In this document: positions 1-64,000 of the stretch, piece by piece
Layout of the letters: each line of letters opens with the position of its first letter
Numbering within the stretch: the first letter of the stretch is position 1
NCBI GenBank assembly: GCA_964493895.1
Contig: CAZBPY010000002.1
Coordinates: forward strand, 67,351 to 131,350
Direction of reading: 5' to 3'
Origin: an uncultured Candidatus Saccharibacteria bacterium
Lineage (GTDB): Bacteria > Patescibacteriota > Saccharimonadia > Saccharimonadales > JAGQNJ01
Length of the DNA stretch: 64,000 bases
The notes under the pieces: generated by a model
The model's database searches: none
Told to the model about the DNA's origin: nothing
Seen by the model: the letters and a program-made list of their open reading frames with translations, nothing else
Position numbers and translations under genes: made by a program

Positions 1-957
1 TTTTATTTCGCTTAAAGGTCGGCCATCGAGAATTTTGAAGCCGGCGGCGTAAGGATGACCGCCGCCGCCAAAATGTTCGGCTAACTTACCGGCGATTGGA
101 TGGCCGTAGTTGGCTCGGATTTTGCCGGTGATCTTTTTGTCTGGATATTCTTTGAAAGCGATACAGACAGCCGTACCTTCGGTTAGGCGCATATCGTCAA
201 TAACTAGCATCGATGGATTGTATTGGTTGCTGTACTTTTCGATTTCTTCCCAAGGGATAACCACAGTAGCCACTAAGTTATCCGGGCTGTACTCGATGCG
301 TTGCAATAACCGGCCTTTATAGCGCACTAACTCCACGGATTTTCGCATTAGTTCGCGCCGGGCATTATCAATGGCCGGCAAATCAACGCCCTTTTCGACT
401 AATTCGGCAATGATTCGGATGCTGCGCGGCGTGGTGGCCTGGCTCATAAGTCCCAGTGAATCGGCTAATATTGACACGGCAATCATATCCAGAGCATTAG
501 CCGCCAGCGGCCAATCTAGTTGTTGAGCTAATTCATATATGACCTCGGCAGTAGCTACAGCGTCGGGCCGATTCAAGACTACATTAGCAAAATCAATGGT
601 GTTTGGTGCATCGTGGTGGTCAATAATTATGCAAGGCTTGGCCGCTATCCAAGCCAGTTGACCGGATTTTTCAGCCGACTCTAACAAAGTGCGGGCGCTG
701 CAGTCAACAATAATACTGGAATCGAACTGAGATGGAATATCATGCTCGACACGATCCCAACCGGGCAAGTATCTAAGATGAGCCGGAATGTCCATACCGC
801 AGTACAAAAACGGCTCCTTACCCATGTCATGCAAGATTTGTTCCAAAGCCAGGCTAGATGCCAGGCTGTCGCCATCCGGATTATTGCCTTGAATAACAAC
901 GATAGTCTTGGCTTCGTCAATGATTTTAGCTATTTGCTCAGCCTCTTCATATTTCAT
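1..957 (-). CDS. DHH/DHHA1-family phosphoesterase (NrnA-like), 3' end cut by window edge
   Basis: Absent from ORF track because it runs off the window. My minus-strand translation from ATG 957 gives MKYEEAEQIAKIIDEAKTIVVIQGNNPDGDSLAS...CIIIDHHD...GGGGHPYAAGF (DHH and DHHA1 motifs). ATGA overlap with recR stop. Confidence 0.8.
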   Translation of the reverse strand, partial: MKYEEAEQIAKIIDEAKTIVVIQGNNPDGDSLASSLALEQILHDMGKEPFLYCGMDIPAHLRYLPGWDRVEHDIPSQFDSSIIVDCSARTLLESAEKSGQLAWIAAKPCIIIDHHDAPNTIDFANVVLNRPDAVATAEVIYELAQQLDWPLAANALDMIAVSILADSLGLMSQATTPRSIRIIAELVEKGVDLPAIDNARRELMRKSVELVRYKGRLLQRIEYSPDNLVATVVIPWEEIEKYSNQYNPSMLVIDDMRLTEGTAVCIAFKEYPDKKITGKIRANYGHPIAGKLAEHFGGGGHPYAAGFKILDGRPLSEIK

Positions 958-1562
958 AAGCTGGTACGCCCTTCTAGTGCCCTGGACAGCGTTATTTGAT
1001 CAGCATACTCTAAGTCTACCCCAATCGGCAGACCGCGGGCTAATCGGGTTATTTTGATTTTGCGATCACCAATTTGTTGCTGGATAAACAGGGCTGTCGA
1101 CTCGCCTTCAACTCCGGCATTGGTAGCTAGGATTATCTCTTTAACTCCGTCATCATCGATACGCTTGATTAGCTCCTTAATGCGCAGATTTTCCGGCCCA
1201 AAACCATCAATAGGTGAAATCAAGCCGCCTAACACATGATAAGTGCCCTGGTAGGCTCCGGTACTTTCCAGGGCATTAATGTCAAACGGCTCAGCTACTA
1301 CGGCTACGACTGTCTTGTCGCGCCCAGGGTCACTGTAGAGAGGCGACAGTTTCTGTCCTTTTTCAATCAAAGCAAAGGTCTTCTGGCAGTAGTCAATATT
1401 GGCGTGCAGTTTGGCCAGGTTATCGGCAATTTCTCGAGCCTTGTGCGGATCAGCTCGCAATAGATGATAAGCATATCTCTCGGCCGACCGCGGTCCGACA
1501 CCTGGCAACATGCGGAGAGCTTCAATTGCGGCTTGCAAACTGTCTGGCAATACTTTCCCCAT
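954..1562 (-). CDS. recR: recombination protein RecR (zinc-finger cysteines mostly absent)
   Basis: 202-aa ORF with HhH (LPGVGPRSAERYAYHLL) and Toprim (EIILATNAGVEGESTA) regions. Lies downstream of ybaB as in the conserved dnaX-ybaB-recR grouping. Confidence 0.9.
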   Translation of the reverse strand: MGKVLPDSLQAAIEALRMLPGVGPRSAERYAYHLLRADPHKAREIADNLAKLHANIDYCQKTFALIEKGQKLSPLYSDPGRDKTVVAVVAEPFDINALESTGAYQGTYHVLGGLISPIDGFGPENLRIKELIKRIDDDGVKEIILATNAGVEGESTALFIQQQIGDRKIKITRLARGLPIGVDLEYADQITLSRALEGRTSL

Positions 1563-1582
1563 GTGACTAGACCAAAGGCTTT

Positions 1583-1876
1583 CTAGAGCCCAAAATTACG
1601 TAGATCACCCATCATCGGCTGCATCTTTTCAGCGGCTATTCGTTGACTTTGCGCAACGGCGTCTCTGACAGCATCTTCAATCCAAGCTTCCAGCTGGCCA
1701 ATGTCATCCAGATCGACAAATTCCGGATCGATGTGAACTTTCTTAATTTTTTGACCACCGGTGATTTCCACCTTGACAGCTCCATCGCCGGCCTCGACTG
1801 TGATAACTTGCTTCTGCAGCTCTTTCTCCAGCTTTTTAACTTTCAATAGCATCTTGGCCTGATCAAATTTACTCAT
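1583..1876 (-). CDS. ybaB: YbaB/EbfC-family nucleoid-associated protein
   Basis: 97-aa ORF of typical size and sequence style (VEAGDGAVKVEITGGQKIKKVHIDPEF), immediately upstream of recR. Confidence 0.85.
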   Translation of the reverse strand: MSKFDQAKMLLKVKKLEKELQKQVITVEAGDGAVKVEITGGQKIKKVHIDPEFVDLDDIGQLEAWIEDAVRDAVAQSQRIAAEKMQPMMGDLRNFGL

Positions 1877-1919
1877 TATTAACTCCTTACCTTTACTCTA
1901 ATATTATAGCAGTCAGCGG

Positions 1920-3101
1920 CTAATTCGTCTGGTCAAAAGTCGCTTTAGTGACCGGATTATTGGGCCAAACTACAAAATAGCGAGTCAGATGGTAAATCGG
2001 GACAGTGGCCAGAGCAGCGCAAAAAATGATCATACCAAAACCTCTGGCTAGTGGGTTGCGTGGAAAAACTGTGAACCATTTTTGCAGCAGAACTGCCAGG
2101 CCCATAGCCATCAGGATGTAAATAATCGGCATCAGTAGCGGCAACCACAGCGGTCCGTTGAGGCTGATCATGATACAGCCAAAAATAGCCAGGACTACGA
2201 ATAAGCTTGTCCGTGATAGTCGCCGCTGATAGTAATACAGATAGGCACCAAGAACAGCCAGCATAGTAGTAAATATATCTAAAATTGGCAGTCGACCAAC
2301 GTTAAATACCGGTTCAAGCGGTCCTCGGGCAAACAGATACGCTGGGATAATCAGCAAGCGCTTCAACCACTCCAATGGTTCAAAGACTAGCGGAATGCCC
2401 AAGTAGGTACGGAGTGGCAGACTTCCGAGAACCAGGCTATAAATTAGCGGCCCAATCATTACTAGGAACACTAGGCCCATCAAAACCACCAATGTTTTGG
2501 GCACCCCTGACAATACTGAAGCAAATTTCTTTGGTTTGAGGATGACAAGCAACAGTAGTAGTGGCAAAAATCCAGGGGTATAGACTAGGCTGGCAGCCAC
2601 AGAGGTGGCAAAAACAAAAGCGGTTTTAGTGTGCTTGGCGTGTGGCAGCCAAAGACTTAGAAAAATTAAAGCTGTGACGCTGTAAAGGCTCATGATTACT
2701 GGGGTGACAACGCGGGCGGCTTGCAGGAACCAGCTGGCAGTTACAAACAGCAGGATAGCCACAGCGGTAATGCGTTTGGTGTGGAGCTTGCGCAAGATTA
2801 CATAGAAATAAATTGCGGTGATGAAGCCAACAATACTTGATGCAAATCGTAAAAATACATCGGATATTGGCATGAAACCCAAAAGATAGATTAGAATTTT
2901 TAGCGGTAGATATAATGAATTTTCTAGAATGGCTCGTAGGTTGGCGGCGCTGGCAATGGTCTCAGCTTCAAGGGCACTTAGCTTAAAATTGGTCAGCGAG
3001 CCGATTTGGAAAAATAACAAAAAGGCTAAACTTGACAGCACCAACGCAGTGGTTAAAAGAGCTGACCAATGCTGGGAAAAATAGCTTCGAACCTTACTCA
3101 T
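1920..3101 (-). CDS. polytopic integral membrane protein (about 11 TM), possibly GT-C/ArnT-PMT-like glycosyltransferase
   Basis: 393-aa ORF that is hydrophobic throughout with many predicted TM helices. The functional call is only a fold-level guess. Confidence 0.6.
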   Translation of the reverse strand: MSKVRSYFSQHWSALLTTALVLSSLAFLLFFQIGSLTNFKLSALEAETIASAANLRAILENSLYLPLKILIYLLGFMPISDVFLRFASSIVGFITAIYFYVILRKLHTKRITAVAILLFVTASWFLQAARVVTPVIMSLYSVTALIFLSLWLPHAKHTKTAFVFATSVAASLVYTPGFLPLLLLLVILKPKKFASVLSGVPKTLVVLMGLVFLVMIGPLIYSLVLGSLPLRTYLGIPLVFEPLEWLKRLLIIPAYLFARGPLEPVFNVGRLPILDIFTTMLAVLGAYLYYYQRRLSRTSLFVVLAIFGCIMISLNGPLWLPLLMPIIYILMAMGLAVLLQKWFTVFPRNPLARGFGMIIFCAALATVPIYHLTRYFVVWPNNPVTKATFDQTN

Positions 3102-3120
3102 TGCTTATGCTTAGTATACA

Positions 3121-4491
3121 CTATTCACCCTGGAAAGGCTGTTCGGAGCGGCGCTTGTCCAGGCTGCGAAAACGTTGGCGTTCTTTGTCGAAGAAAAGTT
3201 CAATAGCCCCGACCGGACCGTTACGGTGCTTTTTAATAAACAGGTCAGTTATGCCCTTTCGCTCTGATTCTGGATTGTAGTAGTCTTCACGATAGAGGAA
3301 GGCCACCACGTCAGCATCTTGCTCAATGGAGCCTGATTCACGTAAATCAGCTAGATTTGGAATCTGCGGACTGCGGTTCTCTACTGAGCGGCTTAACTGG
3401 CTAAGGGCAATCAGCGGTACGTTTAATTCTCTGGCAATCCCCTTAAGACCGCGCGATATCTCAGAAATTTCCTGGACGCGATTGCCTTCGCTCTGATAGC
3501 GCCCACCGCCGCTCATCAGCTGAAGATAGTCAACGATAATTAGGCTAATCGGGCGGCGGTGGGCTTCGCGCCGGGCCTTGGTTCGTAAGTCACTAACTGT
3601 GATGCCCGGCGTGTCATCAAAGAACATCTGGGCTTCGGACAACGTCCCCATAGCTTGGCCGATTTTTTCAAAGTCAGTGTCACTAAGGTTGCCAGTACGC
3701 AGTGACCAGGCATCGACTCCGGACTCCATGGCCAGGAGGCGGTCGACTAATTGCTCCTTACTCATTTCCAGACTGAAAAATAATACCGACTCATCAGCTT
3801 TGGTGGTAATATTGTGAGCCAAGTTCAGCGCCAAAGCCGATTTACCCATAGCAGGACGGGCAGCCAGAATAATCAAATCTGATCTCTGCAGTCCGGCCAG
3901 CATATTGTCTAGATCTCTAAAGCCAGTTGGAATGCCGCGGATCTTGTCCTTGTCTTTATGGAGTTCATCAAGTCGTTCAAAACTATCGCTCAGGATTTCT
4001 TCCAACGAAATAACGTTCTGCCCGACATAGCGTTGACTGGTTTGAAAGAGGCTGGACTCGGCCTCCTCAATTAGCTCCTGCAGGTTTTTTGTTTCATCAT
4101 AACCGAGAGTCACGATCTCTTGGCTGGACTTAATTAGTTTCCGCCGCAGAGCCTTTTGCGACACAATCCCGGCATATTGCTCAATGTGAGCTGCCGTCGG
4201 CACGTAGTTTGTTAATTCGCTCAAATATGACGGACCGCCAACCATATCAATAAGGCCATTGGCTTTCAGTTGGTCAGTCAGAGTTAGGACATCAATCGGA
4301 CTGTGCTTATCGTAAAGTTGCTTGATACCTTCAAAAATACGTTGGTGCCGCTCATCATAAAAGTCATCTGCACTTAAAGCATCAGCAATCTTAACAATGG
4401 CATCGCTGTCGATTAGAATGGCGCCAAGCAGACTGGCTTCGGCGTCGGTGTTCTGCGGCGGTATGCGGCTGGGGTGAGTTTTGTCGTCCAT
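3121..4491 (-). CDS. dnaB: replicative DNA helicase DnaB
   Basis: 456-aa ORF with an N-terminal DnaB domain (PPQNTDAEASLLGAIL), Walker A ARPAMGKSA and RecA-like C-terminal motifs. Confidence 0.95.
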   Translation of the reverse strand: MDDKTHPSRIPPQNTDAEASLLGAILIDSDAIVKIADALSADDFYDERHQRIFEGIKQLYDKHSPIDVLTLTDQLKANGLIDMVGGPSYLSELTNYVPTAAHIEQYAGIVSQKALRRKLIKSSQEIVTLGYDETKNLQELIEEAESSLFQTSQRYVGQNVISLEEILSDSFERLDELHKDKDKIRGIPTGFRDLDNMLAGLQRSDLIILAARPAMGKSALALNLAHNITTKADESVLFFSLEMSKEQLVDRLLAMESGVDAWSLRTGNLSDTDFEKIGQAMGTLSEAQMFFDDTPGITVSDLRTKARREAHRRPISLIIVDYLQLMSGGGRYQSEGNRVQEISEISRGLKGIARELNVPLIALSQLSRSVENRSPQIPNLADLRESGSIEQDADVVAFLYREDYYNPESERKGITDLFIKKHRNGPVGAIELFFDKERQRFRSLDKRRSEQPFQGE

Positions 4492-4494
4492 AGG

Positions 4495-5916
4495 TTAGTC
4501 CTCTAGTACTTCCCCACCGCCAAAAACTTTTGTTATTGACTCCAGTGTATCAGATTTAGCCGGCTGTCTTGGTTCATCTGGAGCTGGCGCAGCCTGTTTT
4601 CGGGCATTTTTATCGATCTCCGGCCTCATTTCAACCGGCTGGCCGTAGATTTCGGTAATGATAGCCTGAACCTTGTCTTGATTGCGGCTTTCAGCGAACC
4701 GCCGGCGATGAAAATCAAAGGCAAAACCCAGCACTAATACCCCACCCTCAATTGATATTGATGCCATCCGGGCAATACCATAAAGCGTATTATGCGAACC
4801 ACGCAGCTTATCTAACACCTGATCCCAAAGACCGCTTTCCAAAGCAGCCTCCAGATCGCCATTTGGCGCCGGCTTTGAGGTAGTTTTAACGTCTTGGATA
4901 ACCTTTGTTTTCTTTGGTTCGGCGGCAACCGATGCAGGTTTTGCCGCCACGGCCTCTTGACTGCCCAGGGTGTTTTCCAGTAAAACTAGTTCCAACTCTT
5001 GGTATGGTTGCAAAGAACCAGGCACATCAAGAAGCCCGCGCAGTAGCTTCAAAGCCTGACTACGCGGCAACTCGCCCTTCAAAAGAGCCGTTCGCACAGA
5101 ATCAGCCAAGTGCCGAGCCAAAACTGTGGCTTGAATTCCCCGAGATTGAGCTTCATCCAACTCGGCTAGCAGCTCTTTAGGATTATTAACATTTAATGAA
5201 CTGATAATTTTCTCAACAGTGTCGTCCGGCGGAATGCCAAGGTGTTGGCGGACGGCATCTTCAGAAATTTGATCGCTAATATTGCGCAGCTGATCCAATA
5301 AATTGATGCTGTCACGAAAGCTTCCGTTACCATGACGAGCAATAATTTGGGCGGCCGCATCGTCAAGTTTGATTTTCTCCTTCTTGGCAATAGTTTGCAG
5401 ATGCAATGCCGCCTGTTTAGTGTCGATTGGCTTGAAACTGTAGCGCTGAGTCCGGCTAACAATCGTCTCAGGCAGTTTGTGGGCCTCAGTCGTGGCCAGG
5501 ATAAAAATTACATGAGCCGGTGGTTCCTCAAGAGTCTTTAGGAGGGCATTAAAAGCTTCACGCGTTAACATATGCACCTCGTCGATAATATAGACCTTAT
5601 ACGGAGCCTGCAGCGGGCTAAGGCGGGCTTTATCTCTTAGGTCACGGATTTCATCAATCCGGCGGTTACTGGCGGCGTCAATCTCAATAATATCGATATG
5701 CTGCGAATCATCAGTTTTATAAGGCAATTTATTGACCTCATGAGCCAAAATCCTGGCTACACTAGTCTTGCCGACACCACGCGGGCCGGTGAACAAATAG
5801 GCGTGACTGATCTTACCCGATTTCAGGGCTTTATCAAGTGTGTCGGTTATGTGCTCTTGACCGATAACTTTAGACAGTTTTTTGGACCGGTGTGTCCGGT
5901 AAAGTGCTTTCCCCAT
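4495..5916 (-). CDS. dnaX: DNA polymerase III subunit gamma/tau
   Basis: 473-aa ORF with the clamp-loader AAA+ motifs GPRGVGKTS, IIDEVHML and SRTQRY. Confidence 0.93.
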   Translation of the reverse strand: MGKALYRTHRSKKLSKVIGQEHITDTLDKALKSGKISHAYLFTGPRGVGKTSVARILAHEVNKLPYKTDDSQHIDIIEIDAASNRRIDEIRDLRDKARLSPLQAPYKVYIIDEVHMLTREAFNALLKTLEEPPAHVIFILATTEAHKLPETIVSRTQRYSFKPIDTKQAALHLQTIAKKEKIKLDDAAAQIIARHGNGSFRDSINLLDQLRNISDQISEDAVRQHLGIPPDDTVEKIISSLNVNNPKELLAELDEAQSRGIQATVLARHLADSVRTALLKGELPRSQALKLLRGLLDVPGSLQPYQELELVLLENTLGSQEAVAAKPASVAAEPKKTKVIQDVKTTSKPAPNGDLEAALESGLWDQVLDKLRGSHNTLYGIARMASISIEGGVLVLGFAFDFHRRRFAESRNQDKVQAIITEIYGQPVEMRPEIDKNARKQAAPAPDEPRQPAKSDTLESITKVFGGGEVLED

Positions 5917-5925
5917 AGACTATTA

Positions 5926-5931
5926 ATTATA
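5926..5931 (-). promoter_or_regulatory. -10 box TATAAT 9 nt upstream of dnaX ATG (leaderless-type start)
   Basis: Minus strand reads TATAAT-taatagtct-ATG, with no SD in between. Confidence 0.4.
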
Positions 5932-5964
5932 GCGAAGTTTGGCTATCAGTAGCGTTGTAAAAAG

Positions 5965-6474
5965 CTACAATGCAGCTTCTAGAGCGGCCCACTCAGCTGA
6001 TTCATCATCTTCAGGAACGTTGATGCTAACTTGGTCGCCTGGCTTAGCTTTGAAGTAAGTAACCGAAGCCAATAGCACGCGGTACTTACGTTTTTCGACA
6101 TCAACATAGTAATGGCCGTTTTCCATCACCAATGTGCCTACCTTTTGGATACGGGCAACTGGGCCAATCTGCTTATATAAGAACGATCCATCGTCAGCAA
6201 TAGTCAATTTTAGGATATCGCCTTGCACCAACTTAGATTTTGAAGCGTAATTAGCCGGCACCGGATAGGTTTTACCATCCGAACCAACCATATTTTGGCC
6301 ATCAAAAACACCCTCAACAATTTTGCCAGCGATATCTTCAGTTGGCTTTATCGGTGCTGTTTCGTCATCACCAATAAGGCTAACCAACAGCTCCTTGGCT
6401 GCAGCCATGCTAGTTTCAGCTTCTTGAATCAGGGCTCTAAGGCGTTTAATCTGCTTGTCGGATACGTCTGCCAT
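5965..6474 (-). CDS. hypothetical protein (N-terminal helix, beta-rich C-terminal half)
   Basis: 169-aa ORF filling the gap between rplL and dnaX. I recognise no family. Confidence 0.7.
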   Translation of the reverse strand: MADVSDKQIKRLRALIQEAETSMAAAKELLVSLIGDDETAPIKPTEDIAGKIVEGVFDGQNMVGSDGKTYPVPANYASKSKLVQGDILKLTIADDGSFLYKQIGPVARIQKVGTLVMENGHYYVDVEKRKYRVLLASVTYFKAKPGDQVSINVPEDDESAEWAALEAAL

Positions 6475-6690
6475 GTTTGTCTCTCTAATGTCTCTCGAGT
6501 GTTTGTTAAAGGTACACTTCTAGCCACACCGTACCATGCTTGCGGCCATTAGTAAAGTACAGCCAGCTATAACTGTGGACAACTCTTGCCCAAAAATACA
6601 ATAAAAGTTTCGTCTATCGCAAAACGATACACTCAGTGTGTATAAAGTGTATCAAAAAATTTAAGTCACAAAATCATAGATAGACCGCAA

Positions 6691-6724
6691 ACAAAACAAG
6701 CCCGCCTCTAATGCAGACGGACTT
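6691..6724 (-). terminator. rho-independent terminator downstream of rplL
   Basis: Minus strand AAGTCCGTCT-gcatt-AGAGGCGGGCTT forms a 10-bp stem with 2 G-U pairs, followed by GTTTTGTTTG. Confidence 0.6.
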
Positions 6725-6745
6725 GTGACCAGGTCGATGCGGTTA

Positions 6746-7165
6746 TTAAGCCAACTCGACAGTGGCGCCAGCTTCTTCCAAGGTTTTCTTGGCAGCTTCG
6801 GCGTCTTCCTTCTTAGCCTTTTCTAGCACAGGCTTTGGAGCCCCGTCAACAACGGCTTTAGCCTCACCAAGGCCTAGACCGGTGATGTCTTTAACAGCCT
6901 TAATGACGGCCACCTTCTGAGCTCCGGCGTCCTTTAGAACGACGTCAAACTCAGACTTTTCTTCACCGCCGGCTGCTTCACCGTCACCGCCGGCAGCCGG
7001 AGCTGCGGCTACGGCAACTGCTGGCGCAGCTGCGCTTACTCCCCAGTATTCTTCGAGGAATTTTACAAATTTACTGATTTCTAGAGCCGACATTTTGTCC
7101 AGCTCAGCCACCAATTTTTCGAACTCTTTTGGAGTTTCGACTGTTTTCTTATCTTCTTCAGCCAT
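6746..7165 (-). CDS. rplL: 50S ribosomal protein L7/L12
   Basis: 139-aa ORF with an Ala/Gly hinge and the conserved C-terminal domain ([28 protein letters not shown]). Confidence 0.95.
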
Positions 7166-7177
7166 ATCTGTTCCTTT

Positions 7178-7705
7178 CTATCCTTGTTCTGCCTTGGCAG
7201 TTAATACATTTAAGAAACCGCGCAGGTTTCCATTCAGTACATTGACAAATCCGCTCAGCGGTGCTCCCAATGTACCAACCAGTTGTGCTCTTAGGGCATC
7301 CTTGCTTGGCAAGCTGGCCAGTGATTTGACATCATCAACCGACATAAACTGTCCATCTGGGGTGATAGCTCCGACGAATTGAATCGATGGATTCTTCTTA
7401 GCGAAGTTGGCCAGCACCTGGGCTGGAGCCACTTCATCGTCAGAGTTAAAGGCGTACATCAGCTGTCCGGTTAGTGCACTGGTGTCAGTATCTTTCAAAC
7501 TTTCAGTTGCCAGAATAGCTTGGCGAACCAAGCGGTTCTTGACAACTTTTACAGTTGTATTACTGTCACGAGCGCTGCGGCGCAGCTCCTGCATTTGCTT
7601 GACGGCGGTACCTTGATACTGGGCAATAACGGTCAGCTTCGACTTGCTTAATAGCTCGGATACATCGGCGACAACTTGATTCTTTTGATCTTTTGTTAGA
7701 GCCAT
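7178..7705 (-). CDS. rplJ: 50S ribosomal protein L10
   Basis: 175-aa ORF directly upstream of rplL with an L10-like N-terminus. Confidence 0.93.
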   Translation of the reverse strand: MALTKDQKNQVVADVSELLSKSKLTVIAQYQGTAVKQMQELRRSARDSNTTVKVVKNRLVRQAILATESLKDTDTSALTGQLMYAFNSDDEVAPAQVLANFAKKNPSIQFVGAITPDGQFMSVDDVKSLASLPSKDALRAQLVGTLGAPLSGFVNVLNGNLRGFLNVLTAKAEQG

Positions 7706-7908
7706 TGTTCCTCCTTGATTATTAGCATCGACCTAGTTGTTAACGTACTTCGCGCCTAAAAAAGTCCCTGGACGAGCCAAGGACGAAGAGAAACTACAAA
7801 TTACTTTGTAATAACCTCGGCGACATGATTAAGCCTAGATTGCTCTTCGGCCGTCGCTGTCTTTGGCGAATACCCTGTTATTTTATATTGAATTCAGATC
7901 GAGGTCAA
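7706..7908 (-). promoter_or_regulatory. rplJ promoter and structured leader with attenuator-like hairpin
   Basis: TTGACC-15nt-TATAAA lies at 7908..7882. The leader contains CCTTGG-ctcgt-CCAGGG followed by acTTTTTT (7782..7758). An L10-leader role is inferred from position only. Confidence 0.35.
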
Positions 7909-7909
7909 G

Positions 7910-8377
7910 TTAGAGATGGCCATTTGTCTCAACTATGACAGAGGGCCGGTTCTCGGGGTTAGGAAATTCAGAATAACCGGGTACAAAATTAGTCACGAGA
8001 TCAACAAAACGGCTAGCTCGGCGATTATTGGCAATCCACCACAACTCGCTGTAAGTGAAATCAGCTGCCAGCGGCGGATGTGCATCCGGATTAGTCCACT
8101 CAGCCACAGCATCGATTGTTCCTGGCTCAGCATCAGTTAGCGTGCAAAACAGTGTGAACGTGGCTAGCTTGTGCAATTTAGCATCCTCACCACCTTCAAG
8201 ATTACGCAAGCCGTCCAAGCAAATAAGCCGAGCCAAAAACTCCGGATTGCCAGATGCCAAAGTGGTTACTACCGGATCCGGTTCCATCTCCCATATATCT
8301 CGCAGTGACTGGGGTCTGAAGTTTAACTTAAAACGCTCCCCCCGTAGTTCAAAGTTGTGATCTGTGGTAGACAACAT
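7910..8377 (-). CDS. hypothetical protein, LEGGE-motif small-protein family (P155)
   Basis: 155-aa ORF that shares EF..I.L.G.R.LEGGE (LEGGE at residues 60-64) and PPL motifs with ORFs 37649..37969 and 43697..43981. Confidence 0.7.
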   Translation of the reverse strand: MLSTTDHNFELRGERFKLNFRPQSLRDIWEMEPDPVVTTLASGNPEFLARLICLDGLRNLEGGEDAKLHKLATFTLFCTLTDAEPGTIDAVAEWTNPDAHPPLAADFTYSELWWIANNRRASRFVDLVTNFVPGYSEFPNPENRPSVIVETNGHL

Positions 8378-8395
8378 TATGGTTTCGAGCTCCTA

Positions 8396-8701
8396 TTAGA
8401 TTAGCGGGCCGCCCCGGCCATAGAAATTATCAGGTCCGATTTCTTGAGATCTTCGATGAGGATTCCGCATATTGCCTACAGTCCCTTCAGCCTCGACTAT
8501 AGCTGTCGCTCCAATTGTACTGGTTAAGTCTGGGTTAGCAGTAGCACTTTCACTATCTGTTTCAGCACCAGTAGACCCCTCTGGCATACGGCCAGCCCTA
8601 GTCCATGACGGATCACTATTCATTAGAGCTCGTGCTTGAGCATCCAGTGGCGAAACACCGCCATCACCAAAGCCAGTTTTTCCATCTAGTTCGAACATCA
8701 T
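8396..8701 (-). CDS. hypothetical acidic Gly/Thr-rich protein (P101)
   Basis: The ORF-track start is TTG at 8722. ATG at 8701 is preferred because AGGAGA lies 9 nt upstream. Confidence 0.55.
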   Translation of the reverse strand: MMFELDGKTGFGDGGVSPLDAQARALMNSDPSWTRAGRMPEGSTGAETDSESATANPDLTSTIGATAIVEAEGTVGNMRNPHRRSQEIGPDNFYGRGGPLI

Positions 8702-8724
8702 TCTGAATTTTCTCCTTATCAATT

Positions 8725-8898
8725 AAAAAAGCTTCTCATTTGAAGCCTGGATTTCTTTCGGCTGTACTTCTCTCGTGGATGAGATCAGGCTTCAATCATA
8801 TTGAAGCACAGCCGCGTCCGGCCGAGCAACACAATCAATGCAACCTGAATGAAGTTCATGTCGTCATTTGTTATATCACACCGACAGACCGCATGCAA
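8725..8898 (-). promoter_or_regulatory. promoter, 24-codon leaderless uORF and three mutually exclusive hairpins upstream of P101
   Basis: TTGCAT-17nt-TGaTATAAC lies at 8898..8870, and ATG 8859 opens MNFIQVALIVLLGRTRLCFNMIEA (to 8785). The alternative pairings are GCTTCAA/TTGAAGC, TTGAAGCCTG/CAGGCTTCAA, and GCTTC/GAAGC followed by T6. Confidence 0.3.
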
Positions 8899-8945
8899 GC
8901 GCTTACGCTTGATTTTTATAGCCAAACGCGTATGATTTAGTACTT

Positions 8946-9314
8946 GTGAGCACAATTGAAATTGATCCGCTATCCTGCAAAGAAGCAGCAAACCTAATGT
9001 ACCTGAACGCTGTTAAGGACTTTGCTGAATTTATTGACCCCGAACACAGTCGGAATAGCTTTCGTTATCTGGTTCCAAGAAATACTGGTAACCCTGACAT
9101 GGATAAAATGCACCAACAGGCTGAGGAGATGCTATTGTATGGTATCGGTGCCGTTGCTTTGACGGAAAAAGAGACATTGTTCGAAACAGCCCATGACGTG
9201 CGTCTGCATAAGCTTCTTGAAACTGACCCTAACGGCCAGGAGATAATGATCACCTATCAGGCTGCGCGTCCAGCTGGACATCTACCTAGTTTTAGTCCAG
9301 TTGATTTAGTTTAA
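8946..9314 (+). CDS. hypothetical protein (P122), GTG start
   Basis: 122-aa ORF with TTGATT-16nt-TATGAT (8909..8936) 9 nt before the GTG. It converges on and overlaps the tmk-thyX 3' end by 23 nt. Confidence 0.5.
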   Translation: MSTIEIDPLSCKEAANLMYLNAVKDFAEFIDPEHSRNSFRYLVPRNTGNPDMDKMHQQAEEMLLYGIGAVALTEKETLFETAHDVRLHKLLETDPNGQEIMITYQAARPAGHLPSFSPVDLV

Positions 9315-11628
9315 ATTGCGTGTAACGCTCAGCAGCCAAACGGGTTAACTCGGGATCTTCGTCTTGGTTTACGAACTTCATATGGCTGGCTAGAATCGGG
9401 TGAACCTCGGCAACTTTATCATGCATGGCCTTTGTTAGTTTTCGGTAGTTGGGATGTCCCTGTGGCGAGGTCCGTAGTTCATGCCAGTGGAAAGCTTGAC
9501 GGGCGTTGTAGGTCACCTTCCAGCGCATTTTATGCCCAAGTAGCGTGGCGTATTGAGCTTCTAAATGATAGCCGGCACTTTGCAAGCGACTGTACAGACC
9601 TAAACTGATATCAAAGCACCGTTCAAATTGTTCACTTAAGCCAGCTTCTTCGACGAGCTTCGGTACTTCATAGCCGTATCGTGGAGTCAGAGCTTGCCAC
9701 TGAAGGTCATCAACTATCCGGTGCCGTTGAAGATCACGGAAACTCCCATAGTCACAGACCAGGTCAAAACTATAATGGGCTTTTTCCAGAGCCCGTCCTG
9801 GTCGATGCCGGCGATTTAGCCGCTCACCCATGTAGGCTTCTATGACCTTGGTTTTTTGGCTGTATTTCCAATCAGCGACTGTTTTGCGAATCTCGGTTAA
9901 TGGCAGGTTGCTGTGTTCGTAAAGCATATCAGCCGCCAAGTCCAGCTCATTGCGTGGCCAATAATCAGTTAGTGTCACATCTGTCGTTTCAGGGGCAAGT
10001 GAGGCTGGCAGCAGTTCTTCGGTAACTTTTTTCATGATTTTTCTGGTATCTGACCGGTAAGCAATCATGGCGCCGCCGCGTTCTGGTTTGTCAGCTCGCT
10101 CTAAGAAGGCGGGGATAACCTTTCGGGCTTCGCGCAGAATTTTATCGCCGGTTTCACGGGCTTCTAGCAGTTCATCAGCTTGCAAGTGCATAATTAGGCT
10201 CTCCAGGGCTTGGCCGGAAGCAAAAATGCCAACAGTAGACGTTGTAGCTACTGGCAGTACCGGCCGAATGGCATCGCAAGCCTGAGCCCGTGTAGCGCTG
10301 CGCCAGGCTCCGTCTCGTTCGGATTCTGGGGTGCTGGAATTATTCTGAATATAGTCGGTTAGTTTGCGAACCATTGTCGAATACAGATCAAAAATTGTAT
10401 CCATATCTTGGTTGTACAGTGCCTGAGTCGCCATATTAAACTGCTTGGGTGTAAAATACCGATATTTGCCGTTTTTATCCTTGCGATCGAAGTAAATATA
10501 GCGAGTTGACTGCTCAAGATAAGCCGCCAGTCGCCCCCACTCCAACTTTTTAGTCAGCAAATTGGAAGCATTTTCGACCACCAGATGAGTTCCGACTAGT
10601 TGCTGGACGGAATCATCGCCATAAGCTGTGATTACTCGATGTAACAGCTGTTCGTCTTTCTCGGCTGCCTGAGTGAATTCGTCCAGGATTGTTACCCGCA
10701 TGTCATCACCTCGGCGGCTCAGCCGAGCCATAGCAGCGGCAGTTGTAACTGGACTGACACCTTTTCCGGAGAAGACATAGACATCTCCTTCAGTGTCGGT
10801 GATAGCCTTGGCCAAAAAGGCGCGCCCACTGGGGGTAATTTCGTAGCCGGAATCTGTCTTGGTTACATAAGGGTTTTCCTCCTCTACCTGATTACCAGCT
10901 GATCTAGACTCGGTCGAAGCCTTCTTTTCCGGCAAAAGCGGCTGAATCGTTTCACGCACCAACTTACTAATCGTATCAACATCAAGCATCTTGTTGTCTC
11001 GGGTACAGTCAATTCGAGCAAAATCTTTTGGGAACAACTGGCAGAGTTCGTCATAAACTTCAACCGAAAGCTTGAGGTGCGACAGATCAGCCTCGTGGAT
11101 ATCCCGGCGTTTTTTTGTATAACTGCGAGTATCTTTTTGATCAACTAATTGTTGAGCTACTTCTGCCGGAACTCTTAAGACGATGCTTTTAGACGGTCGT
11201 GGAATGTTCATCATTTGAAATTCTAGGTTATCTATCCAGATGAAATAGCCGCGGCGCTCTTCGGTGTTATTGAATTTTGTGCCCTGATGAGCCATGTTTG
11301 AGCCTGTAAATCTATTGGCAAGCACCACCTTGCCTTCTTGCAAAGCTCGATGAATCGCTGGAGCGGCCTGGTAACGATCGAGGGCATAAAACAGTGATGC
11401 CGTATATGGTCCGACATCTTCTGGGCCACCATACTCACCGTTGAGATACTGTTGCACAAAGTAACTGGATGGCTCATCATAACGGGGAAAATCAAAGGTG
11501 ACGACATCATAGCCATCGGCGATAAGTTGATCACGCAGTAGGTTGAACTGTGTATTTTTACCCGAGCCATCAGTTCCCTCAATAACAAGAAAAACACCCT
11601 GATGTTGGTTGCTCTTATCGTCAGTCAA
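9292..11628 (-). CDS. tmk-thyX: fusion protein: thymidylate kinase (N-terminal) + double-length ThyX-like flavin-dependent thymidylate synthase (C-terminal)
   Basis: 778-aa ORF. Residues 1-210 carry the P-loop IEGTDGSGKNTQ and ALDRY (Tmk). The C-terminal ~530 aa has two ThyX-like halves, one with EQSTRY and one with LQRHR ... TPRY. Confidence 0.8.
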   Translation of the reverse strand: MTDDKSNQHQGVFLVIEGTDGSGKNTQFNLLRDQLIADGYDVVTFDFPRYDEPSSYFVQQYLNGEYGGPEDVGPYTASLFYALDRYQAAPAIHRALQEGKVVLANRFTGSNMAHQGTKFNNTEERRGYFIWIDNLEFQMMNIPRPSKSIVLRVPAEVAQQLVDQKDTRSYTKKRRDIHEADLSHLKLSVEVYDELCQLFPKDFARIDCTRDNKMLDVDTISKLVRETIQPLLPEKKASTESRSAGNQVEEENPYVTKTDSGYEITPSGRAFLAKAITDTEGDVYVFSGKGVSPVTTAAAMARLSRRGDDMRVTILDEFTQAAEKDEQLLHRVITAYGDDSVQQLVGTHLVVENASNLLTKKLEWGRLAAYLEQSTRYIYFDRKDKNGKYRYFTPKQFNMATQALYNQDMDTIFDLYSTMVRKLTDYIQNNSSTPESERDGAWRSATRAQACDAIRPVLPVATTSTVGIFASGQALESLIMHLQADELLEARETGDKILREARKVIPAFLERADKPERGGAMIAYRSDTRKIMKKVTEELLPASLAPETTDVTLTDYWPRNELDLAADMLYEHSNLPLTEIRKTVADWKYSQKTKVIEAYMGERLNRRHRPGRALEKAHYSFDLVCDYGSFRDLQRHRIVDDLQWQALTPRYGYEVPKLVEEAGLSEQFERCFDISLGLYSRLQSAGYHLEAQYATLLGHKMRWKVTYNARQAFHWHELRTSPQGHPNYRKLTKAMHDKVAEVHPILASHMKFVNQDEDPELTRLAAERYTQFKLNQLD

Positions 11629-11632
11629 TGGA

Positions 11633-12337
11633 CTAATCTCCTTTTAGACCTTTGATTTTCAGCGGCAGTTGCCGTTTGTCCCGATAAGCTCGTGGCAGCA
11701 TTTGATCTGGAGTCCAAGATTGAACGATAGTTTGCAGTTCATCGCTAGTACCAGCTTGGTATTTGCCGCTTAGCTTTTTATATTCTTGCTCAACTGGTCC
11801 TGTTTCATAAAACACCATCTGAGCAATTCTTTCGCCAACCGGCAGCACTACACTTTCGTGCTGGTTCATATTGTAGATTTCCATAGTCCAGCGGTTGATA
11901 TAGCCGGGATCGCCCCAACCGGCATCCAGACAAACAACTATACCATTGCGGCCCCACGTGCTGCGGGCTTGCAAGGTGCTGGTTCCCGGGGCCTTTATGC
12001 CAATGAACTCATGAGTGTGGCCCAAAATTCGCTCGCCCGGCCGCAGCACGATAATCGGATGATCTTTGGGAATATTTTCGAATAACGCCCGGCCATGTTT
12101 CTTGGCCCAGTCTTGGTGTTTTTCAGCCTTGTAGGGGCCGCTAAAATACCACTTAACATCATTCTCGTCAAAGGGGTTGTAAAAGCCGCCCTGACTGGCT
12201 CGCTCGGTACGATAGTAATTGTGACCCAGCGTCACGTCAATGCTGCTGCCAGCTATATGAGCATCATTTCGCGGGTGATAGACAATATGTCCGGCGTCGA
12301 TGGCAACCTTAATCTGTAAGTTACTGTAAACTCCCAC
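11633..12337 (-). CDS. dcd: dCTP deaminase family protein
   Basis: 234-aa ORF with a GTG start and the motifs SSIDVTLG, LRPGERILGHT, ARSTWGRNGI and GWGDPGY. The gap to tmk-thyX is 4 nt. Confidence 0.85.
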   Translation of the reverse strand: MGVYSNLQIKVAIDAGHIVYHPRNDAHIAGSSIDVTLGHNYYRTERASQGGFYNPFDENDVKWYFSGPYKAEKHQDWAKKHGRALFENIPKDHPIIVLRPGERILGHTHEFIGIKAPGTSTLQARSTWGRNGIVVCLDAGWGDPGYINRWTMEIYNMNQHESVVLPVGERIAQMVFYETGPVEQEYKKLSGKYQAGTSDELQTIVQSWTPDQMLPRAYRDKRQLPLKIKGLKGD

Positions 12338-12417
12338 AGCTCTCCCCTCTCGTACCTATATTGTACGCAACTAGTTGTCAACTGAGCAATAAGATATCCA
12401 AATATTACAACAGGAAC

Positions 12418-13386
12418 TTAGACGTTTGGCCTAACTTTGATACTAGGGCCCATGGTTGTGGTCAAATAAACTGACTGAACATAGGTACCTTTGACCGAAG
12501 CTGGCTTGGCATTTTTAATACTTGCTAGGACTACATCGAGGTTCTGACGCAACTGATCAGCTGTAAAGCTGGCCTTGCCCAAACTCAGGTGCACTATGCC
12601 GTTGCTATCAACCCTAAACTCAACCTTGCCGGCCTTGGCTTCTTTGACGGCCTTGGCAATATCAGTTGCGACGGTGCCGCTCTTAGGGTTGGGCATCAGG
12701 CCTTTCGGACCCAGAACACGGGCATATTTGCCCAATTTTGCCATAGATTTAGGACTGGCGATTAGGACATCAAAGTCAATTTCGCCCTTGTCCAGCTGCT
12801 GCAAGAATTCATCAGCTTTGGCAACATCGGCTCCGGCGGCCTTGGCAGTTTTAACATCGTCTTCATCGCCAAAAACTGCAACACGGACCGTCTTTCCTGT
12901 GCCAGCCGGTAGTACTACGTTGTCACGAATATTCTGATCAGCGTGCTTAGGGTCGACATTTAGCCGAACATGTAATTCAACACTGGCGTCAAACTTTACA
13001 GTGCTGGTCTTTAGGGTCAATTCTATTGCTTCGCCAAGTTCATACTCTTTGCTTTTATCAATCATTTCGGCGACTTTTTTGTAGCTTTTACTGCGACGCT
13101 CCAGGCGACTGCGAGTTGGCTTGACAGATTTCTTGGGCTTTTTTTCAACCGGTTCGGACTCAGTGTCAGTTTTTCGATCTTCCTTAGCTTGCTTTTCTTC
13201 AGCTTCCTTGACTGCCTTGGCGCTGCGTTTACCAGCCTTAGCCACAGCTGCCTTTGGCTTGGCGTCCTTAGCTTCTGAGGCGTCGACTGCTTTTAAAGCT
13301 GTCTCAATTTCGGCTATTGTATTTTTTGGGCTAACATCAAGTTTTAACTTCTTAGCTTTTTCTAGTAATTCGGCCTTTTTAGCCAT
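12418..13386 (-). CDS. rplA: 50S ribosomal protein L1 with ~95-aa Lys/Ala-rich N-terminal extension
   Basis: 322-aa ORF. The L1 core starts near residue 96 (YKKVAEMIDKSKEYELGEAIELTLK...) and the extension carries an HeH/SAP-like motif. Confidence 0.93.
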   Translation of the reverse strand: MAKKAELLEKAKKLKLDVSPKNTIAEIETALKAVDASEAKDAKPKAAVAKAGKRSAKAVKEAEEKQAKEDRKTDTESEPVEKKPKKSVKPTRSRLERRSKSYKKVAEMIDKSKEYELGEAIELTLKTSTVKFDASVELHVRLNVDPKHADQNIRDNVVLPAGTGKTVRVAVFGDEDDVKTAKAAGADVAKADEFLQQLDKGEIDFDVLIASPKSMAKLGKYARVLGPKGLMPNPKSGTVATDIAKAVKEAKAGKVEFRVDSNGIVHLSLGKASFTADQLRQNLDVVLASIKNAKPASVKGTYVQSVYLTTTMGPSIKVRPNV

Positions 13387-13434
13387 GATTGTCTCCTTTC
13401 GTGGTTCAAGCGAGCCCTAAGGCTCTCCCACAAA

Positions 13435-13656
13435 TTAATCTTTTCGCAAATTGTCAGCAATGGCTACAACACACAACCCAGCCAGACCCATTAGCCCGGC
13501 ACCCAAAACAGCATCGCTTGCTTCTGTTATGAGGGGTCCTTCATGATCAAAAGCCGCCACACCGCCGACAAGCGCCAACCCACCTACTAGCCACGCTTTC
13601 ATTATTTTGTCCATGGTGTCTTCCCAATGTTGTGGTTGCTGTTCCTGCTCTGGCAT
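13435..13656 (-). CDS. small 2-TM Gly/Ala-rich membrane protein (P73)
   Basis: 73-aa ORF starting 1 nt after the rplK stop, with two Gly-zipper-like hydrophobic segments. Confidence 0.55.
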   Translation of the reverse strand: MPEQEQQPQHWEDTMDKIMKAWLVGGLALVGGVAAFDHEGPLITEASDAVLGAGLMGLAGLCVVAIADNLRKD

Positions 13657-13657
13657 C

Positions 13658-14083
13658 CTAAGCTATTTCCACTCCCATGCTACGAGCCGTACCAGCCACA
13701 ATCTTTTTGACGGCTTCAACATCATCGGTATTCATGTCCTTGGCTTTTTCCTCGGCAATTTCAGTTAGCTGAGCATCAGTCAGCTTTTTTTCAACCTTAT
13801 CCTTGTTTGGTGTGCCAGAACCCTTGTCAATGCCAAGCTTCTGACGAATTAAATCATCTGTTGGCTGAGAAACCACCCTAAAGTCCAGGCTGCGGTCGTC
13901 ATAAATTCTAATATGAGCTGTTACAGTGCCCTTCATGTCCTTGGTCTGGTCATTGAATGGCTGGACGAAGTCCATCATATTCACTCCGTACTGTCCGAGT
14001 GTCGAACCCACCGGTGGACCGGCACTGGCTTTACCAGCTGGAATTTTCATTTTCAAATTGGCAGTAACCTTTTTATCGGCCAT
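13658..14083 (-). CDS. rplK: 50S ribosomal protein L11
   Basis: 141-aa ORF with the L11 N-terminal motif (KMKIPAGKASAGPPVGSTLGQYGVN). Confidence 0.95.
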   Translation of the reverse strand: MADKKVTANLKMKIPAGKASAGPPVGSTLGQYGVNMMDFVQPFNDQTKDMKGTVTAHIRIYDDRSLDFRVVSQPTDDLIRQKLGIDKGSGTPNKDKVEKKLTDAQLTEIAEEKAKDMNTDDVEAVKKIVAGTARSMGVEIA

Positions 14084-14152
14084 CTAATTTTCTCCTTTGC
14101 AAGGTCGGTGAAGCTTCCGACCGTGTGCGTAACCCACCTATCTTAGCAAAGA

Positions 14153-14362
14153 TTACCCCTGTTGTCTAGTCGGCGGCCGACCAAAAGCCCGTCTTAGAGC
14201 GCCGCTGCCGAGATATAAACTTGCTGATGACACGCCCGCCAAAAAAGTGGTAGGTACATCTACATCTCCTGTAGCCATACCCTTCCAGCTCACATATCCA
14301 GCAAGTAATCCTGCCAAAGTGGTAAATGACGAGTACTCTTCGTTCATCGACAACCACTCCAT
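14153..14362 (-). CDS. small hydrophobic protein (P69)
   Basis: 69-aa ORF with Gly/Ala/Ser-rich hydrophobic stretches. A competing same-strand ORF lies at 14166..14357. Confidence 0.4.
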   Translation of the reverse strand: MEWLSMNEEYSSFTTLAGLLAGYVSWKGMATGDVDVPTTFLAGVSSASLYLGSGALRRAFGRPPTRQQG

Positions 14363-14424
14363 GATGGTTTCATTTTTATGGTGTAACCAATCTCTAATAC
14401 GGCTGTCCTTTTCAAGGTAAGCGT

Positions 14425-14631
14425 CTAAAGCAATACGCCAGTAGCTACTGCAGCTGTTCCCAGGCCTAGTTGAGGCAGCGTAGTTAAGTCAACTCCCCGC
14501 TCTAGACTGACGAAATCTTGAGCCGCTTCCGAGGCATGAAAAAGGCCAGCCGCGAGCATGTTAGCCGAAATGAACGGGTGATCTGAGAGTTGAGGTATTC
14601 CATCTGAGGTTTGGGCTTCTGGCGATGACAT
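14425..14631 (-). CDS. small hypothetical protein (P68)
   Basis: 68-aa ORF with a hydrophobic Gly/Ala-rich C-terminus. Confidence 0.4.
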   Translation of the reverse strand: MSSPEAQTSDGIPQLSDHPFISANMLAAGLFHASEAAQDFVSLERGVDLTTLPQLGLGTAAVATGVLL

Positions 14632-14650
14632 AGGCTAATAATAAAAGAAA

Positions 14651-14905
14651 TTATCCCAGTTGTCGAGAGCCTTCAGCTTCAAGTAAAGCCATTTCAGCTA
14701 TCCAGTACAACTCACTATAAGCACTTTGGCTCGCTTCAAGTTCGTCTGCTGACTTCAATAGCGCTTTGTGTCCGAGTTTCCCCAAAACATTTAAATCAAC
14801 AGGATCCTTGGCCAGTGTCTCGTGAATGCGCGTATAGAGATTAACTACGTCACTATCGCTTCCTGAACTGATAATTTGGTCAAGGGTACTTCGGACTTGT
14901 GACAT
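14651..14905 (-). CDS. small acidic helical protein (P84), possibly related to the LEGGE family
   Basis: 84-aa ORF whose ATG abuts the nusG stop. It shares YSELYWIA with YSELWWIA of P155. Confidence 0.6.
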   Translation of the reverse strand: MSQVRSTLDQIISSGSDSDVVNLYTRIHETLAKDPVDLNVLGKLGHKALLKSADELEASQSAYSELYWIAEMALLEAEGSRQLG

Positions 14906-15448
14906 TTAGACTCTTTTAACCTGCAGGCTGTCAAGTTCGACAGGGGTTTCACGGCCGAACATGTTGACTAGAACTTTCAATTTACCTTTAGCCACATCGA
15001 TTTCATTAATTGTACCGTCAAAACCCTTGAACGGACCATCAACGATGTTGACGACTTCACCTTCATTAAAGTCAATTTTGTGCTTTGGTTCTGCTCTGCC
15101 CATGCGTTTCATGATTTTTTCCATCTCGTCCTTGGAAACAGGGGTGGGCTCGGTACCGGTGCCCACAAAGCCAGTCACATTGGGAGTGTTGCGGACAATA
15201 AACCAGGCGTCTTCGGTCAGCTTCATTTCAACTAGGACATAGCCTTGGAAAATGCGCTTTTCTACGACCTTGCGCTTACCGTTTTTTACTTCAATCATTT
15301 TCTCTTTAGGAACCAAGACTTGGAAAATCTTATCCTTCATGTCCAGAGACTCGGCTCGCTGGCGGATTGATTCGGCGACCTTTTCTTCATAGCCGCTATA
15401 GGTGTGAATAGCGTACCATTTTTGGGTGGTATCATAACGTCTGCTCAC
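14906..15448 (-). CDS. nusG: transcription termination/antitermination factor NusG
   Basis: 180-aa ORF with NGN (WYAIHTYSGYEEKV) and KOW (GEVVNIVDGPFKGFDGTINEID) domains. Confidence 0.95.
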   Translation of the reverse strand: MSRRYDTTQKWYAIHTYSGYEEKVAESIRQRAESLDMKDKIFQVLVPKEKMIEVKNGKRKVVEKRIFQGYVLVEMKLTEDAWFIVRNTPNVTGFVGTGTEPTPVSKDEMEKIMKRMGRAEPKHKIDFNEGEVVNIVDGPFKGFDGTINEIDVAKGKLKVLVNMFGRETPVELDSLQVKRV

Positions 15449-15472
15449 AATTGATAAACTCCTTAAACTCTA

Positions 15473-15817
15473 TTAAGTTAGTAACGTTCTAAATAACTTG
15501 TCCAAGCCATAATCGACGATGGCAATCAGTGCACCGAAAATAGTGGCAAAAACGACTACGGCAAAAGTTAGCTTGGTGGTTTGACGGGCATTGGGCCAGG
15601 TAACTTCTTTGAGCTCGCGCCAACTATTGCGGAAATACTTCGGTACGATAATTCGCCCGATTTTGCTAAGCGGTTTGGCGGCGGTAGATTTGACTCGGCC
15701 AAGCAGTCGAGTGACAGATCCAACCGGAGCCCTCAGGCGCCGTTTCTTAGGCTTATCCTGTTGAGCCGCTGCTTGACGCAGAGTTTGCTTCGGCTTCTTA
15801 TCTGGGGTTTTGGCCAC
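15473..15817 (-). CDS. secE: preprotein translocase subunit SecE (long basic N-terminal extension)
   Basis: 114-aa ORF with a GTG start and GAGGTGA SD. The C-terminal single TM has the SecE motif (ELKEVTWPNARQT...), and the gene lies upstream of nusG. Confidence 0.85.
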   Translation of the reverse strand: MAKTPDKKPKQTLRQAAAQQDKPKKRRLRAPVGSVTRLLGRVKSTAAKPLSKIGRIIVPKYFRNSWRELKEVTWPNARQTTKLTFAVVVFATIFGALIAIVDYGLDKLFRTLLT

Positions 15818-15834
15818 CTATTTCACCTCTCAAA

Positions 15835-15864
15835 TTAAAAAACGCATACAGTTTGTATGCGCAT
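15835..15864 (-). CDS. 9-codon mini-ORF (MRIQTVCVF) spanning the terminator hairpin upstream of secE
   Basis: The ATG lies 8 nt after the -10-like TGaTACACT. The ORF ends with TAA inside the U-tract. Speculative. Confidence 0.25.
   Translation of the reverse strand: MRIQTVCVF
15837..15861 (-). terminator. rho-independent terminator between the histidine kinase gene and secE
   Basis: Minus strand reads CGCATAC-aaact-GTATGCG followed by TTTTTT, ending only 20 nt before the secE GTG. Confidence 0.6.
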
Positions 15865-15872
15865 CTGTGTCA

Positions 15873-15901
15873 AGTGTATCAGAGGTGACTGAAACAGTCA
15901 A
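15873..15901 (-). promoter_or_regulatory. candidate secE-nusG promoter
   Basis: TTGACT-17nt-TACACT preceded by TGa (extended -10). Confidence 0.35.
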
Positions 15902-16010
15902 TAGTTGATTGACTGGCTGCTGATTAATCATGGCAATGTGGCTCTGCAGATTTGCTCCAAGCCAGTGTTTCCAGCACAGCTGCTTTAAAGTAGCTTCACA
16001 GTAACATTAG

Positions 16011-17138
16011 CTATCTAAGATTGGGAACATTGATCACAAAAGTCGAACCCCTGTTTAGTTCACTTGTCATGGTTATTTCAGCACGAATCAATCTGGCCAA
16101 TTTCATCGTCACATAAAGGCCTAGGCCGGTACCGTTATATTTTCTGGTTCGGAAATCTTCTGAACGAAAAAACTTATCAAAAATCTTTTGTTGATCTGGT
16201 TTGCTAATGCCAATGCCAGTATCACGGACAGTGAACATAACGCCATTGTCTATTGGTCGAGCAGTAACAGTTATACCCCCTTCTTCGGTATACTTGATAG
16301 CGTTAGTAATAAAGTTTTGCAGTATTTCCCGGACATACAACTGACATGACTGGAGGAGTTCCAAATCTGGGTCGAGTTCAATCGATAAGGTCAGGCCCTT
16401 TTGTTCTGCCTGAGGCAGGTAAAGGTTTCTCAATCCGCTTAGCAGCTCGTGAACATTGATAGATTCAACGTCAACCGCTAGCTTACCGCGTTCGGCCCGA
16501 GACAAAGTAGACAGGTCATTAATCATGTTTTCCAAAAAGACAATCTGATCATGGGCTTGTTTTAAAGCGTCTTTGATTTGTTCTAAATTACCAGTTTTAT
16601 CGGCAATTATCTGAGCATTGCTGACATTGCCTTCGGCAATAGTGATCGGTGTGCGCAGTTCATGACTGACTACACTGATAAACTCGTCCCTTTCTTCTTC
16701 AAGAGATTTTTCCCTAGTGATGTCTCTTAACAGAACGACGTAACCCTTAGCGCCTTGCTGGCCATAACCCAAACGCACTGGGGCCACGCTAAGGTAAAGG
16801 TTAATTGTACTCTTATCCGGATACTCTAATAGGTAATCACGGCTAAAAGTGGCTGTTGACGACTTGCTGACTATGCTAGAAACATCAACCGGATTATTAT
16901 CTTGATCGACCAAGGGCAGCACCATGGATAGATACTTGCCTGTAATCTTGTCGTTGCGGTCAAGAATGTTCAACGCAGCACCATTGTATATGACAATTCT
17001 TTGCTTTTCATCAATAGCAATCACACCATCGCCCATACTATTGATGAGACTGTTCAGCCGCTCATGCTCGAGGCTGGTTTTACCGTCCGGCTTTGAAATA
17101 ATCCTGGACAGAGATGGCTTCGGAAGTTTCGGAGGCAT
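16011..17138 (-). CDS. cytoplasmic PAS-domain sensor histidine kinase (no adjacent response regulator)
   Basis: 375-aa ORF with a PAS-like N-terminal half, H-box SVVSHELRTP and HATPase_c motifs (GTGLGLYV). No TM segment. Confidence 0.85.
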   Translation of the reverse strand: MPPKLPKPSLSRIISKPDGKTSLEHERLNSLINSMGDGVIAIDEKQRIVIYNGAALNILDRNDKITGKYLSMVLPLVDQDNNPVDVSSIVSKSSTATFSRDYLLEYPDKSTINLYLSVAPVRLGYGQQGAKGYVVLLRDITREKSLEEERDEFISVVSHELRTPITIAEGNVSNAQIIADKTGNLEQIKDALKQAHDQIVFLENMINDLSTLSRAERGKLAVDVESINVHELLSGLRNLYLPQAEQKGLTLSIELDPDLELLQSCQLYVREILQNFITNAIKYTEEGGITVTARPIDNGVMFTVRDTGIGISKPDQQKIFDKFFRSEDFRTRKYNGTGLGLYVTMKLARLIRAEITMTSELNRGSTFVINVPNLR

Positions 17139-17147
17139 ATAGCACTA

Positions 17148-17852
17148 TTATGGCATACTTCTTATGCTATGAGGCGAATAGCGTCTTATCAGTTGGCGTT
17201 GCTCTTTATAATTTGGGATGATTTCCGCCACCTCTGCCCAAAATGCTCGACTGTGATTTAGGTGATTGGTATGAGCCAGTTCATGGATCAATACGTAATC
17301 GATCAACGGCCATGGCAGTTGCGCCAAATATGAGTTGAGAATAATGTTTCTATGCTGGTCACAACTGCCCCAGCGGCTGCGCAGGCGCTTCACCTTAACT
17401 GACTTTATCGAAAAACCATGTTCAAAGGCCAAATCTTTCAGCCTTGGTACAACCAGTGATTGCGTTTCCTGCAACAAAGCCTTCTCGCAAGCCCTTCTGA
17501 TAATCCGCTGGGACTCGCTTGATGCGGCGTCCAACCCGGCCGGAAGGGTTATCCTGATTAGATTGTTCGTAACTCTGGTGGTTGGTCGAGTTGATTGACT
17601 ATAGACGATATGGACCCGGTGATTTTTACCAATAAATACGCTGTCGGATATCAGTTCTGTTGGCTCAATGTTGTTAAGTACCCAATCCTTTTTCGATAAC
17701 AAATACCTTTCTGCCACTATGTAGGGAATGCTCTGCGGTAGAGTAACCTTTGCCCGACTGCCCTGGATATGCAGTCGAATAGATCGGGTTCCTGAGCGTT
17801 TCTGGAAGATAACCGGCCCGATGCCGGCGACATTAACGATTTTTTGAGCCAT
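17148..17852 (-). CDS. YgjP/DUF45-type (M48-like) metal-dependent hydrolase
   Basis: 234-aa ORF with the HELAH zinc motif (LIHELAHTNHLNHSRAFW). Confidence 0.75.
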   Translation of the reverse strand: MAQKIVNVAGIGPVIFQKRSGTRSIRLHIQGSRAKVTLPQSIPYIVAERYLLSKKDWVLNNIEPTELISDSVFIGKNHRVHIVYSQSTRPTTRVTNNLIRITLPAGLDAASSESQRIIRRACEKALLQETQSLVVPRLKDLAFEHGFSIKSVKVKRLRSRWGSCDQHRNIILNSYLAQLPWPLIDYVLIHELAHTNHLNHSRAFWAEVAEIIPNYKEQRQLIRRYSPHSIRSMP

Positions 17853-17860
17853 GATAGGTT

Positions 17861-18511
17861 TTAACGGATCCTGATGCTGCGACGCTGGAGATCTCCTCGG
17901 CTAGGCACTAGATTAACCAGGCCGGGTTTGGTTACGTTAGCCGATGTTGATTCAGGACTGATCAGATTCAAATCGTACAAGCGGCGTACCAGACTACTGC
18001 GTTGCATTGGGAATGAGTGCTTTCCGGAAAGAACAATAAAATCTTCGGCTGACTTAGGGTTTTGCATTGAGGTTATGTAGGCATCGAATCCGCTGCGGTC
18101 AAAATCACGAGCATATTTGTCGTCAGCTCGACGCTTATCGCGTTTGGAGATTCTCGTAAAAGCTGTGTCGTGATCGACCTGAAACCACAATAGAATTGGT
18201 TTGGCATGGACCTTAGCGGCCAACTCCCGCAGACGACGGCGCTGTGAAGCTCGAGCAACGTTAACATCGTAGATAACACTTACGCCAGCATTTAGGAATT
18301 CCTCAATCATGTATTCGGTCAGATGGTCAACAACTTGGTTCTCCTCCTTGTCATAGCGAGGCTTTTCGAAAAGCTCGCCGCGAATCCGATCACTGCTGAT
18401 GTGAACAATATGTATCGAGTCAGTCAGTTGCCGAGCAAAAAACGTCTTACCGGCCCCTGGAAAGCCGTAACTCATAATCAAAACAGGTTTGCTAAGCTGA
18501 ATTTTGCCCAT
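17861..18511 (-). CDS. P-loop ATPase/kinase (AAA_33 / zeta-toxin-like fold)
   Basis: 216-aa ORF with Walker A GFPGAGKTF. A -10-like TATACAAT lies 8-10 nt upstream of the ATG with no SD. Confidence 0.7.
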   Translation of the reverse strand: MGKIQLSKPVLIMSYGFPGAGKTFFARQLTDSIHIVHISSDRIRGELFEKPRYDKEENQVVDHLTEYMIEEFLNAGVSVIYDVNVARASQRRRLRELAAKVHAKPILLWFQVDHDTAFTRISKRDKRRADDKYARDFDRSGFDAYITSMQNPKSAEDFIVLSGKHSFPMQRSSLVRRLYDLNLISPESTSANVTKPGLVNLVPSRGDLQRRSIRIR

Positions 18512-18631
18512 ATGTATATATTGTATAACATCAATTAACTTTAATAAAAAGCTTGCACGAAACCGGCGGCCAGTATAGATGTATACTCAGTGATGACAAC
18601 AGCGGTCAAATCGGTTATTATTAGCGGGCAT

Positions 18632-18707
18632 AGGGGAGTAGCTCAATTGGTAGAGTAGCGGTCTCCAAAACCGTTGGTTGCAGGTTCAAGTCCTGTCTCC
18701 CCTGCCA
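18632..18707 (+). tRNA. trnW: tRNA-Trp (anticodon CCA)
   Basis: Cloverleaf read by eye: acceptor AGGGGAG/CTCCCCT, anticodon loop CTCCAAA, T-loop GGTTCAAGTCC, encoded CCA end. Confidence 0.9.
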
Positions 18708-18721
18708 TATGACAATAGCGA

Positions 18722-18750
18722 ATCGACCTCTCAGAAGGTCGATCTTTAAT
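18722..18750. terminator. bidirectional hairpin terminator between tRNA-Trp and rpmG
   Basis: ATCGACCT-ctcaga-AGGTCGAT (8 bp) followed by CTTTAAT on the plus strand. Confidence 0.5.
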
Positions 18751-18760
18751 ATTGAGTTGG

Positions 18761-18964
18761 CTATTTCTTACGCGGTTTTACTTCGTTACGGCCCAGACTT
18801 TTCTTAGTCTCGACATATAAAGCATGTTTACGAGCAATCGGGTCATACTTCCGCACTGACAGTTTGTCAGGAGAGTTCATGGTGTTCTTCATGGTGTAGT
18901 AAGTCCGATGCCCAGATAGCTCTGACACTAAACCGACAATCTTGCGCTTGGTATTTTTAGCCAT
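18761..18964 (-). CDS. rpmG: 50S ribosomal protein L33 (Cys-free type, C-terminal extension)
   Basis: 67-aa ORF with an L33 core (SGHRTYYTMKNTMNSPDKLSVRKYDPIARKHALYVE). Confidence 0.85.
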   Translation of the reverse strand: MAKNTKRKIVGLVSELSGHRTYYTMKNTMNSPDKLSVRKYDPIARKHALYVETKKSLGRNEVKPRKK

Positions 18965-18991
18965 ATCCTAAAGATTTTAACAGATGTAGAT

Positions 18992-19234
18992 TTAATTTTC
19001 AACCTCGAGTCCCATGGTCTGCTCTGCCATAATGAGCACCTCTGAAAAGCCTTTTCCGCCAAATAGGGCTATAGCCCCAGTCCACTCCAGCATATGTCCA
19101 TTTCTGATGAATCCTTCTGCTCCGGTGCTAACACCAATAACCTCGCAAACTGCCCCGCCAAGAGCAATAGCCGACGAGGCAATAAATAGACTGGTGTTAA
19201 ACCGTTGTTCAATTTGTTCAGGAGTTTGTTTCAT
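18992..19234 (-). CDS. small Gly/Ala-rich membrane protein (P80)
   Basis: The ORF-track start (19291) overlaps tRNA-Thr, so it is trimmed to ATG 19234. There is no SD. Confidence 0.4.
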   Translation of the reverse strand: MKQTPEQIEQRFNTSLFIASSAIALGGAVCEVIGVSTGAEGFIRNGHMLEWTGAIALFGGKGFSEVLIMAEQTMGLEVEN

Positions 19235-19246
19235 AAGACAATTAAG

Positions 19247-19321
19247 TGGAGCCGACGACGAGGATTGAACTCGTGACCTCATCCTTACCATGGATGCGCT
19301 CTACCACTGAGCTACGTCGGC
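19247..19321 (-). tRNA. trnT: tRNA-Thr (anticodon GGT)
   Basis: The reverse complement is GCCGACGTAGCTCAGTGGTAGAGCGCATCCATGGTAAGGATGAGGTCACGAGTTCAATCCTCGTCGTCGGCTCCA, with anticodon loop ATGGTAA. Confidence 0.9.
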
Positions 19322-19428
19322 CCGACAGATGTTGATTTTACCAAATATTGGCCACTTATGGAATCGTCGGTGCCAAGTTTGTAATATAACGTACTGTAAT
19401 TAGGCTAAATGTAGGCTACTCTGCCACG

Positions 19429-20517
19429 GTGAACAAAATTAGTTTGCCAGTGAGTATTTTACTGATCGCTATTGTAATTGGAGCCATTGTTTTCGGCTAT
19501 ACTCAGAGGTCACGAACGCCGAATTTACCCGATCCGCCGCTGAAAGAGCTGGCAGATAAACACAACGTCGAGCTGGGCAATTTCGCAATTCTAAATCGCT
19601 TGGATGAGCAGCCTTATCGCGACATTTTGACCAGCGAGTTTGATTTTGTTTTGGCTGATAACACCCCTAATTGGCATTTCACCGACGGCGGTCTGCGCCC
19701 CAGCAAAGACGAGTTCAACTTCAAGCAAATGGATGAAGTCATGCGTTTTGCTCAAGAGAACAATATGCCGGTACAGGCTCATCATTACTTGTGGGGTGAA
19801 GAAAAGTGGCTGCCGGATTGGCTCAAAGAAGGTAATTTTTCTCCGGAGGAGCTCAACAAATTGATAGAGACGCACATCAAAACAGTTGGCAGCCGCTATC
19901 GGGGTCAAATTCGTGAATGGACCGTTGTCAACGAAGCCTTTAGCCGCAATTCTCACATCTATGGTTTGCGTGACTGGTGGGCCGACAACACCGGCGGGCT
20001 TGATTACATTGATCAAGCATTCCGATGGGCTCGTGAGGCTGACCCCGACTCTAAGCTAATTCTGAACGATTTTCTCAATGAAAGCCGCAACGACATCTCT
20101 GATGCTATGTATGAATATCTAAAAAGCGCCTTGGCCCGCGGCGTGCCAATCGATGGAATTGGTATGCAAATGCATATTGATGGCACACATCCGCCTACGA
20201 AAGACGAGGTCGTTTCTAATATGAAGCGCTTTGAAGAGCTAGGCCTTGACGTGTATGTGACTGAGTTTGACGTCAACATGAACGATCTGCAGGCCAGCAG
20301 CAGTAATAAGAACCAGGTTCAGGCCCGGATCTATAACGAGATGTTATCGGCTTGTCTGGAGGTTGATGCCTGTAAAAGTTTTGCTCTACTTGGCATAACC
20401 GATAAGGAAACCTGGTATAACTATGTTGGCCTGGAAGATCCTAGGCCGCTGCCGTTCGATGATAAATACCGTCCTAAGCCAGCTTATTTTTCGATGCGCG
20501 AAGCTCTGCAGCGATAA
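19429..20517 (+). CDS. glycoside hydrolase family 10 endo-1,4-beta-xylanase with N-terminal TM/signal anchor
   Basis: 362-aa ORF with a GTG start and the GH10 motifs WTVVNEA (acid/base Glu), GIGMQMH and VYVTEFD (nucleophile Glu). Confidence 0.85.
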   Translation: MNKISLPVSILLIAIVIGAIVFGYTQRSRTPNLPDPPLKELADKHNVELGNFAILNRLDEQPYRDILTSEFDFVLADNTPNWHFTDGGLRPSKDEFNFKQMDEVMRFAQENNMPVQAHHYLWGEEKWLPDWLKEGNFSPEELNKLIETHIKTVGSRYRGQIREWTVVNEAFSRNSHIYGLRDWWADNTGGLDYIDQAFRWAREADPDSKLILNDFLNESRNDISDAMYEYLKSALARGVPIDGIGMQMHIDGTHPPTKDEVVSNMKRFEELGLDVYVTEFDVNMNDLQASSSNKNQVQARIYNEMLSACLEVDACKSFALLGITDKETWYNYVGLEDPRPLPFDDKYRPKPAYFSMREALQR

Positions 20518-20551
20518 TGGTGCAGCCTTAAGGCTTCAGAAAGAGCCTGCT

Positions 20552-20932
20552 TTATTGCTCAACAGTATAGTTAAGGCTTATGAATTCATCTACGGCACAA
20601 TTAATTGGAGCACAGAAGGTTTGCAAGCCGGCATCACCTGAGACTGTGTCCGGTCCAATGCATTGCCTGGCATTGGCTTCAAAGCTAGATGTAATAACCT
20701 CAGCATCTTGCTCGGCAGATGCTCTATCCAGATTTGCAATCTGCACATTAGCAATCACCACTTTGCCAACAAAGAAAAGGCAGTTATCTACAGTAAATTC
20801 CTCTCTGTCATCAATCAATCTGCCACGAAATGACGAACCCCGCAATCGAGCTAAAAAAATTTCGCCTCTTCTTGCAGGACATGCCTGGCATAGCGTGACC
20901 TCAATACTCTTCTGATAATCTTTGTAACTCAT
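20552..20932 (-). CDS. hypothetical Cys-motif protein (P126), paralogue of ORF 46082..46465
   Basis: 126-aa ORF that shares the ordered motifs CxxCP, DNxLFFVG, CxGP and C with P127. Confidence 0.65.
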   Translation of the reverse strand: MSYKDYQKSIEVTLCQACPARRGEIFLARLRGSSFRGRLIDDREEFTVDNCLFFVGKVVIANVQIANLDRASAEQDAEVITSSFEANARQCIGPDTVSGDAGLQTFCAPINCAVDEFISLNYTVEQ

Positions 20933-20949
20933 GATGTCTATCCTAGCTA

Positions 20950-21035
20950 TGGTGCAGGGGGAGGGATTCGAACCCCCGAAGGCATAAGCCAGCAGATTTA
21001 CAGTCTGCCGTGTTTGACCGCTTCACTACCCCTGC
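20950..21035 (-). tRNA. trnY: tRNA-Tyr (anticodon GTA), long variable arm
   Basis: The reverse complement is GCAGGGGTAGTGAAGCGGTCAAACACGGCAGACTGTAAATCTGCTGGCTTATGCCTTCGGGGGTTCGAATCCCTCCCCCTGCACCA. Confidence 0.9.
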
Positions 21036-21145
21036 GCAGACGACTCCAGTTCAGAGTCGTGCAACACCTCCCTGACTGTTCCCCATGAACAAAGTCGTTC
21101 GGGAGTTAGATATCTCTCGCAGTGATATCTATCCAAATTTTTAAA

Positions 21146-21222
21146 TGGAGCCGCCTGTCGGATTCGAACCGACGACCTACGGTTTACAAAACCGTCGCTC
21201 TAACCAACTGAGCTAAGGCGGC
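21146..21222 (-). tRNA. trnT: tRNA-Thr (anticodon TGT)
   Basis: The reverse complement is GCCGCCTTAGCTCAGTTGGTTAGAGCGACGGTTTTGTAAACCGTAGGTCGTCGGTTCGAATCCGACAGGCGGCTCCA. Confidence 0.9.
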
Positions 21223-21255
21223 CTGAATGACTGCTAAAGTGTACCAAAACAGAGG

Positions 21256-21912
21256 TTAAATGACAACACGGCGTTTCGGACGCAAAACCCGCTTTGAACG
21301 TGATTTATTTGGTGACAACTTGTTGAGGCGCTTTTCTACCTCATTAGCCTGGTCCTCCATGTCACGCGTCTCATAAGCCCGCATCAACAGCGTCAGCGAT
21401 TCCCTGTTCGGCTCTAGATCAACGGCCTTTTCTAGCTCGTTGAACATCAACTTGTCATTGCCCAACTTCTCTTGGACTTTAGCATATGCAATGTGCCGAG
21501 CTGCCAGATCATCTTCTAACTTCAACGCCTGTTCAAAGGCCGTGGCCGCCTTATCATAGTTCTCTGTTTCGTAATAAATCAGCCCGAGGTTATGCAAACT
21601 TGAAGCGCTGTTCTCAATGCTCGAAGCAATTTCAAAACAGTCAATGGCATCCTTGTACTCCTTTTGTTTGGCATACAGAATACCTAGGCGGTTGTAGGCG
21701 GCGGCATTACGCTTGTCAATCTTAAGAATTGTCAGCAAAGCCTTCTCGGCTCGAACCAGACGGTTATCTTTCATCCCCTGATGGGCAATTTTCCATAATT
21801 GACCGAGTTTATCGCTGATTTTTCGCGGCAATGGCGATAGATCTTCGTCACGAATGGTAGCGCTACGATAGGCCAGGATACCGAAACCGAATACAAGTAC
21901 TAAAGCTAGCAT
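21256..21912 (-). CDS. membrane-anchored TPR-repeat protein
   Basis: 218-aa ORF with an N-terminal TM followed by several 34-aa TPR-like units (AYNRLGILYAKQKEYKDAIDCFEIA...). Confidence 0.75.
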   Translation of the reverse strand: MLALVLVFGFGILAYRSATIRDEDLSPLPRKISDKLGQLWKIAHQGMKDNRLVRAEKALLTILKIDKRNAAAYNRLGILYAKQKEYKDAIDCFEIASSIENSASSLHNLGLIYYETENYDKAATAFEQALKLEDDLAARHIAYAKVQEKLGNDKLMFNELEKAVDLEPNRESLTLLMRAYETRDMEDQANEVEKRLNKLSPNKSRSKRVLRPKRRVVI

Positions 21913-21929
21913 TCTAAATGACCATTATA

Positions 21930-22790
21930 TCAAAGTTGCAAGAATAAGTCTGTTAGGACCAGTTTTGGACTAGCATTAGCTTTTAGAGCTTTCTGAGCCT
22001 GACTATTGCTGCGATTCACTTTCTGCCACTGTTTGGCTGACTTTGTGTTGCCAGCTTTTACGGCTGCTTTCAATGAGGCATGCGACACCAAAGCCAAAGC
22101 ATCTAGTAACCTACTCACCATTTCCTTGTTCTTTAACAGTTCATTAACTTTTAATAATCGCTTGTAGGGGTCCTGTTGGAGCAGTTCCTTAGCCTGATCG
22201 ATGGCCGCCAGCAGCGGATGGCTTTCGTCAGTCATTAAAGCCTGCAACAGACCGACTCGCCCGCCGGAAATCATAAAATTTCGCTTAAATTCTGGGCTGT
22301 TGCCAAAGTGAGCAGCCGCCGTGGTTTCAGACACCGGCAAAACTGGTAATGTCTGGGCTCTGGACACCACTGTTGGTAATAGCTGAGATGGATGTTCTGC
22401 GCATAGAATGAATATAGTGTCCGCCGGCGGCTCTTCCAGTGATTTAAGCAATGCATTTTGAGCCTCTGGTGTCAGCCGAGCCGCCTCTGTAATCATCACT
22501 AGCCTGCGCACTGCAGCTTGTCCCGGAACTACCCTAGATAGTTGTGACTGTACTTGGCGAACCTGATCTATTGAAATTGAATCTTTGCCCTCTTCCGGTT
22601 TGACAACAATCAGGTATGGGTAAGACTTTAGGCTTGCTTCGCTAACTTTTAGGATTCTCCCGGCAATATTCAGTGCTAAAAACTGCTTGCCGCTGCCAGA
22701 TGGGCCGTGAATCAGCAGTCCTGAACTGGGCGTGGCGACAACGTTGTCAACGGCTTTGGCGGTTTGTTCAGCCAACAAAAGTTTATCCAT
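21930..22790 (-). CDS. holB: DNA polymerase III subunit delta-prime
   Basis: Clamp-loader-like (HGPSGSGK, LLKSLEEPP, SRAQT). The start is moved to ATG 22790, giving an 8-nt overlap with rluD instead of 47 nt. Confidence 0.75.
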   Translation of the reverse strand: MDKLLLAEQTAKAVDNVVATPSSGLLIHGPSGSGKQFLALNIAGRILKVSEASLKSYPYLIVVKPEEGKDSISIDQVRQVQSQLSRVVPGQAAVRRLVMITEAARLTPEAQNALLKSLEEPPADTIFILCAEHPSQLLPTVVSRAQTLPVLPVSETTAAAHFGNSPEFKRNFMISGGRVGLLQALMTDESHPLLAAIDQAKELLQQDPYKRLLKVNELLKNKEMVSRLLDALALVSHASLKAAVKAGNTKSAKQWQKVNRSNSQAQKALKANASPKLVLTDLFLQL

Positions 22791-23646
22791 TGACGACCTC
22801 CTGAAACACCGGTGGTACTGGTGATTCAAAGATCTGCTGTTTTTTGTTTGGCAATCTAATTTTCAGTTGCCAGGCGTGCAACATTAGGCGATCAGCCGGC
22901 GGGCCGCCATAAAACGGATCGCCGACAATTGGGTGCCCCAGGTGCTTTAAATGCACACGCAGCTGATGAGTACGGCCAGTCATCGGCAACAACTTGACAA
23001 GTGAATAGCCGTTACCGGTTCCAATTGTCTGATACTCGGTAATAGCCGCCCTGCCCTTAGAAGACACAGTAAATGTCTTAGGATTCCTGGGGCTACGGGC
23101 AATTGGGGCCTCAATGACCGCCTCTGGTGGGCTGAGAGATCCCCCTACAACCGCTACATACTCTTTGTGAACCTTTCGGCTGCTGAACTGTTTTTGCAGC
23201 CAGCTCAGTGCCTCGGAGGTTTTGGCGCAGATAATAACACCTGATGTTCCTCGGTCCAGTCGATGGACAATTCCGGCCCGCTCTCCCTCCAAATCAACTA
23301 ATTTAGGCCGGATAAAGCTGGCTATCGTTGCCTCTGGGTTGAAGCCGCCTTTGGAGTGAGTCAAAACTCCGGTAGGCTTGTCAACTACAATACAGTCATC
23401 ATCTTCATATAAGATTGGTAAGTCAATATCCGGGATATCATCTAGATCGGCCGGGTCAAACTCGACGCTGACTTTATCGTTGGCTTTAACTTTGTACTTG
23501 TTTGGCTGGCTATAGCCATTGACTTTAACCTTCTCATCAGTACACAATTTTTGAATCGGACTGCGGCTCAGTTCAGTAATTTTGCCGGCTAAATACTGAT
23601 CCAAACGCGCCCCAGCCTCATCTGTTGCAACAGTGAAAGTTTGCAT
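22783..23646 (-). CDS. rluD: RluA/RluD-family 23S rRNA pseudouridine synthase
   Basis: 287-aa ORF with an N-terminal S4 domain and the catalytic motif HRLDRGTSGV. Confidence 0.85.
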   Translation of the reverse strand: MQTFTVATDEAGARLDQYLAGKITELSRSPIQKLCTDEKVKVNGYSQPNKYKVKANDKVSVEFDPADLDDIPDIDLPILYEDDDCIVVDKPTGVLTHSKGGFNPEATIASFIRPKLVDLEGERAGIVHRLDRGTSGVIICAKTSEALSWLQKQFSSRKVHKEYVAVVGGSLSPPEAVIEAPIARSPRNPKTFTVSSKGRAAITEYQTIGTGNGYSLVKLLPMTGRTHQLRVHLKHLGHPIVGDPFYGGPPADRLMLHAWQLKIRLPNKKQQIFESPVPPVFQEVVNG

Positions 23647-23651
23647 AAGGA

Positions 23652-24680
23652 CTACTTTCTTAGGCCGACGGCTGTTTGGACCCGCCTGAGGGTTTTATCA
23701 GCAACTTCATTCATCGACGACTCAGATTGCTTTAATTTTTGCCGAAGCTTGGCTTCATCAACTTTGGCTAATCGACTTTGAAAGTCATTTAAGAAGTTTT
23801 TAACAACCTCGGCCACCTCTTGTTTGAAGGGCCCATATTGGGTTTGACCCTGGTATTTTTGTTTGACAGCTCCTAGATCTTCGTCTGACAAAGCAGCATA
23901 AATATCCATCAGATTGCTAATTCCAGGTTGTTTTACATGATCATAATTGATTTTTCCAAGACTATCAGTTGTGGCTGCCATAATTTTCTTGGCCGCTACA
24001 TCGGGCTCATCACCAAGGAAAATTACGCCTTTACCAGAGGCGTCTGATTTGCTCATCTTTTTGGTTGGCTCTAACAAATCTTTAATTCTTATTCGCTGTT
24101 GTTGAGCAGTGAAGGCGATTTGTTCTTTCTCGGCCTCTGGCGGGCTCAGCAAGTTCTCACCAAACTTATTATTTAGCCGAATGGCAATGTCACGAGCCAG
24201 TTCGACATGTTGGGTCTGATCAGCACCTACCGGCACATATTTAGCTCCGTAAAGCAAGATGTCAGCCGCCATAAGCACCGGATAATCAAACAGTCCAACT
24301 GAGACCGATTCTTGCTGATCAGCCTTCTCTTTAAACTGGGTCTGACGCGACAATTCTCCCATATAGGTAAAGCAGTTTAGAATCACTGTCAGCTCGCTAT
24401 GGGCTGGAATTCGGCTCTGACGATAAATGTAGGTGCTGTTATCATCAAGATCTAAGCCAGGTGCCACAAACAGCTTTAAATTATGCATGATCTGGTCATG
24501 CAACTTGCTGTGATCAACCGGTGTTGTAAAGCTATGCAAATCTGGCACAAACAAATTAATCTGATACTGACCAGCGTATTGTCGCTGCAGCTGAACAATT
24601 GGCAGCAAAGCCCCTAGGTAATTACCGAGATGCAAATCATTGTTGGCTCTCAAGCCAGTTAAAATCACCGGTTGGCTCAT
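23652..24680 (-). CDS. trpS: tryptophan--tRNA ligase
   Basis: HIGH-type HLGNYLG and KMSKS motifs. ATG 24680 is preferred because GAGGAG lies 5 nt upstream; the ORF-track start is 24692. Confidence 0.92.
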   Translation of the reverse strand: MSQPVILTGLRANNDLHLGNYLGALLPIVQLQRQYAGQYQINLFVPDLHSFTTPVDHSKLHDQIMHNLKLFVAPGLDLDDNSTYIYRQSRIPAHSELTVILNCFTYMGELSRQTQFKEKADQQESVSVGLFDYPVLMAADILLYGAKYVPVGADQTQHVELARDIAIRLNNKFGENLLSPPEAEKEQIAFTAQQQRIRIKDLLEPTKKMSKSDASGKGVIFLGDEPDVAAKKIMAATTDSLGKINYDHVKQPGISNLMDIYAALSDEDLGAVKQKYQGQTQYGPFKQEVAEVVKNFLNDFQSRLAKVDEAKLRQKLKQSESSMNEVADKTLRRVQTAVGLRK

Positions 24681-24698
24681 ATTACTCCTCATTATATC

Positions 24699-25559
24699 TC
24701 ATTGAGCCTGTGCCTCATACGGTATCTGTCCGGCTGGGTATGAACCTAATATCTGCACCTTGCATCCAGTGGCTTTAATTTTGTCTAAAACCTGTTTGGT
24801 TCTATCCTCAGACAAGCCAGCATGAAACTCGACAAAGAATTCATTATGAAAAGGGCTGTTTGGAATAATGGCAGATTGTAAATCAGTCAAAGTAATTCTA
24901 GCTTCTTTAAACGGAGTTAGTATGTCCACTAAAGCGCCAGCCTTCTCCCCAGTAGTCATAACCACTGAGGTTTTATTAGCCTCTGAGATAACCGGTACTT
25001 CACCGTTCCGCAGCTTGACTTCTACAAAACGAGTAATATTATTCTGGTCATCCTGGATTGACTGTGCTAATGGCTCTAATCCGTACAGTTGACCAGCTCG
25101 CTCACTGGCAATCGCTACCATACGAGGATCAGCAGTTTCAGCAACTAGCTTGGCACTGCCAGCAGTGTCATGCTCAATTATTGGATGAGCCTGCGGCAAT
25201 TGTGTTTCCAAAAATACAGTACACTGATCAAGCGCTTCTGACTGCGAATGCACCTCTGTTATATCAGTTAGCTTGGCATTGGGAAGCCCGAGTAGGGCAT
25301 GGTTGACTGGCAAATAAGCCTCGCCTACAATTGTCAAATTGCTGCCGCTTGATCTGATCGGATCATAGACCGGCCCGATAAAACCGATGCGGTTATTGGC
25401 TATAGCCATGATGGCTGATTCAATTTCTTCATTGTGCAGAGCTTTTAAAGTATCTGAAAATGTCTCGTAATAATGCAGATTGGCATTAGGGTGCACAGAC
25501 AGCGCTACCTCTTCAGTATAGGAACCGGGCTGACCCTGTATTCCAATGATAGTTGACAT
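24699..25559 (-). CDS. pheA: prephenate dehydratase (PDT + ACT domains)
   Basis: 286-aa ORF with GQPGSYTEE, NITRF and a C-terminal ACT-like domain. Confidence 0.82.
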   Translation of the reverse strand: MSTIIGIQGQPGSYTEEVALSVHPNANLHYYETFSDTLKALHNEEIESAIMAIANNRIGFIGPVYDPIRSSGSNLTIVGEAYLPVNHALLGLPNAKLTDITEVHSQSEALDQCTVFLETQLPQAHPIIEHDTAGSAKLVAETADPRMVAIASERAGQLYGLEPLAQSIQDDQNNITRFVEVKLRNGEVPVISEANKTSVVMTTGEKAGALVDILTPFKEARITLTDLQSAIIPNSPFHNEFFVEFHAGLSEDRTKQVLDKIKATGCKVQILGSYPAGQIPYEAQAQ

Positions 25560-25580
25560 ATTTATCCTTTCTAGGCATTT

Positions 25581-25603
25581 AAAAAACCGCCTGGTGGCGG
25601 TTT
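25581..25603 (-). terminator. rho-independent terminator/attenuator 22 nt upstream of pheA
   Basis: Minus strand reads AAACCGCC-acca-GGCGGTTT followed by further Ts (6 T in total). Confidence 0.65.
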
Positions 25604-25634
25604 CTTCTCTTAATCAATATTAATTAGTCCGCCA

Positions 25635-25685
25635 CTAGTTGGTGCCGGTAAACCAAAAGGCTGAGTTTTGGTTTAATCTAATCAT
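25635..25685 (-). CDS. 16-aa leader peptide MIRLNQNSAFWFTGTN (Phe-Trp-Phe regulatory codons)
   Basis: The ATG lies 9 nt after the -10. The codons TTT TGG TTT form the 3' arm of a 9-bp hairpin, and the TAG stop abuts the antiterminator arm GTGGCGG. Confidence 0.45.
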   Translation of the reverse strand: MIRLNQNSAFWFTGTN

Positions 25686-25694
25686 AACTTTAAG

Positions 25695-25723
25695 ACAATA
25701 CACCCTATGGCTGCTTATGTCAA
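25695..25723 (-). promoter_or_regulatory. promoter of the pheA-trpS leader
   Basis: TTGACA-17nt-TATTGT, beginning 15 nt after the rpsI stop. Confidence 0.45.
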
Positions 25724-25738
25724 TGGGAAAATAAGAGG

Positions 25739-26137
25739 TTAACGCTTGGTGAATTGGCGCTGTTTTCGGGCGCCCTTAAGACCAAACTTCTTGCGCTCTT
25801 TTTCGCGCGGATCGCGACCTAGTAAATCAGCTTTGCGCAAGGTGCTCTTCAGATCTTCATTCATGACTGCCAAAGCCTTGGCAATACCCAACTTGATGGC
25901 ATCGGCTTGGCCGGAGTGGCCGCCGCCGGTGACTTTGACCGAGACATTGTGCTTGTTGACAGCGTCAACGGCAATAAAAGGCTTTTGCAACTCTAGAAGA
26001 AACTTTTTACTTTTCATGAAGTAATCTTCAGCTGGCTGGTCGTTAATGACGATCTCGCCTTTGCCATTTGTCAGACGAACTCGGGCCGAGGCACTTTTGC
26101 GCCGCCCTAATCCGTAAAAATAGGTGTCTTTAGCCAT
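25739..26137 (-). CDS. rpsI: 30S ribosomal protein S9
   Basis: 132-aa ORF with GGGHSGQADAIKLGIAKAL and a KR-rich C-terminus ending RQFTKR. Confidence 0.95.
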   Translation of the reverse strand: MAKDTYFYGLGRRKSASARVRLTNGKGEIVINDQPAEDYFMKSKKFLLELQKPFIAVDAVNKHNVSVKVTGGGHSGQADAIKLGIAKALAVMNEDLKSTLRKADLLGRDPREKERKKFGLKGARKQRQFTKR

Positions 26138-26574
26138 TATTTACCTTCCTTCAATGAAAACGCGGCTGGCTTTTGAGCCTGGTGGTTGTGCTGATCATCC
26201 CTGTAAACCTTCAACCGAGCTAGGCGTCCCGGTCGCAATTTATTAGCCGTAATCATGCCTCGAACGGCCTTTTCAATGGCTTTTTCCGGTGCCATATCCG
26301 ACAAAGCAGTCTCTTTGATGCCACCAGGATAGCCCGTGTGACGGTAATACTTCTTTTTGGATTGCTTGTCACCGCTAACCACCATCTTAGAGGCGTTAAC
26401 TACAATCACATAGTCACCCCCATCTACATGAGGCGTGTAAGTTGGCTTGTGTTTGCCTGTCAGCAGGGTTGCCACTTGAGTGGCTAGGCGACCCAAGGGC
26501 ACCTCTGAAGCGTCGACAAGGTACCAGACGCGCTCTACTTCAGCTGGCTTTTGACTGAATGTCTTGGCGGTCAT
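26137..26574 (-). CDS. rplM: 50S ribosomal protein L13
   Basis: 145-aa ORF with WYLVDASEVPLGRLATQVATLLTGKHKPTYTPH. Confidence 0.95.
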   Translation of the reverse strand: MTAKTFSQKPAEVERVWYLVDASEVPLGRLATQVATLLTGKHKPTYTPHVDGGDYVIVVNASKMVVSGDKQSKKKYYRHTGYPGGIKETALSDMAPEKAIEKAVRGMITANKLRPGRLARLKVYRDDQHNHQAQKPAAFSLKEGK

Positions 26575-27071
26575 TTCTTTGCCCCCGTCTTCTTAGCAGT
26601 AGCCTTTTTGGCGGCTGGTTTGCTAGCAACTGACTTGCTGTTAGCAGTAGTGGTTGTCTTAGCCGCTGTCTTTGGCTTAGCCTCAGATTCAGCCTTGACA
26701 GCAGCTTTGCTTAAATCATCAACAAAACTAACTTTGGCTAACTGAGCATTGTCGCCGCGGCGGAAACGAGTCCGCACAATCCGCAAATAACCACTATTGC
26801 GACTGTTTAGCTTCGGTGCAATGTCATCGACCAATTTATGGGCGGCTTGCACCGTCATTACACCTGCAATTACCTGGCGCCGCGAAGCTAAATCACCCTT
26901 TTTAGCCTTGGTAATCAATTTTTCGACATATGGTCGGATTTCTTTAGCTTTTGGCAGTGTGGTCTCGATAGATTCATTAATAATCAGCGACTCAGCCAAA
27001 TTCTTTATAAGTGCTCGGCGTTGATCGCGTTGGCGTCCGAATTTTCGACCTTTATATCCGTGGCGATGCAT
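26571..27071 (-). CDS. rplQ: 50S ribosomal protein L17 with Lys/Ala-rich C-terminal tail
   Basis: 166-aa ORF beginning MHRHGYKGRKFGRQRDQRRAL, with a 4-nt overlap with rplM. Confidence 0.94.
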   Translation of the reverse strand: MHRHGYKGRKFGRQRDQRRALIKNLAESLIINESIETTLPKAKEIRPYVEKLITKAKKGDLASRRQVIAGVMTVQAAHKLVDDIAPKLNSRNSGYLRIVRTRFRRGDNAQLAKVSFVDDLSKAAVKAESEAKPKTAAKTTTTANSKSVASKPAAKKATAKKTGAKK

Positions 27072-27072
27072 C

Positions 27073-28008
27073 TTACAGCTCCAACTCCGCTAGTTTATCT
27101 TTTACTTCATCTAAGGCCTTGGCACCAAAACCTTTAAGTTCTCGCAGCTCTACATCACTTAGTGAAAACAGATCTTTTAGGGTGTGGATATCGTTATTTA
27201 CTAGGGCATTGGTGGTCCTGGCAGAAAAGTTCAGATCTTCAATCGGGGTCATTAATTCGGTTGGCTCGTCGCTGTCAGTTCCGTCTCCAGTCTCACTGGT
27301 TAGTGGCGCCTCAGCCTTGACTCGAGTTTGACCGGCCAGAGCAGTGTATTGATTAACCAAAATTGCAGCTGCTTCCTCAAAGGCATCAGCTGGACTGATC
27401 GAGCCATCGGTATCAACTGTGATAATTAACTTATCAAGATCGGTCATCTGACCAACGCGGGTGTTCTCAACTTTATAGCGAACTCGCTGCACCGGACCGA
27501 AAATAGCATCTAAGGCAATCATGTCACTTGGTTTGCGACTGGCGCCTTCTTCAATTGGGCGATAGCCGCGGCCAGTCTCCACCACGATATCCATAGTTAA
27601 AGTGGCTTTAGGGTCGTCAATGGTAGCAATAACTTGATCTGGGTTGACAATCTCAACATCAGCATTGACTTGAATATCCTTGGCCTTAGCTACACCTTTG
27701 CCTTTCTTAACCAGGCGAAGTGTCTGGGGCTCTTCAGAGAAAACACGAAACCGAACATTCTTTAGATTCATCATGATGTCGACGCCATCTTCTTTAACAC
27801 CGGGAACAGTAGTGAATTCGTGAGTAATACCTTCAATTTTGAAGGCTGTGACAGCTGCACCAGCAATACTGGATAGCAATACTCGACGCAAACTGTTGCC
27901 CAGAGTCATGCCATAACCGGTGTGCAGCGGCTCCACTGTAAAGGTGGCTGATGTGGCGCTGTGATCGTCGGTTTTGACGATACCAGGGGTGTGAATTGAT
28001 TTTGACAT
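27073..28008 (-). CDS. rpoA: DNA-directed RNA polymerase subunit alpha
   Basis: The start is moved to ATG 28008 (GGAGGA 8 nt upstream). NTD and CTD are present (LNFSARTTNALVNNDIHTLKDL). Confidence 0.94.
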   Translation of the reverse strand: MSKSIHTPGIVKTDDHSATSATFTVEPLHTGYGMTLGNSLRRVLLSSIAGAAVTAFKIEGITHEFTTVPGVKEDGVDIMMNLKNVRFRVFSEEPQTLRLVKKGKGVAKAKDIQVNADVEIVNPDQVIATIDDPKATLTMDIVVETGRGYRPIEEGASRKPSDMIALDAIFGPVQRVRYKVENTRVGQMTDLDKLIITVDTDGSISPADAFEEAAAILVNQYTALAGQTRVKAEAPLTSETGDGTDSDEPTELMTPIEDLNFSARTTNALVNNDIHTLKDLFSLSDVELRELKGFGAKALDEVKDKLAELEL

Positions 28009-28027
28009 AGGGTTGCTTCCTCCTTGA

Positions 28028-28648
28028 TTAGCGTGAGTAGTACTCAACAATTAGTTGCTCATTGATGTCTGGCTCAGCCTCTTCTCGAGGAGGCACGCCG
28101 GTGATCTTAATTTCTAGCTTCTTGCGGTCGACTTTAAGCCAGGTTACGGCGCTTTCAGCGCCACTAGGGCTAACATCGTCGATACGCTTAAAGTAGTCAG
28201 TCTGCTTGCTTTTATCGCGAACTGTCAAAACATCGCCCTCCTTCATACGAATTGATGGAATATCGACGCGCCGGCCGTTCAGCGTAAAATGACCATGCGT
28301 CACTAGCTGGCGAGCCGCTCGGCGGCTAACGGCCAAGCCGGCTCGGTAAACCACATTATCAGCTCGCTGTTCCAGGAATTGAAGTAGGATGTGACCAGTC
28401 TGGCCGGGTAAGCGTTCAGCCTCGGCGATTAGTTTACGGAATTGACGCTCCAATAGACCATATAGCCGTTTTACCTTCTGTTTTTCACGTAATTGGATCG
28501 AATATTGGCTGGGCTTGGTTCGACTCCGATAATTTGGCGCCTGTCCTGGCATATTGGTCCTCTTAACCAAAGCCTTGTGAGCCTTAGGATGCAGGGCATA
28601 GCCTTCGCGACGCGACATCTTGACAATACTGCTTCTATCTCGGGCCAT
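28028..28648 (-). CDS. rpsD: 30S ribosomal protein S4
   Basis: 206-aa ORF with an S4 N-terminus and S4 RNA-binding domain, in the alpha-operon order S13-S11-S4-rpoA-L17. Confidence 0.95.
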   Translation of the reverse strand: MARDRSSIVKMSRREGYALHPKAHKALVKRTNMPGQAPNYRSRTKPSQYSIQLREKQKVKRLYGLLERQFRKLIAEAERLPGQTGHILLQFLEQRADNVVYRAGLAVSRRAARQLVTHGHFTLNGRRVDIPSIRMKEGDVLTVRDKSKQTDYFKRIDDVSPSGAESAVTWLKVDRKKLEIKITGVPPREEAEPDINEQLIVEYYSR

Positions 28649-29121
28649 TAGACTCTCCTCGCCTTTCGTGGCCGTACACCGCCATGCGGAACACCGGTAA
28701 CATCAGAAATGCTCTCAACTTTGATATCCAAATTGGACAATGTTCGAACGGCTGCTTCGCGGCCCAAACCAATGCCTCGGATGAATACATCGACTTTAGT
28801 TAGTCCGTGAGCCTGCTTAGCGGCCGTCGCAGCTCTTTCAGTTGCCACTTGCGCAGCATAGGCAGTGCCCTTTTTGCTACCGCGGAAACCACAAGCTCCG
28901 GCGCTGCTAAAAGTCAGGGTGCCGCCCTTGCTGTCTGTAAAAGTGATAATCGTGTTATTGAATGAGGCCATGACGTGCATTTGGCCATAAGGCACTGGTC
29001 GCTTGGACTTCTTGCGCTTTGGAGCCTTTTTAACTGCCTCTGTTGCTTCAGAAGCCTCAGCTGGCGCCTCGGCGACTGCTTCATTGTTTTCAACTGGTGT
29101 CTTAACTGTATCGTCTGCCAT
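28648..29121 (-). CDS. rpsK: 30S ribosomal protein S11 with acidic/Ala N-terminal extension
   Basis: 157-aa ORF with an S11 core (HVMASFNNTIITFTDSKGG ... PHGGVRPRKARRV). Confidence 0.95.
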   Translation of the reverse strand: MADDTVKTPVENNEAVAEAPAEASEATEAVKKAPKRKKSKRPVPYGQMHVMASFNNTIITFTDSKGGTLTFSSAGACGFRGSKKGTAYAAQVATERAATAAKQAHGLTKVDVFIRGIGLGREAAVRTLSNLDIKVESISDVTGVPHGGVRPRKARRV

Positions 29122-29131
29122 AATCTATACT

Positions 29132-29518
29132 TTAAGTCTTAGCCGCCACCTTCTTCTTGGTTCCGCCAACTGTCACTTTCTTACCGCGGCGAGTTCGAGC
29201 GTTAGTTTTGGTTCGCTGGCCGCGTGACGGCAAGCCGCGCTGGTGCCGCATTCCACGGTAAGCTCCAATATCTTTCAGCCGCTTAACATTAGCTGTCACA
29301 ATTCGCTGTAAATCGCCTTCGACGGTGTAATTTTCGTTGATGTAGTCCTGAATTTTAGCAATCTCGGCATCGGTTAGATCTTTGACGCGAACAGTTGGAT
29401 CAACCTTTGTCTTGGCAATAATCTCTTGGCTAATTGTCGGGCCAATGCCGTAAATATAAGTCAAAGCCACATGAACTTGCTTGTTGTCAGGAATGGTAAC
29501 ACCGGAAATTCGAGCCAT
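29132..29518 (-). CDS. rpsM: 30S ribosomal protein S13
   Basis: 128-aa ORF beginning [26 protein letters not shown]. Confidence 0.95.
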
Positions 29519-29521
29519 AGC

Positions 29522-29638
29522 TTATCCCTGCCTCTGCTTGTGCTTTGGCTTCATCTTATTAATTACATAGACACGTCCTTTACGGCGGACAATCTTGTCA
29601 TCCGGACTAATCTTTTTGACACTGGCACGCACTTTCAT
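29522..29638 (-). CDS. rpmJ: 50S ribosomal protein L36 (cysteine-free)
   Basis: Too short for the ORF track. My translation is [38 protein letters not shown], in the canonical slot between infA and rpsM. Confidence 0.88.
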
Positions 29639-29683
29639 GCGGATCATTTCTCCTGTTTTGAGTGAATGACACACTGCTTAAAT

Positions 29684-29905
29684 TTATGATTGGCGATAGG
29701 TGATTCTTCCCTTCGTAAGATCGTAAGGGGTCAACTCGACCGTCACGCTGTCTCCGGGGACGATTCGGATAAAATGTTTCCGCATCTTACCGGCGACGTG
29801 AGCTATAATTTGATGACCATTTTCGAGTTCGACCTTGAACTGAGCGCTGGGAAGCGTCTCAATTATGGTGCCTTTGAGCTCGATAACTTCCTTATTTCCG
29901 GCCAT
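29684..29905 (-). CDS. infA: translation initiation factor IF-1
   Basis: The start is moved to ATG 29905 ([43 protein letters not shown]...), giving 73 aa. Confidence 0.93.
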
Positions 29906-29961
29906 AAATGTATAACAGGGAATAATTGTATCAGACAACGCCCCTGTTTGCAAAGGGTTTT

Positions 29962-31449
29962 TTACTTTTTCTTAGAACGAGTGGTTAAAAAGCGCATGCG
30001 CCGTTGTTTTTTACCGTTCTCTTCGGTGTTTTCGTAGAAGAAGTCCGGATGTTCATATTGGTCATAGGTAACCATTAGGGCTCGCGATTCGATTTGACGC
30101 ATAGTTTCAAGCGCCACGGCTACCAATATTAGGATGCTGGTACCCTGCAAGGCAATGTTGGCGTTGACAAAGCCCTGTATGACCACCGGCACGGCAGCCA
30201 GCAGGCCAAGGCTAAAGGCTCCAAATAATGTCAAGCGATTAACCAGTTTGGATAGATATTTCTCAGTTTGCGAACCAGACCGAACTCCTTCAATAAAACC
30301 GCCTTGTTTTTGCAAGTTTTCGGCGATTTCTTGAGCGTTAAAGGTGATACTGGTATAGAAAAATGTAAATACAAAAACAAAGAAGAAATAAGCTGCTGGA
30401 TAAACATAAGGCTGCCAACCTCCAAGGGCAAATGATTGAGCTGTCGGTGGCTGGAACCACACCATTAATTTTGTACCAAAATCTGCCCATTGTGGATTAC
30501 TGTTACCGCTTAGTAGCTGTCCGACAAAACTTGGTACGCTTAAGAACGCCAGGGCAAAGATAATTGGTATGACCCCAGCGGTGATAAGCTTGATAGGCAA
30601 AACAGTTTTTACACCGCCATAGGCCCGGTTGCCCTGGATGCGTTTAGCGTAATGAATCGTGACATTACGAACTGCTTCGTTGAGTTTGACCACCAAAGCT
30701 GTGGCAATTAATACCCCGGCTAAAATCCCCAGAGCTAACAGTGTTGCGTCACGATCAACCGGCAAGTCAATTCCGAGCAGTGTCCAAGTCGGATTATCGG
30801 CGAAGATACCATTAAATATATTCGATACAGTTGATGGCAGTTGACTAACGATACCGACAGTAATAACTAGAGAAATACCGTTTCCTATACCCTCTTCGGT
30901 TATCAACTCCCCAAGCCACATGAGTAACATTGAGCCACCAGTCAAAGCCGATACCATTAATACCCACTGGGCTATCCCGGCTCCAGCCGCAATATCACCA
31001 ATTCCACCGATTTGTGTGGCCGTTTGTCGTACTAGATAGATGGTTCCAATTGATTGAACAATTGCTAGCGGTAGGGTTAGCATTCGAGTGTATTGATTAA
31101 TCTTCTTGCGCCCAAACTCACCCTCGCTGTTCAAGGTTTCAAGCTTGGGTATGGCCTTGGTCAATAACTGCATAATTATCGAGGCGTTAATATAGGGCCC
31201 CAGGCCAACCAACATAATAGAGAAATTGGCCAACGCGCCGCCGGATAGGACATCAATAAAACTTAACAACTGCGGTGTATCAGCAGTTGTAAACAAAGTT
31301 TCGAGGAGTTGTTTTAGAGTTTGACCGTCCGCTAGGGGGATTGGGATGTGGGCTAAGACACGAAAAATAAACAACATGCCCAAGACAGCTAGGATACGCT
31401 TTCGCATATCCTGGTTACTCAGCGACTTCCAAACCGTTTTCCAATTCAT
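29962..31449 (-). CDS. secY: preprotein translocase subunit SecY (basic C-terminal extension)
   Basis: 495-aa 10-TM ORF in the canonical position after rplO. Confidence 0.95.
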
Positions 31450-31491
31450 ACAACTACCCTTTATTATAGCAGCCGTCAGCTCCAGCTGGGA

Positions 31492-31977
31492 TTATTTTTC
31501 TGACTTTTTAGCGGCCTTCTTTTGGCTGGTTTTTTGTCGGCGTGGTACAGGAGCAGACTTGAATGAGCCGCCAGCCTTGTCAATGGCTTTCACTGCTGCA
31601 GCGCTGGCGCCTTGAGTGGTTAAGCTAATTTTCTTAGTTAGTTCTCCGTTTAAGACCACCTTTGCGCGGACGTATGGACTTGAAATTAACCCGGCTTCGG
31701 CTAATTTGTGATTGTCGACAATACTACCAAGTTTGTTTAACTGGCCTGTATAAACAACCTCGGCCTTGGGGCGCACAGCTCGGAAGCCACGCAGTTTGGG
31801 CAAGCGATTCATCAGCGGATTTTGACCGCCTTCAAAACCAGGTCGCACACCGCCGCCAGACCGAGCATTTTGGCCTTTGGTGCCGCGTCCGGCCGTTTTG
31901 CCGCGGCCGGCGGCAATTCCTCGTCCGACCCTAGTCGGCTTGGCCTTAGACTGGACATTTAATTCGTGATATTTCAT
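31492..31977 (-). CDS. rplO: 50S ribosomal protein L15
   Basis: 161-aa ORF with a Gly/Arg-rich N-terminus (GRGIAAGRGKTAGRGTKGQ). ATGA overlap with the rpsE stop. Confidence 0.95.
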   Translation of the reverse strand: MKYHELNVQSKAKPTRVGRGIAAGRGKTAGRGTKGQNARSGGGVRPGFEGGQNPLMNRLPKLRGFRAVRPKAEVVYTGQLNKLGSIVDNHKLAEAGLISSPYVRAKVVLNGELTKKISLTTQGASAAAVKAIDKAGGSFKSAPVPRRQKTSQKKAAKKSEK

Positions 31978-32522
31978 TTCTTAGCTACCTTTTTGACTTC
32001 ATTTTTCTCAGATTGGCTTGTCACCCATTTATTCTTAGGCTCAATGGACTTCAACGCCTCAACAGTCGCATAGGCAATATTGATCTTATTGGACGAACCC
32101 AATGACTTCGACAAAGCGTTTTTGATGCCGGCCACCTCAAGTACGGTTCTGACTACTCCACCGGCGATCAAGCCTGTACCAGGACTGGCTGGCTTGACCA
32201 TGATTTTAGCTCCAGACACCTTAGCCTCAGATTCATGCGGGATGGTGTCGTTGAAGAGATTAATTCTAACCATATTCTTCTTAGCGACCTCTGTGGCTTT
32301 AGTCATAGCTGAGGTCACATCAGCACCCTTGGATGTGCCAACCCCAACGCGGCCTTTATGGTCGCCAACAACTACTAAGGCCCGAAAGCGGAAGCGGCGG
32401 CCGCCCTTAACTACCCGAGCAACGCGGTCAATGTTCACCATTCGCTCATCAAACTGCTTTTCCTCCGGCACATCTGTCGGGCGGTTAGTCAATGGGCGTC
32501 TTTCTTGTCTATTTTCAGCCAT
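31974..32522 (-). CDS. rpsE: 30S ribosomal protein S5
   Basis: 182-aa ORF with VVKGGRRFRFRALVVVGD. It is followed directly by rplO, with no rpmD/L30. Confidence 0.95.
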   Translation of the reverse strand: MAENRQERRPLTNRPTDVPEEKQFDERMVNIDRVARVVKGGRRFRFRALVVVGDHKGRVGVGTSKGADVTSAMTKATEVAKKNMVRINLFNDTIPHESEAKVSGAKIMVKPASPGTGLIAGGVVRTVLEVAGIKNALSKSLGSSNKINIAYATVEALKSIEPKNKWVTSQSEKNEVKKVAKK

Positions 32523-32523
32523 T

Positions 32524-32883
32524 TTAAAACTTCAGTCCTTTCTCACGGGCGCTGTCAGCCAGAGCTTTTACTCTACCATGATATAATCGAGCCCCTCTGT
32601 CGAAAACTACTTTCTCAACTTTTGCCTTCTTAGCGGCCGCCGCAATCTGTTCACCAACATAGATAGCCTTTTCTGTCATAGACTTCTTATCCAAAGCCTT
32701 AATTCCAACGCTAGTGGCGAAAGCTAGGCTCTGGCCGTTAGAGTCATCAATAATCTGGGCCACAACCTGCCGATTGCTGAGGTGAACACTCAATCGAGGC
32801 CGCTGCGGCGTGCCCCCGGCTCGGCTCCGAACTCGAATTTGGCGCCGCCTTTGGTTCATTTTAGTGTGTGCTAAACGGTTCAT
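32524..32883 (-). CDS. rplR: 50S ribosomal protein L18
   Basis: 119-aa ORF, L18-like (RLSVHLSNRQVVAQIIDD). Confidence 0.95.
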   Translation of the reverse strand: MNRLAHTKMNQRRRQIRVRSRAGGTPQRPRLSVHLSNRQVVAQIIDDSNGQSLAFATSVGIKALDKKSMTEKAIYVGEQIAAAAKKAKVEKVVFDRGARLYHGRVKALADSAREKGLKF

Positions 32884-32885
32884 AT

Positions 32886-33422
32886 CTATTCCTTACCTGA
32901 CTTTCCGGACTTTCGAATAATCCGCTCGTCCACATACTTGATGCCCTTACCCTTGTAAGGTTCCGGCTTCTTGTAAGAGCGAATTTCGGCAGCTACTTGG
33001 CCAACCTGTTGTTTGTCGATGCCGGAGACTTTAATTTTATTCTGCTCAACGCTAACTTGGACACCCTGAGGAACGGTATATTTAATCTCGTGAGAAAAGC
33101 CCAGCTTCATGTTCAAGTCCGCACCGGCCATATTAACACGAAAGCCAACGCCGTTAACCTCTAGTTCTCTAGTAAAACCCTGAGTAACACCTTCAACCAT
33201 GTTATTGATCAGGCTGCGCAGCAACCCATGACGGGCCCGGTGAACTGGCTCGTCGTCAATTCGTGATAAAACCAGCTGATTTTCCTCTTGCTTGACCGAA
33301 ATTCCATCTAACAGCGGTGTGCTTAATTCGCCTTTCGGACCAGTTACTTTAACTTGGTCAGAATCGCTCACGATTGTCACACCGGATGGAACTTCGATCG
33401 GTAGTTTTCCTATACGACTCAT
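32886..33422 (-). CDS. rplF: 50S ribosomal protein L6
   Basis: The start is moved to ATG 33422 (MSRIGKLPIEVPSGV), with AAGGA SD 7 nt upstream. Confidence 0.95.
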   Translation of the reverse strand: MSRIGKLPIEVPSGVTIVSDSDQVKVTGPKGELSTPLLDGISVKQEENQLVLSRIDDEPVHRARHGLLRSLINNMVEGVTQGFTRELEVNGVGFRVNMAGADLNMKLGFSHEIKYTVPQGVQVSVEQNKIKVSGIDKQQVGQVAAEIRSYKKPEPYKGKGIKYVDERIIRKSGKSGKE

Positions 33423-33433
33423 ACTTAATCCTT

Positions 33434-33832
33434 TTAATAAACCTTGCAAATTAATTCACCGCCGACACGCTGCTTCTTAGCCTCGGCGCCAGTCATCACA
33501 CCTTTCGAGGTAGAAACAATAACAATACCGCGACCTCGCTTGATGGTTGGAATATCATCAACGCCAACATAAGCGCGACGCCCAGGTTTACTGATACGAC
33601 TAATTTCAGTTATACGGGCATTAGTATTCTCGGGATTGACTGTAATGGTCATGGTTTTAGGGAAGCCGTCATTGATTTCGACCTTGTCTACGAAGTTGTT
33701 CTGAGCCAGCAGCTTTGCCACCTCTTCCTTAATTTTAGAGTGCGGCAGGTTGACCTGGTGATTGTGCACCAAAATGGCATTCCGGATGCGGGTTAGCATA
33801 TCTGAAATCGGATCGGTTGATGTCATGCTCAT
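33434..33832 (-). CDS. rpsH: 30S ribosomal protein S8
   Basis: The start is moved to ATG 33832 (MSMTSTDPISDMLTRIRNA), after the S14 stop and with AGGAG upstream. Confidence 0.95.
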   Translation of the reverse strand: MSMTSTDPISDMLTRIRNAILVHNHQVNLPHSKIKEEVAKLLAQNNFVDKVEINDGFPKTMTITVNPENTNARITEISRISKPGRRAYVGVDDIPTIKRGRGIVIVSTSKGVMTGAEAKKQRVGGELICKVY

Positions 33833-33849
33833 AGTTCTCTCGCTCCTTT

Positions 33850-34119
33850 CTACCAACTTGACTTGGTAACTCCTGGGATTTCTCCCTTACTTGCATGTTC
33901 GCGGAAGGAAATACGTGATAAACCAAAAGTTCGCATATAGGCCCTTGGTCGTCCAGTCTCAGCACAACGATTTTTCAGTCGGGTCGGAGAAGAGTTGCGC
34001 GGTAGTTTGTGTAAACCTTCAAGATCACCCATAGCCTTCAATTCTGCACGCTTTTTTGCATACTTAGCATGCATCTTTCGACGTTTTTCATCTCTGGCAA
34101 TATTCGATTTTCGAGCCAT
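33850..34119 (-). CDS. rpsN: 30S ribosomal protein S14 (long, non-zinc type)
   Basis: 89-aa ORF beginning [24 protein letters not shown] and ending W. Confidence 0.95.
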
Positions 34120-34694
34120 TATGTATTCTCCTTTTCAAACGGCATTCCAAACTTAGTTAATAGCGCTTTGGCCTGCTCTGGTGTTTTAGCTGTAGTCACA
34201 ATCACTACTTGCAAGCCATGAGTGATTGGAGCATCTTCAAAATTGATTTCCGGAAAAACAGTTTGATCAGCAATGCCGATACTATAGGTACCTTGGCGAT
34301 CAAAAGCCTTGTTCTTAACACCATGGAAATCGCGAAGTCTTGGCAGCACAATATTAACTAGACGATCTAGAAACTCGTACATTCGATCACCACGTAATGT
34401 TACCTTCAGACCAATTTTGTTACCTTCACGCAACTTAAATGTCGCAATAGATTTCTTGGCCACAGTCTCAACAGGTCTTTGTCCGGTAATTTTACTCAAA
34501 GTTGTGGTAGCTACTTCCATGTGTTTCTTATCATCCTTAGCTCGTCCTAATCCGACGTTAATGACAATTTTCTCTAAAACTGGCACCTGATTTACGTTGG
34601 CTAGCTCCAATTCCTTCAAAAGCTCCTTACGGAACGAGTCCATGAACGACTTCTTCAATCTCGGCGCAGTAGTAATAGTAGTTGCCTTAGCCAT
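34119..34694 (-). CDS. rplE: 50S ribosomal protein L5
   Basis: 191-aa ORF in spc-operon order. Confidence 0.95.
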
Positions 34695-35014
34695 TATGAA
34701 ATCTCCTTTCCGCTTGTCTTATAGACACGCTTTTTACTATCTTTAGTCACTTTATAGCCAATTCGTGAAGGTTTCTTCTTGGTGGCATCCAGGATCCCCA
34801 CTTTGCTGACATCAATCGGCTTGGTTAGCTCGATGATTCCGCCTTGAGGATACTGTCGGTTTGGTTTCTGGTGCTTTTTAACGACGTTAATGCCCTCAAC
34901 GGTCACTTTATTCGTGCTCGGATGCGTAGCCAAAACTTTACCCGTTCGACCTTTGTCCTTACCGGATCGAACCATAACCATGTCACCCTTCTGTAATCGA
35001 ATCTTGTAAGTCAT
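34694..35014 (-). CDS. rplX: 50S ribosomal protein L24
   Basis: 106-aa ORF with a KOW motif (KGDMVMVRSGKDKGRTGKV). Confidence 0.95.
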   Translation of the reverse strand: MTYKIRLQKGDMVMVRSGKDKGRTGKVLATHPSTNKVTVEGINVVKKHQKPNRQYPQGGIIELTKPIDVSKVGILDATKKKPSRIGYKVTKDSKKRVYKTSGKEIS

Positions 35015-35382
35015 TACAGTACCTCCGGAGCTAGAGAAATAATCTTGGCGTAACCCTTTTCACGCAGCTCTCTAGGAACTGGGCCGAAAATGCGAGTTCC
35101 GCGCGGCTGCCTCTCTTCATTGATGATGACCGCAGCGTTATCGTCAAACTTAATTGTTGAGCCATCACGACGCCGAATTTGGTTCCGCGTTCTAACTACG
35201 ACAGCCCGCACAACTGATTTCTTCTTGACAGTCCCAGTAGGAGAAGCCTCCTTGACGGTGGCCACAATGACGTCGCCAACACCAGCATAGCGGCGGCGGG
35301 TACCGCCTAACACGCGGATGCACAAAATTTCTTTGGCACCGCTGTTGTCACAAACATTTAGTCGTGATTCCTGCTGGATCAT
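35014..35382 (-). CDS. rplN: 50S ribosomal protein L14
   Basis: 122-aa ORF beginning [18 protein letters not shown]. Confidence 0.96.
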
Positions 35383-35735
35383 TTGTCGTCTCCCTTGTCT
35401 TTCTCTTCTTCAGCCGACTCTTCGACCTTAGCCGGTTTTTCAGTCACTTCTTTGACAGCTACTTCAGCTTCAACTTTCAAATCTTCATCGCGCAAGCGCG
35501 GCTTTTCAATGATTTTTAGCAGTTCAAAGCGCTTCCGAGCACTGCGCGGCCGAGTCTCAACAATCGCCACCTTATCCCCTGTTGTAGCCTCGTTTTTCTC
35601 GTCATGAGCCAGGAACTTCTTGGAAAAGGAGTACTGCTTTTTATACAGCGGATGGGTCTTTCGAGTAGTCACAGTCACGGTGATAGTCTTGTCAGCCTTG
35701 TCGCTGCTGACAATCCCGATTAGTTGCTTAGCCAT
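35379..35735 (-). CDS. rpsQ: 30S ribosomal protein S17 with acidic C-terminal tail
   Basis: 118-aa ORF with an S17 core ([27 protein letters not shown]). Confidence 0.94.
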
Positions 35736-35935
35736 TATTTGGCCTCCTTTGCTAGTTGCTCAGCCAAAACAGTCAACATTCGAGCCAAATCTTTACGTTT
35801 ATTGCGGATTGCCCGAGTATTTTGCATGTCGCCAAGAGCCATTTTCTGGCGCAGCTCGGCAATTTCCTCACGCAGCTTGGTAACGTCTTTAGTCAGTTGA
35901 GCGGTTGAAATCTTGCGGATATCAGCTACTTTCAT
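35735..35935 (-). CDS. rpmC: 50S ribosomal protein L29
   Basis: 66-aa ORF between rplP and rpsQ. Confidence 0.93.
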
Positions 35936-36354
35936 GACTCACCTCCGCCTTCACGGATCAGAAACCTGGTTTTGACCGGTAATTTGTGAGCGGCCAAGCG
36001 CATTGCTTCGCGAGCAGTCTCTTCGTCAACGCCCTGCATTTCAAACATAACGGTGCCCGGGCGAACCTTAGCCACAAAGAACTCTGGATTCCCCTTACCG
36101 CTACCCATTTTGACATCCTGGGGCTTGCGTGTAACAGGGGTGTGAGGAAAAATTCGAATCCAAATCTTACCGCCGCGTTTGATGTAGCGAGTCATGGCCT
36201 GGCGAGCCGATTCGATCTGACGAGATGTGACTCGTTCGGAACTTTGGGCCTGCAGAGCGTACTGGCCAAAGGCTACCGTCGTGCCGCGCGAAGCTACGCC
36301 GCGTATCTTGCCCTTCATGACCTTTCGGTACTTAGTTTTCTTCGGCAACAACAT
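35932..36354 (-). CDS. rplP: 50S ribosomal protein L16
   Basis: 140-aa ORF beginning [19 protein letters not shown]. Confidence 0.96.
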
Positions 36355-36355
36355 T

Positions 36356-36985
36356 TTAGGCTACCTCTCCTTTGTAGATCCAAACTTTAATACCGATAAT
36401 GCCAGCCGGTGTCTGAGCCGGAACGTAAGCATAGTCAATATCAGCTCGCAAGGTATGAAGCGGCACACTGCCGGCAATTTCCTTCTCGCGCCTAGCCATT
36501 TCGGCTCCGTTTAAACGGCCAGATACTTCGATGCGAATACCCTTGGCGCCGGAGCGCATAGTCGCCGCCGAGGCAGACTTAATAGCCCGGCGGAAAGAAA
36601 TTCGTCGTTGCAGTTGGAAAGCAATGTTTTCTGCTACCAATTTGGCGTATAGTTCAGGCTTTTTAACTTCTTCAATGTTGACGCGAACCGGCACTTTGTA
36701 GATTTTCTCGATATCAGTCTTTAGTTCTTGAGCACCAGAACCACCGCGGCCAATGACCACACCAGCCTTGGCGGTCACAATTGTCACAGTAACCAAGTTA
36801 GGCGACCGTTCGATGTCTACCTTGTTGATAGCCGCTCTTGTACCCAATTTAGTGTCAATCAATTTACGAACCGCCAGATCCTCTTTTAGGTAGGTAGCGT
36901 AGTCGCGCCGGTTAGCAAACCACTTGCTGCGCCAGTCTTTGTTAACTTGAAGGCGCATACTAATTGGATTAACTTTTTGACCCAT
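36356..36985 (-). CDS. rpsC: 30S ribosomal protein S3
   Basis: 209-aa ORF beginning [24 protein letters not shown]. Confidence 0.96.
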
Positions 36986-37377
36986 TACTTGGCCTCCTTC
37001 TTAGCGGATGCATTAGCTTTGGCCGCTGGTTTCTTAACGGATCGTTTTTCACCGTCAACAACGACACGAATATGTGAACTTTTCAGTTGATATGCCAACG
37101 CTCGGCCTCTGGCCGCCGGTCGGTAGCGCTTTAATCTGGCACCTGGTGTTACAGAAATCTCGGTAATCATTAGGCTGTCAGGCTTCAGGCCGTGGTTCTT
37201 CTCAGCATTAGCTTTAGCCGAAGTGATAGTTCGCCGAATTGGCTCAGCACTGCGCCGCGGAGTGTGCTCTAATATAGTCAAGGCATCATTAACCGACTGG
37301 CCGCGGACCAAAGCCGCTACCACGCCCACTTTTCGTGGACTCATGCGAACTCCTTTGGCTATGGCTTGCACGCTCAT
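36985..37377 (-). CDS. rplV: 50S ribosomal protein L22 with Lys/Ala C-terminal tail
   Basis: 130-aa ORF between rpsS and rpsC. Confidence 0.95.
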   Translation of the reverse strand: MSVQAIAKGVRMSPRKVGVVAALVRGQSVNDALTILEHTPRRSAEPIRRTITSAKANAEKNHGLKPDSLMITEISVTPGARLKRYRPAARGRALAYQLKSSHIRVVVDGEKRSVKKPAAKANASAKKEAK

Positions 37378-37652
37378 TATTTTTGTCCTTTCGCTAGCTT
37401 ACCGCCGTGTGATCGGAATTTTCTAGTCGGCGCAAATTCGCCCAGTTTATGCCCAACCATATTCTCTGAAATAAACACCGGCACATGAACTTTGCCGTTG
37501 TGTACAGCAATAGTTTTACCAACAAATTCCGGCGCAATTGTCGACGCCCGCGCCCAAGTCTTAACGATGGTGCGATCTTCAGCACCCAAAGCAGCCACCT
37601 TCTTAGCTAACTTTGGATCTACAAACGGTCCTTTCTTCAAAGACCTACTCAT
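37377..37652 (-). CDS. rpsS: 30S ribosomal protein S19
   Basis: 91-aa ORF beginning [15 protein letters not shown], with [10 protein letters not shown]. Confidence 0.96.
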
Positions 37653-37969
37653 ACAGTGGCTCCTTCAAGTACCCGAATCTGCATTGCTAGACGCGCTACG
37701 TCATTATAGCCTGAGCGTAGATTGTTCTGCTCCTTCTGATCAAGTGGTGGTTCGACACTCTCAACAAAAGCTCGTAGATCAACTTCGCCGCCTTCTAGAG
37801 CTCTGCCGCCAATCAAAATCCCAAGCGTACGGAATTCGGCATGGTGTCCATAATCGCCATCCCAACTGCGACGATGTGTTGCACGAGCAGTCTCCACTGC
37901 CTCCGGCCAATCATCACCAGGGATAATCTTAACAGAACTCGTGTCAAACTTTGCTACATTAGTAATCAT
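37649..37969 (-). CDS. hypothetical 106-aa protein inserted between rplB and rpsS (P106, LEGGE family)
   Basis: ATG 37969 lies 1 nt after the rplB stop, with AGAGG SD inside the rplB 3' end, and the stop overlaps the rpsS ATG (ATGA). The ORF-track 154-aa form would overlap rplB. Confidence 0.7.
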
Positions 37970-37970
37970 C

Positions 37971-38807
37971 TTAACGCCTCTTTCCTTCATGTCGACTGCG
38001 GACAATAAACTTATTAGAAACTTTTCGCCGGCGGGTCTTGTACCCCAGAGTCTTCTGCCCCCAAGGTGTACGCGGATCTTTACCGACACCATGTGAACCA
38101 CCATCACCACCACCGTGCGGGTGATCGGCTGCGTTCATAACTACACCACGAACTGATGGCCGAAATCCTAGGTGTCGCTTGCGGCCGGCCGAACCAATCT
38201 TGATATTCTGATGCTGAACATTGCCTACGGCGCCAATACTGGCAGTGCAAGTAACATGGATCATCCGGATTTCGCCGCTTGGCAATTTGATTTGGGCATA
38301 GTCTCCTTCGCGGGCAGTCAATTGTGCGCTAGCCCCGGCGCTGCGCACCATTTGAGCGCCCTTGCCAGGTTGCAATTCAAGGCTGTGAATAACACTTCCA
38401 ACGGGGATATTTTTCAGTGGCAAGCGATTCCCAGGCTCAATCGGTGCCTCATCATTAGCTTCAAGAGTTTGGCCAACTTTCATGTTCTGAGCCGCCAAAA
38501 TGTAGTGATACACGCCTTTGTCATCCTTTATCCGGGCTATGTGTGCGCTGCGGTTCGGGTCATACTCAATAGCCTCAATTGTTGCCTTGGTGCCGGGCGT
38601 CAATTTGAAGTCAATCACGCGGTAAAACCGCTTGGCACCGCCGCCGCGGTGACGAGTAGTAATCCGCCCTTGATTGTTGCGGCCATTGGTTCGAGTCTTG
38701 ACTCGTGTCAACGACTTCAGCGGTCGCTTGGCCGTCACTTCAGAGAAATCCTGGGTAGTCATGCCGCGGCGGGCTGGAGTGGTTGGCTTGTATTTAGTAA
38801 CCGCCAT
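37971..38807 (-). CDS. rplB: 50S ribosomal protein L2
   Basis: 278-aa ORF with ADHPHGGGDGG and a complete basic C-terminus. Confidence 0.96.
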   Translation of the reverse strand: MAVTKYKPTTPARRGMTTQDFSEVTAKRPLKSLTRVKTRTNGRNNQGRITTRHRGGGAKRFYRVIDFKLTPGTKATIEAIEYDPNRSAHIARIKDDKGVYHYILAAQNMKVGQTLEANDEAPIEPGNRLPLKNIPVGSVIHSLELQPGKGAQMVRSAGASAQLTAREGDYAQIKLPSGEIRMIHVTCTASIGAVGNVQHQNIKIGSAGRKRHLGFRPSVRGVVMNAADHPHGGGDGGSHGVGKDPRTPWGQKTLGYKTRRRKVSNKFIVRSRHEGKRR

Positions 38808-38809
38808 GA

Positions 38810-39268
38810 TTATTTACCTCCGCCTTTCTGTTGAACTTGCCGTGGAGCCCGTCCCAAAGCCTGGCGCAATCGTCCGCCCTTTTTCGGAGCCTCTTTTTTC
38901 TCTGTTGTCTCGGCGGCAGCTTTCTCAGCAGCTTTCTTGACAGCCTTGGACATGACAGTCTCTTTCGGCTCTTCGTTGGCTTCAAAAATTGCGATTTTGT
39001 CGCCGGTTTTTAGGCGAACATAAGCCTTCTTCATATTGGCGCGGCGACCTTCAATTGACCGCTGCCGCTTGCGGTAAGATTTCTTAGCTTTGCCCTTAAC
39101 AACACTCAAGCGGACATCTTCGACAGTCACCTTGAATTGTTCGGCAACAGCTGCGCTGACCAGGGCCTTATTTGCCGTAATTGGCACCTCAAAGACAAAG
39201 GTGTTTAAGTCCTGGCTGGTGGCGTAAGCCTTTTCACTCATTCGCGGTCTGAGAGGTAAAGTTTTCAT
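38810..39268 (-). CDS. rplW: 50S ribosomal protein L23 with ~55-aa Lys/Ala/Glu C-terminal extension
   Basis: 152-aa ORF with an L23 core in the first ~95 aa, in S10-operon order. Confidence 0.93.
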   Translation of the reverse strand: MKTLPLRPRMSEKAYATSQDLNTFVFEVPITANKALVSAAVAEQFKVTVEDVRLSVVKGKAKKSYRKRQRSIEGRRANMKKAYVRLKTGDKIAIFEANEEPKETVMSKAVKKAAEKAAAETTEKKEAPKKGGRLRQALGRAPRQVQQKGGGK

Positions 39269-39900
39269 TATTTAGCACCTCCCAGCCAATCATGCACAAT
39301 ATCAAGTGCTTTTCGTGTAAATACAATGCAATTACTGTTAATTACATCGTAAACATTGACATATTTAGCCTGAACCAGCGTTACGTACGGCAAGTTTCGT
39401 GTGGATCGCTCGATCAATTTATCTTTGGTGTCAACTACCAGCAAGACGTTACGATCTGCCCCTAATTTAGACAATAATTTAGCAGTGGCAGCCGTTTTAG
39501 CCTCTTTATTATCAAAAGATTCGATGACGATGATGTTGTCCGATTTCAGACTTAGAGCTTGGCGCAAAGCCTGACGCCTGGCAGTAGTACTAAGCTTTTT
39601 AGCGTAATTCTCATTGCCGGTTGGGCCAAAAGTGATACCGCCGCCGCGCCATAGTGGGCTGCGAATAGAGCCAGCTCGGGCGTTGCCAGTACCTTTCTGG
39701 CGCCATGGCTTACGGCCGCCGCCGCGGACTTCGCCGCGCAATTTGACATGAGCCGAACCCACACGGGCCTGGGCTAAATAAGCGTCGTAAGCCAGCCTCA
39801 ATAGCTCGTGATTATCCACCTCTAGGCCAAACACCGACTTATCCAGCTTGGCTGGAGTTGAAGCTTTGGCTCCCGACTTAGTAAAAGTAGCGACTGGCAT
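39268..39900 (-). CDS. rplD: 50S ribosomal protein L4
   Basis: 210-aa ORF with GGGRKPWRQKGTGNARAGSIRSPLWRGGG. Confidence 0.96.
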   Translation of the reverse strand: MPVATFTKSGAKASTPAKLDKSVFGLEVDNHELLRLAYDAYLAQARVGSAHVKLRGEVRGGGRKPWRQKGTGNARAGSIRSPLWRGGGITFGPTGNENYAKKLSTTARRQALRQALSLKSDNIIVIESFDNKEAKTAATAKLLSKLGADRNVLLVVDTKDKLIERSTRNLPYVTLVQAKYVNVYDVINSNCIVFTRKALDIVHDWLGGAK

Positions 39901-39903
39901 AAC

Positions 39904-40527
39904 TTATCCCTTAACTCCCTTTACTAAAACGATAGATTTTCGTGGTCCGGGGACGGCGCCGGTAACACCAATTAAGTTTCGCTCGGTGTCGACTAAAGCC
40001 ACTTTAAGATTCTTAACTGTGACGCGCTCATGTCCCAATTGACCAGCCATTTTCTTACCTTTAAAAATTTTCTGCGGGTACATTGATCCGATTGAACCAA
40101 CTTTGCGAGTATTACCTTTGCCACCGTGCGTTTTGCGCTGGCGATGAAAATTGTGCCGCTTGATAGTGCCGGCAAAACCCTTACCCTTGCTGGTACCGAT
40201 GACATCAACGGTGTCACCAACAGAAAAAGAATCGGCCGCTAGTTTGGCGCCGATCTTCATGTCTTCTGAAAGCTCATCAATACGGAATTCTCGAATAATC
40301 TTGGCCTCGGTCTTGGAACCTTTCAGGTGTCCACTCAATGGCTTGACCAAGTGCTTAGCCGTTTCAAAGCCAACTTGTAGGGCGTTATAGCCGTCCTTTT
40401 CATCACTTTTCACCTGGGTAACAGTGTTTGGTGTGGCAGACAGTAAAGTCACAGCCTGAACTGTACCGTCCTCGTTGATGGTACTGGTCATGCCAATTTT
40501 TCTGGTGATTAGAGATTTAACATCCAC
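39904..40527 (-). CDS. rplC: 50S ribosomal protein L3
   Basis: 207-aa ORF with a GTG start and FAGTIKRHNFHRQRKTHG. Confidence 0.95.
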   Translation of the reverse strand: MDVKSLITRKIGMTSTINEDGTVQAVTLLSATPNTVTQVKSDEKDGYNALQVGFETAKHLVKPLSGHLKGSKTEAKIIREFRIDELSEDMKIGAKLAADSFSVGDTVDVIGTSKGKGFAGTIKRHNFHRQRKTHGGKGNTRKVGSIGSMYPQKIFKGKKMAGQLGHERVTVKNLKVALVDTERNLIGVTGAVPGPRKSIVLVKGVKG

Positions 40528-40570
40528 TATTTGTACTTCCTATATCTGGTCGAAGTTTTAGGTTCGACAT

Positions 40571-40689
40571 AAAAACACTCGGTTACCGGTGGTTTTTACC
40601 TCTGTAAGGACTAAGGTAAACCTGCCTCAAAGTAACCAAGATTTAATAGATACCAATACAGATTAGCAGAAAACGCGCACCCCTGTCAA
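40571..40689 (-). promoter_or_regulatory. candidate rplC-operon promoter and terminator-like leader hairpin
   Basis: TTGACA-18nt-TGcTAATCT lies at 40689..40660. Nested stems GGTTAC/GTAACC and GGTTTACC/GGTAAAAACC are followed by gagTGTTTTT (40637..40571). Confidence 0.3.
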
Positions 40690-40702
40690 TATGTTGTATA
40701 TT

Positions 40703-40960
40703 CTACAAATTGATAAAGATGCCGATGGGCGCCCAAAAGCCTACTAACATAGCGATAAGCAATACAGCATATTCAATTTTTCGGTCAATTTTGAAATGAT
40801 CATGCCCAGCTAAAAATATACCCAGTATAAAGCCCACCGGAATAGGCACTTGCCATGAATGTCCGTCGCTAACTTTAAGCCAGAGCGACCCCAGCACCAA
40901 GAACAGAACAAGTTTTAGAATATAGCCTTCATCAGAGTTTTTTGATTTTTGTTTAGCCAT
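40703..40960 (-). CDS. small 3-TM membrane protein (P88) between rpsJ and rplC
   Basis: ATG 40960 lies 7 nt after TGcTATAAT (leaderless-type). The protein is hydrophobic (LVLFLVLGSLWL, VGFILGIFLAG, VLLIAMLVGFWAPIGIF). Confidence 0.6.
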   Translation of the reverse strand: MAKQKSKNSDEGYILKLVLFLVLGSLWLKVSDGHSWQVPIPVGFILGIFLAGHDHFKIDRKIEYAVLLIAMLVGFWAPIGIFINL

Positions 40961-40967
40961 TAGAGCC

Positions 40968-40976
40968 ATTATAGCA
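40968..40976 (-). promoter_or_regulatory. extended -10 promoter TGcTATAAT for P88
   Basis: Read on the minus strand, 7 nt before the ATG, with no SD. Confidence 0.45.
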
Positions 40977-41052
40977 GCTTGGACCCGCCGATTTCTTTAG
41001 GTTTTTCTCCGCTAAGTTCTGATGGGGTGGGAAGTATCATGATTTAAAATCT

Positions 41053-41403
41053 TTACATCTTAATTTCGGCGTCACAACCTGCCGGCAGCGACAGATTCAT
41101 TAACGAATCAATTGTTTTTGGGGTTGGTTCCAGTACATCAATCAATCGCTTATGAATACGCATCTCAAACTGCTCACGACCCTTTTTGTATTGAGCCGGA
41201 CTTTTGACGACAGTGTAAACTGTGCGCTTTGTCGGCAATGGAATTGGGCCAGCAATCTGAGCCCCATTCCTTAGAGCCGTATCAACAATTTGTTTGGTAG
41301 CTTGATCAATAACTTTGTGATCGTAAGCCTTAAGGCGAATTCGAATTCGCTGACTAGTTGAAGCAGTGGCCTTGGCTGCTTCTGATTTCTTGGCTTCCGC
41401 CAT
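41053..41403 (-). CDS. rpsJ: 30S ribosomal protein S10 (short N-terminal extension)
   Basis: The start is moved to ATG 41403 (AAGGAG SD). S10 core: [26 protein letters not shown]. Confidence 0.95.
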
Positions 41404-41491
41404 TCTATCTCCTTTGTGATGTAACATCTCCCGAGCCGCTATAAAGAACGACAGAGGCGACTTTTAGTCATCACCATTAATTTACTGCCAT

Positions 41492-41500
41492 ATTATAGCA
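41492..41500 (-). promoter_or_regulatory. extended -10 promoter TGcTATAAT upstream of rpsJ
   Basis: About 90 nt upstream of the rpsJ ATG. No good -35. Confidence 0.35.
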
Positions 41501-41585
41501 TGAAGCCACTCTTCAGGCTAGATCGTCTTGTCAACCTTAAAATCAAACATTTGGTGTATCTTTTTGATATCATCCTCACCAGTGA

Positions 41586-42053
41586 TTATTCAATAATTGG
41601 CAATGACTGACTGACCGATTTCATAGCTGAAATTTTTCTTTCGGTCATCCCCCAAAAGTGTTGTGCATTTCCATCCTCTAGCCAGTCTACGGTTGGTTGA
41701 AGTGTTCCCAAAACAAGAAGACTGGGCTTATATGTATATCGGCCATTCCATCCGCCATAAATAAACCTGGTCGGTATGTCTTCAGCAACTGGAAAATTTT
41801 CAGAAAGGCGGCGATACCTATTGAACAAATCTACCAATGTGCCCCATACAACACTGGCAAACAGCGGAGTTTCATCGGCATTGTCAATAGCTGCTGTTCT
41901 AAATTCTTCCCTAGTTATTACATCCGGTCTAGTTGCACTAAGTAACCCAGTTGTACCATCATATTCAACTTCAAAGCCAAGACGATTAACAAGGCCCTCG
42001 ATATAGCCCTGCTCCTGAGGTGTAACACGTCCGTTAAACTCAATACCCCGCAT
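41586..42053 (-). CDS. hypothetical protein (P161/155 aa) between tuf and rpsJ
   Basis: ATG 42053 has AAGGAA SD, while the ORF-track GTG is at 42071. GC looks lower than in the flanking genes (by eye). Confidence 0.7.
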   Translation of the reverse strand: MRGIEFNGRVTPQEQGYIEGLVNRLGFEVEYDGTTGLLSATRPDVITREEFRTAAIDNADETPLFASVVWGTLVDLFNRYRRLSENFPVAEDIPTRFIYGGWNGRYTYKPSLLVLGTLQPTVDWLEDGNAQHFWGMTERKISAMKSVSQSLPIIE

Positions 42054-42082
42054 TGTCTGTTCCTTGTCCACTAATCACAGAT

Positions 42083-42091
42083 ATTATACCA
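42083..42091 (-). promoter_or_regulatory. extended -10 promoter TGgTATAAT for P161
   Basis: Lies immediately downstream of the tuf hairpin. Confidence 0.4.
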
Positions 42092-42096
42092 TAACC

Positions 42097-42125
42097 AAAC
42101 GAGCTCTTCTGGCGAGAGCTCGTTT
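42097..42125 (-). terminator. terminator-like hairpin after tuf
   Basis: An 11-bp perfect stem AAACGAGCTCT/AGAGCTCGTTT with a 7-nt loop. The U-tract is weak (TTTGGTTAT). Confidence 0.45.
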
Positions 42126-42145
42126 TGCAATCTAGTAGTTGCGAA

Positions 42146-43327
42146 TTACTTGGTAATTTTAGTAACCACGCCGGCGCCGACAGTTCGGCCGCCTTCACGA
42201 ATGGCGAAACGTTGACCTTGGTCCATGGCAATAGGCTGGATCAGCTTAACCTTGAAGGTTACGGTATCGCCAGGCATAACCATCTCTTTGTCGGCTGGCA
42301 ACTCAACCTCTCCCGTAACATCGGTAGTTCGGAAGTAGAACTGCGGCTTGTAGCCCTTGAAGAATGGCGTATGTCGTCCGCCTTCGTCTTTGTTTAGAAC
42401 ATAAACTTCGGCGTCGAACTCAGTGTGCGGAGTGATTGAACCGGGCTTGGCGATAACCTGACCACGCTCAATATCATCACGTTCTATACCTCGAAGCAAG
42501 ATACCAGCGTTGTCACCGGCTTGACCTTGGTCAAGATTCTTCTTGAAGGCCTCAATACCAGTCACAGTAGACTTCTGAGTATCCTTCAATCCAACAATTT
42601 CAACTTCGTCGTTAAGCTTAACAACACCTGTCTCGATACGACCGGTAGCAACCGTACCTCGACCCTTGATTGAGAAGACGTCTTCAATAGCCATTAGGAA
42701 AGGCTTGTCCATGTCACGCTTTGGCTCTTCGATGTAGTCATCCATAGCCTTAACCAATTCCATGACGGCATCTTCGTTGGCTGCGTCACCTTCAAGAGCC
42801 TTAGTAGCAGAACCCTTGATAATTGGCGCGTTTTCGTCGAAGTCATTCTTAGCAAGCAATTCGCGGATATCCATTTCAACTAGCTCAACTAGTTCAGGAT
42901 CGGCGAGATCCATCTTGTTCATAAACACGATAATTTTTGGTACACCAACTTGCTTGGCCAATAGAACGTGCTCGCGAGTTTGCGGCATAGGACCATCAGC
43001 TGCTGAAACAACTAGAATTGCCCCGTCAACCTGAGCCGCACCGGTAATCATGTTCTTAACGTAGTCGGCGTGACCGGGCATGTCGACGTGAGCATAGTGA
43101 CGCTTGTCAGACTCATACTCCTGGTGAGAAGTAGCAATGGTGATACCGCGAGCCTTTTCCTCTGGAGCCTTGTCAATCTCGTCATAATTGACTTTTTTGT
43201 TAACTTCGCTTGGCAACTTCTTAGCCAAGACCGATGTGATAGCCGCTGTTAAGGTCGTCTTACCGTGGTCAACGTGACCCATGGTTCCGACGTTTACATG
43301 AGGCTTACTTCTGTCAAAATCTGCCAT
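42146..43327 (-). CDS. tuf: elongation factor Tu
   Basis: The start is moved to ATG 43327 ([29 protein letters not shown]). Confidence 0.97.
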
Positions 43328-43403
43328 TAGTTTATTTCCTTCTTTAAAACTTATTATTCTTTTCGCACACTCGAGCAACGCCCCCTATGCGAGATACTTA
43401 AGT

Positions 43404-43431
43404 ATTTTAGCTAATTGCTCGGGGTTTGTAA
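43404..43431 (-). promoter_or_regulatory. candidate tuf promoter
   Basis: TTACAA-16nt-TAAAAT. The -10 overlaps the 12-bp palindrome ATACTTAAGTAT (43394..43405). Confidence 0.4.
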
Positions 43432-43436
43432 AGAGG

Positions 43437-43676
43437 TTAAGATTGCCAATCTTCACCTATTGCCTCGCGCCCTAAACTTTTAAGAATCTCGGCTAAACTT
43501 CGATCAGCTAATTCAAAACGCTCATCCAGAATTTGATACACAGGATCATTCATTAATACTGAACCGGATTTATCACTGCGTAGCACATATGATGCCAATT
43601 CGGCACTGGCTTGGCGAAACTGACCAACAGTTTCGGTTCGTGATTCTTCTAGAGAAAGGTAGGGAGTTTGTGTCAT
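43437..43676 (-). CDS. small acidic helical protein (P79)
   Basis: 79-aa ORF starting 20 nt after the P94 stop. I recognise no family. Confidence 0.55.
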   Translation of the reverse strand: MTQTPYLSLEESRTETVGQFRQASAELASYVLRSDKSGSVLMNDPVYQILDERFELADRSLAEILKSLGREAIGEDWQS

Positions 43677-43696
43677 AAATTTAACAAATTCTTATC

Positions 43697-43981
43697 TTAT
43701 ATTCCTTCAATCTGGTCGCCAATATTGCCGTCTTCTAGGTGTGGAGGAGGAGTCAGATTAGCCGCCTCCCCGCTGCCACGGACGAATACCTCATCTCCTT
43801 CTAGATGACTGCCTATCCGATCAAAGGTTTCTCTTAGAGCAGTATTTCCTACTCCGGCCAAAAATTGGCCGCGGCTTTGCCTTGCTCTTTCAATAAGTTG
43901 TTGCCAGACACTACGGCGCGGCAAGGGTTGGGCATCATCGTCCCAATCAATCACTTCATCTGACGATATTCTCTCTACCAT
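43697..43981 (-). CDS. small acidic protein (P94), LEGGE family
   Basis: Starts 2 nt after the fusA stop. It shares DW..RRS.W, LEGDEV.VR (LEG at residues 60-62) and PP motifs with P106. Confidence 0.65.
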   Translation of the reverse strand: MVERISSDEVIDWDDDAQPLPRRSVWQQLIERARQSRGQFLAGVGNTALRETFDRIGSHLEGDEVFVRGSGEAANLTPPPHLEDGNIGDQIEGI

Positions 43982-43983
43982 AA

Positions 43984-46074
43984 TTATCCTTTGGCGTTTT
44001 TAGCTACAATTGCTTCTGCCACATTTGGCGGCACGTCGGCGTAGTGGTCAAGTTCCATGCTGGAGCTGGCTCGACCGGCCGTCATACTGCGAAGATTGGT
44101 GGTGTAACCGAACATCTCGCCTAATGGAACAAAAGCCGTGATCTCTTTAATACCGGCTTGGAGGTCCTCCATAGATTCAATCCGACCACGCTTGGAGTTC
44201 AGATCACCAATGACATCACCCATGAATTCTTCAGGGGTCACAACCACAACTTTCATGATCGGCTCTAAAAGAACCGGGTTGGCTTTCTTAACCCCTTCTT
44301 GAAGGGCCATCGAGCCAGCCACCTTAAAGGCCATCTCGCTGGAGTCAACATCGTGGTAACTTCCGTCATACAGCTCGGCCTTTATATCCACCACGGGATA
44401 GCCAGCCAAGACACCATTAGCCATAGCTTCTTCGATACCTTGTTGGACAGGTTTGATGTATTCCTGAGGAACCACGCCGCCTTTAATCGAGTTGATGAAC
44501 TCGAATCCTTTGCCAGCTTCGTTCTGGCTAAGTCGCAGCCAGACGTCACCGTACTGACCGCGTCCACCAGATTGACGAATGAATTTACCTTGGACTTCAA
44601 CACCGTCTTTGCGGATAGTTTCGCGGTAAGCAACTTGTGGTTGACCGATGTTGGCTTCGACATTGAACTCTCGCTTCATGCGGTCGACCAGAATTTCCAG
44701 GTGCAGCTCACCCATACCTTTAATGATGGTCTGGGCTGTCTCATCATCAACATTTACCTGGAAGGTCGGATCTTCCTCAGCCAATCTTTGCAAAGCCAAA
44801 CTCATCTTTTCTTGGTCGGCTTTGGTTTTGGGCTCGATAGCAATCGACACCGGCGGTTCAGGAAAAGTAATATTTTCAAGCACTACCGGATTGGCCTGAT
44901 CGCACAGGGTATTACCGGTCGTTGTGCCTTTTAGACCAACAATGGCGGCAATGTCGCCGGCACCGATTGAGTCAATGTCCTCACGCTTGTCAGCTTGCAT
45001 GCGGACTACCCGGCCAACTCGCTCTTTTTCGCCGGTTACCGAGTTGTAAACATACGACCCGGCTTTCAAAACACCCGAGTAAACTCGAACGAAGCACAAT
45101 TTACCAACAAATGGGTCGGTGGCAATCTTAAAAGCAATAGCTGCCATTGGCTCTGATTCGTCAGGTTTGCGCTCAACCTCCTCGCCAGTTTTAGGATTCT
45201 CTCCCCACACAGAGCCACGATCCAACGGGCTTGGCAGGAAATCGTTGACCAAGTCGAGTACTTTCTCAACAATGACACCCCGGCCATCACCGCCAGTCAC
45301 CGGGAAAAAATTGCCAGTCTGAGTCGCCGTTCGGATGGCCTGACGAATTTCATCTTCGCTCAGACCGTCTTCACCAACTTCGAAGTATTTCTCCAGCATG
45401 GCCTCGTCTTCAGCCACGGCGTTCTCAATTAGCAGGCTGCGGTATTTTTTAGCTTTGTCCAGCATATCTTCGGGAATTTCCCCTTCTACCAGGTTCTTAT
45501 CGGTAAATTCTTTGTAGGTATATGCCTTCATGGTGATCAGGTCGACCACTCCGTTAACCGACTGCTCGAAGCCAATTGGCAAATGAACCGGAAAAGCGTG
45601 TTTGCTAAGGCGAGCATGAATCGTGTCAAGTGATTTGTAAAAATCACCGCCGGTTTGGTTAATCTTGTTGATAAAGCAAATTCGCGGCACGCCGTACTTG
45701 TCAGCCTGGCGCCAGACAGTTTCAGATTGCGATTCAACACCCATCTTACCGTCAAAAACCGTCACAGCGCCATCAAGAACCCTCAAAGATCGTTCTACCT
45801 CAGCTGTAAAGTCAATATGGCCAGGCGTGTCGATAATATTAATCTTGTGATCTTTCCAATAACAAGTCACCGCAGCTGACGTGATTGTAATACCACGCTC
45901 TCGTTCTTGTGCCATCCAATCGGTCGTAGTTTCACCTTCATGGACCGCACCAATTTTATGCTTTAAACCAGTCCGATACAGAATGCCTTCAGTCGTGGTT
46001 GTCTTACCAGCATCAATATGAGCAATAATGCCGATGTTACGATAGTTTTTTAAATCAATTTTCTTATCTGCCAT
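43984..46074 (-). CDS. fusA: elongation factor G
   Basis: 696-aa ORF with [12 protein letters not shown] and DTPGHIDF. Confidence 0.97.
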
Positions 46075-46081
46075 TTATACC

Positions 46082-46465
46082 CTATTCTTCGCTTTGCGTT
46101 CGTTGCGTCAGACCCCACCGAGCTAAGTTCCGGCCTATCAAGCTAGTGCTGCAATAACTCTTAACAGTAAATTTACCAATATTCAATTGCTCTGGTCCCT
46201 CACAATAGTCGGCGCCCAACTGAGTTTCTAAGCCTATAAGCACTTCCAAATCATCAGCCTCTGCAAACTTGCGCTCTGCGAAAGCTTTCATACTTCTAGC
46301 ATAATCTGAATCTCCGACAAAAAGGGGATTCTCACCGGCTTGCATTCCGTATTCGGCCGTACGTTGAGCACCACTACGATAGATGTCGACAATTTTTTCT
46401 TGTGGCTTTATATAATTCCGAAGAAAGCGAGGGCACTCCGAACAGTTTTCAAAAGTCCTGGCCAT
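46082..46465 (-). CDS. hypothetical Cys-motif protein (P127) inserted between rpsG and fusA
   Basis: 127-aa ORF lying 3 nt after the rpsG stop and 7 nt before the fusA ATG. It has the motifs CSECP, ENPLFVG, CEGP and C, colinear with P126. Confidence 0.7.
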   Translation of the reverse strand: MARTFENCSECPRFLRNYIKPQEKIVDIYRSGAQRTAEYGMQAGENPLFVGDSDYARSMKAFAERKFAEADDLEVLIGLETQLGADYCEGPEQLNIGKFTVKSYCSTSLIGRNLARWGLTQRTQSEE

Positions 46466-46468
46466 AGT

Positions 46469-46945
46469 TTACCTCGCAAAGTGGGCGAAAGCTCGGTTGG
46501 CTTCGGCCATCTTATGTGTATCTTCGCGCTTCTTAACAGAAGTCCCGGTGTTATTGTAAGCATCGACCAATTCAGCAGCAATTCGATCTTCAGTTGACAT
46601 ACCAGACTTGGCTCGTACAGCTTGGACAAACCACAGGATTGTCAGATGAGACTGTCGTTGACCTTTAACCTCAAATGGAATCTGATAGTTAGCACCACCT
46701 ACTCGTCGTGACCGAGTCTCAACACTGGGTTGAATATTCTTAAAAGCTTGCTCAAAAACCTCCAGAGGATTGTCAACTTTCAAACGATCTGCCGCCTTTT
46801 GCATGCCGTTATATACTAATCGCTCGGCAACCTGTTTTTTGCCGTCATGCATAATGCGGTTTATGACACGCTGAACCATCACGCTATTGTAGACGCGATC
46901 GGCCGGAATGTCTCGAACTAGTGATTTGGTCTTCTTCCTGGGCAT
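46469..46945 (-). CDS. rpsG: 30S ribosomal protein S7
   Basis: 158-aa ORF beginning [21 protein letters not shown]. Confidence 0.96.
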   Translation of the reverse strand: MPRKKTKSLVRDIPADRVYNSVMVQRVINRIMHDGKKQVAERLVYNGMQKAADRLKVDNPLEVFEQAFKNIQPSVETRSRRVGGANYQIPFEVKGQRQSHLTILWFVQAVRAKSGMSTEDRIAAELVDAYNNTGTSVKKREDTHKMAEANRAFAHFAR

Positions 46946-47358
46946 TATTTGCCAGCCTTTTTGGTGCCGTACTTACTTCGGCCCTGTTTACGGTCTTGAA
47001 CACCTTGTAGGTCAAGCGCACCACGGACTATGTGGTAGCGTACACCCGGGAGGTCCTTTACGCGTCCACCACGGATTAGGACTACGGCGTGTTCCTGTAG
47101 GTTATGGCCTTCACCACCGATGTAAGCCCAAACTTCGTGACCATTTTGCAGTCGGACACGAGCCACCTTACGAAGCGCCGAGTTCGGCTTTTTAGGTGTT
47201 TTGGTAGTCACTTTAACGCAAACCCCGCGCTTGAATGGTGATGGTTTTTCATAGTTAGTCGTCGTCAGGTTGTTAACCACGCGGTGCAGTGCCGGAGACT
47301 TCGATTTCTTAGTCACCTTGGCACGCGGTTTTCGAACTAATTGATTGATTGTTGGCAT
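46945..47358 (-). CDS. rpsL: 30S ribosomal protein S12
   Basis: 137-aa ORF with [12 protein letters not shown] and [11 protein letters not shown]. Confidence 0.97.
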
Positions 47359-47373
47359 CAGCGTATCATCCTA

Positions 47374-50300
47374 TCAGTTTTCACCTTCTTCGTCAACAGA
47401 GGTCGCATCAGCATCGTCCTTGGCGTAAGCATTGTAGCCTGTGCCGACAGGGATCATTCGACCCAAGATAACGTTCTCTTTCAGGCCGCGCAAATGATCG
47501 ACTTTGCCACTGGTAGCAGCAGCAATTAGCACTCGTGTTGTGTCCTGGAAGCTAGCCGCCGATAAGAATGACTCTGTCGACAAACTAGCCTTGGTAATTC
47601 CAAGCAGTAACTGGCTGTACTGAATTAGTTTCTTGCCAGCCCTGGCCAACTCTTCGTTGGTATCGAGCACATCAACTTTACTGACAATGTCACCGGTTAC
47701 GAACTCACTATCACCGGCATCCTCGATCTGAACTCGAGAGAACATCTGTCGAACGATCACTTCCAGGTGCTTGTCGGCAATGTGCTGACCTTGGCTGGCA
47801 AAGATACGCAGAACTTCGTTCATGATGTAACGTTGGGTGGCTTCAACACCTTGCAGGCGCATCAGCTCGTGCAGGTTGATCGAACCGTTGGTCAAACGTT
47901 GACCAGCTACAACTTTGTCGCCATCCTTGATGGTCAGTTGTTTGTAGCCAGGAATTTCATAGCGCTCGATTTCCTGCTTAGCCGGTGAAATGGTTATAGC
48001 CGATTTGTTGACCGAAGCCTTACCGGCTATCGGCGCAATCAACGGGTTAGAGTCGTTCTCGGCACTAGCTAACACATCACCGATGGCCACTTCAGTGCCG
48101 GATTCAATCCGCGGTGTGCGGCTTTCCAGTTTCAGCTCGACCTTTTGCTTGTCATCGGTTGTCACTTGAACTATGTACTGATCTCCCTCTTCCCAAACAT
48201 TGGCCGTACCAGCGACTTCTGACAAATAGGCTTGTCCTTTTGGAGCTCGAACTTCAAAGATTTCTTCAACACGCGGCAGACCTTGAGTAATGTCATCAGC
48301 CGCCGCCGAGCCGCCGCCGTGATAAGACCGCAGGGTCAGCTGGGTTCCAGGCTCACCAATACTCTGTGCCGCCACGACACCTATAGGATAGTGCGAGCTA
48401 ACCACTTCGCCGGTGGCTGGATCAATGCCGTAAGATTTGCGCGATACACCGCGCGGGCTGCTGCAGCTTAGCACCGACATGATCTTTACACCGTCAACTT
48501 TAGTGTCCTTATCGATAGCATTAGCAATTGCTCGGGTTATGAGCTCGCCCTTCTTAACATGGCCTGGCACATTTTCAGCAGCATAGCGACCTTCAAGTCG
48601 GAAACCATAACTGACACCTATAAACTCGGCGTCAGCTCGGTTCATAGTAAAGCCAGGGTCTGGGGCTTCCTCATTATCCGTAAAGACATCCTGAGAAACA
48701 TCAACCAGACGACGAGTCAGGTAGCCAGAATCAGCGGTTTTTAGAGCTGTATCGATCATGGTCTTTCTGGTACCGCGAGTTGAGGTGAAATACTCCAATG
48801 GACTTAGACCGCGTTTGTAGCCAGACTTAATCGGCAGCTCAATGGCCCGACCGGTAGTATCCATGGTTACGCCCAAGATACCGACGGCGTTTTTAACTTG
48901 GCCGATGTTACCGCGGGCTCCAGACACAACGGCTGTAGACATAGAACTGTCTTCCTGATCGAATTGCAAACTCAGGACCTTCTTAACTTCGGCATCGGCT
49001 TCCATCCAAGCATCAACCGTTAGGCGGTAACGCTCATCCTCAGTAATGAAGCCTTGGTCATATTGTTCACTAATTTCGGTGACTTTCTTTTCACCTTCAT
49101 CAAGAATTTGCTGCAATCCCTTAATGTCGCTGAAGTCGTCCATACCCAGGCTCAGACCAGAGAAAGTGGCATACTCAAAACCTAAGTCTTTCAAATCATC
49201 GGCAATTTGGGCGGTCACGTCTGGACCATATTGCTCGTATATTTCCGACATCACGTCTGAAAGTTGCTTCTTGGTCATGGTCTGGTCTTTGAACTTAAAG
49301 TCGTCGGGCATTATTTCATTGAACAGCAGGCGGCCCAGCGTTGTCTCGCGGACTGCTCCGCGAAAAGGTAGCTTGACTCGACTTTGCAGAATTATTTCAC
49401 CAGCGTCATAGGCCATAACAGCTTCGTCCAACGAGGCAAAAGCCTCGGCTTCACCGGCTACTCCCGGGCGTTCGTAGGTTAAGTAGTAACAGCCTAAAAC
49501 AATATCTTGCTCAATATGCAAAATGGGTGAACCGTCGGCCGGTTTTAGCAAGTTCTTATTGCTAGCCATAATCTCGCGAGCTTCTTTCTGTGAAGCCACC
49601 GACAACGGCAAGTGTACAGCCATCTGGTCACCATCGAAGTCAGCATTGAAACCTTTACAAACCAATGGGTGCAGTTGAATCGCCTTACCTTCGATTAGCT
49701 TTGGCTGGAAGGCCTGAATCGACAGACGGTGCAGTGACGGTGCACGATTCAACAGAACATACTTGCCCTTGATGACTTCGTCCAGGGCATCCCAAACCGG
49801 AGTCTCACCCAGCTCGATCATGCGGGTAGCCGATCGAATATTGTGGGCAAATTCGTTCTCAATTAGATGACCGATCACGAATGGCTTGAATAGTTCCAAA
49901 GCCATCATCTTTGGCAGGCCGCATTCGTCAATCTTAAGTTCCGGCCCGGCTACAATCACCGAACGGCCAGAGTAGTCAACTCTTTTTCCAAGCAAGTTCT
50001 GGCGGAAACGACCCTGCTTACCTTTCAGCATGTCGGACAGCGACTTTAGTCGACGCCGTTGACCGCTGGCTGCCACGGCTCGGCCACTCCGAGCGTTACC
50101 GTTGTCGATAAGGGCGTCAACGGCTTCTTGCAGCATACGCTGTTCATTACGGCAAATAACCTCAGGAGCATTCAAATCAATCAACTTCTTCAACCGATTA
50201 TTGCGGTTAATAACCCTCCTATAAAGATCATTTAGATCGGAAGTGGCAAATCGACCACCGGTCAGTTGTACCATTGGCCTTAGATCCGGAGGTATTACTG

Positions 50301-51195
50301 GCAAAATAGTCACGCACATAGAATTTGGTTTGATCCCAGCCCGCTCCATAGACTCTAGCAAGCGCAGGCGCTTCATCAATTTCTTCTTCCGCTGGCCTTT
50401 GGCCTCTTCGGCTTCATCAGACAATTGTTTGATCAATTTAGCCAAGTCGATTTCGTCTAGCAGCTCTTTAATGGCTTCGCCACCCATGCCGACTTCGACG
50501 ATATCTTGAAGTTCGTCAGGCAAGTTGTTGTAGTCTCCCTCTGAAATCAGACCATACTTGACCAGCATATCCAGCTGATTCATTAGTTCAAGATGAGTAG
50601 TTTCCAGCTCTTCCAACTCTTTAGTTCGAGCTGCTGCCAAAGCTTTGACATCGGCGTCTTCTTTCTTGCCTTCAGCTTCGTAGCGAGCATTAATGGCTTC
50701 AACAGCTGCCTTGTACTCGGCCTCTTTATCCTCGCGGTATTTGTCGCGAGCCTTTTCATCAACAGATTTAAAAATGTATGCTGCAAAGTAAGCCACCCGT
50801 TCCAGGTTTTTAACTGTCATATTAAGCAGCAAGCCGATAGCTGATGGCGTACCGCGTAAGAACCAAATGTGAGCCACTGGGCTGGCCAATTTAATATGAC
50901 CCATTCGTTCACGGCGGACAATTGAGCGAGTAACGATTTCGCCATTCTTATCGACAGCGGCTTCTCTTGACCGAACACCCTTGTACTTAGCGTCGTGAGG
51001 ATTAATATCTTTGACCGGACCAAAAATGCGCTCACAAAATAGGCCATCACGTTCTGGTTTTTGAGTTCGATAGTTAATTGTTTCCGGCTTTAAAACTTCA
51101 CCGTGTGACCATTCCAAAATATCGGCAGCGCTGGCTACAGCCAACCGAACCGCATCAAAATCAGCAATGTCTGGACCGCTTGAATATCGTCGCAT
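47374..51195 (-). CDS. rpoC: DNA-directed RNA polymerase subunit beta-prime (both zinc sites lack most Cys ligands)
   Basis: The start is moved to ATG 51195 (AGGAGG SD, 1 nt after the rpoB stop). The catalytic motif [12 protein letters not shown] is present. Confidence 0.96.
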
Positions 51196-51196
51196 C

Positions 51197-54100
51197 TTAA
51201 GCCTCCTCTCCTTCACTCACATTGGTATCTTCTTCTCCTGAACTGGAAGTCACACTGGCCATGTCGCCTTCAATGTCCATGATATCGAACTCATCAACAC
51301 CGTCTTCTTTAGTCATATCTACTTCGGAGACTTCTGGCTGCGGCACATCAACTTCGGCCTGGTGTTTAGCTTCGTCCTTGATGTTTTCAGCCAAAACTGC
51401 TTCGGCGTCGACAACTTTTTCGCTGGTGATCAGATCAACCTTCAGACCCAGACCTTGCAATTCCTTGACCAGCACATTAAATGACTCAGGAACCTTTGGT
51501 CCAACAATATCTGTACCTTTTATGATTGATTCATAGGCTTTGGATCGTCCGTACACATCGTCAGATTTAATGGTTAGCATTTCTTGCAGAGTATGAGCCG
51601 CGCCATAAGCTTCCAGAGCCCAAACCTCCATTTCACCAAACCTTTGACCACCGTTTTGAGCCTTGCCGCCCAATGGCTGTTGGGTAACCATAGTGTATGG
51701 ACCAGTTGACCTGGCATGAATCTTGTCAACAATCATGTGGTTAAGTTTGATCATGTACATAGAACCAACAGTTGTAGTTTCCGAGAATGGCTCACCGGTT
51801 CGGCCATCAAATAATTGTTGCTTGCCGTTTTCCGGATAGCCGGCTTGCTTTAAGAGTTCGCGGATCTTGTCAATTGGCACGCCATTAAACGGCGGTGTGA
51901 CAACTTTCATTCCGAGGGCCCGAGCGGCCATACCCAAGTGGGTTTCAAACAGCTGGCCAATGTTCATACGGCTTGGCACGCCCAGTGGGTTAAGGACAAT
52001 GTCCACCGGTGTTCCGTCTTCCATATACGGCATGTCTTCAACCGGTAGGACTCGGGCAATAACACCCTTGTTACCATGACGGCCACCTAATTTATCTCCA
52101 ACCGCAATCTTGCGCATCTGCGCCACAAAGACCTGAACCTGCATTAGCACGCCAGCCTTCAATTCGTGGCCGTTCTCGCGAGAGAAGACTTTAACACCGA
52201 CAACTTTGCCGTGTTTACCGTTACTCATGCGCTGGGAGGTGTCACGAACATCCTTGGCCTTTTCACCAAAAATGGCCCGAAGCAAGCGCTCTTCCGAACT
52301 CAGTTCCTGCTCGCCCTTTGGCGTAATCTTTCCAACCAAGATGTCGCCGGGGTGAACTTCAGCACCTATTCGGACAATTCCATCATCATCCAGGTGCCGC
52401 AGCGCATCTTCGGAAACATTAGGAATGTCGCGAGTGACAATTTCCGGACCTAATTTGGTCTCACGCACTTCAGTCATGTAATCCACAATGTGAATCGATG
52501 TCAGGCTGTCATCTTCAACCAGTTTGCGCGAAATAATTACAGCATCCTCGAAGTTATAACCTTTCCACGGCATGAAAGCTACAATCAAATCCTTACCAAG
52601 TGCCAGTTCGCCACCCTGGATTGACATACCTTCAATGATTGGCTGGCCTTTCTTAACCTTATCGCCAGCGCTAACCACAACCTTTTGATTAATACAGCTG
52701 CCTTCGTTACTGCGGACAAAGTGCTGGGGTTGATAAGTTACTTTACCGGCTTTCTTGTACTTTATAACAACCTGTTCAGCAGTAGCCGATACCACCTCGC
52801 CATCTTCTTCAGCTACGGTCAGCTGGCCAGTATTTTGTGCCACTGTAGACTCCAGACCAGTACCGACAATTGGCGAATCCGGCTGAATTAACGGCACCGC
52901 TTGGCGCTGCTGGTTGCTTCCCATCAAACTTCGATAAACATAGTTCTTTTCAATGAACGGAATCAAACCGGCACTGGAGCCAATAATTTGCCTGAGGCTG
53001 GCGTCCATATGAGTCACTTCATTAGCGTCAGTTTCACCTGATTTCAGACGAATGCGAGCCGAGACACGATCATCAATAAAGTAACCATCATTGCCAAACT
53101 TTTCATCGGCGCTGGCAATTACGGCTTTTTCCTCTTCAGCGGCATCAAGATATTCGACTTTATCAGTGACTTTAGCCTTTACGGGCCAGGTAATTTGGCT
53201 TTTTACAGCCGCTAGTTTCTTAGCATCAGCTGCTGTGATAGTCTTGCCGGCTTTAACGATAACTTTACCCTTTTCATCTTCCAGATCAACTGCGGCAATG
53301 TGTCCGGAAGCATCTTTGGCTGTAACTGCATTAATAACTTTGCGGTAAGGCGTTTCCATAAAACCGTAGTCATTAATCCGGGCATAGGCAGCCATGTTCA
53401 ACACCAAACCGATGTTGGCGCCTTCAGGCGTTTCCACAGCACAGATTCGGCCATAGTGAGTGGCGTGAGCATCGCGAACTTCAAAACCGGCTCGTTCGCG
53501 GGATAATCCGCCGGGTCCCATTGAACTTAAACGGCGTTTGTGAGCCAGCTCGGACAGAGGGTTAATCTGATCCATAAACTGAGACAATTGGGAGCTGGCA
53601 AAGAACTCGCGAACAGCCGCCACGATTGGCCGAGCATTGACCAACTGTCCAGGGGTAACTGTCTCAATTTCCGACATCGACATGCGGTCCTTGGTGTTAC
53701 GCTCCATGCGTAGTAAGCCGATGCGGAACTGGCGCTGGACCAACTCCCCAACTAACTTGACTCGCCGATTTGCTAGCGAGTCAATGTCATCTGCTGGTTC
53801 CTGAGTGTTATTAAGGCGAATAATTTCAGCAATGATGGCAATCAAATCTTCCAGTCGCATAACCCGGTTTTCGGCCGTATTGGGCACATCCAGGTCAAGG
53901 CGCTTATTAATCTTATAGCGACCGACCCTGGAAAAATCGAAACGTTTGAAGTTATAAAACATATTTTCTAGCAGTGACCGGGCGTTGTCGACAGTGGCCA
54001 AATCACCCGGGCGCAGACGGCGGTAGACCTCAATTAAGGCATCGTTGGTGCCTTTGGCCGGATCCTTGTCCAGGGTTGCATCAATATAGTTAGTTTCTCC

Positions 54101-54751
54101 CTGATCAACGTGAGCGAAACTTTCGCGAATTTTATTCTCTGTCAATCCCAAAGCCCGAAGCAGAGTTGTAACAGGAATCTTGCGCTTGCGGTCAATTTTA
54201 ACGTACATAGCGCCGTTGGCAGCCGTCTCAAACTCTAACCAAGCTCCGCGGCCAGGGATTACCTTAGCACCATACAGATTTCGCGAACCATGCTGATCGG
54301 CCGTGAAGAAAACGCCAGCCGAACGGATCAGCTGGCTAACTACCACTCGTTCGGCGCCGTTAATCACGAAAGTACCGCGAGAGGTCATCCATGGGTAGTC
54401 ACCCAAATAAATTTCCTGCTTCTTAACTTCACCAGTAACTTTATTGGTCAAAACTACCGTGGCCTTCAACGGAGCATCAAAAGTAACGTTATTCTCGCGA
54501 GCCTCAGATTCGGTAACTTTTGGCTTGTCAAATTTATAATCCTTAAAACTCAAGGTCAGCTTGGTACCGGTGTAATCTTCGATCGGACTGATTTCAGCCA
54601 ATAGCTCGCCGAGCCCTTCTTCTACGAACCACTGAAAGGACTTGTTTTGATGATCTACCAAGTTTGGCAAGTCGATGATGTCATCGGCCTTAGTAAAATA
54701 CGTGCGTTTAGTTGGTTTTATTGAGGTTGAGGTCTTGGACTGTTTTGGCAT
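51197..54751 (-). CDS. rpoB: DNA-directed RNA polymerase subunit beta
   Basis: 1184-aa ORF with GEMEVWALEAYGAA and an acidic C-terminal tail. Confidence 0.97.
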   Translation of the reverse strand: MPKQSKTSTSIKPTKRTYFTKADDIIDLPNLVDHQNKSFQWFVEEGLGELLAEISPIEDYTGTKLTLSFKDYKFDKPKVTESEARENNVTFDAPLKATVVLTNKVTGEVKKQEIYLGDYPWMTSRGTFVINGAERVVVSQLIRSAGVFFTADQHGSRNLYGAKVIPGRGAWLEFETAANGAMYVKIDRKRKIPVTTLLRALGLTENKIRESFAHVDQGETNYIDATLDKDPAKGTNDALIEVYRRLRPGDLATVDNARSLLENMFYNFKRFDFSRVGRYKINKRLDLDVPNTAENRVMRLEDLIAIIAEIIRLNNTQEPADDIDSLANRRVKLVGELVQRQFRIGLLRMERNTKDRMSMSEIETVTPGQLVNARPIVAAVREFFASSQLSQFMDQINPLSELAHKRRLSSMGPGGLSRERAGFEVRDAHATHYGRICAVETPEGANIGLVLNMAAYARINDYGFMETPYRKVINAVTAKDASGHIAAVDLEDEKGKVIVKAGKTITAADAKKLAAVKSQITWPVKAKVTDKVEYLDAAEEEKAVIASADEKFGNDGYFIDDRVSARIRLKSGETDANEVTHMDASLRQIIGSSAGLIPFIEKNYVYRSLMGSNQQRQAVPLIQPDSPIVGTGLESTVAQNTGQLTVAEEDGEVVSATAEQVVIKYKKAGKVTYQPQHFVRSNEGSCINQKVVVSAGDKVKKGQPIIEGMSIQGGELALGKDLIVAFMPWKGYNFEDAVIISRKLVEDDSLTSIHIVDYMTEVRETKLGPEIVTRDIPNVSEDALRHLDDDGIVRIGAEVHPGDILVGKITPKGEQELSSEERLLRAIFGEKAKDVRDTSQRMSNGKHGKVVGVKVFSRENGHELKAGVLMQVQVFVAQMRKIAVGDKLGGRHGNKGVIARVLPVEDMPYMEDGTPVDIVLNPLGVPSRMNIGQLFETHLGMAARALGMKVVTPPFNGVPIDKIRELLKQAGYPENGKQQLFDGRTGEPFSETTTVGSMYMIKLNHMIVDKIHARSTGPYTMVTQQPLGGKAQNGGQRFGEMEVWALEAYGAAHTLQEMLTIKSDDVYGRSKAYESIIKGTDIVGPKVPESFNVLVKELQGLGLKVDLITSEKVVDAEAVLAENIKDEAKHQAEVDVPQPEVSEVDMTKEDGVDEFDIMDIEGDMASVTSSSGEEDTNVSEGEEA

Positions 54752-54922
54752 AAAAGCGTTATCTGCTCCTTATAGATAGAGCCACTCTGTCGACATCAGC
54801 CATGTCAACAAAGAGGATTCCGTTGATTTATTTGATTAAGCGCTCGAAGATCTCTAAGGGGTATATGTGCCGAAACGTAGGGAAATTCCAGCACTGCCCG
54901 CTTACCCTACTTCTTAATGTCT

Positions 54923-54951
54923 AGTATAGCTTTTTTATAAATAGGAGTCAA
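54923..54951 (-). promoter_or_regulatory. candidate rpoBC promoter
   Basis: TTGACT-17nt-TATACT, about 170 nt upstream of the rpoB ATG. Confidence 0.4.
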
Positions 54952-54960
54952 CACTAAATT

Positions 54961-55641
54961 TTAGAAATGTTCAGCAGTTTTAAGAAAGGGTGCTTGGCCT
55001 TCCAAGGCGATTAAAAAGTCACTTACTGATACGTCGCCATAACGAATCATTTCCAGTGACTTACTGCCGAATTCAACCGGCTCCACCCGGCTGCGTGGTT
55101 TCGGTCGTAAGCCTAAAGACTCGAACCACTCATTTGTTCGAGTAGACTCCTTGTAGGCATCTAACATAACTTCAGATCTGAGATCATAATCACTTGTCGC
55201 AGCGTAAAGCATAGCGCTGCCAATACCCTGCTGCGGAACAGTAGTGGCAACTTCATCGATATAGCATCTGTCTGCGCCCAAAATCCGCCAACGTCTGGGT
55301 AATGGACTGGCTTGAACAACGCCAACTCGTTCTTGACCTAGGTCGTCAACTAATTCTTCATAGGCCAGCCAATATGATGATGTACCTTGGGCGATTTGCT
55401 CGTTCATTCGTTTGGTCCTATGGCGAATGCTGGCAAAATCACTTATTAACCCTCTGGTAATATCTGCCTGTTTCACAAGTCCTTGTCTGCCGACAAATTC
55501 GCGCCTGTAAGCACTCCGGATAATGTTCGTAATGTGCTCCGCGGTGCGACGTCTTGACCTTTGGACTCTCTCAACGACTACAGCATCGCCATTCCACCTC
55601 TCAAATCTATAGGCGTTAGGTTTCTCGATGCTATCAGCCAT
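54961..55641 (-). CDS. GNAT-family N-acetyltransferase-like protein
   Basis: 226-aa ORF with a motif-A-like YIDEVATTVPQQGIGSAMLYAA and a C-terminal NEWFESLGL. Confidence 0.6.
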   Translation of the reverse strand: MADSIEKPNAYRFERWNGDAVVVERVQRSRRRTAEHITNIIRSAYRREFVGRQGLVKQADITRGLISDFASIRHRTKRMNEQIAQGTSSYWLAYEELVDDLGQERVGVVQASPLPRRWRILGADRCYIDEVATTVPQQGIGSAMLYAATSDYDLRSEVMLDAYKESTRTNEWFESLGLRPKPRSRVEPVEFGSKSLEMIRYGDVSVSDFLIALEGQAPFLKTAEHF

Positions 55642-55703
55642 TAATAATCTCCTCGTTATCGGGACATATAATGTTCTATAATATCATAGTCTATGAGTCA
55701 ATA

Positions 55704-56300
55704 TTAACGGCTGGTGATAACCTTGTCGACAAGACCGTAGTCTTTGGCTTCTTCGGCGGTCATCCAGCGGTCGCGCTCCATGTCATCATGGATTTTAGCC
55801 TTTTTCTGGCCGGTATTGTTGACCATAATATCTTCGATTAAGCCCTTGATACGCAAGGCCTCCTTGAGATCGATTTCTTGATCGGTAACTTTTCCGCGGG
55901 TGCCACTCGAAGGCTGATGTATCATGACGGTCGAATTCTTAAGCAAAAACCGCTTGCCCTTTGTGCCAGAACTTAGCAATATGGCCGCCGCACTGGCTTG
56001 AACACCAATGCCGACTGTTTCAATATCACACTTGACGAATTGCATGGTGTCATAAATCGCTAATGCGTCATAAACACTGCCGCCGGGGCTATTAATGTAG
56101 AGCTTGATGTCTTTTTTGGGGTCTTCAGCCTCTAAAAACAGTAGCTGGGCGACAATTAAGTTAGCAGTGTGTTCATCAACCGGCGTACCAAGAAAAATAA
56201 TGCGCTCTTTTAACAGACGTGAATAGATGTCATAAGCCCGCTCCATGCGGCCTTCAGTTTCAATAACTGTTGGAACAAGAATATTGGATGGTTTGCTCAT
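55704..56300 (-). CDS. clpP: ATP-dependent Clp protease proteolytic subunit
   Basis: The start is moved to ATG 56300 ([38 protein letters not shown]), 7 nt after TATAAT. Confidence 0.93.
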
Positions 56301-56307
56301 GTTTAGC

Positions 56308-56336
56308 ATTATAAGCCACCAATTAGCACTCGTCAA
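56308..56336 (-). promoter_or_regulatory. clpP promoter (leaderless-type)
   Basis: TTGACG-17nt-TATAAT-7nt-ATG. The -35 sits in the CIRCE spacer. Confidence 0.5.
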
Positions 56337-56349
56337 GTGAGAGTGCTAA
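56323..56349. promoter_or_regulatory. CIRCE element (HrcA operator), perfect consensus
   Basis: TTAGCACTC-gtcaagtga-GAGTGCTAA equals the published consensus TTAGCACTC-N9-GAGTGCTAA with 0 mismatches. Confidence 0.85.
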
Positions 56350-56717
56350 TTATGAAGTCCGAATACCTGAGATTCTAGGTCTCGCGACTGGTTTTCCTGA
56401 CGATTTCGCTGCCACATATTAGCAAGTCGGGCTCCGGCCCAGAATGCACCCAGGAGCACGCCGCCGGCAACCCCTGCAGCGCCAAATGAGATCAGTTCTT
56501 CAGAGTAAACTGACCAATCAAATAATTGAACATCAGCTAGCATTTGTGGACCACCCTGTGGTAGATGAACCGTAACCTCCTCAACCCGGCCAGCCCACAA
56601 TGCGGCAGCCCCAAGCCCGCCAACAATCACTGCCGGCTTCCCGGTTATCCCATCAATTATTCGATTATTTTCTTCGTAGCGCTGGGGAATGGTTTGTTCT
56701 AATTGTTCAACTGCCAT
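56346..56717 (-). CDS. Gly/Ala-rich 2-TM membrane protein (P124) between tig and clpP
   Basis: ATG 56717 has AGGTGA SD. The hydrophobic segments are AVIVGGLGAAALWAG and FGAAGVAGGVLLGAFWAGA. Confidence 0.6.
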   Translation of the reverse strand: MAVEQLEQTIPQRYEENNRIIDGITGKPAVIVGGLGAAALWAGRVEEVTVHLPQGGPQMLADVQLFDWSVYSEELISFGAAGVAGGVLLGAFWAGARLANMWQRNRQENQSRDLESQVFGLHN

Positions 56718-56769
56718 CACTTCACCTGCCTTTCAACAAGCACAAATTACCATAAAAGAGTGCCGCTGT

Positions 56770-58053
56770 CTATTTTGTGGCGTATTCCACCAATTTCTGA
56801 ATGGTTTTTTCAGTCAGCATGCGGCTGGCAATGTCTCGTTGAGCCTCCGGCTTGTCCAGCTCGGCCTGCATAGCAGCATCCTGATACTGGCTCCTCAACA
56901 TTTGCATTCGCATCTCAAGTTCATCCGGGCTAACTTCCAGTCCTTCCTTATCAGCAATTTCAGCCAGCACCAGTCCAGCGCGTACCCGTTGTTCAGCTTC
57001 GGGGATTAGGATTTCTTGGCGATACTCTTCCTCTGTTTTATCTTCACGCTTTAGAAACTCCTCAAAGGTTAGACCGCGGTAAACCAGGTTTTGGCGCAGC
57101 TCATTCATCAGTCGCTCGACCTGATCGTTAATCATCACCTCTGGAACAGTCAGCTTACTCTTAGCCGCCACCTCTTTTATAACCTCACCTTCGAGGTTCT
57201 GCATAGCTTGGCTCTGTCGCTCTCGACTCAATTCGGCCTTGATATTGTCGCGCAGCTCCTTAACAGTCTTAAACGGTCCAGCCTGAGTTGCAAATTTATC
57301 ATCCACTTCGGGTAAGGTTTGCTCCTCGACTTTCTTAACCTTAACTGTGAAGGTAACTTTTGAACCGGCTAAAGCTTTGACCCCATAATCTTTGGGGAAG
57401 GTTAGGCTGAAGGTTTTCTCCTGGCCGGCTTTTACGCCAATCAGATTCTTTTCAAAGCCGGGTATAAACTGATCACTGCCCAGCACCAAGGGATAGTCCT
57501 TGCCCTCCGCGCCGTTGATAACTTTGCCGTCAGCGTCGACACCTTTGAAGTCAATCTCAACTTTGTCGCCGCTGGCCGCAGTTCGCTTTACGGATTTACT
57601 GCTCGCCAATCTCTGCTGCAGACTCCTGACCACATCATCTACATCTTTGTCCTTAACCGACACTTTAGGCAGTGTCTTCTTGATTTTCTTATAGTCTGCC
57701 AGCTTGATCTCACCAAGCACTTCAACTTCGGCGCTAAATTCCAAATTGGTAAACGGCACAAATTTTTTCAGTGTTACTTTCGGATTGTCTACCGGCCGCA
57801 ACTTTTCCTGATTCACAGCATCGGTGTACAGGTGATTGATGGCATCCTCGACGACATCAGCCTGCAATCGCTGCTGGTCAATATTTTTCTCGACTACGTT
57901 AAGCGGTGCTTTGCCTTCGCGAAAGCCCTGAACTTTGACCTCCTTGGCCAGTTTCTCTAGAACATGGTTTTTATACTCAGCCAGCTGGTCCTCGCCAGCA
58001 GTGATAGTCAGCTCAACCTTATTGTCAGATAGATTTTTCCGAGTTATATGCAT
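56770..58053 (-). CDS. tig: trigger factor
   Basis: 427-aa ORF with a three-domain trigger-factor layout, including an FKBP-like middle region (GDKVEIDFKGVDADGKVINGAEGKDYPLVLGSDQFIPGFE). Confidence 0.93.
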   Translation of the reverse strand: MHITRKNLSDNKVELTITAGEDQLAEYKNHVLEKLAKEVKVQGFREGKAPLNVVEKNIDQQRLQADVVEDAINHLYTDAVNQEKLRPVDNPKVTLKKFVPFTNLEFSAEVEVLGEIKLADYKKIKKTLPKVSVKDKDVDDVVRSLQQRLASSKSVKRTAASGDKVEIDFKGVDADGKVINGAEGKDYPLVLGSDQFIPGFEKNLIGVKAGQEKTFSLTFPKDYGVKALAGSKVTFTVKVKKVEEQTLPEVDDKFATQAGPFKTVKELRDNIKAELSRERQSQAMQNLEGEVIKEVAAKSKLTVPEVMINDQVERLMNELRQNLVYRGLTFEEFLKREDKTEEEYRQEILIPEAEQRVRAGLVLAEIADKEGLEVSPDELEMRMQMLRSQYQDAAMQAELDKPEAQRDIASRMLTEKTIQKLVEYATK

Positions 58054-58061
58054 AGGCGGCT

Positions 58062-58070
58062 ATTGTAACA
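58062..58070 (-). promoter_or_regulatory. extended -10 promoter TGtTACAAT 8 nt upstream of tig ATG (leaderless-type)
   Basis: Minus strand reads TGtTACAAT-agccgcct-ATG with no SD. Confidence 0.45.
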
Positions 58071-58114
58071 GAGTTCACCTCTGAAATCTAGTTGTTGCCA
58101 GCCGGGTGAGCGCC

Positions 58115-58813
58115 TTAGGTTACCAAAGATATGGCTACACCGGCGCTAAGACCAACTCCGGCTCCGACATTGCAAACTCGGTCTTGCCCACGTCTAATGG
58201 AGTCATAGATTGGTTCTTCTTGCTCGAGAACCTCTAGAGTATTGGCCAACGAGGGACTGTCTGGACTGGTTAAAGGCAGCTGCGATGTTCTAAACAATGC
58301 AACACGCTTACCAATAGAAGATGATGCTAGTGCGGTTAGATCTAGAACCAATCCACCTGCTACCATAACTTCGAACCCATTATCCAATATCGAATCGTGT
58401 TCACCGTGTTGACTAATTACAATACCAAGCCCAAATCTTGACATAATTCCTCCTAGGAACGGGGGGAAATGCCCGTCGACGACGCTTTGAGCCACGGTCA
58501 TCGCTTGAGACGCCCTATGCCTTCTTTCTTGAGCTAAAAAACTTGCAACCACTCCAGTTGAGCCATTGGCGGCATCTAGTATGCGTTCAACTGAGCTTGT
58601 ATATTCACTAGCATAATCCATCCGTGTTTCAGCTAATGACTCCCTCCTTTCTGACTGTCGATTGGCAAAGCGGGCCTTTGAAACCAAATCTATAGGTGAT
58701 CCGAAGTATGGCCTTAGGTCGTTTGTGTATCTTTCTCTAGGCTGCCAAAGGCCACGCTCGGTCTTGTATATCGCATCATTGATTTCAGGGCTGAGGCTAG
58801 CCGTTCTGAACAT
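58115..58813 (-). CDS. hypothetical protein (P232), Gly/Ala-rich hydrophobic C-terminus
   Basis: 232-aa ORF between hisS and tig. I recognise no family. Confidence 0.6.
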   Translation of the reverse strand: MFRTASLSPEINDAIYKTERGLWQPRERYTNDLRPYFGSPIDLVSKARFANRQSERRESLAETRMDYASEYTSSVERILDAANGSTGVVASFLAQERRHRASQAMTVAQSVVDGHFPPFLGGIMSRFGLGIVISQHGEHDSILDNGFEVMVAGGLVLDLTALASSSIGKRVALFRTSQLPLTSPDSPSLANTLEVLEQEEPIYDSIRRGQDRVCNVGAGVGLSAGVAISLVT

Positions 58814-58848
58814 ATAAAAATACTACTCCAACCCAGAAAGATATACAA

Positions 58849-60069
58849 TTACTGCAGAGGGATTAGCGACTGCTTGCCTGTCTCCAGATCCTTAACCTTC
58901 AATTGGCCCGACTTCAGTTCTTCTTCGCCAATCACAACCAATTTTTTGATGCCTTTTTTCTCGGCAGTTTTGATTTTCTTGTCCAGTTTTCGTCCCGAGA
59001 AATCTACAGCGACATTCTGGCCTTGGCTTCGAAGTTTTTGAGCTATTTCTTGAGCTCCCTCAGCGGCTTCACCAATAACAGCCACATATATATCAGTTTC
59101 CGTCTCAAGTTCCGCCAATAGTCCATTGCTCTTTAGAAAGTTGACTAATGTAGCATCGCCCATGCCAAAACCAACTGTCGCCACAGGTTCGACCCCAAAC
59201 TCACCGATCAAGCCATCATAGCGGCCGCCACCGAACATCGAACGATTGTTTTCCGGATTGGCGTCAAACACTTCAAACACGATATCTGTGTAGTACTCGA
59301 ACCCCCGAGCCAAATACCGATTAAAGCGCACATTCGTAACACCTTGTTGTTTTAGCTGCTCAATTACCGTTTGAGCCTCTTTCGGCACAGCCTCATCAGC
59401 CAGGAAGTCTAAAAGACGGGCGGCTTTGGCTCTCCCAAGTAAATCATCGAAGAGCTTTTCCCACTCATTCGATTCAACCTTTTCCTTCTTGTCGATTAAG
59501 CCCATAGCCCTTATGCGAGTTGCTTTATCCAGATCCATATCGTCGAAAACCTCTTCAAATAATTTTCGGCTGTTAATCTGGATCTCATATTGATCTGGTT
59601 TGGCCGCAAAAGCCCGCATGACGCTATCAGCCAGCAAAATTATCTCGACATCGCCTTCAATGCCTTCGATGCCAAACAAGTCAGCATTAAGCTGCCAAAA
59701 CTCTCGTGTCCGCCCACGCTGAGGCCGTTCATACCGAAAACAGTTTGGGATACTGAAAAGGCGCAGGGGATAACTAAGCTCTTGGCGCCGAGCCGCCACC
59801 ATCCGTGACACCGACGGCGTCATCTCTGGCCGCATGACTACTTTGCGACCGCCGCGATCGGTGAACGAATAGGTTTGCTCGTTAACGATTTCTTCAGATG
59901 TCTTGGCGGTGTAAAGCTCTAGTGGCTCTAAAACCGGGGCGTCATACTCCTCATACCCAAATGACTGACAAACACGGCGCCAAGTCTCAAAAATCCAATT
60001 GCGCAGGCGCATGTCTTCAGGATAGTAATCCCGAGTACCCTTATATGGTTGTGTTGAAAGTTTACTCAT
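58849..60069 (-). CDS. hisS: histidine--tRNA ligase
   Basis: 406-aa class II aaRS with RPEMTPSVSR, FGGGRYDGL and a C-terminal anticodon-binding domain. ATGA overlap with the upstream gene. Confidence 0.94.
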   Translation of the reverse strand: MSKLSTQPYKGTRDYYPEDMRLRNWIFETWRRVCQSFGYEEYDAPVLEPLELYTAKTSEEIVNEQTYSFTDRGGRKVVMRPEMTPSVSRMVAARRQELSYPLRLFSIPNCFRYERPQRGRTREFWQLNADLFGIEGIEGDVEIILLADSVMRAFAAKPDQYEIQINSRKLFEEVFDDMDLDKATRIRAMGLIDKKEKVESNEWEKLFDDLLGRAKAARLLDFLADEAVPKEAQTVIEQLKQQGVTNVRFNRYLARGFEYYTDIVFEVFDANPENNRSMFGGGRYDGLIGEFGVEPVATVGFGMGDATLVNFLKSNGLLAELETETDIYVAVIGEAAEGAQEIAQKLRSQGQNVAVDFSGRKLDKKIKTAEKKGIKKLVVIGEEELKSGQLKVKDLETGKQSLIPLQ

Positions 60070-60782
60070 TCAGTTCTTTCCTTTCTTAATAGTGTAGCGT
60101 AATACTCCGTTAATGTAGAGCCTATGAAAATCGGTACGATTTCTCCCTTGAGATTAGCCTGTTTTACATCCTCCTTTGAAAGAGGCTTGAACGGCTTCCA
60201 GGTCTGTGACCTAAATCTGGTCTTCTCATCCCATGTCACACGTCGAGCAAACCGATATATCTGCACTGTGGGCGTATTTGCTTTGATAGTGCCCTGCCTC
60301 ATAGACTTAATTTCTTCATACCAATATTCGGCATTGTCCAGCGGATCGCCAATGCTGATCTCCACCGACAAAGCGTTTGGACAATGTTTGTTGATGCAAT
60401 CATAGGTGGCTTCAATGCAGTCTGCCAGACCAAACTGTTTACAAACCTGGAATAGCAGAGGCTTGCATGCCACGCCCACAAACGCTGAATTATTGTTCGG
60501 CGTCAAAGTATTGTGGAAATCCAGCACCAAGTCATAGTCGTCACATAACCTTGCTAATCGTTGGGCTCGCTCGGATTCATAGCTACCTAAATTAGATTGG
60601 TTAAAACTTCGATTTAAGTCAGTTTCAACGAAGCGCCTATTAGCATGAACTGCCCGAGGATTGCCAATCACAGCATCAACACCCTTGATAGGCTGCTTTT
60701 TAAGGAGCTTGACTAGATCTACGCCAAGTCTTTCGTTGCCGTGCATGCCACCAATGACCAGGATGCGTTTCGGCATCATCAT
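60066..60782 (-). CDS. succinylglutamate desuccinylase/aspartoacylase (AstE/AspA, M14-like) family hydrolase
   Basis: 238-aa ORF with ILVIGGMHGNERLGV, NPRAVHANRRFVETDLNRSF and DFHNT, the zinc-ligand pattern of the family. Confidence 0.78.
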   Translation of the reverse strand: MMMPKRILVIGGMHGNERLGVDLVKLLKKQPIKGVDAVIGNPRAVHANRRFVETDLNRSFNQSNLGSYESERAQRLARLCDDYDLVLDFHNTLTPNNNSAFVGVACKPLLFQVCKQFGLADCIEATYDCINKHCPNALSVEISIGDPLDNAEYWYEEIKSMRQGTIKANTPTVQIYRFARRVTWDEKTRFRSQTWKPFKPLSKEDVKQANLKGEIVPIFIGSTLTEYYATLLRKERTE

Positions 60783-61498
60783 TATCGACCTCCGCCCGGC
60801 CTCACCACCAGCAATGTTCGTCTATCAGGGATGGTCGGCAGCTCGTAGCCATGATTTTTAAGCCTGTCGTTAACAATGCTCGTCCCGGCTCGCTGGCTAC
60901 CAATCCAAACACTGGTGGTGCTGCCTTTGTCACGCAGTGTCGAGGCCACGATGCCCTCGGCGAGCGTCCTAGTAGCTATAACAGTATCGCCACCATAAAA
61001 CTGACTAATCCGATCAAGCGTCTGCCCTCGGTCTCTTAAATTGCCGGTTGGAATGCGGTCTCGATTAGCAAACGTATCTTCGATCCAAGCAAACTCGGCT
61101 GGCAGTATTCCTTTAAGTACAGGAGCCATAGCAGGTTGGTCCTGATACTTGCGAGTCCAAAGCTCATCCGGATTGGTTGGTCTTACCAGTGTTGCTCTTT
61201 GCGGGTATTCTCCGTCAAAGGCCACTTCCAATAGTGCTCCTTGGCCGACAATTTGGCTACGCCAAGTGTCTACTAGTTTGGTCTCGCTATAGGCTTCACA
61301 AAGTGGCTGGCCACATTCAATACACATGCAACCTGGCTGGTCAGGTGTAAACTCGACTTGGCAATCACTATACCCACAGCGGCTAACTTCAAACCAGGGC
61401 GATCCTGCAAAAGCTACCTTATAGGTCTGGGCCAGTTCTGGTCCGATCGCATCAATTCTTTCGGCATTATTTGCCGAAATAAGTTCAATTCGGTTCAT
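60782..61498 (-). CDS. GNAT-like protein with inserted Cys-rich (zinc-ribbon-like) segment
   Basis: 238-aa ORF with a RimI-like N-terminal motif AFAGSPWFE, the insert CGYSDCQVEFTPDQPGCMCIECGQPLC, and a TAATG overlap with the AstE-like gene. The fold call is tentative. Confidence 0.55.
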   Translation of the reverse strand: MNRIELISANNAERIDAIGPELAQTYKVAFAGSPWFEVSRCGYSDCQVEFTPDQPGCMCIECGQPLCEAYSETKLVDTWRSQIVGQGALLEVAFDGEYPQRATLVRPTNPDELWTRKYQDQPAMAPVLKGILPAEFAWIEDTFANRDRIPTGNLRDRGQTLDRISQFYGGDTVIATRTLAEGIVASTLRDKGSTTSVWIGSQRAGTSIVNDRLKNHGYELPTIPDRRTLLVVRPGGGR

Positions 61499-61524
61499 TT
61501 CATTCTCCTAAAATTTAAGTAAGC

Positions 61525-61557
61525 AAAACAAAAGCGCCGGAGTGATCCTGGCGCTTT
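61525..61557 (-). terminator. rho-independent terminator/attenuator upstream of the GNAT-AstE-hisS operon
   Basis: Minus strand reads AAAGCGCC-N11-GGCGCTTT followed by TGTTTTG. It also looks terminator-like on the plus strand. Confidence 0.6.
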
Positions 61558-61583
61558 GTTTGTCTTTTTAGGACAAAAGGAAA

Positions 61584-61643
61584 CTAACCGATCACCTCCG
61601 GCAACAGATGTACATGGTGTTGGTTAGAGCGAAAATATTTCAT
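61584..61643 (-). CDS. 19-aa leader peptide MKYFRSNQHHVHLLPEVIG (His regulatory codons)
   Basis: The ATG lies 9 nt after TGtTATAAT. It has three His codons in four positions, and its 3' end forms the antiterminator arm. Confidence 0.5.
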   Translation of the reverse strand: MKYFRSNQHHVHLLPEVIG

Positions 61644-61652
61644 AGTCATTGT

Positions 61653-61681
61653 ATTATAACATACTCTGTCAATAGAGTCAA
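61653..61681 (-). promoter_or_regulatory. promoter of the hisS-operon leader
   Basis: TTGACT-17nt-TATAAT with TGt (extended -10). The -35 abuts the tRNA-Leu 3' end. Confidence 0.5.
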
Positions 61682-61766
61682 TGGTGCGGATGAAAGGACT
61701 CGAACCTTCACGCCCTGAGGCACTAGTTCCTAAGACTAGCGTGTCTACCAGTTCCACCACATCCGC
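61682..61766 (-). tRNA. trnL: tRNA-Leu (anticodon TAG), long variable arm
   Basis: The reverse complement is GCGGATGTGGTGGAACTGGTAGACACGCTAGTCTTAGGAACTAGTGCCTCAGGGCGTGAAGGTTCGAGTCCTTTCATCCGCACCA. Confidence 0.9.
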
Positions 61767-61811
61767 GTGCTTTGATTTTAACCTGTTTTCCCCTGGTTGC
61801 CTAGAGTTATT

Positions 61812-62195
61812 TTAGAAGTCCAACCGACTTTTCAGGCTAGTGATATTGCTGCTTAGGCGGCTGGTTTCCAATTCGACGCTATCCAGTCTGTCAAAGACGG
61901 TGTCAAAATGACCGCTAACCTCATTAAAGCCCATGCCAATTCTTTGTTCTAGGGCATCAAAACGCGGGTCAATCCGCTCAGTTATGATTTCGTCTACCAC
62001 TTTTCGCACCATAGCCGGTACTTTGTAGTCAAAGGCCTTATCCATGATTCCAGGGACTTTTCGATCGAGGGCTTCATCAATCATGGTCGGTACTTTTCGG
62101 TCAATCGCTTCATCAACCATAATGGGTACTTTTCTATCAAGGGCCTCGTCGACAACAGACTGGATGGCTTTAAGATCGGCTTTGGTTAGGCTCAT
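61812..62195 (-). CDS. hypothetical protein with four 12-aa DEAxDRKVP repeats and coiled-coil-like C-terminus (P134)
   Basis: The ORF-track start is TTG at 62216, and ATG 62195 (MSLTKADL) is the alternative. The start is uncertain. Confidence 0.6.
   Translation of the reverse strand: MSLTKADLKAIQSVVDEALDRKVPIMVDEAIDRKVPTMIDEALDRKVPGIMDKAFDYKVPAMVRKVVDEIITERIDPRFDALEQRIGMGFNEVSGHFDTVFDRLDSVELETSRLSSNITSLKSRLDF
62017..62160 (-). repeat. 4 tandem imperfect 36-bp in-frame repeats inside P134
   Basis: Units start at 62017, 62053, 62089 and 62125 (plus strand GGTACTTTTCGGTCAATCGCTTCATCAACCATAATG-like) and encode VDEALDRKVPIM-type units. Confidence 0.8.
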
Positions 62196-62219
62196 GCCCT
62201 TAAGTATACGCTGCAAATA

Positions 62220-62750
62220 TTAAATAGTTCTGAAAAAAATTAGCTTTATATCGCCGTAATCATTAACTTTTATCAAATCTAGCCCATCGAACGACGGTGG
62301 TTCTTCCGAGCCTGGCCACGATAGCACAAAGGTGCCGCTGGCTCGCACATGACGAACCAACTTCTTAAGAATATTGGGGCGGATATCGTTATAGGGCGGA
62401 TCGGCTATGACCACATCAAATTCTAGTTCTGAATTATTATCCGACCAGGTGCTAACGTTGGCCCTGGTGGCTTTAACTTGCTCTTCGAGGCCAAGTATCT
62501 CGATGTTGCGTTTGATAGTTCGGTAAGCCAGAACCGATTTCTCTACTGTGGTAGCCTGATTGGCACCACGGCTGACGGCTTCAAAAGCCAAAGCTCCGCT
62601 GCCACCGTAGGCGTCCAAAACAGTCAAATCGGTCATGTCACCTAAAGTATTAAACAATGCACCGCGGGCCTTTTCACTCATAGGGTGTGACCTATGGCCA
62701 GACGGACTCTTGAACTGACGGCCGCGCAAGCGGCCCGCAATGATTCTCAT
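62220..62750 (-). CDS. rsmD: 16S rRNA (guanine966-N2)-methyltransferase RsmD
   Basis: The start is moved to ATG 62750 (MRIIAGRLRGRQFKSP), an ATGA overlap with the upstream stop. Motifs: LDAYGGSGALAFEAVSRGA and DPPYN. Confidence 0.85.
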   Translation of the reverse strand: MRIIAGRLRGRQFKSPSGHRSHPMSEKARGALFNTLGDMTDLTVLDAYGGSGALAFEAVSRGANQATTVEKSVLAYRTIKRNIEILGLEEQVKATRANVSTWSDNNSELEFDVVIADPPYNDIRPNILKKLVRHVRASGTFVLSWPGSEEPPSFDGLDLIKVNDYGDIKLIFFRTI

Positions 62751-63568
62751 GAGTCTATTGTAACTAATTCGGCTTCGACCAGGGCTAGGTACCAGATCAA
62801 AGTTACAGTTTGAGCAATTGTCGGGCACAATTTGTGGCGAGTATCGTAAATTAGTTTGGTGCTCCAGCCGCGCTTTAAATAGCGTTCGTACATGTCCAGC
62901 ACAGCAATTTCGCGGGCAGCTCGGCGAAAAATTTCTAACGGACCCAACTCTTTGGCTTCTTCAAGCCGATCAGGCGTGGGAATGGCATCATTTAGGCTAA
63001 GTGGCTTTAATATTGAAGCCACTCCCATTTCAAATAATAAATGGGTGCTTAAGAGGCCGCGGGCACCGATGTACTTCCAGGTCTTTTTGGCTCGTTCGCG
63101 ACGGGTTTGACCTGGCGGTACCATCTTTTTCAGCCGCGTATCGCGGTCAAGGTTGCGAGACTGCCACAACTCTTCAACTTTTTGTTCATATGGATAATGG
63201 TGAGCCGGGGTCAAGCCATCGACAATGGCATGCGCCAGCCAAGCGGCTTCAAAAGCTGTGCGTTCAGGGTCTCCCTCTTTTAATTCCGTTACTAGACTGT
63301 CGAAATGACTTTGGATTAGGTAGATGATCTGGGAATCATTCTTATCAAACGGACTGTAATAGTGCCAAGGTTCATCCTTGGACGGACTTTTCAGCTTGAT
63401 AGCATCCGGCCCTTTGTGTCCCTCGAACTGTAAGATGCGTGAAGCTTTTGGAAAAGGCACGTCATCACCTAAAATTTTGGCTAGATGCGCCCGGGCAACG
63501 CGGTCAAATTTCTGGTGCGCGCCCATAACACGACCTGAGACTTTAGTAAGTGAAGTTCCTGAATACAT
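62747..63568 (-). CDS. hypothetical protein, possibly zinc-dependent phospholipase C / P1-nuclease superfamily
   Basis: 273-aa ORF in which WHYYSPF and AAWLAHAIVDGLTPAHH resemble the SHFYDP and LHYLGDxxxPxH motifs of that superfamily. An alternative start is ATG 63526. Confidence 0.5.
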   Translation of the reverse strand: MYSGTSLTKVSGRVMGAHQKFDRVARAHLAKILGDDVPFPKASRILQFEGHKGPDAIKLKSPSKDEPWHYYSPFDKNDSQIIYLIQSHFDSLVTELKEGDPERTAFEAAWLAHAIVDGLTPAHHYPYEQKVEELWQSRNLDRDTRLKKMVPPGQTRRERAKKTWKYIGARGLLSTHLLFEMGVASILKPLSLNDAIPTPDRLEEAKELGPLEIFRRAAREIAVLDMYERYLKRGWSTKLIYDTRHKLCPTIAQTVTLIWYLALVEAELVTIDS

Positions 63569-63590
63569 GATTGGTTGGCTTTTTGGGAAG

Positions 63591-64000
63591 CTAATTCAAA
63601 TGAACGATTTTCTGCAATGTTTGTATACGTTCTTTCAGTCGAGGATATTGTAGCAGATGTCGGTCTTTTTTGATAGTCAAAGCTGCCGCCTGTCGGGCCT
63701 GTTTGATTAGCTTTGTATCTGTTAAATTAGCCATTCTAAGGTCCAATGCACCGTGTTGAGCTGTGCCGTAAATCGCGCCGGGACCGCGAATTTCTAAGTC
63801 CAATTCAGCCAGTCGGAAACCATCATTGTTCTGTTCGATGGCCCGCAGGCGGCGGCTGGGCGGCTGGTCATCAGACAGCAGCAAATAGCAGTGGCCCTGG
63901 TGTTCGCCGCGACCCACTCGCCCCCTTAATTGGTGGATCTGAGCTAATCCAAATCTCTCTGGTGCCTCAATGCACATCATGGTAGCGTTGGGTACATCAA
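63591..64000 (-). CDS. recG: ATP-dependent DNA helicase RecG, C-terminal part (5' end beyond window)
   Basis: The frame stays open to the window edge (...DVPNATMMCIEAPERFGLAQIHQLRGRVGRG). Confidence 0.88.
   Translation of the reverse strand, partial: DVPNATMMCIEAPERFGLAQIHQLRGRVGRGEHQGHCYLLLSDDQPPSRRLRAIEQNNDGFRLAELDLEIRGPGAIYGTAQHGALDLRMANLTDTKLIKQARQAAALTIKKDRHLLQYPRLKERIQTLQKIVHLN

Follow-up and report, generated by a model that had tools for sequence, protein, structure and literature searches.

Probable ancient loss of both Cys4 zinc sites from the RNA polymerase beta-prime subunit of Saccharibacteria

Both four-cysteine (Cys4) zinc sites of the RNA polymerase beta-prime subunit (RpoC) were probably lost long ago in Saccharibacteria, as one part of a process that stripped structural zinc sites built on cysteine from core information-processing proteins throughout the lineage, in organisms with a low-cysteine proteome. 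Bacterial RNA polymerase contains two zinc ions, long regarded as conserved parts of its structure, and canonical beta-prime has two Cys4 sites for them: one in the N-terminal domain that binds zinc (the ZBD) and one in the C-terminal part. The RpoC encoded in the stretch of Saccharibacteria DNA analysed here (the window, 64,000 nucleotides) has instead 0 of 4 cysteines at the first site and 1 of 4 at the second, meaning that seven of the eight zinc-ligand cysteines of beta-prime have been replaced. With less assurance, we also lean towards a wider statement: that Saccharibacteria possess a naturally zinc-free multisubunit RNA polymerase, in which the replacement of both sites dates to the base of the lineage and went together with a purge of Cys4 modules from proteins of replication, recombination and translation.

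Save for these two sites, the window protein is an RpoC orthologue by every test. The gene (47374..51195, minus strand) encodes 1273 aa and scores 1412.7 bits against the NCBIfam rpoC model TIGR02386 (cutoff 963.5). Rpb1 domains 1-5 occur in order: in Pfam, PF04997, PF00623, PF04983 and PF04998 are above their cutoffs, and domain 4 (PF05000) reaches 19.6 bits, under its gathering cutoff of 24.8. The catalytic Mg2+ motif NADFDGD (residues 517-523; 49627..49647, minus strand) is intact in the translation and in alignment, so the enzyme core is canonical; an earlier note on this DNA likewise took beta-prime to be otherwise well conserved. Identity to E. coli RpoC (sequence from a RefSeq genome) is 47.1% by MAFFT, and the exact 1273-aa sequence is also found in a protein collection with NCBI as its source. 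The coding sequence is contained in a minus-strand ORF at 47374-51216 (stop codon included at 47374); its real start is the ATG at 51195, which is preceded by the ribosome-binding site GGAGAGGAGG and lies one base past the rpoB stop codon. The rpoB gene (51197..54751, minus strand; 1184 aa with 2 Cys; NF001616/TIGR02013 in NCBIfam) is immediately upstream, and genes for S12, S7 and EF-G, read from ORF translations without a database match, are downstream; a relative (L121) has the identical gene order with Pfam labels. Domain order, the NADFDGD motif, the rpoB-rpoC-rpsL-rpsG-fusA context and the length of the ZBD are thus all shared with canonical beta-prime (E. coli RpoC, Thermus beta-prime). 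The window protein has 7 cysteines in total; E. coli RpoC has 15 and two canonical representatives have 16. We file it as an RpoC variant, outside the zinc-binding subclass.

The neighbourhood of the gene has some features of its own. Directly upstream of rpoB is a 226-aa ORF (54961-55641, minus strand) with no Pfam match. Within the str operon, between putative rpsG (46469-46945) and fusA (43984-46074), an uncommon position for an additional gene, lies a 127-aa ORF (46082-46465, minus strand) that also has no Pfam match and is unusually cysteine-rich for this genome (4 Cys, including a CSEC motif). Two small ORFs (79 and 94 aa; 43437-43981, minus strand) sit between putative fusA and tuf. In L121, which is a deep-branching relative, rpoB appears as a pair of ORFs that overlap (447 and 717 aa; 6525-9981), likely through a frameshift or assembly error.

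The N-terminal ZBD equivalent spans F58-I101 (FGPVKD...RRERMGHI; 50893..51024, minus strand), has the E. coli length in gapless alignments and contains no cysteine. Residues 11-134 of the window protein align without gaps to residues 15-138 of E. coli beta-prime (phmmer, PDB chains), and the 30-residue loop between FGPxKD and RRERMGHI aligns with E. coli and with every PDB chain shown without a gap. All four ligand codons that have been replaced fall in the segment I64-G85 (50941..51006, minus strand), as placed by alignment and translation. On that strand, E. coli C70 is replaced by P66 (CCT, 50998-51000), C72 by D68 (GAC, 50992-50994), C85 by V81 (GTC, 50953-50955) and C88 by N84 (AAT, 50944-50946). 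Both phmmer and MAFFT give these four replacements, 0 of the 4 cysteines being present, and they are the ones that the earlier note had read from the sequence; the E. coli segment that it quoted agrees with RefSeq E. coli rpoC, and its statement that the two segments are equal in length is borne out by the gapless alignment. Each of the four codons is at least two nucleotide changes from TGY, which excludes a base-calling or read error.

The C-terminal site (E. coli C814, C888, C895 and C898) has been dismantled as well. In alignments, the region of the first ligand (Q835-F849; 48649..48693, minus strand) is acidic and without cysteine, E. coli C814 corresponding to E842 or a gap. In the region of the remaining triad (S907-G923; 48427..48477, minus strand), C888 is kept as C911, C895 has become S918 and C898 has become S921, leaving C911 as the one cysteine of four. 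The same holds across the clade: among the 47 loci covering the second site, the triad region has no cysteine in 26 and one in 21, and the first-ligand region lacks cysteine in all but one among the 40 commonest variants listed.

How widely is the cysteine-free ZBD distributed? The closest metagenomic homologues (the best 120 among 5.8 billion clustered proteins) are all at least 87% identical to the query and show very little variation, with the cysteine-free segment in 117 of the 117 that were readable. Further out, an 80-residue query spanning the ZBD was run with HMMER against 1.84 billion representatives clustered at 50% identity. Among the best 150 matches, about 20 were cysteine-free and formed one discrete group at the top; every other regex-readable sequence among those 150 had all four canonical cysteines (in one, a fifth sits elsewhere in the loop). 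Four full-length cluster representatives (P0124, P0129, P0131 and P0132) belong to the cysteine-free group and are 51-55% identical to the window RpoC, compared with 48-50% for canonical protein. All four have lost both zinc sites, and one of them stands in a window-like gene order (HisRS - trigger factor - ClpP - rpoB - rpoC - S12 - S7 - EF-G). A seemingly more divergent cysteine-free domain, P0159, was discarded, as rpoB and rpoC are shredded into many small ORFs in its assembly, GCA_015473145.1. The corresponding locus (L122, positions 1-12606; BNJS01002711.1, a 235-kb contig) has Saccharibacteria-like rpoB and rpoC in this broken form and represents either a frameshift-ridden assembly or pseudogenes.

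When GTDB species, each represented by a single genome, were scanned with a degenerate DNA pattern encoding FGPx[KR]DINP..R..A[VI]D[KR]xG, at least 120 species-level genomes matched the cysteine-free motif. Most of the 80 record titles listed are Candidatus Saccharibacteria, Saccharimonadales, Saccharimonas, Nanosynbacter or Nanoperiomorbaceae, and the guess in the earlier note that the DNA came from a member of the CPR was right: the organism belongs to Saccharibacteria (TM7; Patescibacteria/CPR). The oddly titled records (Dongiaceae, Dormiibacterota, Nomurabacteria, "bacterium") have RpoC that is 73-91% identical to other matched RpoC, mostly with Saccharibacteria titles; the three metagenome-assembled genomes titled Dongiaceae, Dormiibacterota and Nomurabacteria (L041, L065 and L075) are probably mislabelled, or contaminated or mis-binned. 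Being common to a whole lineage of at least 120 species genomes, the cysteine-free ZBD is not special to the window. Because it is common to lineages in which RpoC identity is no more than 51-77%, the loss would be ancient, and on these comparisons the absence of both beta-prime zinc sites appears to be an old, fixed trait of Saccharibacteria and not a quirk of the window genome.

Other cysteine-zinc modules in the window have gone the same way. First, in RecR (gene at 954-1562, minus strand) three of the four cysteines of the zinc-finger region are replaced: residues 58-82 (YCQKTF...LSPLYSD; 1317..1391, minus strand) align to PDB RecR 3vdp ('yCkiCf..evCdiCsd') with C, T, S and Y at the ligand positions, giving a C..T / S..Y pattern where PDB RecR proteins have C..C / C..C. 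Second, DnaX (tau/gamma; 473 aa; 4495-5916, minus strand) has no cysteine in the whole protein, and its zinc-module site (5668..5742, minus strand; alignment to 1njf) is about 13 residues shorter than that of E. coli gamma. Third, the 38-aa ribosomal protein L36 (29522..29638, minus strand) has no cysteine and reads KKISPDDK...VINK where zinc forms have C..C...C. The window versions of L33, S14 and S4 are cysteine-poor as well; such forms are common elsewhere and carry little weight. With the second beta-prime site, RecR, DnaX and L36 all affected, the change is not specific to the domain at the RNA exit channel. The losses in RecR and DnaX are probably reportable as findings in their own right.

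Cysteine is also scarce overall. It makes up 32 of 13,129 residues (0.24%) in 51 identified housekeeping proteins of the window, 0.50% in the window ORFs of at least 200 aa, and 0.34% in 349 ORFs of at least 200 aa from 120 related loci, 63 of which (of the 349) have no cysteine at all; typical bacteria have near 1%. Motifs typical of metalloenzymes with His and Glu ligands remain in the window: a YgjP-like peptidase has HELAH, and an AstE/AspA-like protein has HGNE. Their retention suggests that cysteine-thiolate structural sites, and not zinc itself, are what is avoided. Two adjacent 238-aa ORFs with 6 Cys each (60066-61498, minus strand) are the richest in cysteine of all the window's proteins: one is the AstE/AspA-like protein with the HGNE motif, and the other has no Pfam match.

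A cysteine-free ZBD might still bind a metal, either zinc or a different divalent ion, with H67, D68, D82 and N84/E84 as its new ligands, and conservation gives this idea some footing. Residues were tallied in 118 clade members. The genome pattern itself fixes D63, I64, N65, P66, R75, A80, V/I81, D82 and G85, and invariance at these positions, which partly reflects how the loci were found, was set aside when judging conservation. Among positions free of the pattern, H67 is conserved at 93%, D68 at 99%, K70 and K72 at 97% each, G73 at 99%, S76 at 94%, R77 at 100% and E78 at 99%; H67, D68 and D82 (the last at 100%, but pattern-fixed) are thus conserved beside or at former ligand positions. The former ligand positions themselves do not make a metal site. 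Position 66 is P and position 81 is V or I, residues unable to ligate metal; position 68 is D in 117 members and S in one, and it is S in the deep lineage P0132; and position 84 varies (N in 83, E in 27, K in 5, S in 2 and Q in 1). H67 is replaced by Y, N or F in 8 of the 118. In addition, His and Asp are common at positions 67 and 82 in canonical Cys4 domains (ECHCG, CDRCG), where they lie between the ligands, which argues that they were inherited and are not new ligands. The earlier note had named alternative His, Asp or Cys ligands as the thing to look for, and no invariant set of three or four metal-ligating side chains was found at the ZBD in the 118 members. We therefore regard rebinding of a metal as unlikely. 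With two positions unable to ligate and a third variable, a metal-free ZBD is the most probable state judging from these sequences. The zinc-free domain proposed in the earlier note stands in that it has neither cysteines nor a substitute ligand set; as an account it was incomplete, since the second site and the RecR, DnaX and L36 modules were lost too.

The zinc-free ZBD could also be a specific adaptation of elongation or termination control that has co-evolved with abundant attenuators, and a link of this kind had been suggested in the earlier note. The functions of the E. coli domain make the idea attractive: the ZBD binds nascent RNA elements, modulates pausing and antitermination and docks nascent-RNA regulators (PMC9378689), and it touches spacer DNA through K74 and K87, which affect transcription from promoters with a weak -35 element (bioRxiv 10.1101/2020.01.02.893370). 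Yet the basic residues that contact nucleic acid are conserved: five of the six are kept, E. coli K74, K76, K79, R81 and K87 corresponding to K70, K72, R75, R77 and K83, and the sixth, E. coli R77, is G73 in the window protein. Nor are terminator-like sites enriched around the operon: such hairpins numbered 26 in window positions 40000-59999, compared with 19.8 +/- 4.7 in shuffles, and promoter-like sites numbered 32 compared with 25.4 +/- 4.6. Across the 64 kb, Rfam gave a single cis-regulatory match, an ordinary L10 leader at 7749-7884. Moreover, zinc sites with no role at the RNA exit (the second beta-prime site and those of RecR, DnaX and L36) were lost in parallel. The proposed tie to attenuators was not upheld, and we give an adaptation of termination control a slim chance, slimmer than that of a substitute metal site.

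As to the L10 leader itself, it scores 53.5 bits on the minus strand and lies upstream of putative rplJ and rplL. This putative rplJ-rplL operon is about 47 kb from rpoBC and is not directly upstream of it.

Slightly less probable again, and to our minds very improbable, is that the ZBD is a decaying vestige under relaxed selection, its cysteines having gone because its function has gone. The genomes of Saccharibacteria are indeed highly reduced, and these bacteria live as epibionts (PMC12815258), which is a setting where decay might be looked for. The loop does not behave as decaying sequence, however. Its length is constant at 30 residues, with no insertions or deletions in about 240 sequences; it is at least as conserved as its flanks (mean major-residue frequency 0.90 vs 0.82); and it is 53-80% identical between deep clusters whose whole proteins are 51-55% identical. 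The length, the basic contact residues and most other positions seem to be under strong purifying selection, which points to a domain still at work. From this conservation we infer that the ZBD is a folded, working, zinc-less ribbon.

That the missing cysteines are an artefact of sequencing or assembly, of a pseudogene or of contamination has a negligible chance: metagenome-assembled genomes are unreliable in general, and the related L122 locus has shredded rpoB and rpoC, but here the ORF runs unbroken for 1273 aa and has every catalytic motif, each ligand codon is two or more bases from TGY, and sequences of this type turn up in at least 120 independent genomes and hundreds of fragments from metagenomes.

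If the sites were indeed lost in a general removal of structural cysteines, the ZBD would keep its two-hairpin ribbon by other means, with hydrophobic packing of P66 and V81 and polar hydrogen bonds of D68 and N84 taking the place of the metal. The metal-free domain would presumably still do its work on upstream DNA and at the channel through which RNA exits. The likely driver would be a saving on cysteine thiolates, or their avoidance, in an epibiont whose genome is reduced, and not altered termination control. An AlphaFold2 model of residues 1-134, made with a shallow alignment of 35 close homologues only, has a mean pLDDT of 33.8 and a pTM of 0.19, values too low for it to speak for or against the ribbon fold.

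The closest known parallels come from the ribosome. Makarova, Ponomarev and Koonin reportedly described in 2001 zinc-independent "C-minus" forms of the zinc-ribbon ribosomal proteins L36, L31, L33 and S14. The window RpoC has followed the same route, in which the length of the ribbon and its place in a large complex are kept and the cysteine ligands are replaced; its ZBD is a homologue of a Cys4 ribbon with replaced ligands and unchanged length, as a C-minus form is, and the window's own L36 is a C-minus protein. There are also differences. C-minus ribosomal proteins are usually extra paralogues that are switched on under zinc starvation, whereas the window RpoC is a catalytic subunit, is fixed across its lineage and is the sole rpoC seen (no second copy was found in the 64-kb window). 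That cysteine-free RpoC is fixed across the clade speaks against its being a conditional back-up. Within transcription, the nearest case is DksA2 of Pseudomonas, a paralogue of the RNA-polymerase-binding factor DksA that has no cysteine finger and is independent of zinc. Like RpoC, it is a protein of the transcription machinery in which a Cys4 finger has been changed to non-ligand residues, and DksA2 has kept its function; unlike RpoC, it is not the core enzyme but an accessory factor that serves as a conditional back-up, and it is no lineage-wide replacement. The clamp zinc sites of archaeal and eukaryotic Rpo1/Rpb1, which occupy a homologous position near the RNA exit, have kept their Cys/His ligands. 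No published account of beta-prime zinc sites without cysteine, in Saccharibacteria or other CPR, was found in the full texts open to readers without a subscription; Saccharibacteria genomes have been public for years, and an unindexed mention could exist.

Mutagenesis in E. coli has assigned separate roles to the two sites: beta-prime needs the C-terminal one in order to fold and assemble, and termination and antitermination behaviour depends on the N-terminal ZBD. If the loss of both is as we read it, neither zinc ion would be intrinsically required for folding, assembly or exit-channel function, and the finding would surprise RNA polymerase specialists. A lineage without either site would be a natural experiment on which residues can replace the metal and on whether zinc serves function or only the fold, and it could offer a template for engineering zinc-independent or oxidation-resistant polymerases. 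It would also mean that Saccharibacteria live with a radically thinned cysteine-zinc proteome. Together with the parallel losses in RecR, DnaX and L36, a cysteine content of 0.24-0.5% points to an undescribed constraint acting on these epibionts at the level of the lineage; candidates are cysteine supply, thiol oxidation and access to zinc, and the constraint may bear on dependence on the host. A cultured representative, Nanosynbacter lyticus TM7x, exists, making the role of structural zinc directly testable.

Elsewhere in the window, a single 778-aa ORF (9292-11628, minus strand) joins an N-terminal thymidylate kinase domain to a C-terminal ThyX flavin-dependent thymidylate synthase domain.

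Follow-up and report, generated by a model that had tools for sequence, protein, structure and literature searches.

A CIRCE element enclosing the predicted -35 box of clpP points to HrcA control of the ClpP protease gene in Saccharibacteria

Results

The clpP locus

The DNA analysed here, called the window throughout, is a 64-kb stretch of a Saccharibacteria genome in which hisS, a 232-aa ORF, the trigger factor gene tig, a 124-aa ORF (P124), clpP, a 226-aa ORF, rpoB, rpoC and ribosomal protein genes follow one another along the minus strand. The clpP coding sequence (55704..56300, minus strand) encodes 198 aa plus a stop codon and is identified by its matches to Pfam CLP_protease (2.8e-77) and NCBIfam PRK00277 (293.9 bits, cut-off 249). 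Upstream of it lie P124 (56346..56720, minus strand) and tig (56770..58053, minus strand), the latter with the Pfam domains Trigger_N, FKBP_C and Trigger_C. Apart from one tRNA (18632-18704, plus strand) and a 362-aa ORF (19429-20517) for which the minus strand offers no competing ORF of comparable size, every sizeable gene in the window is encoded on the minus strand. Rfam models also place a ribosomal protein L10 leader (7749-7884) and four tRNAs (19250-19321, 20953-21035, 21149-21222 and 61685-61766) on the minus strand.

Between P124 and clpP, and reaching into the end of the former, positions 56323..56349 hold a perfect 9-N9-9 inverted repeat. On the plus strand it reads TTAGCACTC-GTCAAGTGA-GAGTGCTAA and agrees at 18 of 18 positions with the CIRCE consensus that we used, TTAGCACTC-N9-GAGTGCTAA. 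We annotate the operator on the minus strand, with a proximal arm at 56323-56331, a spacer at 56332-56340 and a distal arm at 56341-56349 (proximal and distal being relative to the promoter). It is the sole CIRCE match in the 64-kb window when both strands are searched with up to three mismatches allowed, against a chance expectation of 0.02 from dinucleotide shuffles (1 of 100 shuffles gave any match). An earlier, sequence-only reading of this DNA had claimed a perfect CIRCE here, and its placement is right to the base.

On the minus strand the region runs CATAA TTAGCACTC TCACTTGAC GAGTGCTAA TTGGTGGCT TATAAT GCTAAAC ATG AGC AAA CCA. The predicted -35 hexamer, TTGACG (56331..56336), consists of spacer bases 5-9 and the first G of the proximal arm, a register that we call class B; the -10 hexamer, TATAAT (56308..56313), lies 17 nt 3' of it, and the proposed ATG of clpP (56298..56300) follows 7 nt past the -10 without a Shine-Dalgarno (SD) sequence. 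This TTGACG/TATAAT pair is the top sigma-70-like site in the 3.6-kb region scanned, at 11/12. Both the overlap of the operator with the -35 box and the order TTGACG, 17 nt, TATAAT, 7 nt, ATG had been put forward in the sequence-only reading, and each part was found as described, with TTGACG sharing the spacer and the proximal arm. An HrcA operator is expected in or near the promoter of its target; here the arms stand on either side of the predicted -35, with the -10 and the ATG following in the next 45 nt. We propose that the 27-bp element is very probably a functional HrcA operator (CIRCE) inside a sigma-70-type clpP promoter of this Saccharibacteria genome.

The TAG stop codon of P124 (56348..56346) lies inside the distal arm, as had also been noticed earlier. 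We consider this overlap incidental, because the arms contain TAG and TAA and will end any ORF that enters them in the right frame. P124 itself has no Pfam or NCBIfam match and no homologue in 80 related loci (see below); it is lineage-specific and of doubtful standing as a real gene. In the nearest relative (L214), an unrelated 75-aa ORF (4726-4953) ends at the same CIRCE-arm TAG. In both the window and L214, the gap between tig and clpP is occupied by small ORFs that are lineage-specific and for which neither homologues nor domains could be detected; these may be spurious, closed by the stop codons in the arms. A terminator scan of the minus strand found no terminator-like site between tig and clpP, so read-through from tig into clpP is possible; if it occurs, it would weaken control at the clpP promoter.

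Conservation of the operator

Related loci were collected by a ClpP-based scan with one genome retained per species, which gave 80 loci (2.9-20.6 kb each, roughly 1.3 Mb together) with ClpP 74-82% identical, nearly all of them titled Candidatus Saccharibacteria or Saccharimonadales, which places the window in a Saccharibacterium (CPR/Patescibacteria). Matches to tig are present in 78 of the 80, just upstream of clpP where inspected. A CIRCE stands directly upstream of clpP in all 80 (near 9900-9960 in most of L001-L080), and in 79 it has at most two mismatches. The other site, in L045, is CTGGCACTC-TTGACATGA-GAGTGCCAG, a symmetric four-mismatch variant with a -10 of its own. One locus, L034 (DATHJH010000004.1), is titled Candidatus Limnocylindria (Chloroflexota), and its tig-CIRCE-clpP arrangement is typical of Saccharibacteria, with ClpP 79% identical; this contig may be misbinned.

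Automatic scoring covered 77 of the clpP sites. Fourteen CIRCE positions (2, 4-9, 19-24 and 26) are invariant at all 77, and the outer positions 1/27 and 3/25 vary independently, with 19 combinations that would be C-A or A-C mispairs. Such independent variation is better explained by two half-sites contacted by protein than by pairing in an RNA stem. The invariance across 80 species-level genomes argues strongly that a protein able to bind the clpP operator is present. Within the roughly 1.3 Mb of clpP loci, the sole other CIRCE with at most two mismatches is in L033 (3549-3575), where CTGGCACTC-TTGACCTGT-GAGTGCTAA, with an embedded TTGAC, precedes a clpC-like ORF of 826 aa (3633-6113), 6.4 kb upstream of clpP on the same contig.

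The predicted -35 box within the operator

Conservation within the spacer is restricted to the bases that make up TTGAC, the remainder being variable. TTGAC is found inside it at 75 of the 77 scored sites, and by eye in 78 of the 80 loci; L067 and L079 have TTGCA in its place. Two registers four bases apart are used, spacer bases 1-5 in class A (TTAGCACTC-TTGACnnnn-GAGTGCTAA, 49 sites) and 5-9 in class B (TTAGCACTC-nnnnTTGAC-GAGTGCTAA, 28 sites, the window's class). A -10-like hexamer, most commonly TATACT, TATCAT or TATTAT, follows the embedded -35 after 17 nt (49 sites), 18 nt (25) or 16 nt (3). In the nearest relative, with ClpP 95% identical, the class B spacer is again TCACTTGAC, followed by TACTAT, 9 nt and the ATG.

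Nesting of the -35 box in a CIRCE is not specific to CPR, an idea that we discarded on finding it in contigs of 61-69% G+C. In four such contigs (L084, L087, L113 and L140), small genes for FmdB-type zinc ribbons (Pfam Zn_ribbon_8) stand behind a CIRCE whose spacer contains TTGAC, and since contigs of this composition are unlikely to be CPR, both the nested design and the unusual FmdB-type target appear to reach other phyla. A scan of viral contigs for the nested CIRCE/-35 pattern gave 0 matches.

Start codon and leader

In the window, the 7 nt between the -10 and ATG 56300, with no SD, predict that transcription begins on the A of the AUG or right beside it, and on this geometry we lean towards a leaderless clpP mRNA. 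The ATG lies 5-10 nt past the -10, without an SD, at 32 of the 77 scored sites; leaders of 11-45 nt, mostly with an SD-like sequence, are found at 31 and longer ones at 14. A public entry identical to the window's ClpP (P0121, 201 aa) starts three codons earlier, at ATG 56309, which falls within TATAAT and is incompatible with a leaderless transcript from the predicted promoter. In the six closest relatives retrieved, ClpP begins at the counterpart of 56300 (with N-termini such as MSKTTNS, MTKPSNS and MSQPTNS), and because these match ATG 56300 the annotated ClpP is probably three codons too long.

The two registers differ in the leaders that accompany them, class A going mostly with SD-containing leaders (37/49, against leaderless geometry at 12/49) and class B mostly with leaderless geometry (20/28). 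Four relatives share a clpP leader of about 60 nt between the -10 and the ATG (..TCCCAGGTRAAA..GGGGT..CGAAAYGAGGTGA ATG; L005 ~9935-10000, L047 ~4495-4560, L054 ~3465-3530 and L057 ~2450-2515), for which an Rfam search with the L057 copy returned a chance-level match only and no family. Elsewhere on the minus strand of the window, -35/-10-like pairs lie 6-9 nt before the ATGs at 47358 (137-aa ORF, 46945-47358), 58813 (the 232-aa ORF) and 18964 (67-aa ORF); leaderless transcription may be no rarity here.

Other genes behind the operator

A metagenome scan for the class A pattern returned at least 120 loci. The first downstream ORF is hrcA-like in at least 34 of them, dnaK in at least 23, clpP (64-81% identical to the window's) in at least 8, groES in at least 5, clpC in at least 5 (clpC-like in L111, L128, L138, L154 and L184), an FmdB-type zinc ribbon in at least 4, clpB in at least 3-4, hsp20 in at least 2, and groEL and dnaJ in at least 1 each. 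The dnaK, groES and groEL genes behind the nested pattern are on metagenome contigs, which in the case of groES and groEL may belong to other lineages. In Saccharibacteria, a perfect CIRCE precedes hrcA-grpE-dnaK (L202-L210) and a variant precedes hrcA-grpE (L211/L212).

The regulator gene itself is not near clpP, as tblastn searches of the window and the 80 loci found no hrcA, and likewise no dnaK or groES/EL within 10 kb. Queries consisted of a B. subtilis-like HrcA with E. coli GroES, GroEL and DnaK, and of CPR HrcA, DnaK, GroES, GroEL, Hsp20, ClpB and DnaJ; ClpC in L033 was the sole match. CtsR is what usually controls clpP in Firmicutes; its tandem heptad box, GGTCAAA-NAN-GGTCAAA, has no match within 5 kb of clpP even when three mismatches are tolerated, and weak matches elsewhere number five against 2.15 expected. 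CtsR-type control of clpP is thus not indicated.

The presumed regulator

Saccharibacterial and CPR-like hrcA genes encode products of only ~225-245 aa (referred to here as the ~235-aa form), examples being P0048, P0119 and P0001, those of loci L202-L212 (hrcA at 4001-4708 in L202) and many of those in L082-L196. Pfam models detect the HrcA DNA-binding domain in them and, of the HrcA C-terminal domain, only the second half. Aligned to T. maritima HrcA (1STZ), they cover residues 15-136 and 243-326 only, leaving a clean gap of ~100-105 residues (1STZ ~137-242) relative to canonical HrcA; the missing segment is what we take to be the inserted dimerizing domain. The architecture of full-length HrcA (winged helix, GAF-like domain and inserted dimerizing domain) is accordingly incomplete in the short form, and its score against the HrcA equivalog model, NCBIfam TIGR00331, is 180-187 bits, below the cut-off of 197.2. 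A profile of the short proteins nevertheless finds 1STZ with E = 8e-28, the winged helix is ~46% identical to canonical HrcA over the first 74 residues, and the C-terminal GPxRxxY signature is retained. One clade carries the NCBI title 'transcriptional regulator [Candidatus Saccharibacteria bacterium]' and the JGI title 'heat-inducible transcriptional repressor'. We assign the short protein, by its domain content, to a truncated HrcA subfamily that is predicted to work like HrcA; being atypical, it may have properties that differ from those of the HrcAs studied so far.

The Saccharibacterial hrcA gene heads hrcA-grpE-(70 aa)-dnaK-...-dnaJ or hrcA-grpE clusters. Upstream of it stands TTAGCACTC-TTGACACTT-GAGTGCTAA, or CTAGCACTC-GCATTGAAA-GAGTGCTAG followed by TATACT and 6 nt to the ATG, and this CIRCE too has an embedded -35. 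As hrcA is the first gene of the cluster with the CIRCE in front of it, autoregulation is likely. Besides the perfect site at 3923, L202-L210 contain a second, degenerate CIRCE 50 nt further downstream (~3973-3999). It reads TTAGCAAAC-N9-GAGTGATAA, with three mismatches, and falls after the -10 but ahead of the hrcA start. This double arrangement resembles that of Lactobacillus plantarum hrcA, which reportedly has two CIRCE elements upstream.

Discussion

Here, we propose that clpP belongs to the HrcA regulon in Saccharibacteria. The sequence-only reading had suggested this assignment for the window, and it is strongly supported by the comparative evidence: the presence of CIRCE at clpP in 80 of 80 loci, its rarity elsewhere, the reuse of the same operator at canonical targets, and the existence of a Saccharibacterial hrcA behind a CIRCE. 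In Saccharibacteria, a single switch would most likely govern both the chaperones and the degradation of proteins.

How might HrcA act at this promoter? Because the arms bracket the -35 box in the spacer, occlusion of that box is the most economical mechanism. An HrcA dimer on both arms would span roughly -51 to -25 and deny sigma region 4 access to the -35, so that repression is probably a matter of promoter occlusion. Proteotoxic or heat stress would make HrcA release the DNA, and clpP would then be derepressed along with hrcA-grpE-dnaK, groES/EL, clpC, clpB and hsp20. The resulting transcript would probably have its 5' end on the AUG, or no more than a couple of bases away from it, and would then be leaderless.

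Other readings of the same palindrome have to be weighed against this one. It could act mainly as an RNA hairpin, namely a terminator at the 3' end of tig-P124, a stabiliser or a processing site, and not as a repressor site for clpP. In favour of this are a stable RNA structure, a 12-bp hairpin with a folding energy of -19.1 kcal/mol (z = -3.7 relative to shuffles), upstream genes that run in the same direction, and the lack of any other terminator-like site from tig to clpP. Yet no U-tract follows the stem in the window (UUGGUGGCUUAUAAU; UUGGUGGCU), the terminator scan reported no minus-strand site at the palindrome, and the T-rich stretch past the arm is common to all targets and runs into the -10. 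What is kept at the 77 scored sites is the sequence of the core and not merely its complementarity, the outer positions changing without regard to pairing. Moreover, the identical 27-mer with its embedded -35 stands before hrcA, dnaK and groES whatever lies upstream, and in L202 the upstream gene is divergent. We have rejected an intrinsic terminator as the primary role, given a stable stem that lacks a U-tract and the conservation of sequence rather than pairing, and consider a mainly RNA-level function highly improbable. Scarcely credible, in our view, is that the clpP element is an unregulated relic or is bound by a regulator other than HrcA. The window's lack of hrcA would fit such a view, as would a Saccharibacterial HrcA that is truncated and scores under its equivalog cut-off, but 14 positions would not have stayed invariant in 77 species-level genomes if the element were an unbound relic, and the short HrcA retains both its winged-helix domain, with the similarity to 1STZ given above, and its C-terminal signature, and is itself encoded behind the same operator.

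A further reading accepts the operator and disputes the leader: clpP would start at ATG 56309 (MLNMSKP...) on a longer mRNA read through from tig and P124, with the CIRCE-bound repressor serving as a roadblock. The 201-aa database entry is in its favour, as are the lack of a terminator-like site upstream of clpP and a TTGGTGG 6-7 nt before ATG 56309, whose weak GGTG is possibly usable. Against it stand the position of that ATG within TATAAT, the start sites of the six closest relatives, the short -10 to ATG distance without SD at 32 of the 77 sites, and the near-consensus -35/-10 pair kept at essentially every site, which would not be expected of an unused promoter. We judge this reading unlikely.

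The HrcA-CIRCE repressor-operator pair is well described (PMC3842655; PMC545781), and the Saccharibacterial hrcA, first in hrcA-grpE-dnaK and with a CIRCE, matches the description in PMC3842655. With the B. subtilis-type system at the dnaK and groE operons, the window's site shares the consensus TTAGCACTC-N9-GAGTGCTAA and a housekeeping-sigma promoter. The B. subtilis CIRCE operator is located downstream of the -10 and the start site, whereas the operator here encloses the -35 hexamer. The target also differs, being a ClpP protease gene in place of the class I dnaK and groE targets, as does the repressor, which at ~235 aa is ~105 residues shorter than canonical HrcA.

The sequence-only reading had implied that CIRCE at clpP is unusual, which holds only in part, since clpP of Streptococcus salivarius has already been described, by the title of the study concerned, as under dual CtsR and HrcA control (Chastanet and Msadek 2003, J Bacteriol 185:683, as cited in PMC3842655 and PMC6305308). 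The likeness lies in clpP being under HrcA, as that title and PMC6305308, which reports overlapping HrcA and CtsR regulons in streptococci, indicate. On the same sources, S. salivarius HrcA shares the control of clpP with CtsR, whereas the Saccharibacterial locus has no CtsR box and CIRCE is apparently its sole operator; and the streptococcal case concerns one species of another phylum, against 80 of 80 related genomes examined here. A parallel comes from the Mollicutes, where HrcA is the only stress regulator and CIRCE is found at the dnaK operon and at clpB and lon (PMC5138195). Like Saccharibacteria these are genome-reduced, have very few transcription factors and carry CIRCE at AAA+ protease and disaggregase genes, but the targets are lon and clpB rather than clpP and clpC, the sites are degenerating or duplicated where the core here is invariant, and a -35 nested in the spacer is not reported for them in PMC5138195. 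In delta-proteobacteria, groESL is the HrcA regulon's sole constant member and clpP has sigma-32-like promoters (PMC545781).

That clp and protease genes can belong to an HrcA-CIRCE regulon is therefore already known. What is new is the phylum, with CIRCE at clpP in 80 of 80 genomes examined and at clpC in at least L033 and some metagenome contigs, together with the apparent absence of a second regulator and the presumed pairing with a truncated HrcA. Our literature search found no paper linking HrcA or CIRCE to Saccharibacteria or CPR, and a TM7x transcriptome paper contained nothing specific on TM7x clpP. We see the finding as extending a well-known system, solidly but modestly, and as overturning nothing known about HrcA.

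Gene regulation in Saccharibacteria and CPR is almost unexplored, and the clpP site provides a concrete, testable regulon assignment. The proposed wiring of ClpP in every related genome examined, and elsewhere of ClpC, to the repressor of the chaperones suggests that these genome-reduced epibionts unite protein folding and degradation under one stress switch, a consolidation that parallels that of the Mollicutes with lon and clpB. A broader proposal, whose merits we find evenly balanced, is that in Saccharibacteria, and probably in much of CPR/Patescibacteria, the truncated HrcA is the sole master regulator of the entire proteostasis network, acting through a standardised operator-in-promoter cassette. 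The network may comprise the DnaK, GroES/EL and sHSP chaperones, the ClpB disaggregase and the ClpC/ClpP protease, and the cassette may consist of a -35 placed in the CIRCE spacer at either of two discrete registers, often with leaderless translation. If true, this would be the first regulon defined for a largely uncultured radiation, and the nested operator-promoter, compact and invariant, would offer a stress-inducible promoter module for new genetic systems in Saccharibacteria and CPR.

Follow-up and report, generated by a model that had tools for sequence, protein, structure and literature searches.

The closest described systems are the leader-peptide attenuators of the enterobacterial hisL (RF00514), trp and pheST operons. 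The hisL leader carries seven His codons in a row, and in pheST the same leader-peptide logic operates on an aminoacyl-tRNA synthetase (aaRS) operon. A full-length gene can also serve as the leader: the E. coli pyrE attenuator uses the upstream rph ORF, senses UTP via the speed of RNA polymerase and has no regulatory codons. His leader peptides have been predicted before a hisS paralogue and hisZ in the Bacillus cereus group (Naville and Gautheret, 2010; PMC2965389). His attenuators have also been reported in Peptostreptococcaceae and Erysipelotrichales, where they were found in the absence of HisR and without any relation to hisR (Ashniev et al., 2022; PMC9413887).

Leaderless sensor ORFs are known from Actinobacteria. 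Polycysteine leaderless sORFs are reported to control a downstream operon in mycobacteria (bioRxiv 10.1101/834739), and leaderless leader peptides were recorded in transcriptomes of Corynebacterium and Streptomyces. In the literature searched, no paper describes the element reported here, and a full-text search gave no paper on attenuation together with leader peptides in Patescibacteria. To our knowledge, little work has addressed how Patescibacteria (CPR) regulate their genes.

In this study, a 64,000-nt stretch of Saccharibacterial DNA (the window) was analyzed. An element on its minus strand, located between a tRNA-Leu gene and an operon containing hisS, most probably acts as a ribosome-mediated leader-peptide transcription attenuator responding to charged tRNA-His; no experimental data are available and the assignment rests on sequence comparison. 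The element resembles hisL, trp and pheST in having a short ORF with cognate codons, a terminator before the first gene and an antiterminator that excludes the terminator. In all of them the 5′ strand of the antiterminator lies in or beside the leader ORF, and the position of the ribosome is expected to select the fold. In contrast to hisL, the His codons are only two or three in number and interspersed, and neither sequence nor covariance-model similarity to hisL was detected in the window. Unlike in hisL, trp and pheST, the last five codons hold the antiterminator arm, which the terminating ribosome itself would mask; the leader lacks a Shine-Dalgarno (SD) sequence and is predicted to be leaderless, a protector pairing occurs in only part of the relatives, and the operon targets in the window are not biosynthetic genes.

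The Bacillus cereus group, Peptostreptococcaceae and Erysipelotrichales cases are comparable in being His-codon leaders outside Proteobacteria, one of them before a gene of the histidyl-tRNA synthetase family. They belong to another phylum, however, and are described as having runs of 3–5 consecutive His codons (PMC2965389, PMC9413887). As reported, the Actinobacterial sORFs share a sensor ORF at the 5′ end without an SD, in which amino-acid codons control the operon; amino acid and phylum differ, and the element in the window is a terminator/antiterminator switch. T-box riboswitches play a like role, inducing aaRS genes in response to uncharged cognate tRNA through competition between antiterminator and terminator, but the element in the window has no specifier-loop architecture, is far shorter and depends on a reading frame.

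Searches against Rfam, with the gathering threshold for the window and a relaxed limit (E up to 10) for 61400..61800, gave no family for the leader element. Neither His_leader (RF00514) nor T-box (RF00230) was matched in either search; the only matches were tRNAs and an L10 leader. A preliminary description of this DNA had proposed that leader peptides are used here instead of T-boxes. No T-box is present in the window, and their absence can be upheld for the window only.

Promoter and leader ORF

The promoter, start codon, ORF, His codons, antiterminator arm and partner, terminator and AGGAG given below had been proposed in the preliminary description, and each was recovered at its place on the minus strand.

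61682..61766, minus strand: tRNA-Leu(UAG) with encoded CCA, the upstream context (ARAGORN; Rfam tRNA, 58.3 bits)
61653..61681, minus strand: sigma-70-type promoter, TTGACT (61681..61676), 17-nt spacer and TGtTATAAT (extended -10) to 61653
61584..61643, minus strand: leader ORF MKYFRSNQHHVHLLPEVIG, 19 codons plus TAG (ATG 61643..61641, stop TAG 61586..61584)
61622..61627, minus strand: CUAACC, possible 5′ strand of a protector hairpin, pairing with GGUUAG (61589..61584; last codon and stop)
61608..61619, minus strand: putative regulatory His codons CAC (61619), CAT (61616) and, after GTA, CAT (61610), at codons -11, -10 and -8 from the stop
61590..61602, minus strand: antiterminator 5′ arm GCCGGAGGTGATC (GCCGGAG-G-GUGAUC), within leader codons -6 to -2
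61560..61576, minus strand: spacer hairpin UUGUC-N7-GACAA in the interval between stop codon and terminator, a predicted fold forming the tip of the antiterminator fold
61524..61557, minus strand: intrinsic terminator, AAAGCGCC (61557..61550), an 11-nt loop and GGCGCTTT (GGCGCUUU; 61538..61531), followed by TGTTTTG
61536..61547, minus strand: antiterminator 3′ partner GATCACTCCGGC (GAUCACUCCGGC), made up of the terminator loop and the adjoining bases of the 3′ arm
61496..61509, minus strand: SD sequence AGGAG (61509..61505) and ATG of the first gene at 61498, read from the sequence

The -35 box of the leader promoter starts at the base directly after tRNA-Leu. In a promoter scan of 55000..64000, this site matched 11 of 12 consensus positions and had TG before the -10; its score was the joint top, and the one other site with 11/12 lacked the TG. 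The promoter spacer holds an inverted repeat, ACTCT-N6-AGAGT. The leader ATG lies 9 nt after the -10 and is not preceded by an SD, from which a 5′ UTR of 0–3 nt is predicted; a second in-frame ATG is present at 61649. Translation of an ORF without an SD and with such a short UTR is assumed and has not been shown; it remains uncharacterized in Patescibacteria, as does transcription-translation coupling.

Histidine makes up 1.86% of residues in the long ORFs of the window. Against this background, the probability of at least three His in 19 residues is 0.005, and that of three His within four positions is about 4e-4, making a chance origin of the cluster unlikely. We consider the conservation among relatives described below, which goes beyond these chance figures, to be the decisive evidence for the leader element. 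A pattern scan of the window for further leaderless mini-ORFs followed by terminators gave only this leader; an F-W-F unit listed in the preliminary description was missed by the scan because its -10 is TATTGT.

Alternative folds of the leader

The antiterminator arm can pair with the terminator loop and 3′ arm over 12 bp. With RNAfold, the full-length leader formed the terminator (-38.2 kcal/mol), and the leader without its 5′ part formed the proposed antiterminator (-28.5 kcal/mol, z -2.6); the alternative pairing put forward in the preliminary description is thus present, and both folds were obtained. The two are mutually exclusive, since the 3′ columns are common to both. The promoter scan gave no promoter-like site in the 27 nt that separate the terminator from the first gene. 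The spacer hairpin might be a pause element in this model, and its sequence is not conserved in relatives.

A hairpin of CUAACC with GGUUAG is part of the minimum free energy fold in the window and in 10 relatives with short leaders, one of which (L010) carries the compensatory pair CUAUCC/GGAUAG. This protector (1:2) pairing was sought generally; leaders of the hisR-tail and GCCUCG classes lack it. A 5′ protector hairpin is only weakly supported. With an anti-antiterminator like that of the trp-type four-segment design in a subset of relatives only, an untranslated leader would elsewhere default to read-through.

Conservation and covariation in related loci

Related loci were gathered by protein search with contig look-ups and by a metagenome scan with an alignment of ORF1, the first gene of the operon. 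The same element was identified before ORF1 homologues at approximately 35 non-redundant Patescibacterial loci, in which the flanking protein is only 24–63% identical; a scan of a genome collection with ORF1 gave one locus, which was distant. All related leaders have 2–3 His codons located 8–11 codons before the stop. Position -11 is His in 18 of 27 aligned leaders, position -10 in 23 and position -8 in 26, and every aligned leader has at least two His within codons -11 to -8. Positions -11 and -10 each show both synonymous codons, CAT and CAC. The alignment contains no gaps over the 39 nt that run from the His cluster to the stop, and 27 of 29 leaders share one column for the stop. From the stop to the U-tract after the terminator stem there are 42–55 nt (38 nt in L031). 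That His codons, reading frame and place of the stop are conserved is a direct observation. An extended -10 placed 6–10 nt before an ATG without an SD was found in 15 of 16 short-ORF loci. This layout agrees with the idea of a leaderless upstream ORF raised in the preliminary description, although the start site is unmapped.

Both helices show compensatory changes. In the antiterminator helix (H1), 92.1% of cells are paired and 40 cells are double changes (29 leaders); none of 500 shuffles was as good, and slid controls were 27–49% paired. The terminator is 97% paired with 42 double-change cells (0/500 shuffles), and it was also predicted independently by RNAalifold. Alignment columns 100–102 covary with both of their 5′ partners, as expected for alternative structures. 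In an alignment-free test, cognate arm/terminator duplexes averaged -23.8 kcal/mol, non-cognate pairs -15.1 and shuffled pairs -11.3, and none of 20,000 permutations reached a mean as low as the cognate one (p at most 5e-5). The second antiterminator helix (H2) was judged by these per-sequence duplexes and the permutation test, not column-wise, because the bulge strand varies by class and the MAFFT register shifts. A 3-bp hairpin proposed by RNAalifold inside the arm (columns 26–28 with 35–37) is probably a by-product; the arm is partly self-complementary because it is complementary to a hairpin.

The sequence parts, their two exclusive folds and the conservation and covariation of the helices are thus observed features of the locus and its relatives. 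The comparative checks proposed in the preliminary description, for His codons and compensatory changes in relatives, were passed, and the permutation test is in favor of arm and terminator having co-evolved. Since His codons, stop, terminator and pairing are kept in about 35 loci, the His-codon attenuation logic that had been suggested is well supported without experiment.

Proposed mechanism

In the proposed sequence of events, the transcript begins at the AUG at 61643 or no more than about 3 nt away from it. The leader ORF would therefore be read as a leaderless mRNA, with the translating ribosome trailing RNA polymerase closely. When His-tRNA(His) is plentiful, the ribosome would reach the UAG at 61586 and cover the last five codons, which contain the antiterminator 5′ arm (61602..61590). 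With the arm covered, the terminator (61557..61531 plus U-tract) would fold and transcription would end 27 nt before ORF1. When His-tRNA(His) is scarce, the ribosome would stall at the His codons (61619..61608), 5–14 nt upstream of the arm; the free arm would then pair with 61547..61536, no terminator would form, and the polymerase would enter ORF1, ORF2 and hisS.

The transcription start site, leaderless translation, transcription-translation coupling, and the direction and size of the response are all inferred. The His codons lie 5, 11 and 14 nt from the arm, which spans codons -6 to -2. Ribosomes stalled at -11 and -10 would clearly leave the arm free, although no footprint data exist; the His codon at -8 is only 5 nt away, and the freedom of H1 there hangs on the reach of the mRNA channel. 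If correct, the element is a concrete, widespread and testable case of classical ribosome-coupled attenuation in Patescibacteria, and it implies leaderless translation and close transcription-translation coupling in these bacteria.

Alternative explanations

The strong promoter and the efficient-looking terminator are about 120 nt apart, and the terminated transcript of this length, or the peptide, could act in trans besides or in place of cis attenuation, as with rnTrpL and peTrpL of Sinorhizobium. Attenuator-derived sRNAs and leader peptides with trans roles are reported precedents (PMC6614838, PMC7298713). No target is indicated in our data, the element always lies directly upstream of His-linked genes, and in many relatives it forms the end of a 330-nt hisR mRNA instead of a small RNA, making a trans-acting product improbable.

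It might also be suggested that the nascent peptide is the sensor. In this TnaC-like scheme, HxH[LI]xP[ER]x[VI]G in the exit tunnel would respond to free histidine or a metal with a stall at or near the stop, setting the fold. Short leaders and HisR tails alike show strong conservation of the C-terminal peptide (HH.H[LI].PARA[ED] in 91 of 100 clusters), including the near-fixed His at -8. The conservation of P-E/A-R-x-G can, however, be explained at the RNA level, since these codons are the arm and covary with the terminator, and the residues differ by class (PEVIG, PRLVG, PARAE), following the arm sequence. At one locus (L031) translation ends directly after HHSHM with the arm sequence kept, which indicates that the arm is constrained as RNA and that the His codons are still translated. 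Arrest at the stop would favor termination, so that free histidine would merely repress; without experiments this outcome is indistinguishable from that of tRNA-dependent attenuation. Peptide sensing is considered very unlikely.

Selection of the fold by a trans-acting factor, either uncharged tRNA-His in a T-box-like manner or an RNA-binding protein, would make the ORF incidental. Many Gram-positive bacteria usually control their aaRS genes by T-boxes (PMC2965389), and the His codons could in principle serve as specifiers; but the element is only about 100 nt long and has no match to T-boxes or any other Rfam family (E up to 10). Moreover, the His codons are always in frame with the predicted-start ATG or with hisR, and the stop is at a fixed distance; an RNA that binds a factor would not need a conserved frame and stop. 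We see very little room for such a factor.

The hairpin might merely end transcription of tRNA-Leu (in relatives, of hisR), with mini-ORF and pairing fortuitous and the operon transcribed from elsewhere; a plain tRNA-Leu terminator with a separate operon promoter had been named in the preliminary description as a possible refutation. This reading can practically be dismissed: the hairpin is the first terminator after tRNA-Leu, and in hisR-type relatives it lies directly 3′ of a real gene, yet the element also occurs at loci without an upstream tRNA (L002, L009–L011, L053–L057), an 11/12 extended -10 promoter stands between tRNA and terminator, no promoter-like site follows the terminator, and arm and terminator covary (permutation test above). 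Adjacency of tRNA-Leu and leader was also seen in L004/L005 and L046.

Genes of the operon

The operon downstream of the leader consists of the following genes.

60782..61498, minus strand: ORF1, 238 aa, the first structural gene, with a GNAT-like fold and a four-Cys insertion
60066..60782, minus strand: ORF2, 238 aa, AstE/AspA-family deacylase-like (Pfam PF24827, 9e-19); its start overlaps the ORF1 stop
58849..60069, minus strand: hisS (histidyl-tRNA synthetase), 406 aa (Pfam tRNA-synt_His, 8e-43, and an HGTP anticodon domain)

No Pfam or NCBIfam family was found for ORF1. Its predicted structure (pLDDT 95) gave top Foldseek matches that were all GNAT N-acetyltransferases (TM about 0.45–0.5), and C41, C46, C59 and C62 are invariant among 42 homologues. 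ORF2 matched the NCBIfam aspartoacylase under the cut-off. The preliminary description had assigned the leader to a hisS operon. hisS is indeed part of it, but as the third gene, its start overlapping ORF2 by 4 nt; the constant partners of the element are the GNAT-fold gene and the AstE-like gene, and hisS joins them in some lineages only. Many relatives have no hisS in the operon, which leaves the physiological target partly undefined. At one relative (L055), hisS lies upstream of ORF1 with a GC-rich hairpin between them and no His leader there; the DNA upstream of hisS was not covered. The element ties two uncharacterized genes, for a four-Cys GNAT-fold protein and an AstE/AspA-like deacylase, to histidine, and this link is a starting point for studying histidine handling in auxotrophic episymbionts.

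Relation to HisR

Many relatives encode the counterpart of the leader peptide at the end of a full-length hisR, predicted to be leaderless, whose product closes with the C-terminal tail HHxHxxPARAE directly before the stop; the window has only a mini-ORF, also predicted to be leaderless. This match, established by sequence similarity alone, goes beyond what the preliminary description could see. The product of the hisR-type ORF belongs to the YerC/YecD group of the TrpR family (TIGR02531, 63 bits, above the cut-off; best PDB match 3G1C), which has been identified as the histidine repressor HisR (Ashniev et al., 2022; PMC9413887). The published HisR operator, cACTTTA-N6-TAAAGTg (PMC9413887), was found in the hisR promoter at all 15 loci with an identifiable start, and the hisR ORFs begin 6–7 nt after their -10. 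Of 100 HisR-like clusters, 95 have a His-rich tail and 91 have the full motif given above. HisR of known structure ends about 10 residues after the GY motif, whereas Patescibacterial HisR adds the HHxHxxPARAE tail, the putative attenuator sensor. It is an unusual arrangement that the sensor codons of an attenuator are the C-terminus of the pathway's own repressor gene. The hisR-type relatives resemble pyrE, as translation at the end of the upstream gene would decide the intercistronic terminator; unlike in pyrE, amino-acid codons are the sensor, and the ORF in the window is a true mini-ORF.

The leader promoter in the window has no HisR box, and no HisR was detected in the 64-kb window (tblastn, E above 4). 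Remnants of hisR were found neither upstream of short leaders nor anywhere in the window. The match in sequence between free-standing leader peptides and the hisR tail bears on the origin of leader peptides; whether the mini-ORF derives from the hisR tail or the tail from the mini-ORF is not settled.

Based on these observations, we tentatively suggest an undescribed class of regulator, without claiming even chances for it, in which a full-length leaderless hisR with a HisR operator doubles as the leader ORF of a His-tRNA attenuator. At the promoter, HisR would respond to free histidine; at the terminator, the final 12 codons of its gene would respond to charged tRNA-His. The mini-ORF in the window would be the relic of a lost hisR body with the tail kept for its role in cis, and the GNAT-fold/AstE-like pair would represent a histidine-linked pathway. 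Were this reading true, one gene would carry both sensors, a leader peptide would have arisen by gene decay, and the GNAT-fold/AstE-like pair could possibly function in N-acyl-histidine turnover or salvage in bacteria unable to make histidine.

The regulon of aaRS genes inferred in the preliminary description proved too narrow. The attenuator with a hisR tail also precedes hisG (L059) and a GNAT-CntK_N fusion gene (L058); the CntK_N domain of Pfam takes its name from the histidine racemase CntK. The element is directly seen to be linked to histidine genes and HisR, with hisS in the operon of the window, and hisR, hisG and the CntK_N-domain gene accompanying the element in relatives.

Anatomy of the leader

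The elements of the histidine leader named in the preliminary description were all found on the minus strand, at the coordinates given there. They are listed here with the genes that follow.

Features of the leader and operon (promoter, leader ORF, His codons, arm, partner and terminator read from the sequence)
61682, minus strand: end of tRNA-Leu(UAG), adjoining the leader promoter
Base after 61682 to 61653, minus strand: leader promoter, TTGACT, 17-nt spacer, TGtTATAAT
61643 (ATG) to stop TAG 61586..61584, minus strand: leader ORF MKYFRSNQHHVHLLPEVIG
61619, 61616 and 61610, minus strand: His codons CAC, CAT and CAT
61602..61590, minus strand: antiterminator arm GCCGGAGGTGATC, the last codons of the ORF
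61547..61536, minus strand: partner of the arm, GATCACTCCGGC, terminator loop and start of its 3' arm
61557..61524, minus strand: terminator AAAGCGCC-N11-GGCGCTTT-TGTTTTG
61509 and 61498, minus strand: AGGAG and ATG of the first gene, 3' of the terminator
60782..61498, minus strand: ORF1, 238 aa, no Pfam or NCBIfam family
60066..60782, minus strand: ORF2, AstE/AspA catalytic domain, deacylase-like
58849..60069, minus strand: hisS, third gene of the operon

The leader promoter matches 11 of 12 consensus positions in addition to its TG, the joint top score in a scan of 55000..64000; the other site tied at 11/12 lacks the TG. His accounts for 1.86% of residues in the long ORFs of the window, and a random 19-mer would have three His within four positions with a probability of about 4e-4. 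Complementarity between GCCGGAGGTGATC and GATCACTCCGGC extends over 12 bp with one bulge. Both proposed folds were recovered with RNAfold, the terminator in the full-length MFE structure and the antiterminator in the 92-nt core (-28.5 kcal/mol, z = -2.6).

The tRNA-Leu(UAG) gene (61682..61766) lies directly 5' of the leader, as it does in the relatives' loci L004 (~3723..3807) and L046. This adjacency was observed in the window and two lineages (ORF1 identity 55% and 29%) and is absent from the others. In read-through transcripts of the tRNA, the leader ORF would have a long UTR ahead of it and lack a Shine-Dalgarno sequence. The promoter spacer contains an inverted repeat, ACTCT-ATTGAC-AGAGT (61663..61678, minus strand), which is unlike the HisR box and is possibly an operator bound by a different factor; another palindrome, TTGCATTAGCAA, occupies the equivalent place in the relative L002.

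Occurrence in relatives

Homologues of ORF1 numbered 42, at 40-63% identity, one of them named Candidatus Microsaccharimonas; the only match to ORF1 in a genome collection was a Patescibacteria MAG. About 55 loci were assembled from contig look-ups and from scanning metagenomes with the ORF1 alignment. The same element was found 5' of ORF1 in about 35 non-redundant loci. It opens with a His cluster (HHxH, xHxH or HxxH); two variable codons come next, then an arm reading GCCGGAGnnnnUCGG, GCCAGCnCGUGCUG or GCCUCGnnUGGUCGG, and a stop codon. A U-tract lies 42-55 nt past the stop (38 nt in the relative L031). Directly before this tract stands a hairpin, with a loop and 3' arm that show complementarity to the arm of the same locus.

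The ORF1/AstE-like pair is constant across the ~55 loci, with hisS the next gene in only a subset. The reading of the element as a His leader attenuator was supported, but its assignment to hisS within a regulon of aminoacyl-tRNA synthetase genes needs correction. In the window itself hisS is not the first gene after the leader but the third, behind ORF1 and ORF2.

Two alternative RNA structures

Twenty-nine leaders were aligned with MAFFT (alignment A2); no gaps fall within the 39 nt that run from His cluster to stop. Pairing in antiterminator helix H1 (columns 24-30/99-105) reaches 92.1%, and both sides have changed in 40 cells; none of 500 shuffles was as good, and slid registers gave 27-49%. 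The terminator (columns 86-92/100-106), which was also predicted independently by RNAalifold, is 97% paired, with 42 double changes and 0/500 shuffles as good. The His mini-ORFs and compensatory changes anticipated for relatives were both found. Columns 100-102 covary with both 5' partners (for example, GC/AU/UG with column 27 and GC/AU/CG with column 90), the pattern that marks alternative structures which are both under selection.

An alignment-free comparison was made from the RNAduplex energy of the last 27 nt of each ORF with its own terminator. The mean was -23.8 kcal/mol, against -15.1 for terminators of other loci and -11.3 for shuffled arms, and no permutation of 20,000 was as low as the cognate mean. 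The second antiterminator helix, H2, formed by the 3' half of the arm and the terminator loop, was seen in every duplex. The bulge switches strand between classes, which ruled out scoring this helix by column.

Evidence for translation

Counting codons back from the stop, His occurs at -11 in 18, at -10 in 23 and at -8 in 26 of 27 leaders. Both CAT and CAC are used at -11 and -10, codon -9 is variable, and the stop shares one column in 27/29 leaders. An extended -10 (TGnTAnAAT) is followed by an in-frame ATG 6-10 nt on, without a Shine-Dalgarno sequence, in 15 of the 16 loci with free-standing mini-ORFs, so the predicted mRNA is leaderless or begins with a UTR of 2-3 nt. In L031 (2346..2429) the leader is the end of hisR, and an in-frame TAG directly behind HHSHM ends the gene six codons short of the usual stop. 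Past this TAG, the arm sequence (CCAGCTCGTGCT) is retained untranslated, so the two constraints are separable: the arm is kept as RNA, the His codons as translated codons.

Codon -8 is CAT in all 26 leaders with His there (window 61610..61608; A2 columns 16-18), although CAT and CAC are equally frequent in the genes of the window (123:120). This constraint at the nucleotide level might reflect slower wobble decoding of CAU or an RNA contact.

Link to HisR

Rather than a mini-ORF, the His cluster and arm form, at many loci, the C-terminal tail of a ~109-aa protein (…GYQAALxxIxxHHxHIxPARAE*) of the YerC/YecD TrpR-related family (TIGR02531, 63 bits; cut-off 42), with 3G1C of Eubacterium eligens as its best solved relative. 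YerC and 3G1C have been identified as HisR, the histidine repressor; its operator consensus is cacTTTAnnnnnnTAAAgtg, in vitro validation of the motif used HisR of R. gnavus, and histidine is the confirmed co-repressor (PMC9413887). At least two His were present in the last 14 residues of 95/100 HisR-like clusters in a search with the protein of locus L006; the few tail-less clusters end as do HisR proteins of known structure.

All 15 hisR-type loci with an identifiable start have the promoter TTGACA-N5/6-cACTTTA-N6-TAAAGTg, in which TTGACA is the -35 and TAAAGT of the HisR box doubles as the -10; 6-7 nt beyond it comes the ATG of hisR. The HisR-box loci are L006, L017, L023, L029-L033, L037, L043, L047, L049, L058, L059 and L001 (~40 nt 5' of hisR). 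This arrangement suggests, at the level of sequence, that hisR mRNAs of Patescibacteria are autoregulated and leaderless. Neither a hisR gene in the 64-kb window nor a HisR box in its leader promoter was found.

The terminator and arm of the element recur in two hisR-tail loci picked independently of ORF1. In L059 (4464..5515) the attenuator precedes a short HisG (170 aa) and a LOG-like protein; in L058 (1569..3610) it precedes a 454-aa GNAT-CntK_N fusion and an M15/VanY peptidase. CntK is a histidine racemase. Patescibacteria are generally regarded as unable to synthesise histidine.

Proposed mechanism

Only the conserved geometry is observed; the mechanism is inferred from it. Once the stop codon occupies the A site, the ribosome would cover ~15 nt upstream and with them the entire arm (codons -6 to -2); the terminator would then fold and transcription end. 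The edge of a ribosome awaiting His-tRNA at -11 or -10 would lie 2-5 nt short of the arm, and the free arm could capture the emerging terminator loop and 3' arm, allowing polymerase read-through. The invariant His at -8 leaves a 5-nt spacer to the helix. This is the lower limit that the mRNA entry channel should tolerate, judging by ribosome helicase geometry and frameshift-site spacers, and full productivity of a stall at -8 is therefore uncertain.

With leaderless initiation, the lead ribosome would be loaded once the 5' AUG emerges; a polymerase running just in front of it would be in keeping with the short, constant distance from stop to terminator. A 5' hairpin (CUAACC 61627..61622/GGUUAG 61589..61584 plus CACC:GGUG) was found in the window and 10 relatives, with a compensatory CUAUCC/GGAUAG in the relative L010. 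It is not general among the relatives' leaders, and could be a trp-like protector in the absence of translation.

The element is probably a His-tRNA-responsive, ribosome-mediated attenuator, a conclusion for which experimental data are entirely absent. The same logic underlies the his, trp and pheST attenuators. Predictions of His leader peptides exist upstream of a hisS paralogue of the B. cereus group (PMC2965389) and of the his operons of some Firmicutes (PMC9413887), and leaderless sensor sORFs are known in Actinobacteria (bioRxiv 10.1101/834739). The mechanism itself is therefore not new. The leader element had no match in Rfam, and a literature search found no paper joining Patescibacteria, attenuation and leader peptides. 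The sequence family, its position inside the hisR repressor gene (at the 3' end), the free-standing leaderless mini-ORFs matching the hisR tail, and the conserved targets appear to be undescribed.

Downstream genes

Each start in the three-gene operon overlaps the previous stop; a 232-aa ORF, tig and clpP follow hisS. An AlphaFold model of ORF1 (from 26 homologues) reached pLDDT 95, and its top Foldseek matches in the PDB were all GNAT N-acetyltransferases, at a modest TM of ~0.45-0.5. Four invariant cysteines lie within an insertion. ORF1 and ORF2 form a conserved acyltransferase/deacylase-like pair across Patescibacteria (window, L002-L057), tied to histidine and often near hisS. The pair is reported always 3' of the His attenuator. 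At L055 (1364..1500, a Candidatus Microsaccharimonas MAG), hisS precedes ORF1 with a GC-rich hairpin between them; this interval has no His leader, and the locus no AstE-like gene.

Other regulatory elements in the window

A second attenuator-like unit, the F-W-F leader that had been counted in the same regulon, follows rpsI.

25575..25725, minus strand: TTGACA-17-TATTGT, ATG 9 nt on (25683), ORF MIRLNQNSAFWFTGTN*, terminator AAACCGCC-ACCA-GGCGGUUUUUU

Directly past its stop, GUGGCGG can pair with the terminator 5' arm or with CCGGCAC inside the ORF, and the full fold has -35 kcal/mol (z = -4.2). The unit lies 5' of a prephenate-dehydratase-like gene (24699..25559, under the NCBIfam cut-off) and trpS (23652..24692). 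The only cis-regulatory Rfam match in the window is a ribosomal protein L10 leader at 7749..7884 on the minus strand (53.5 bits; gathering score 44).
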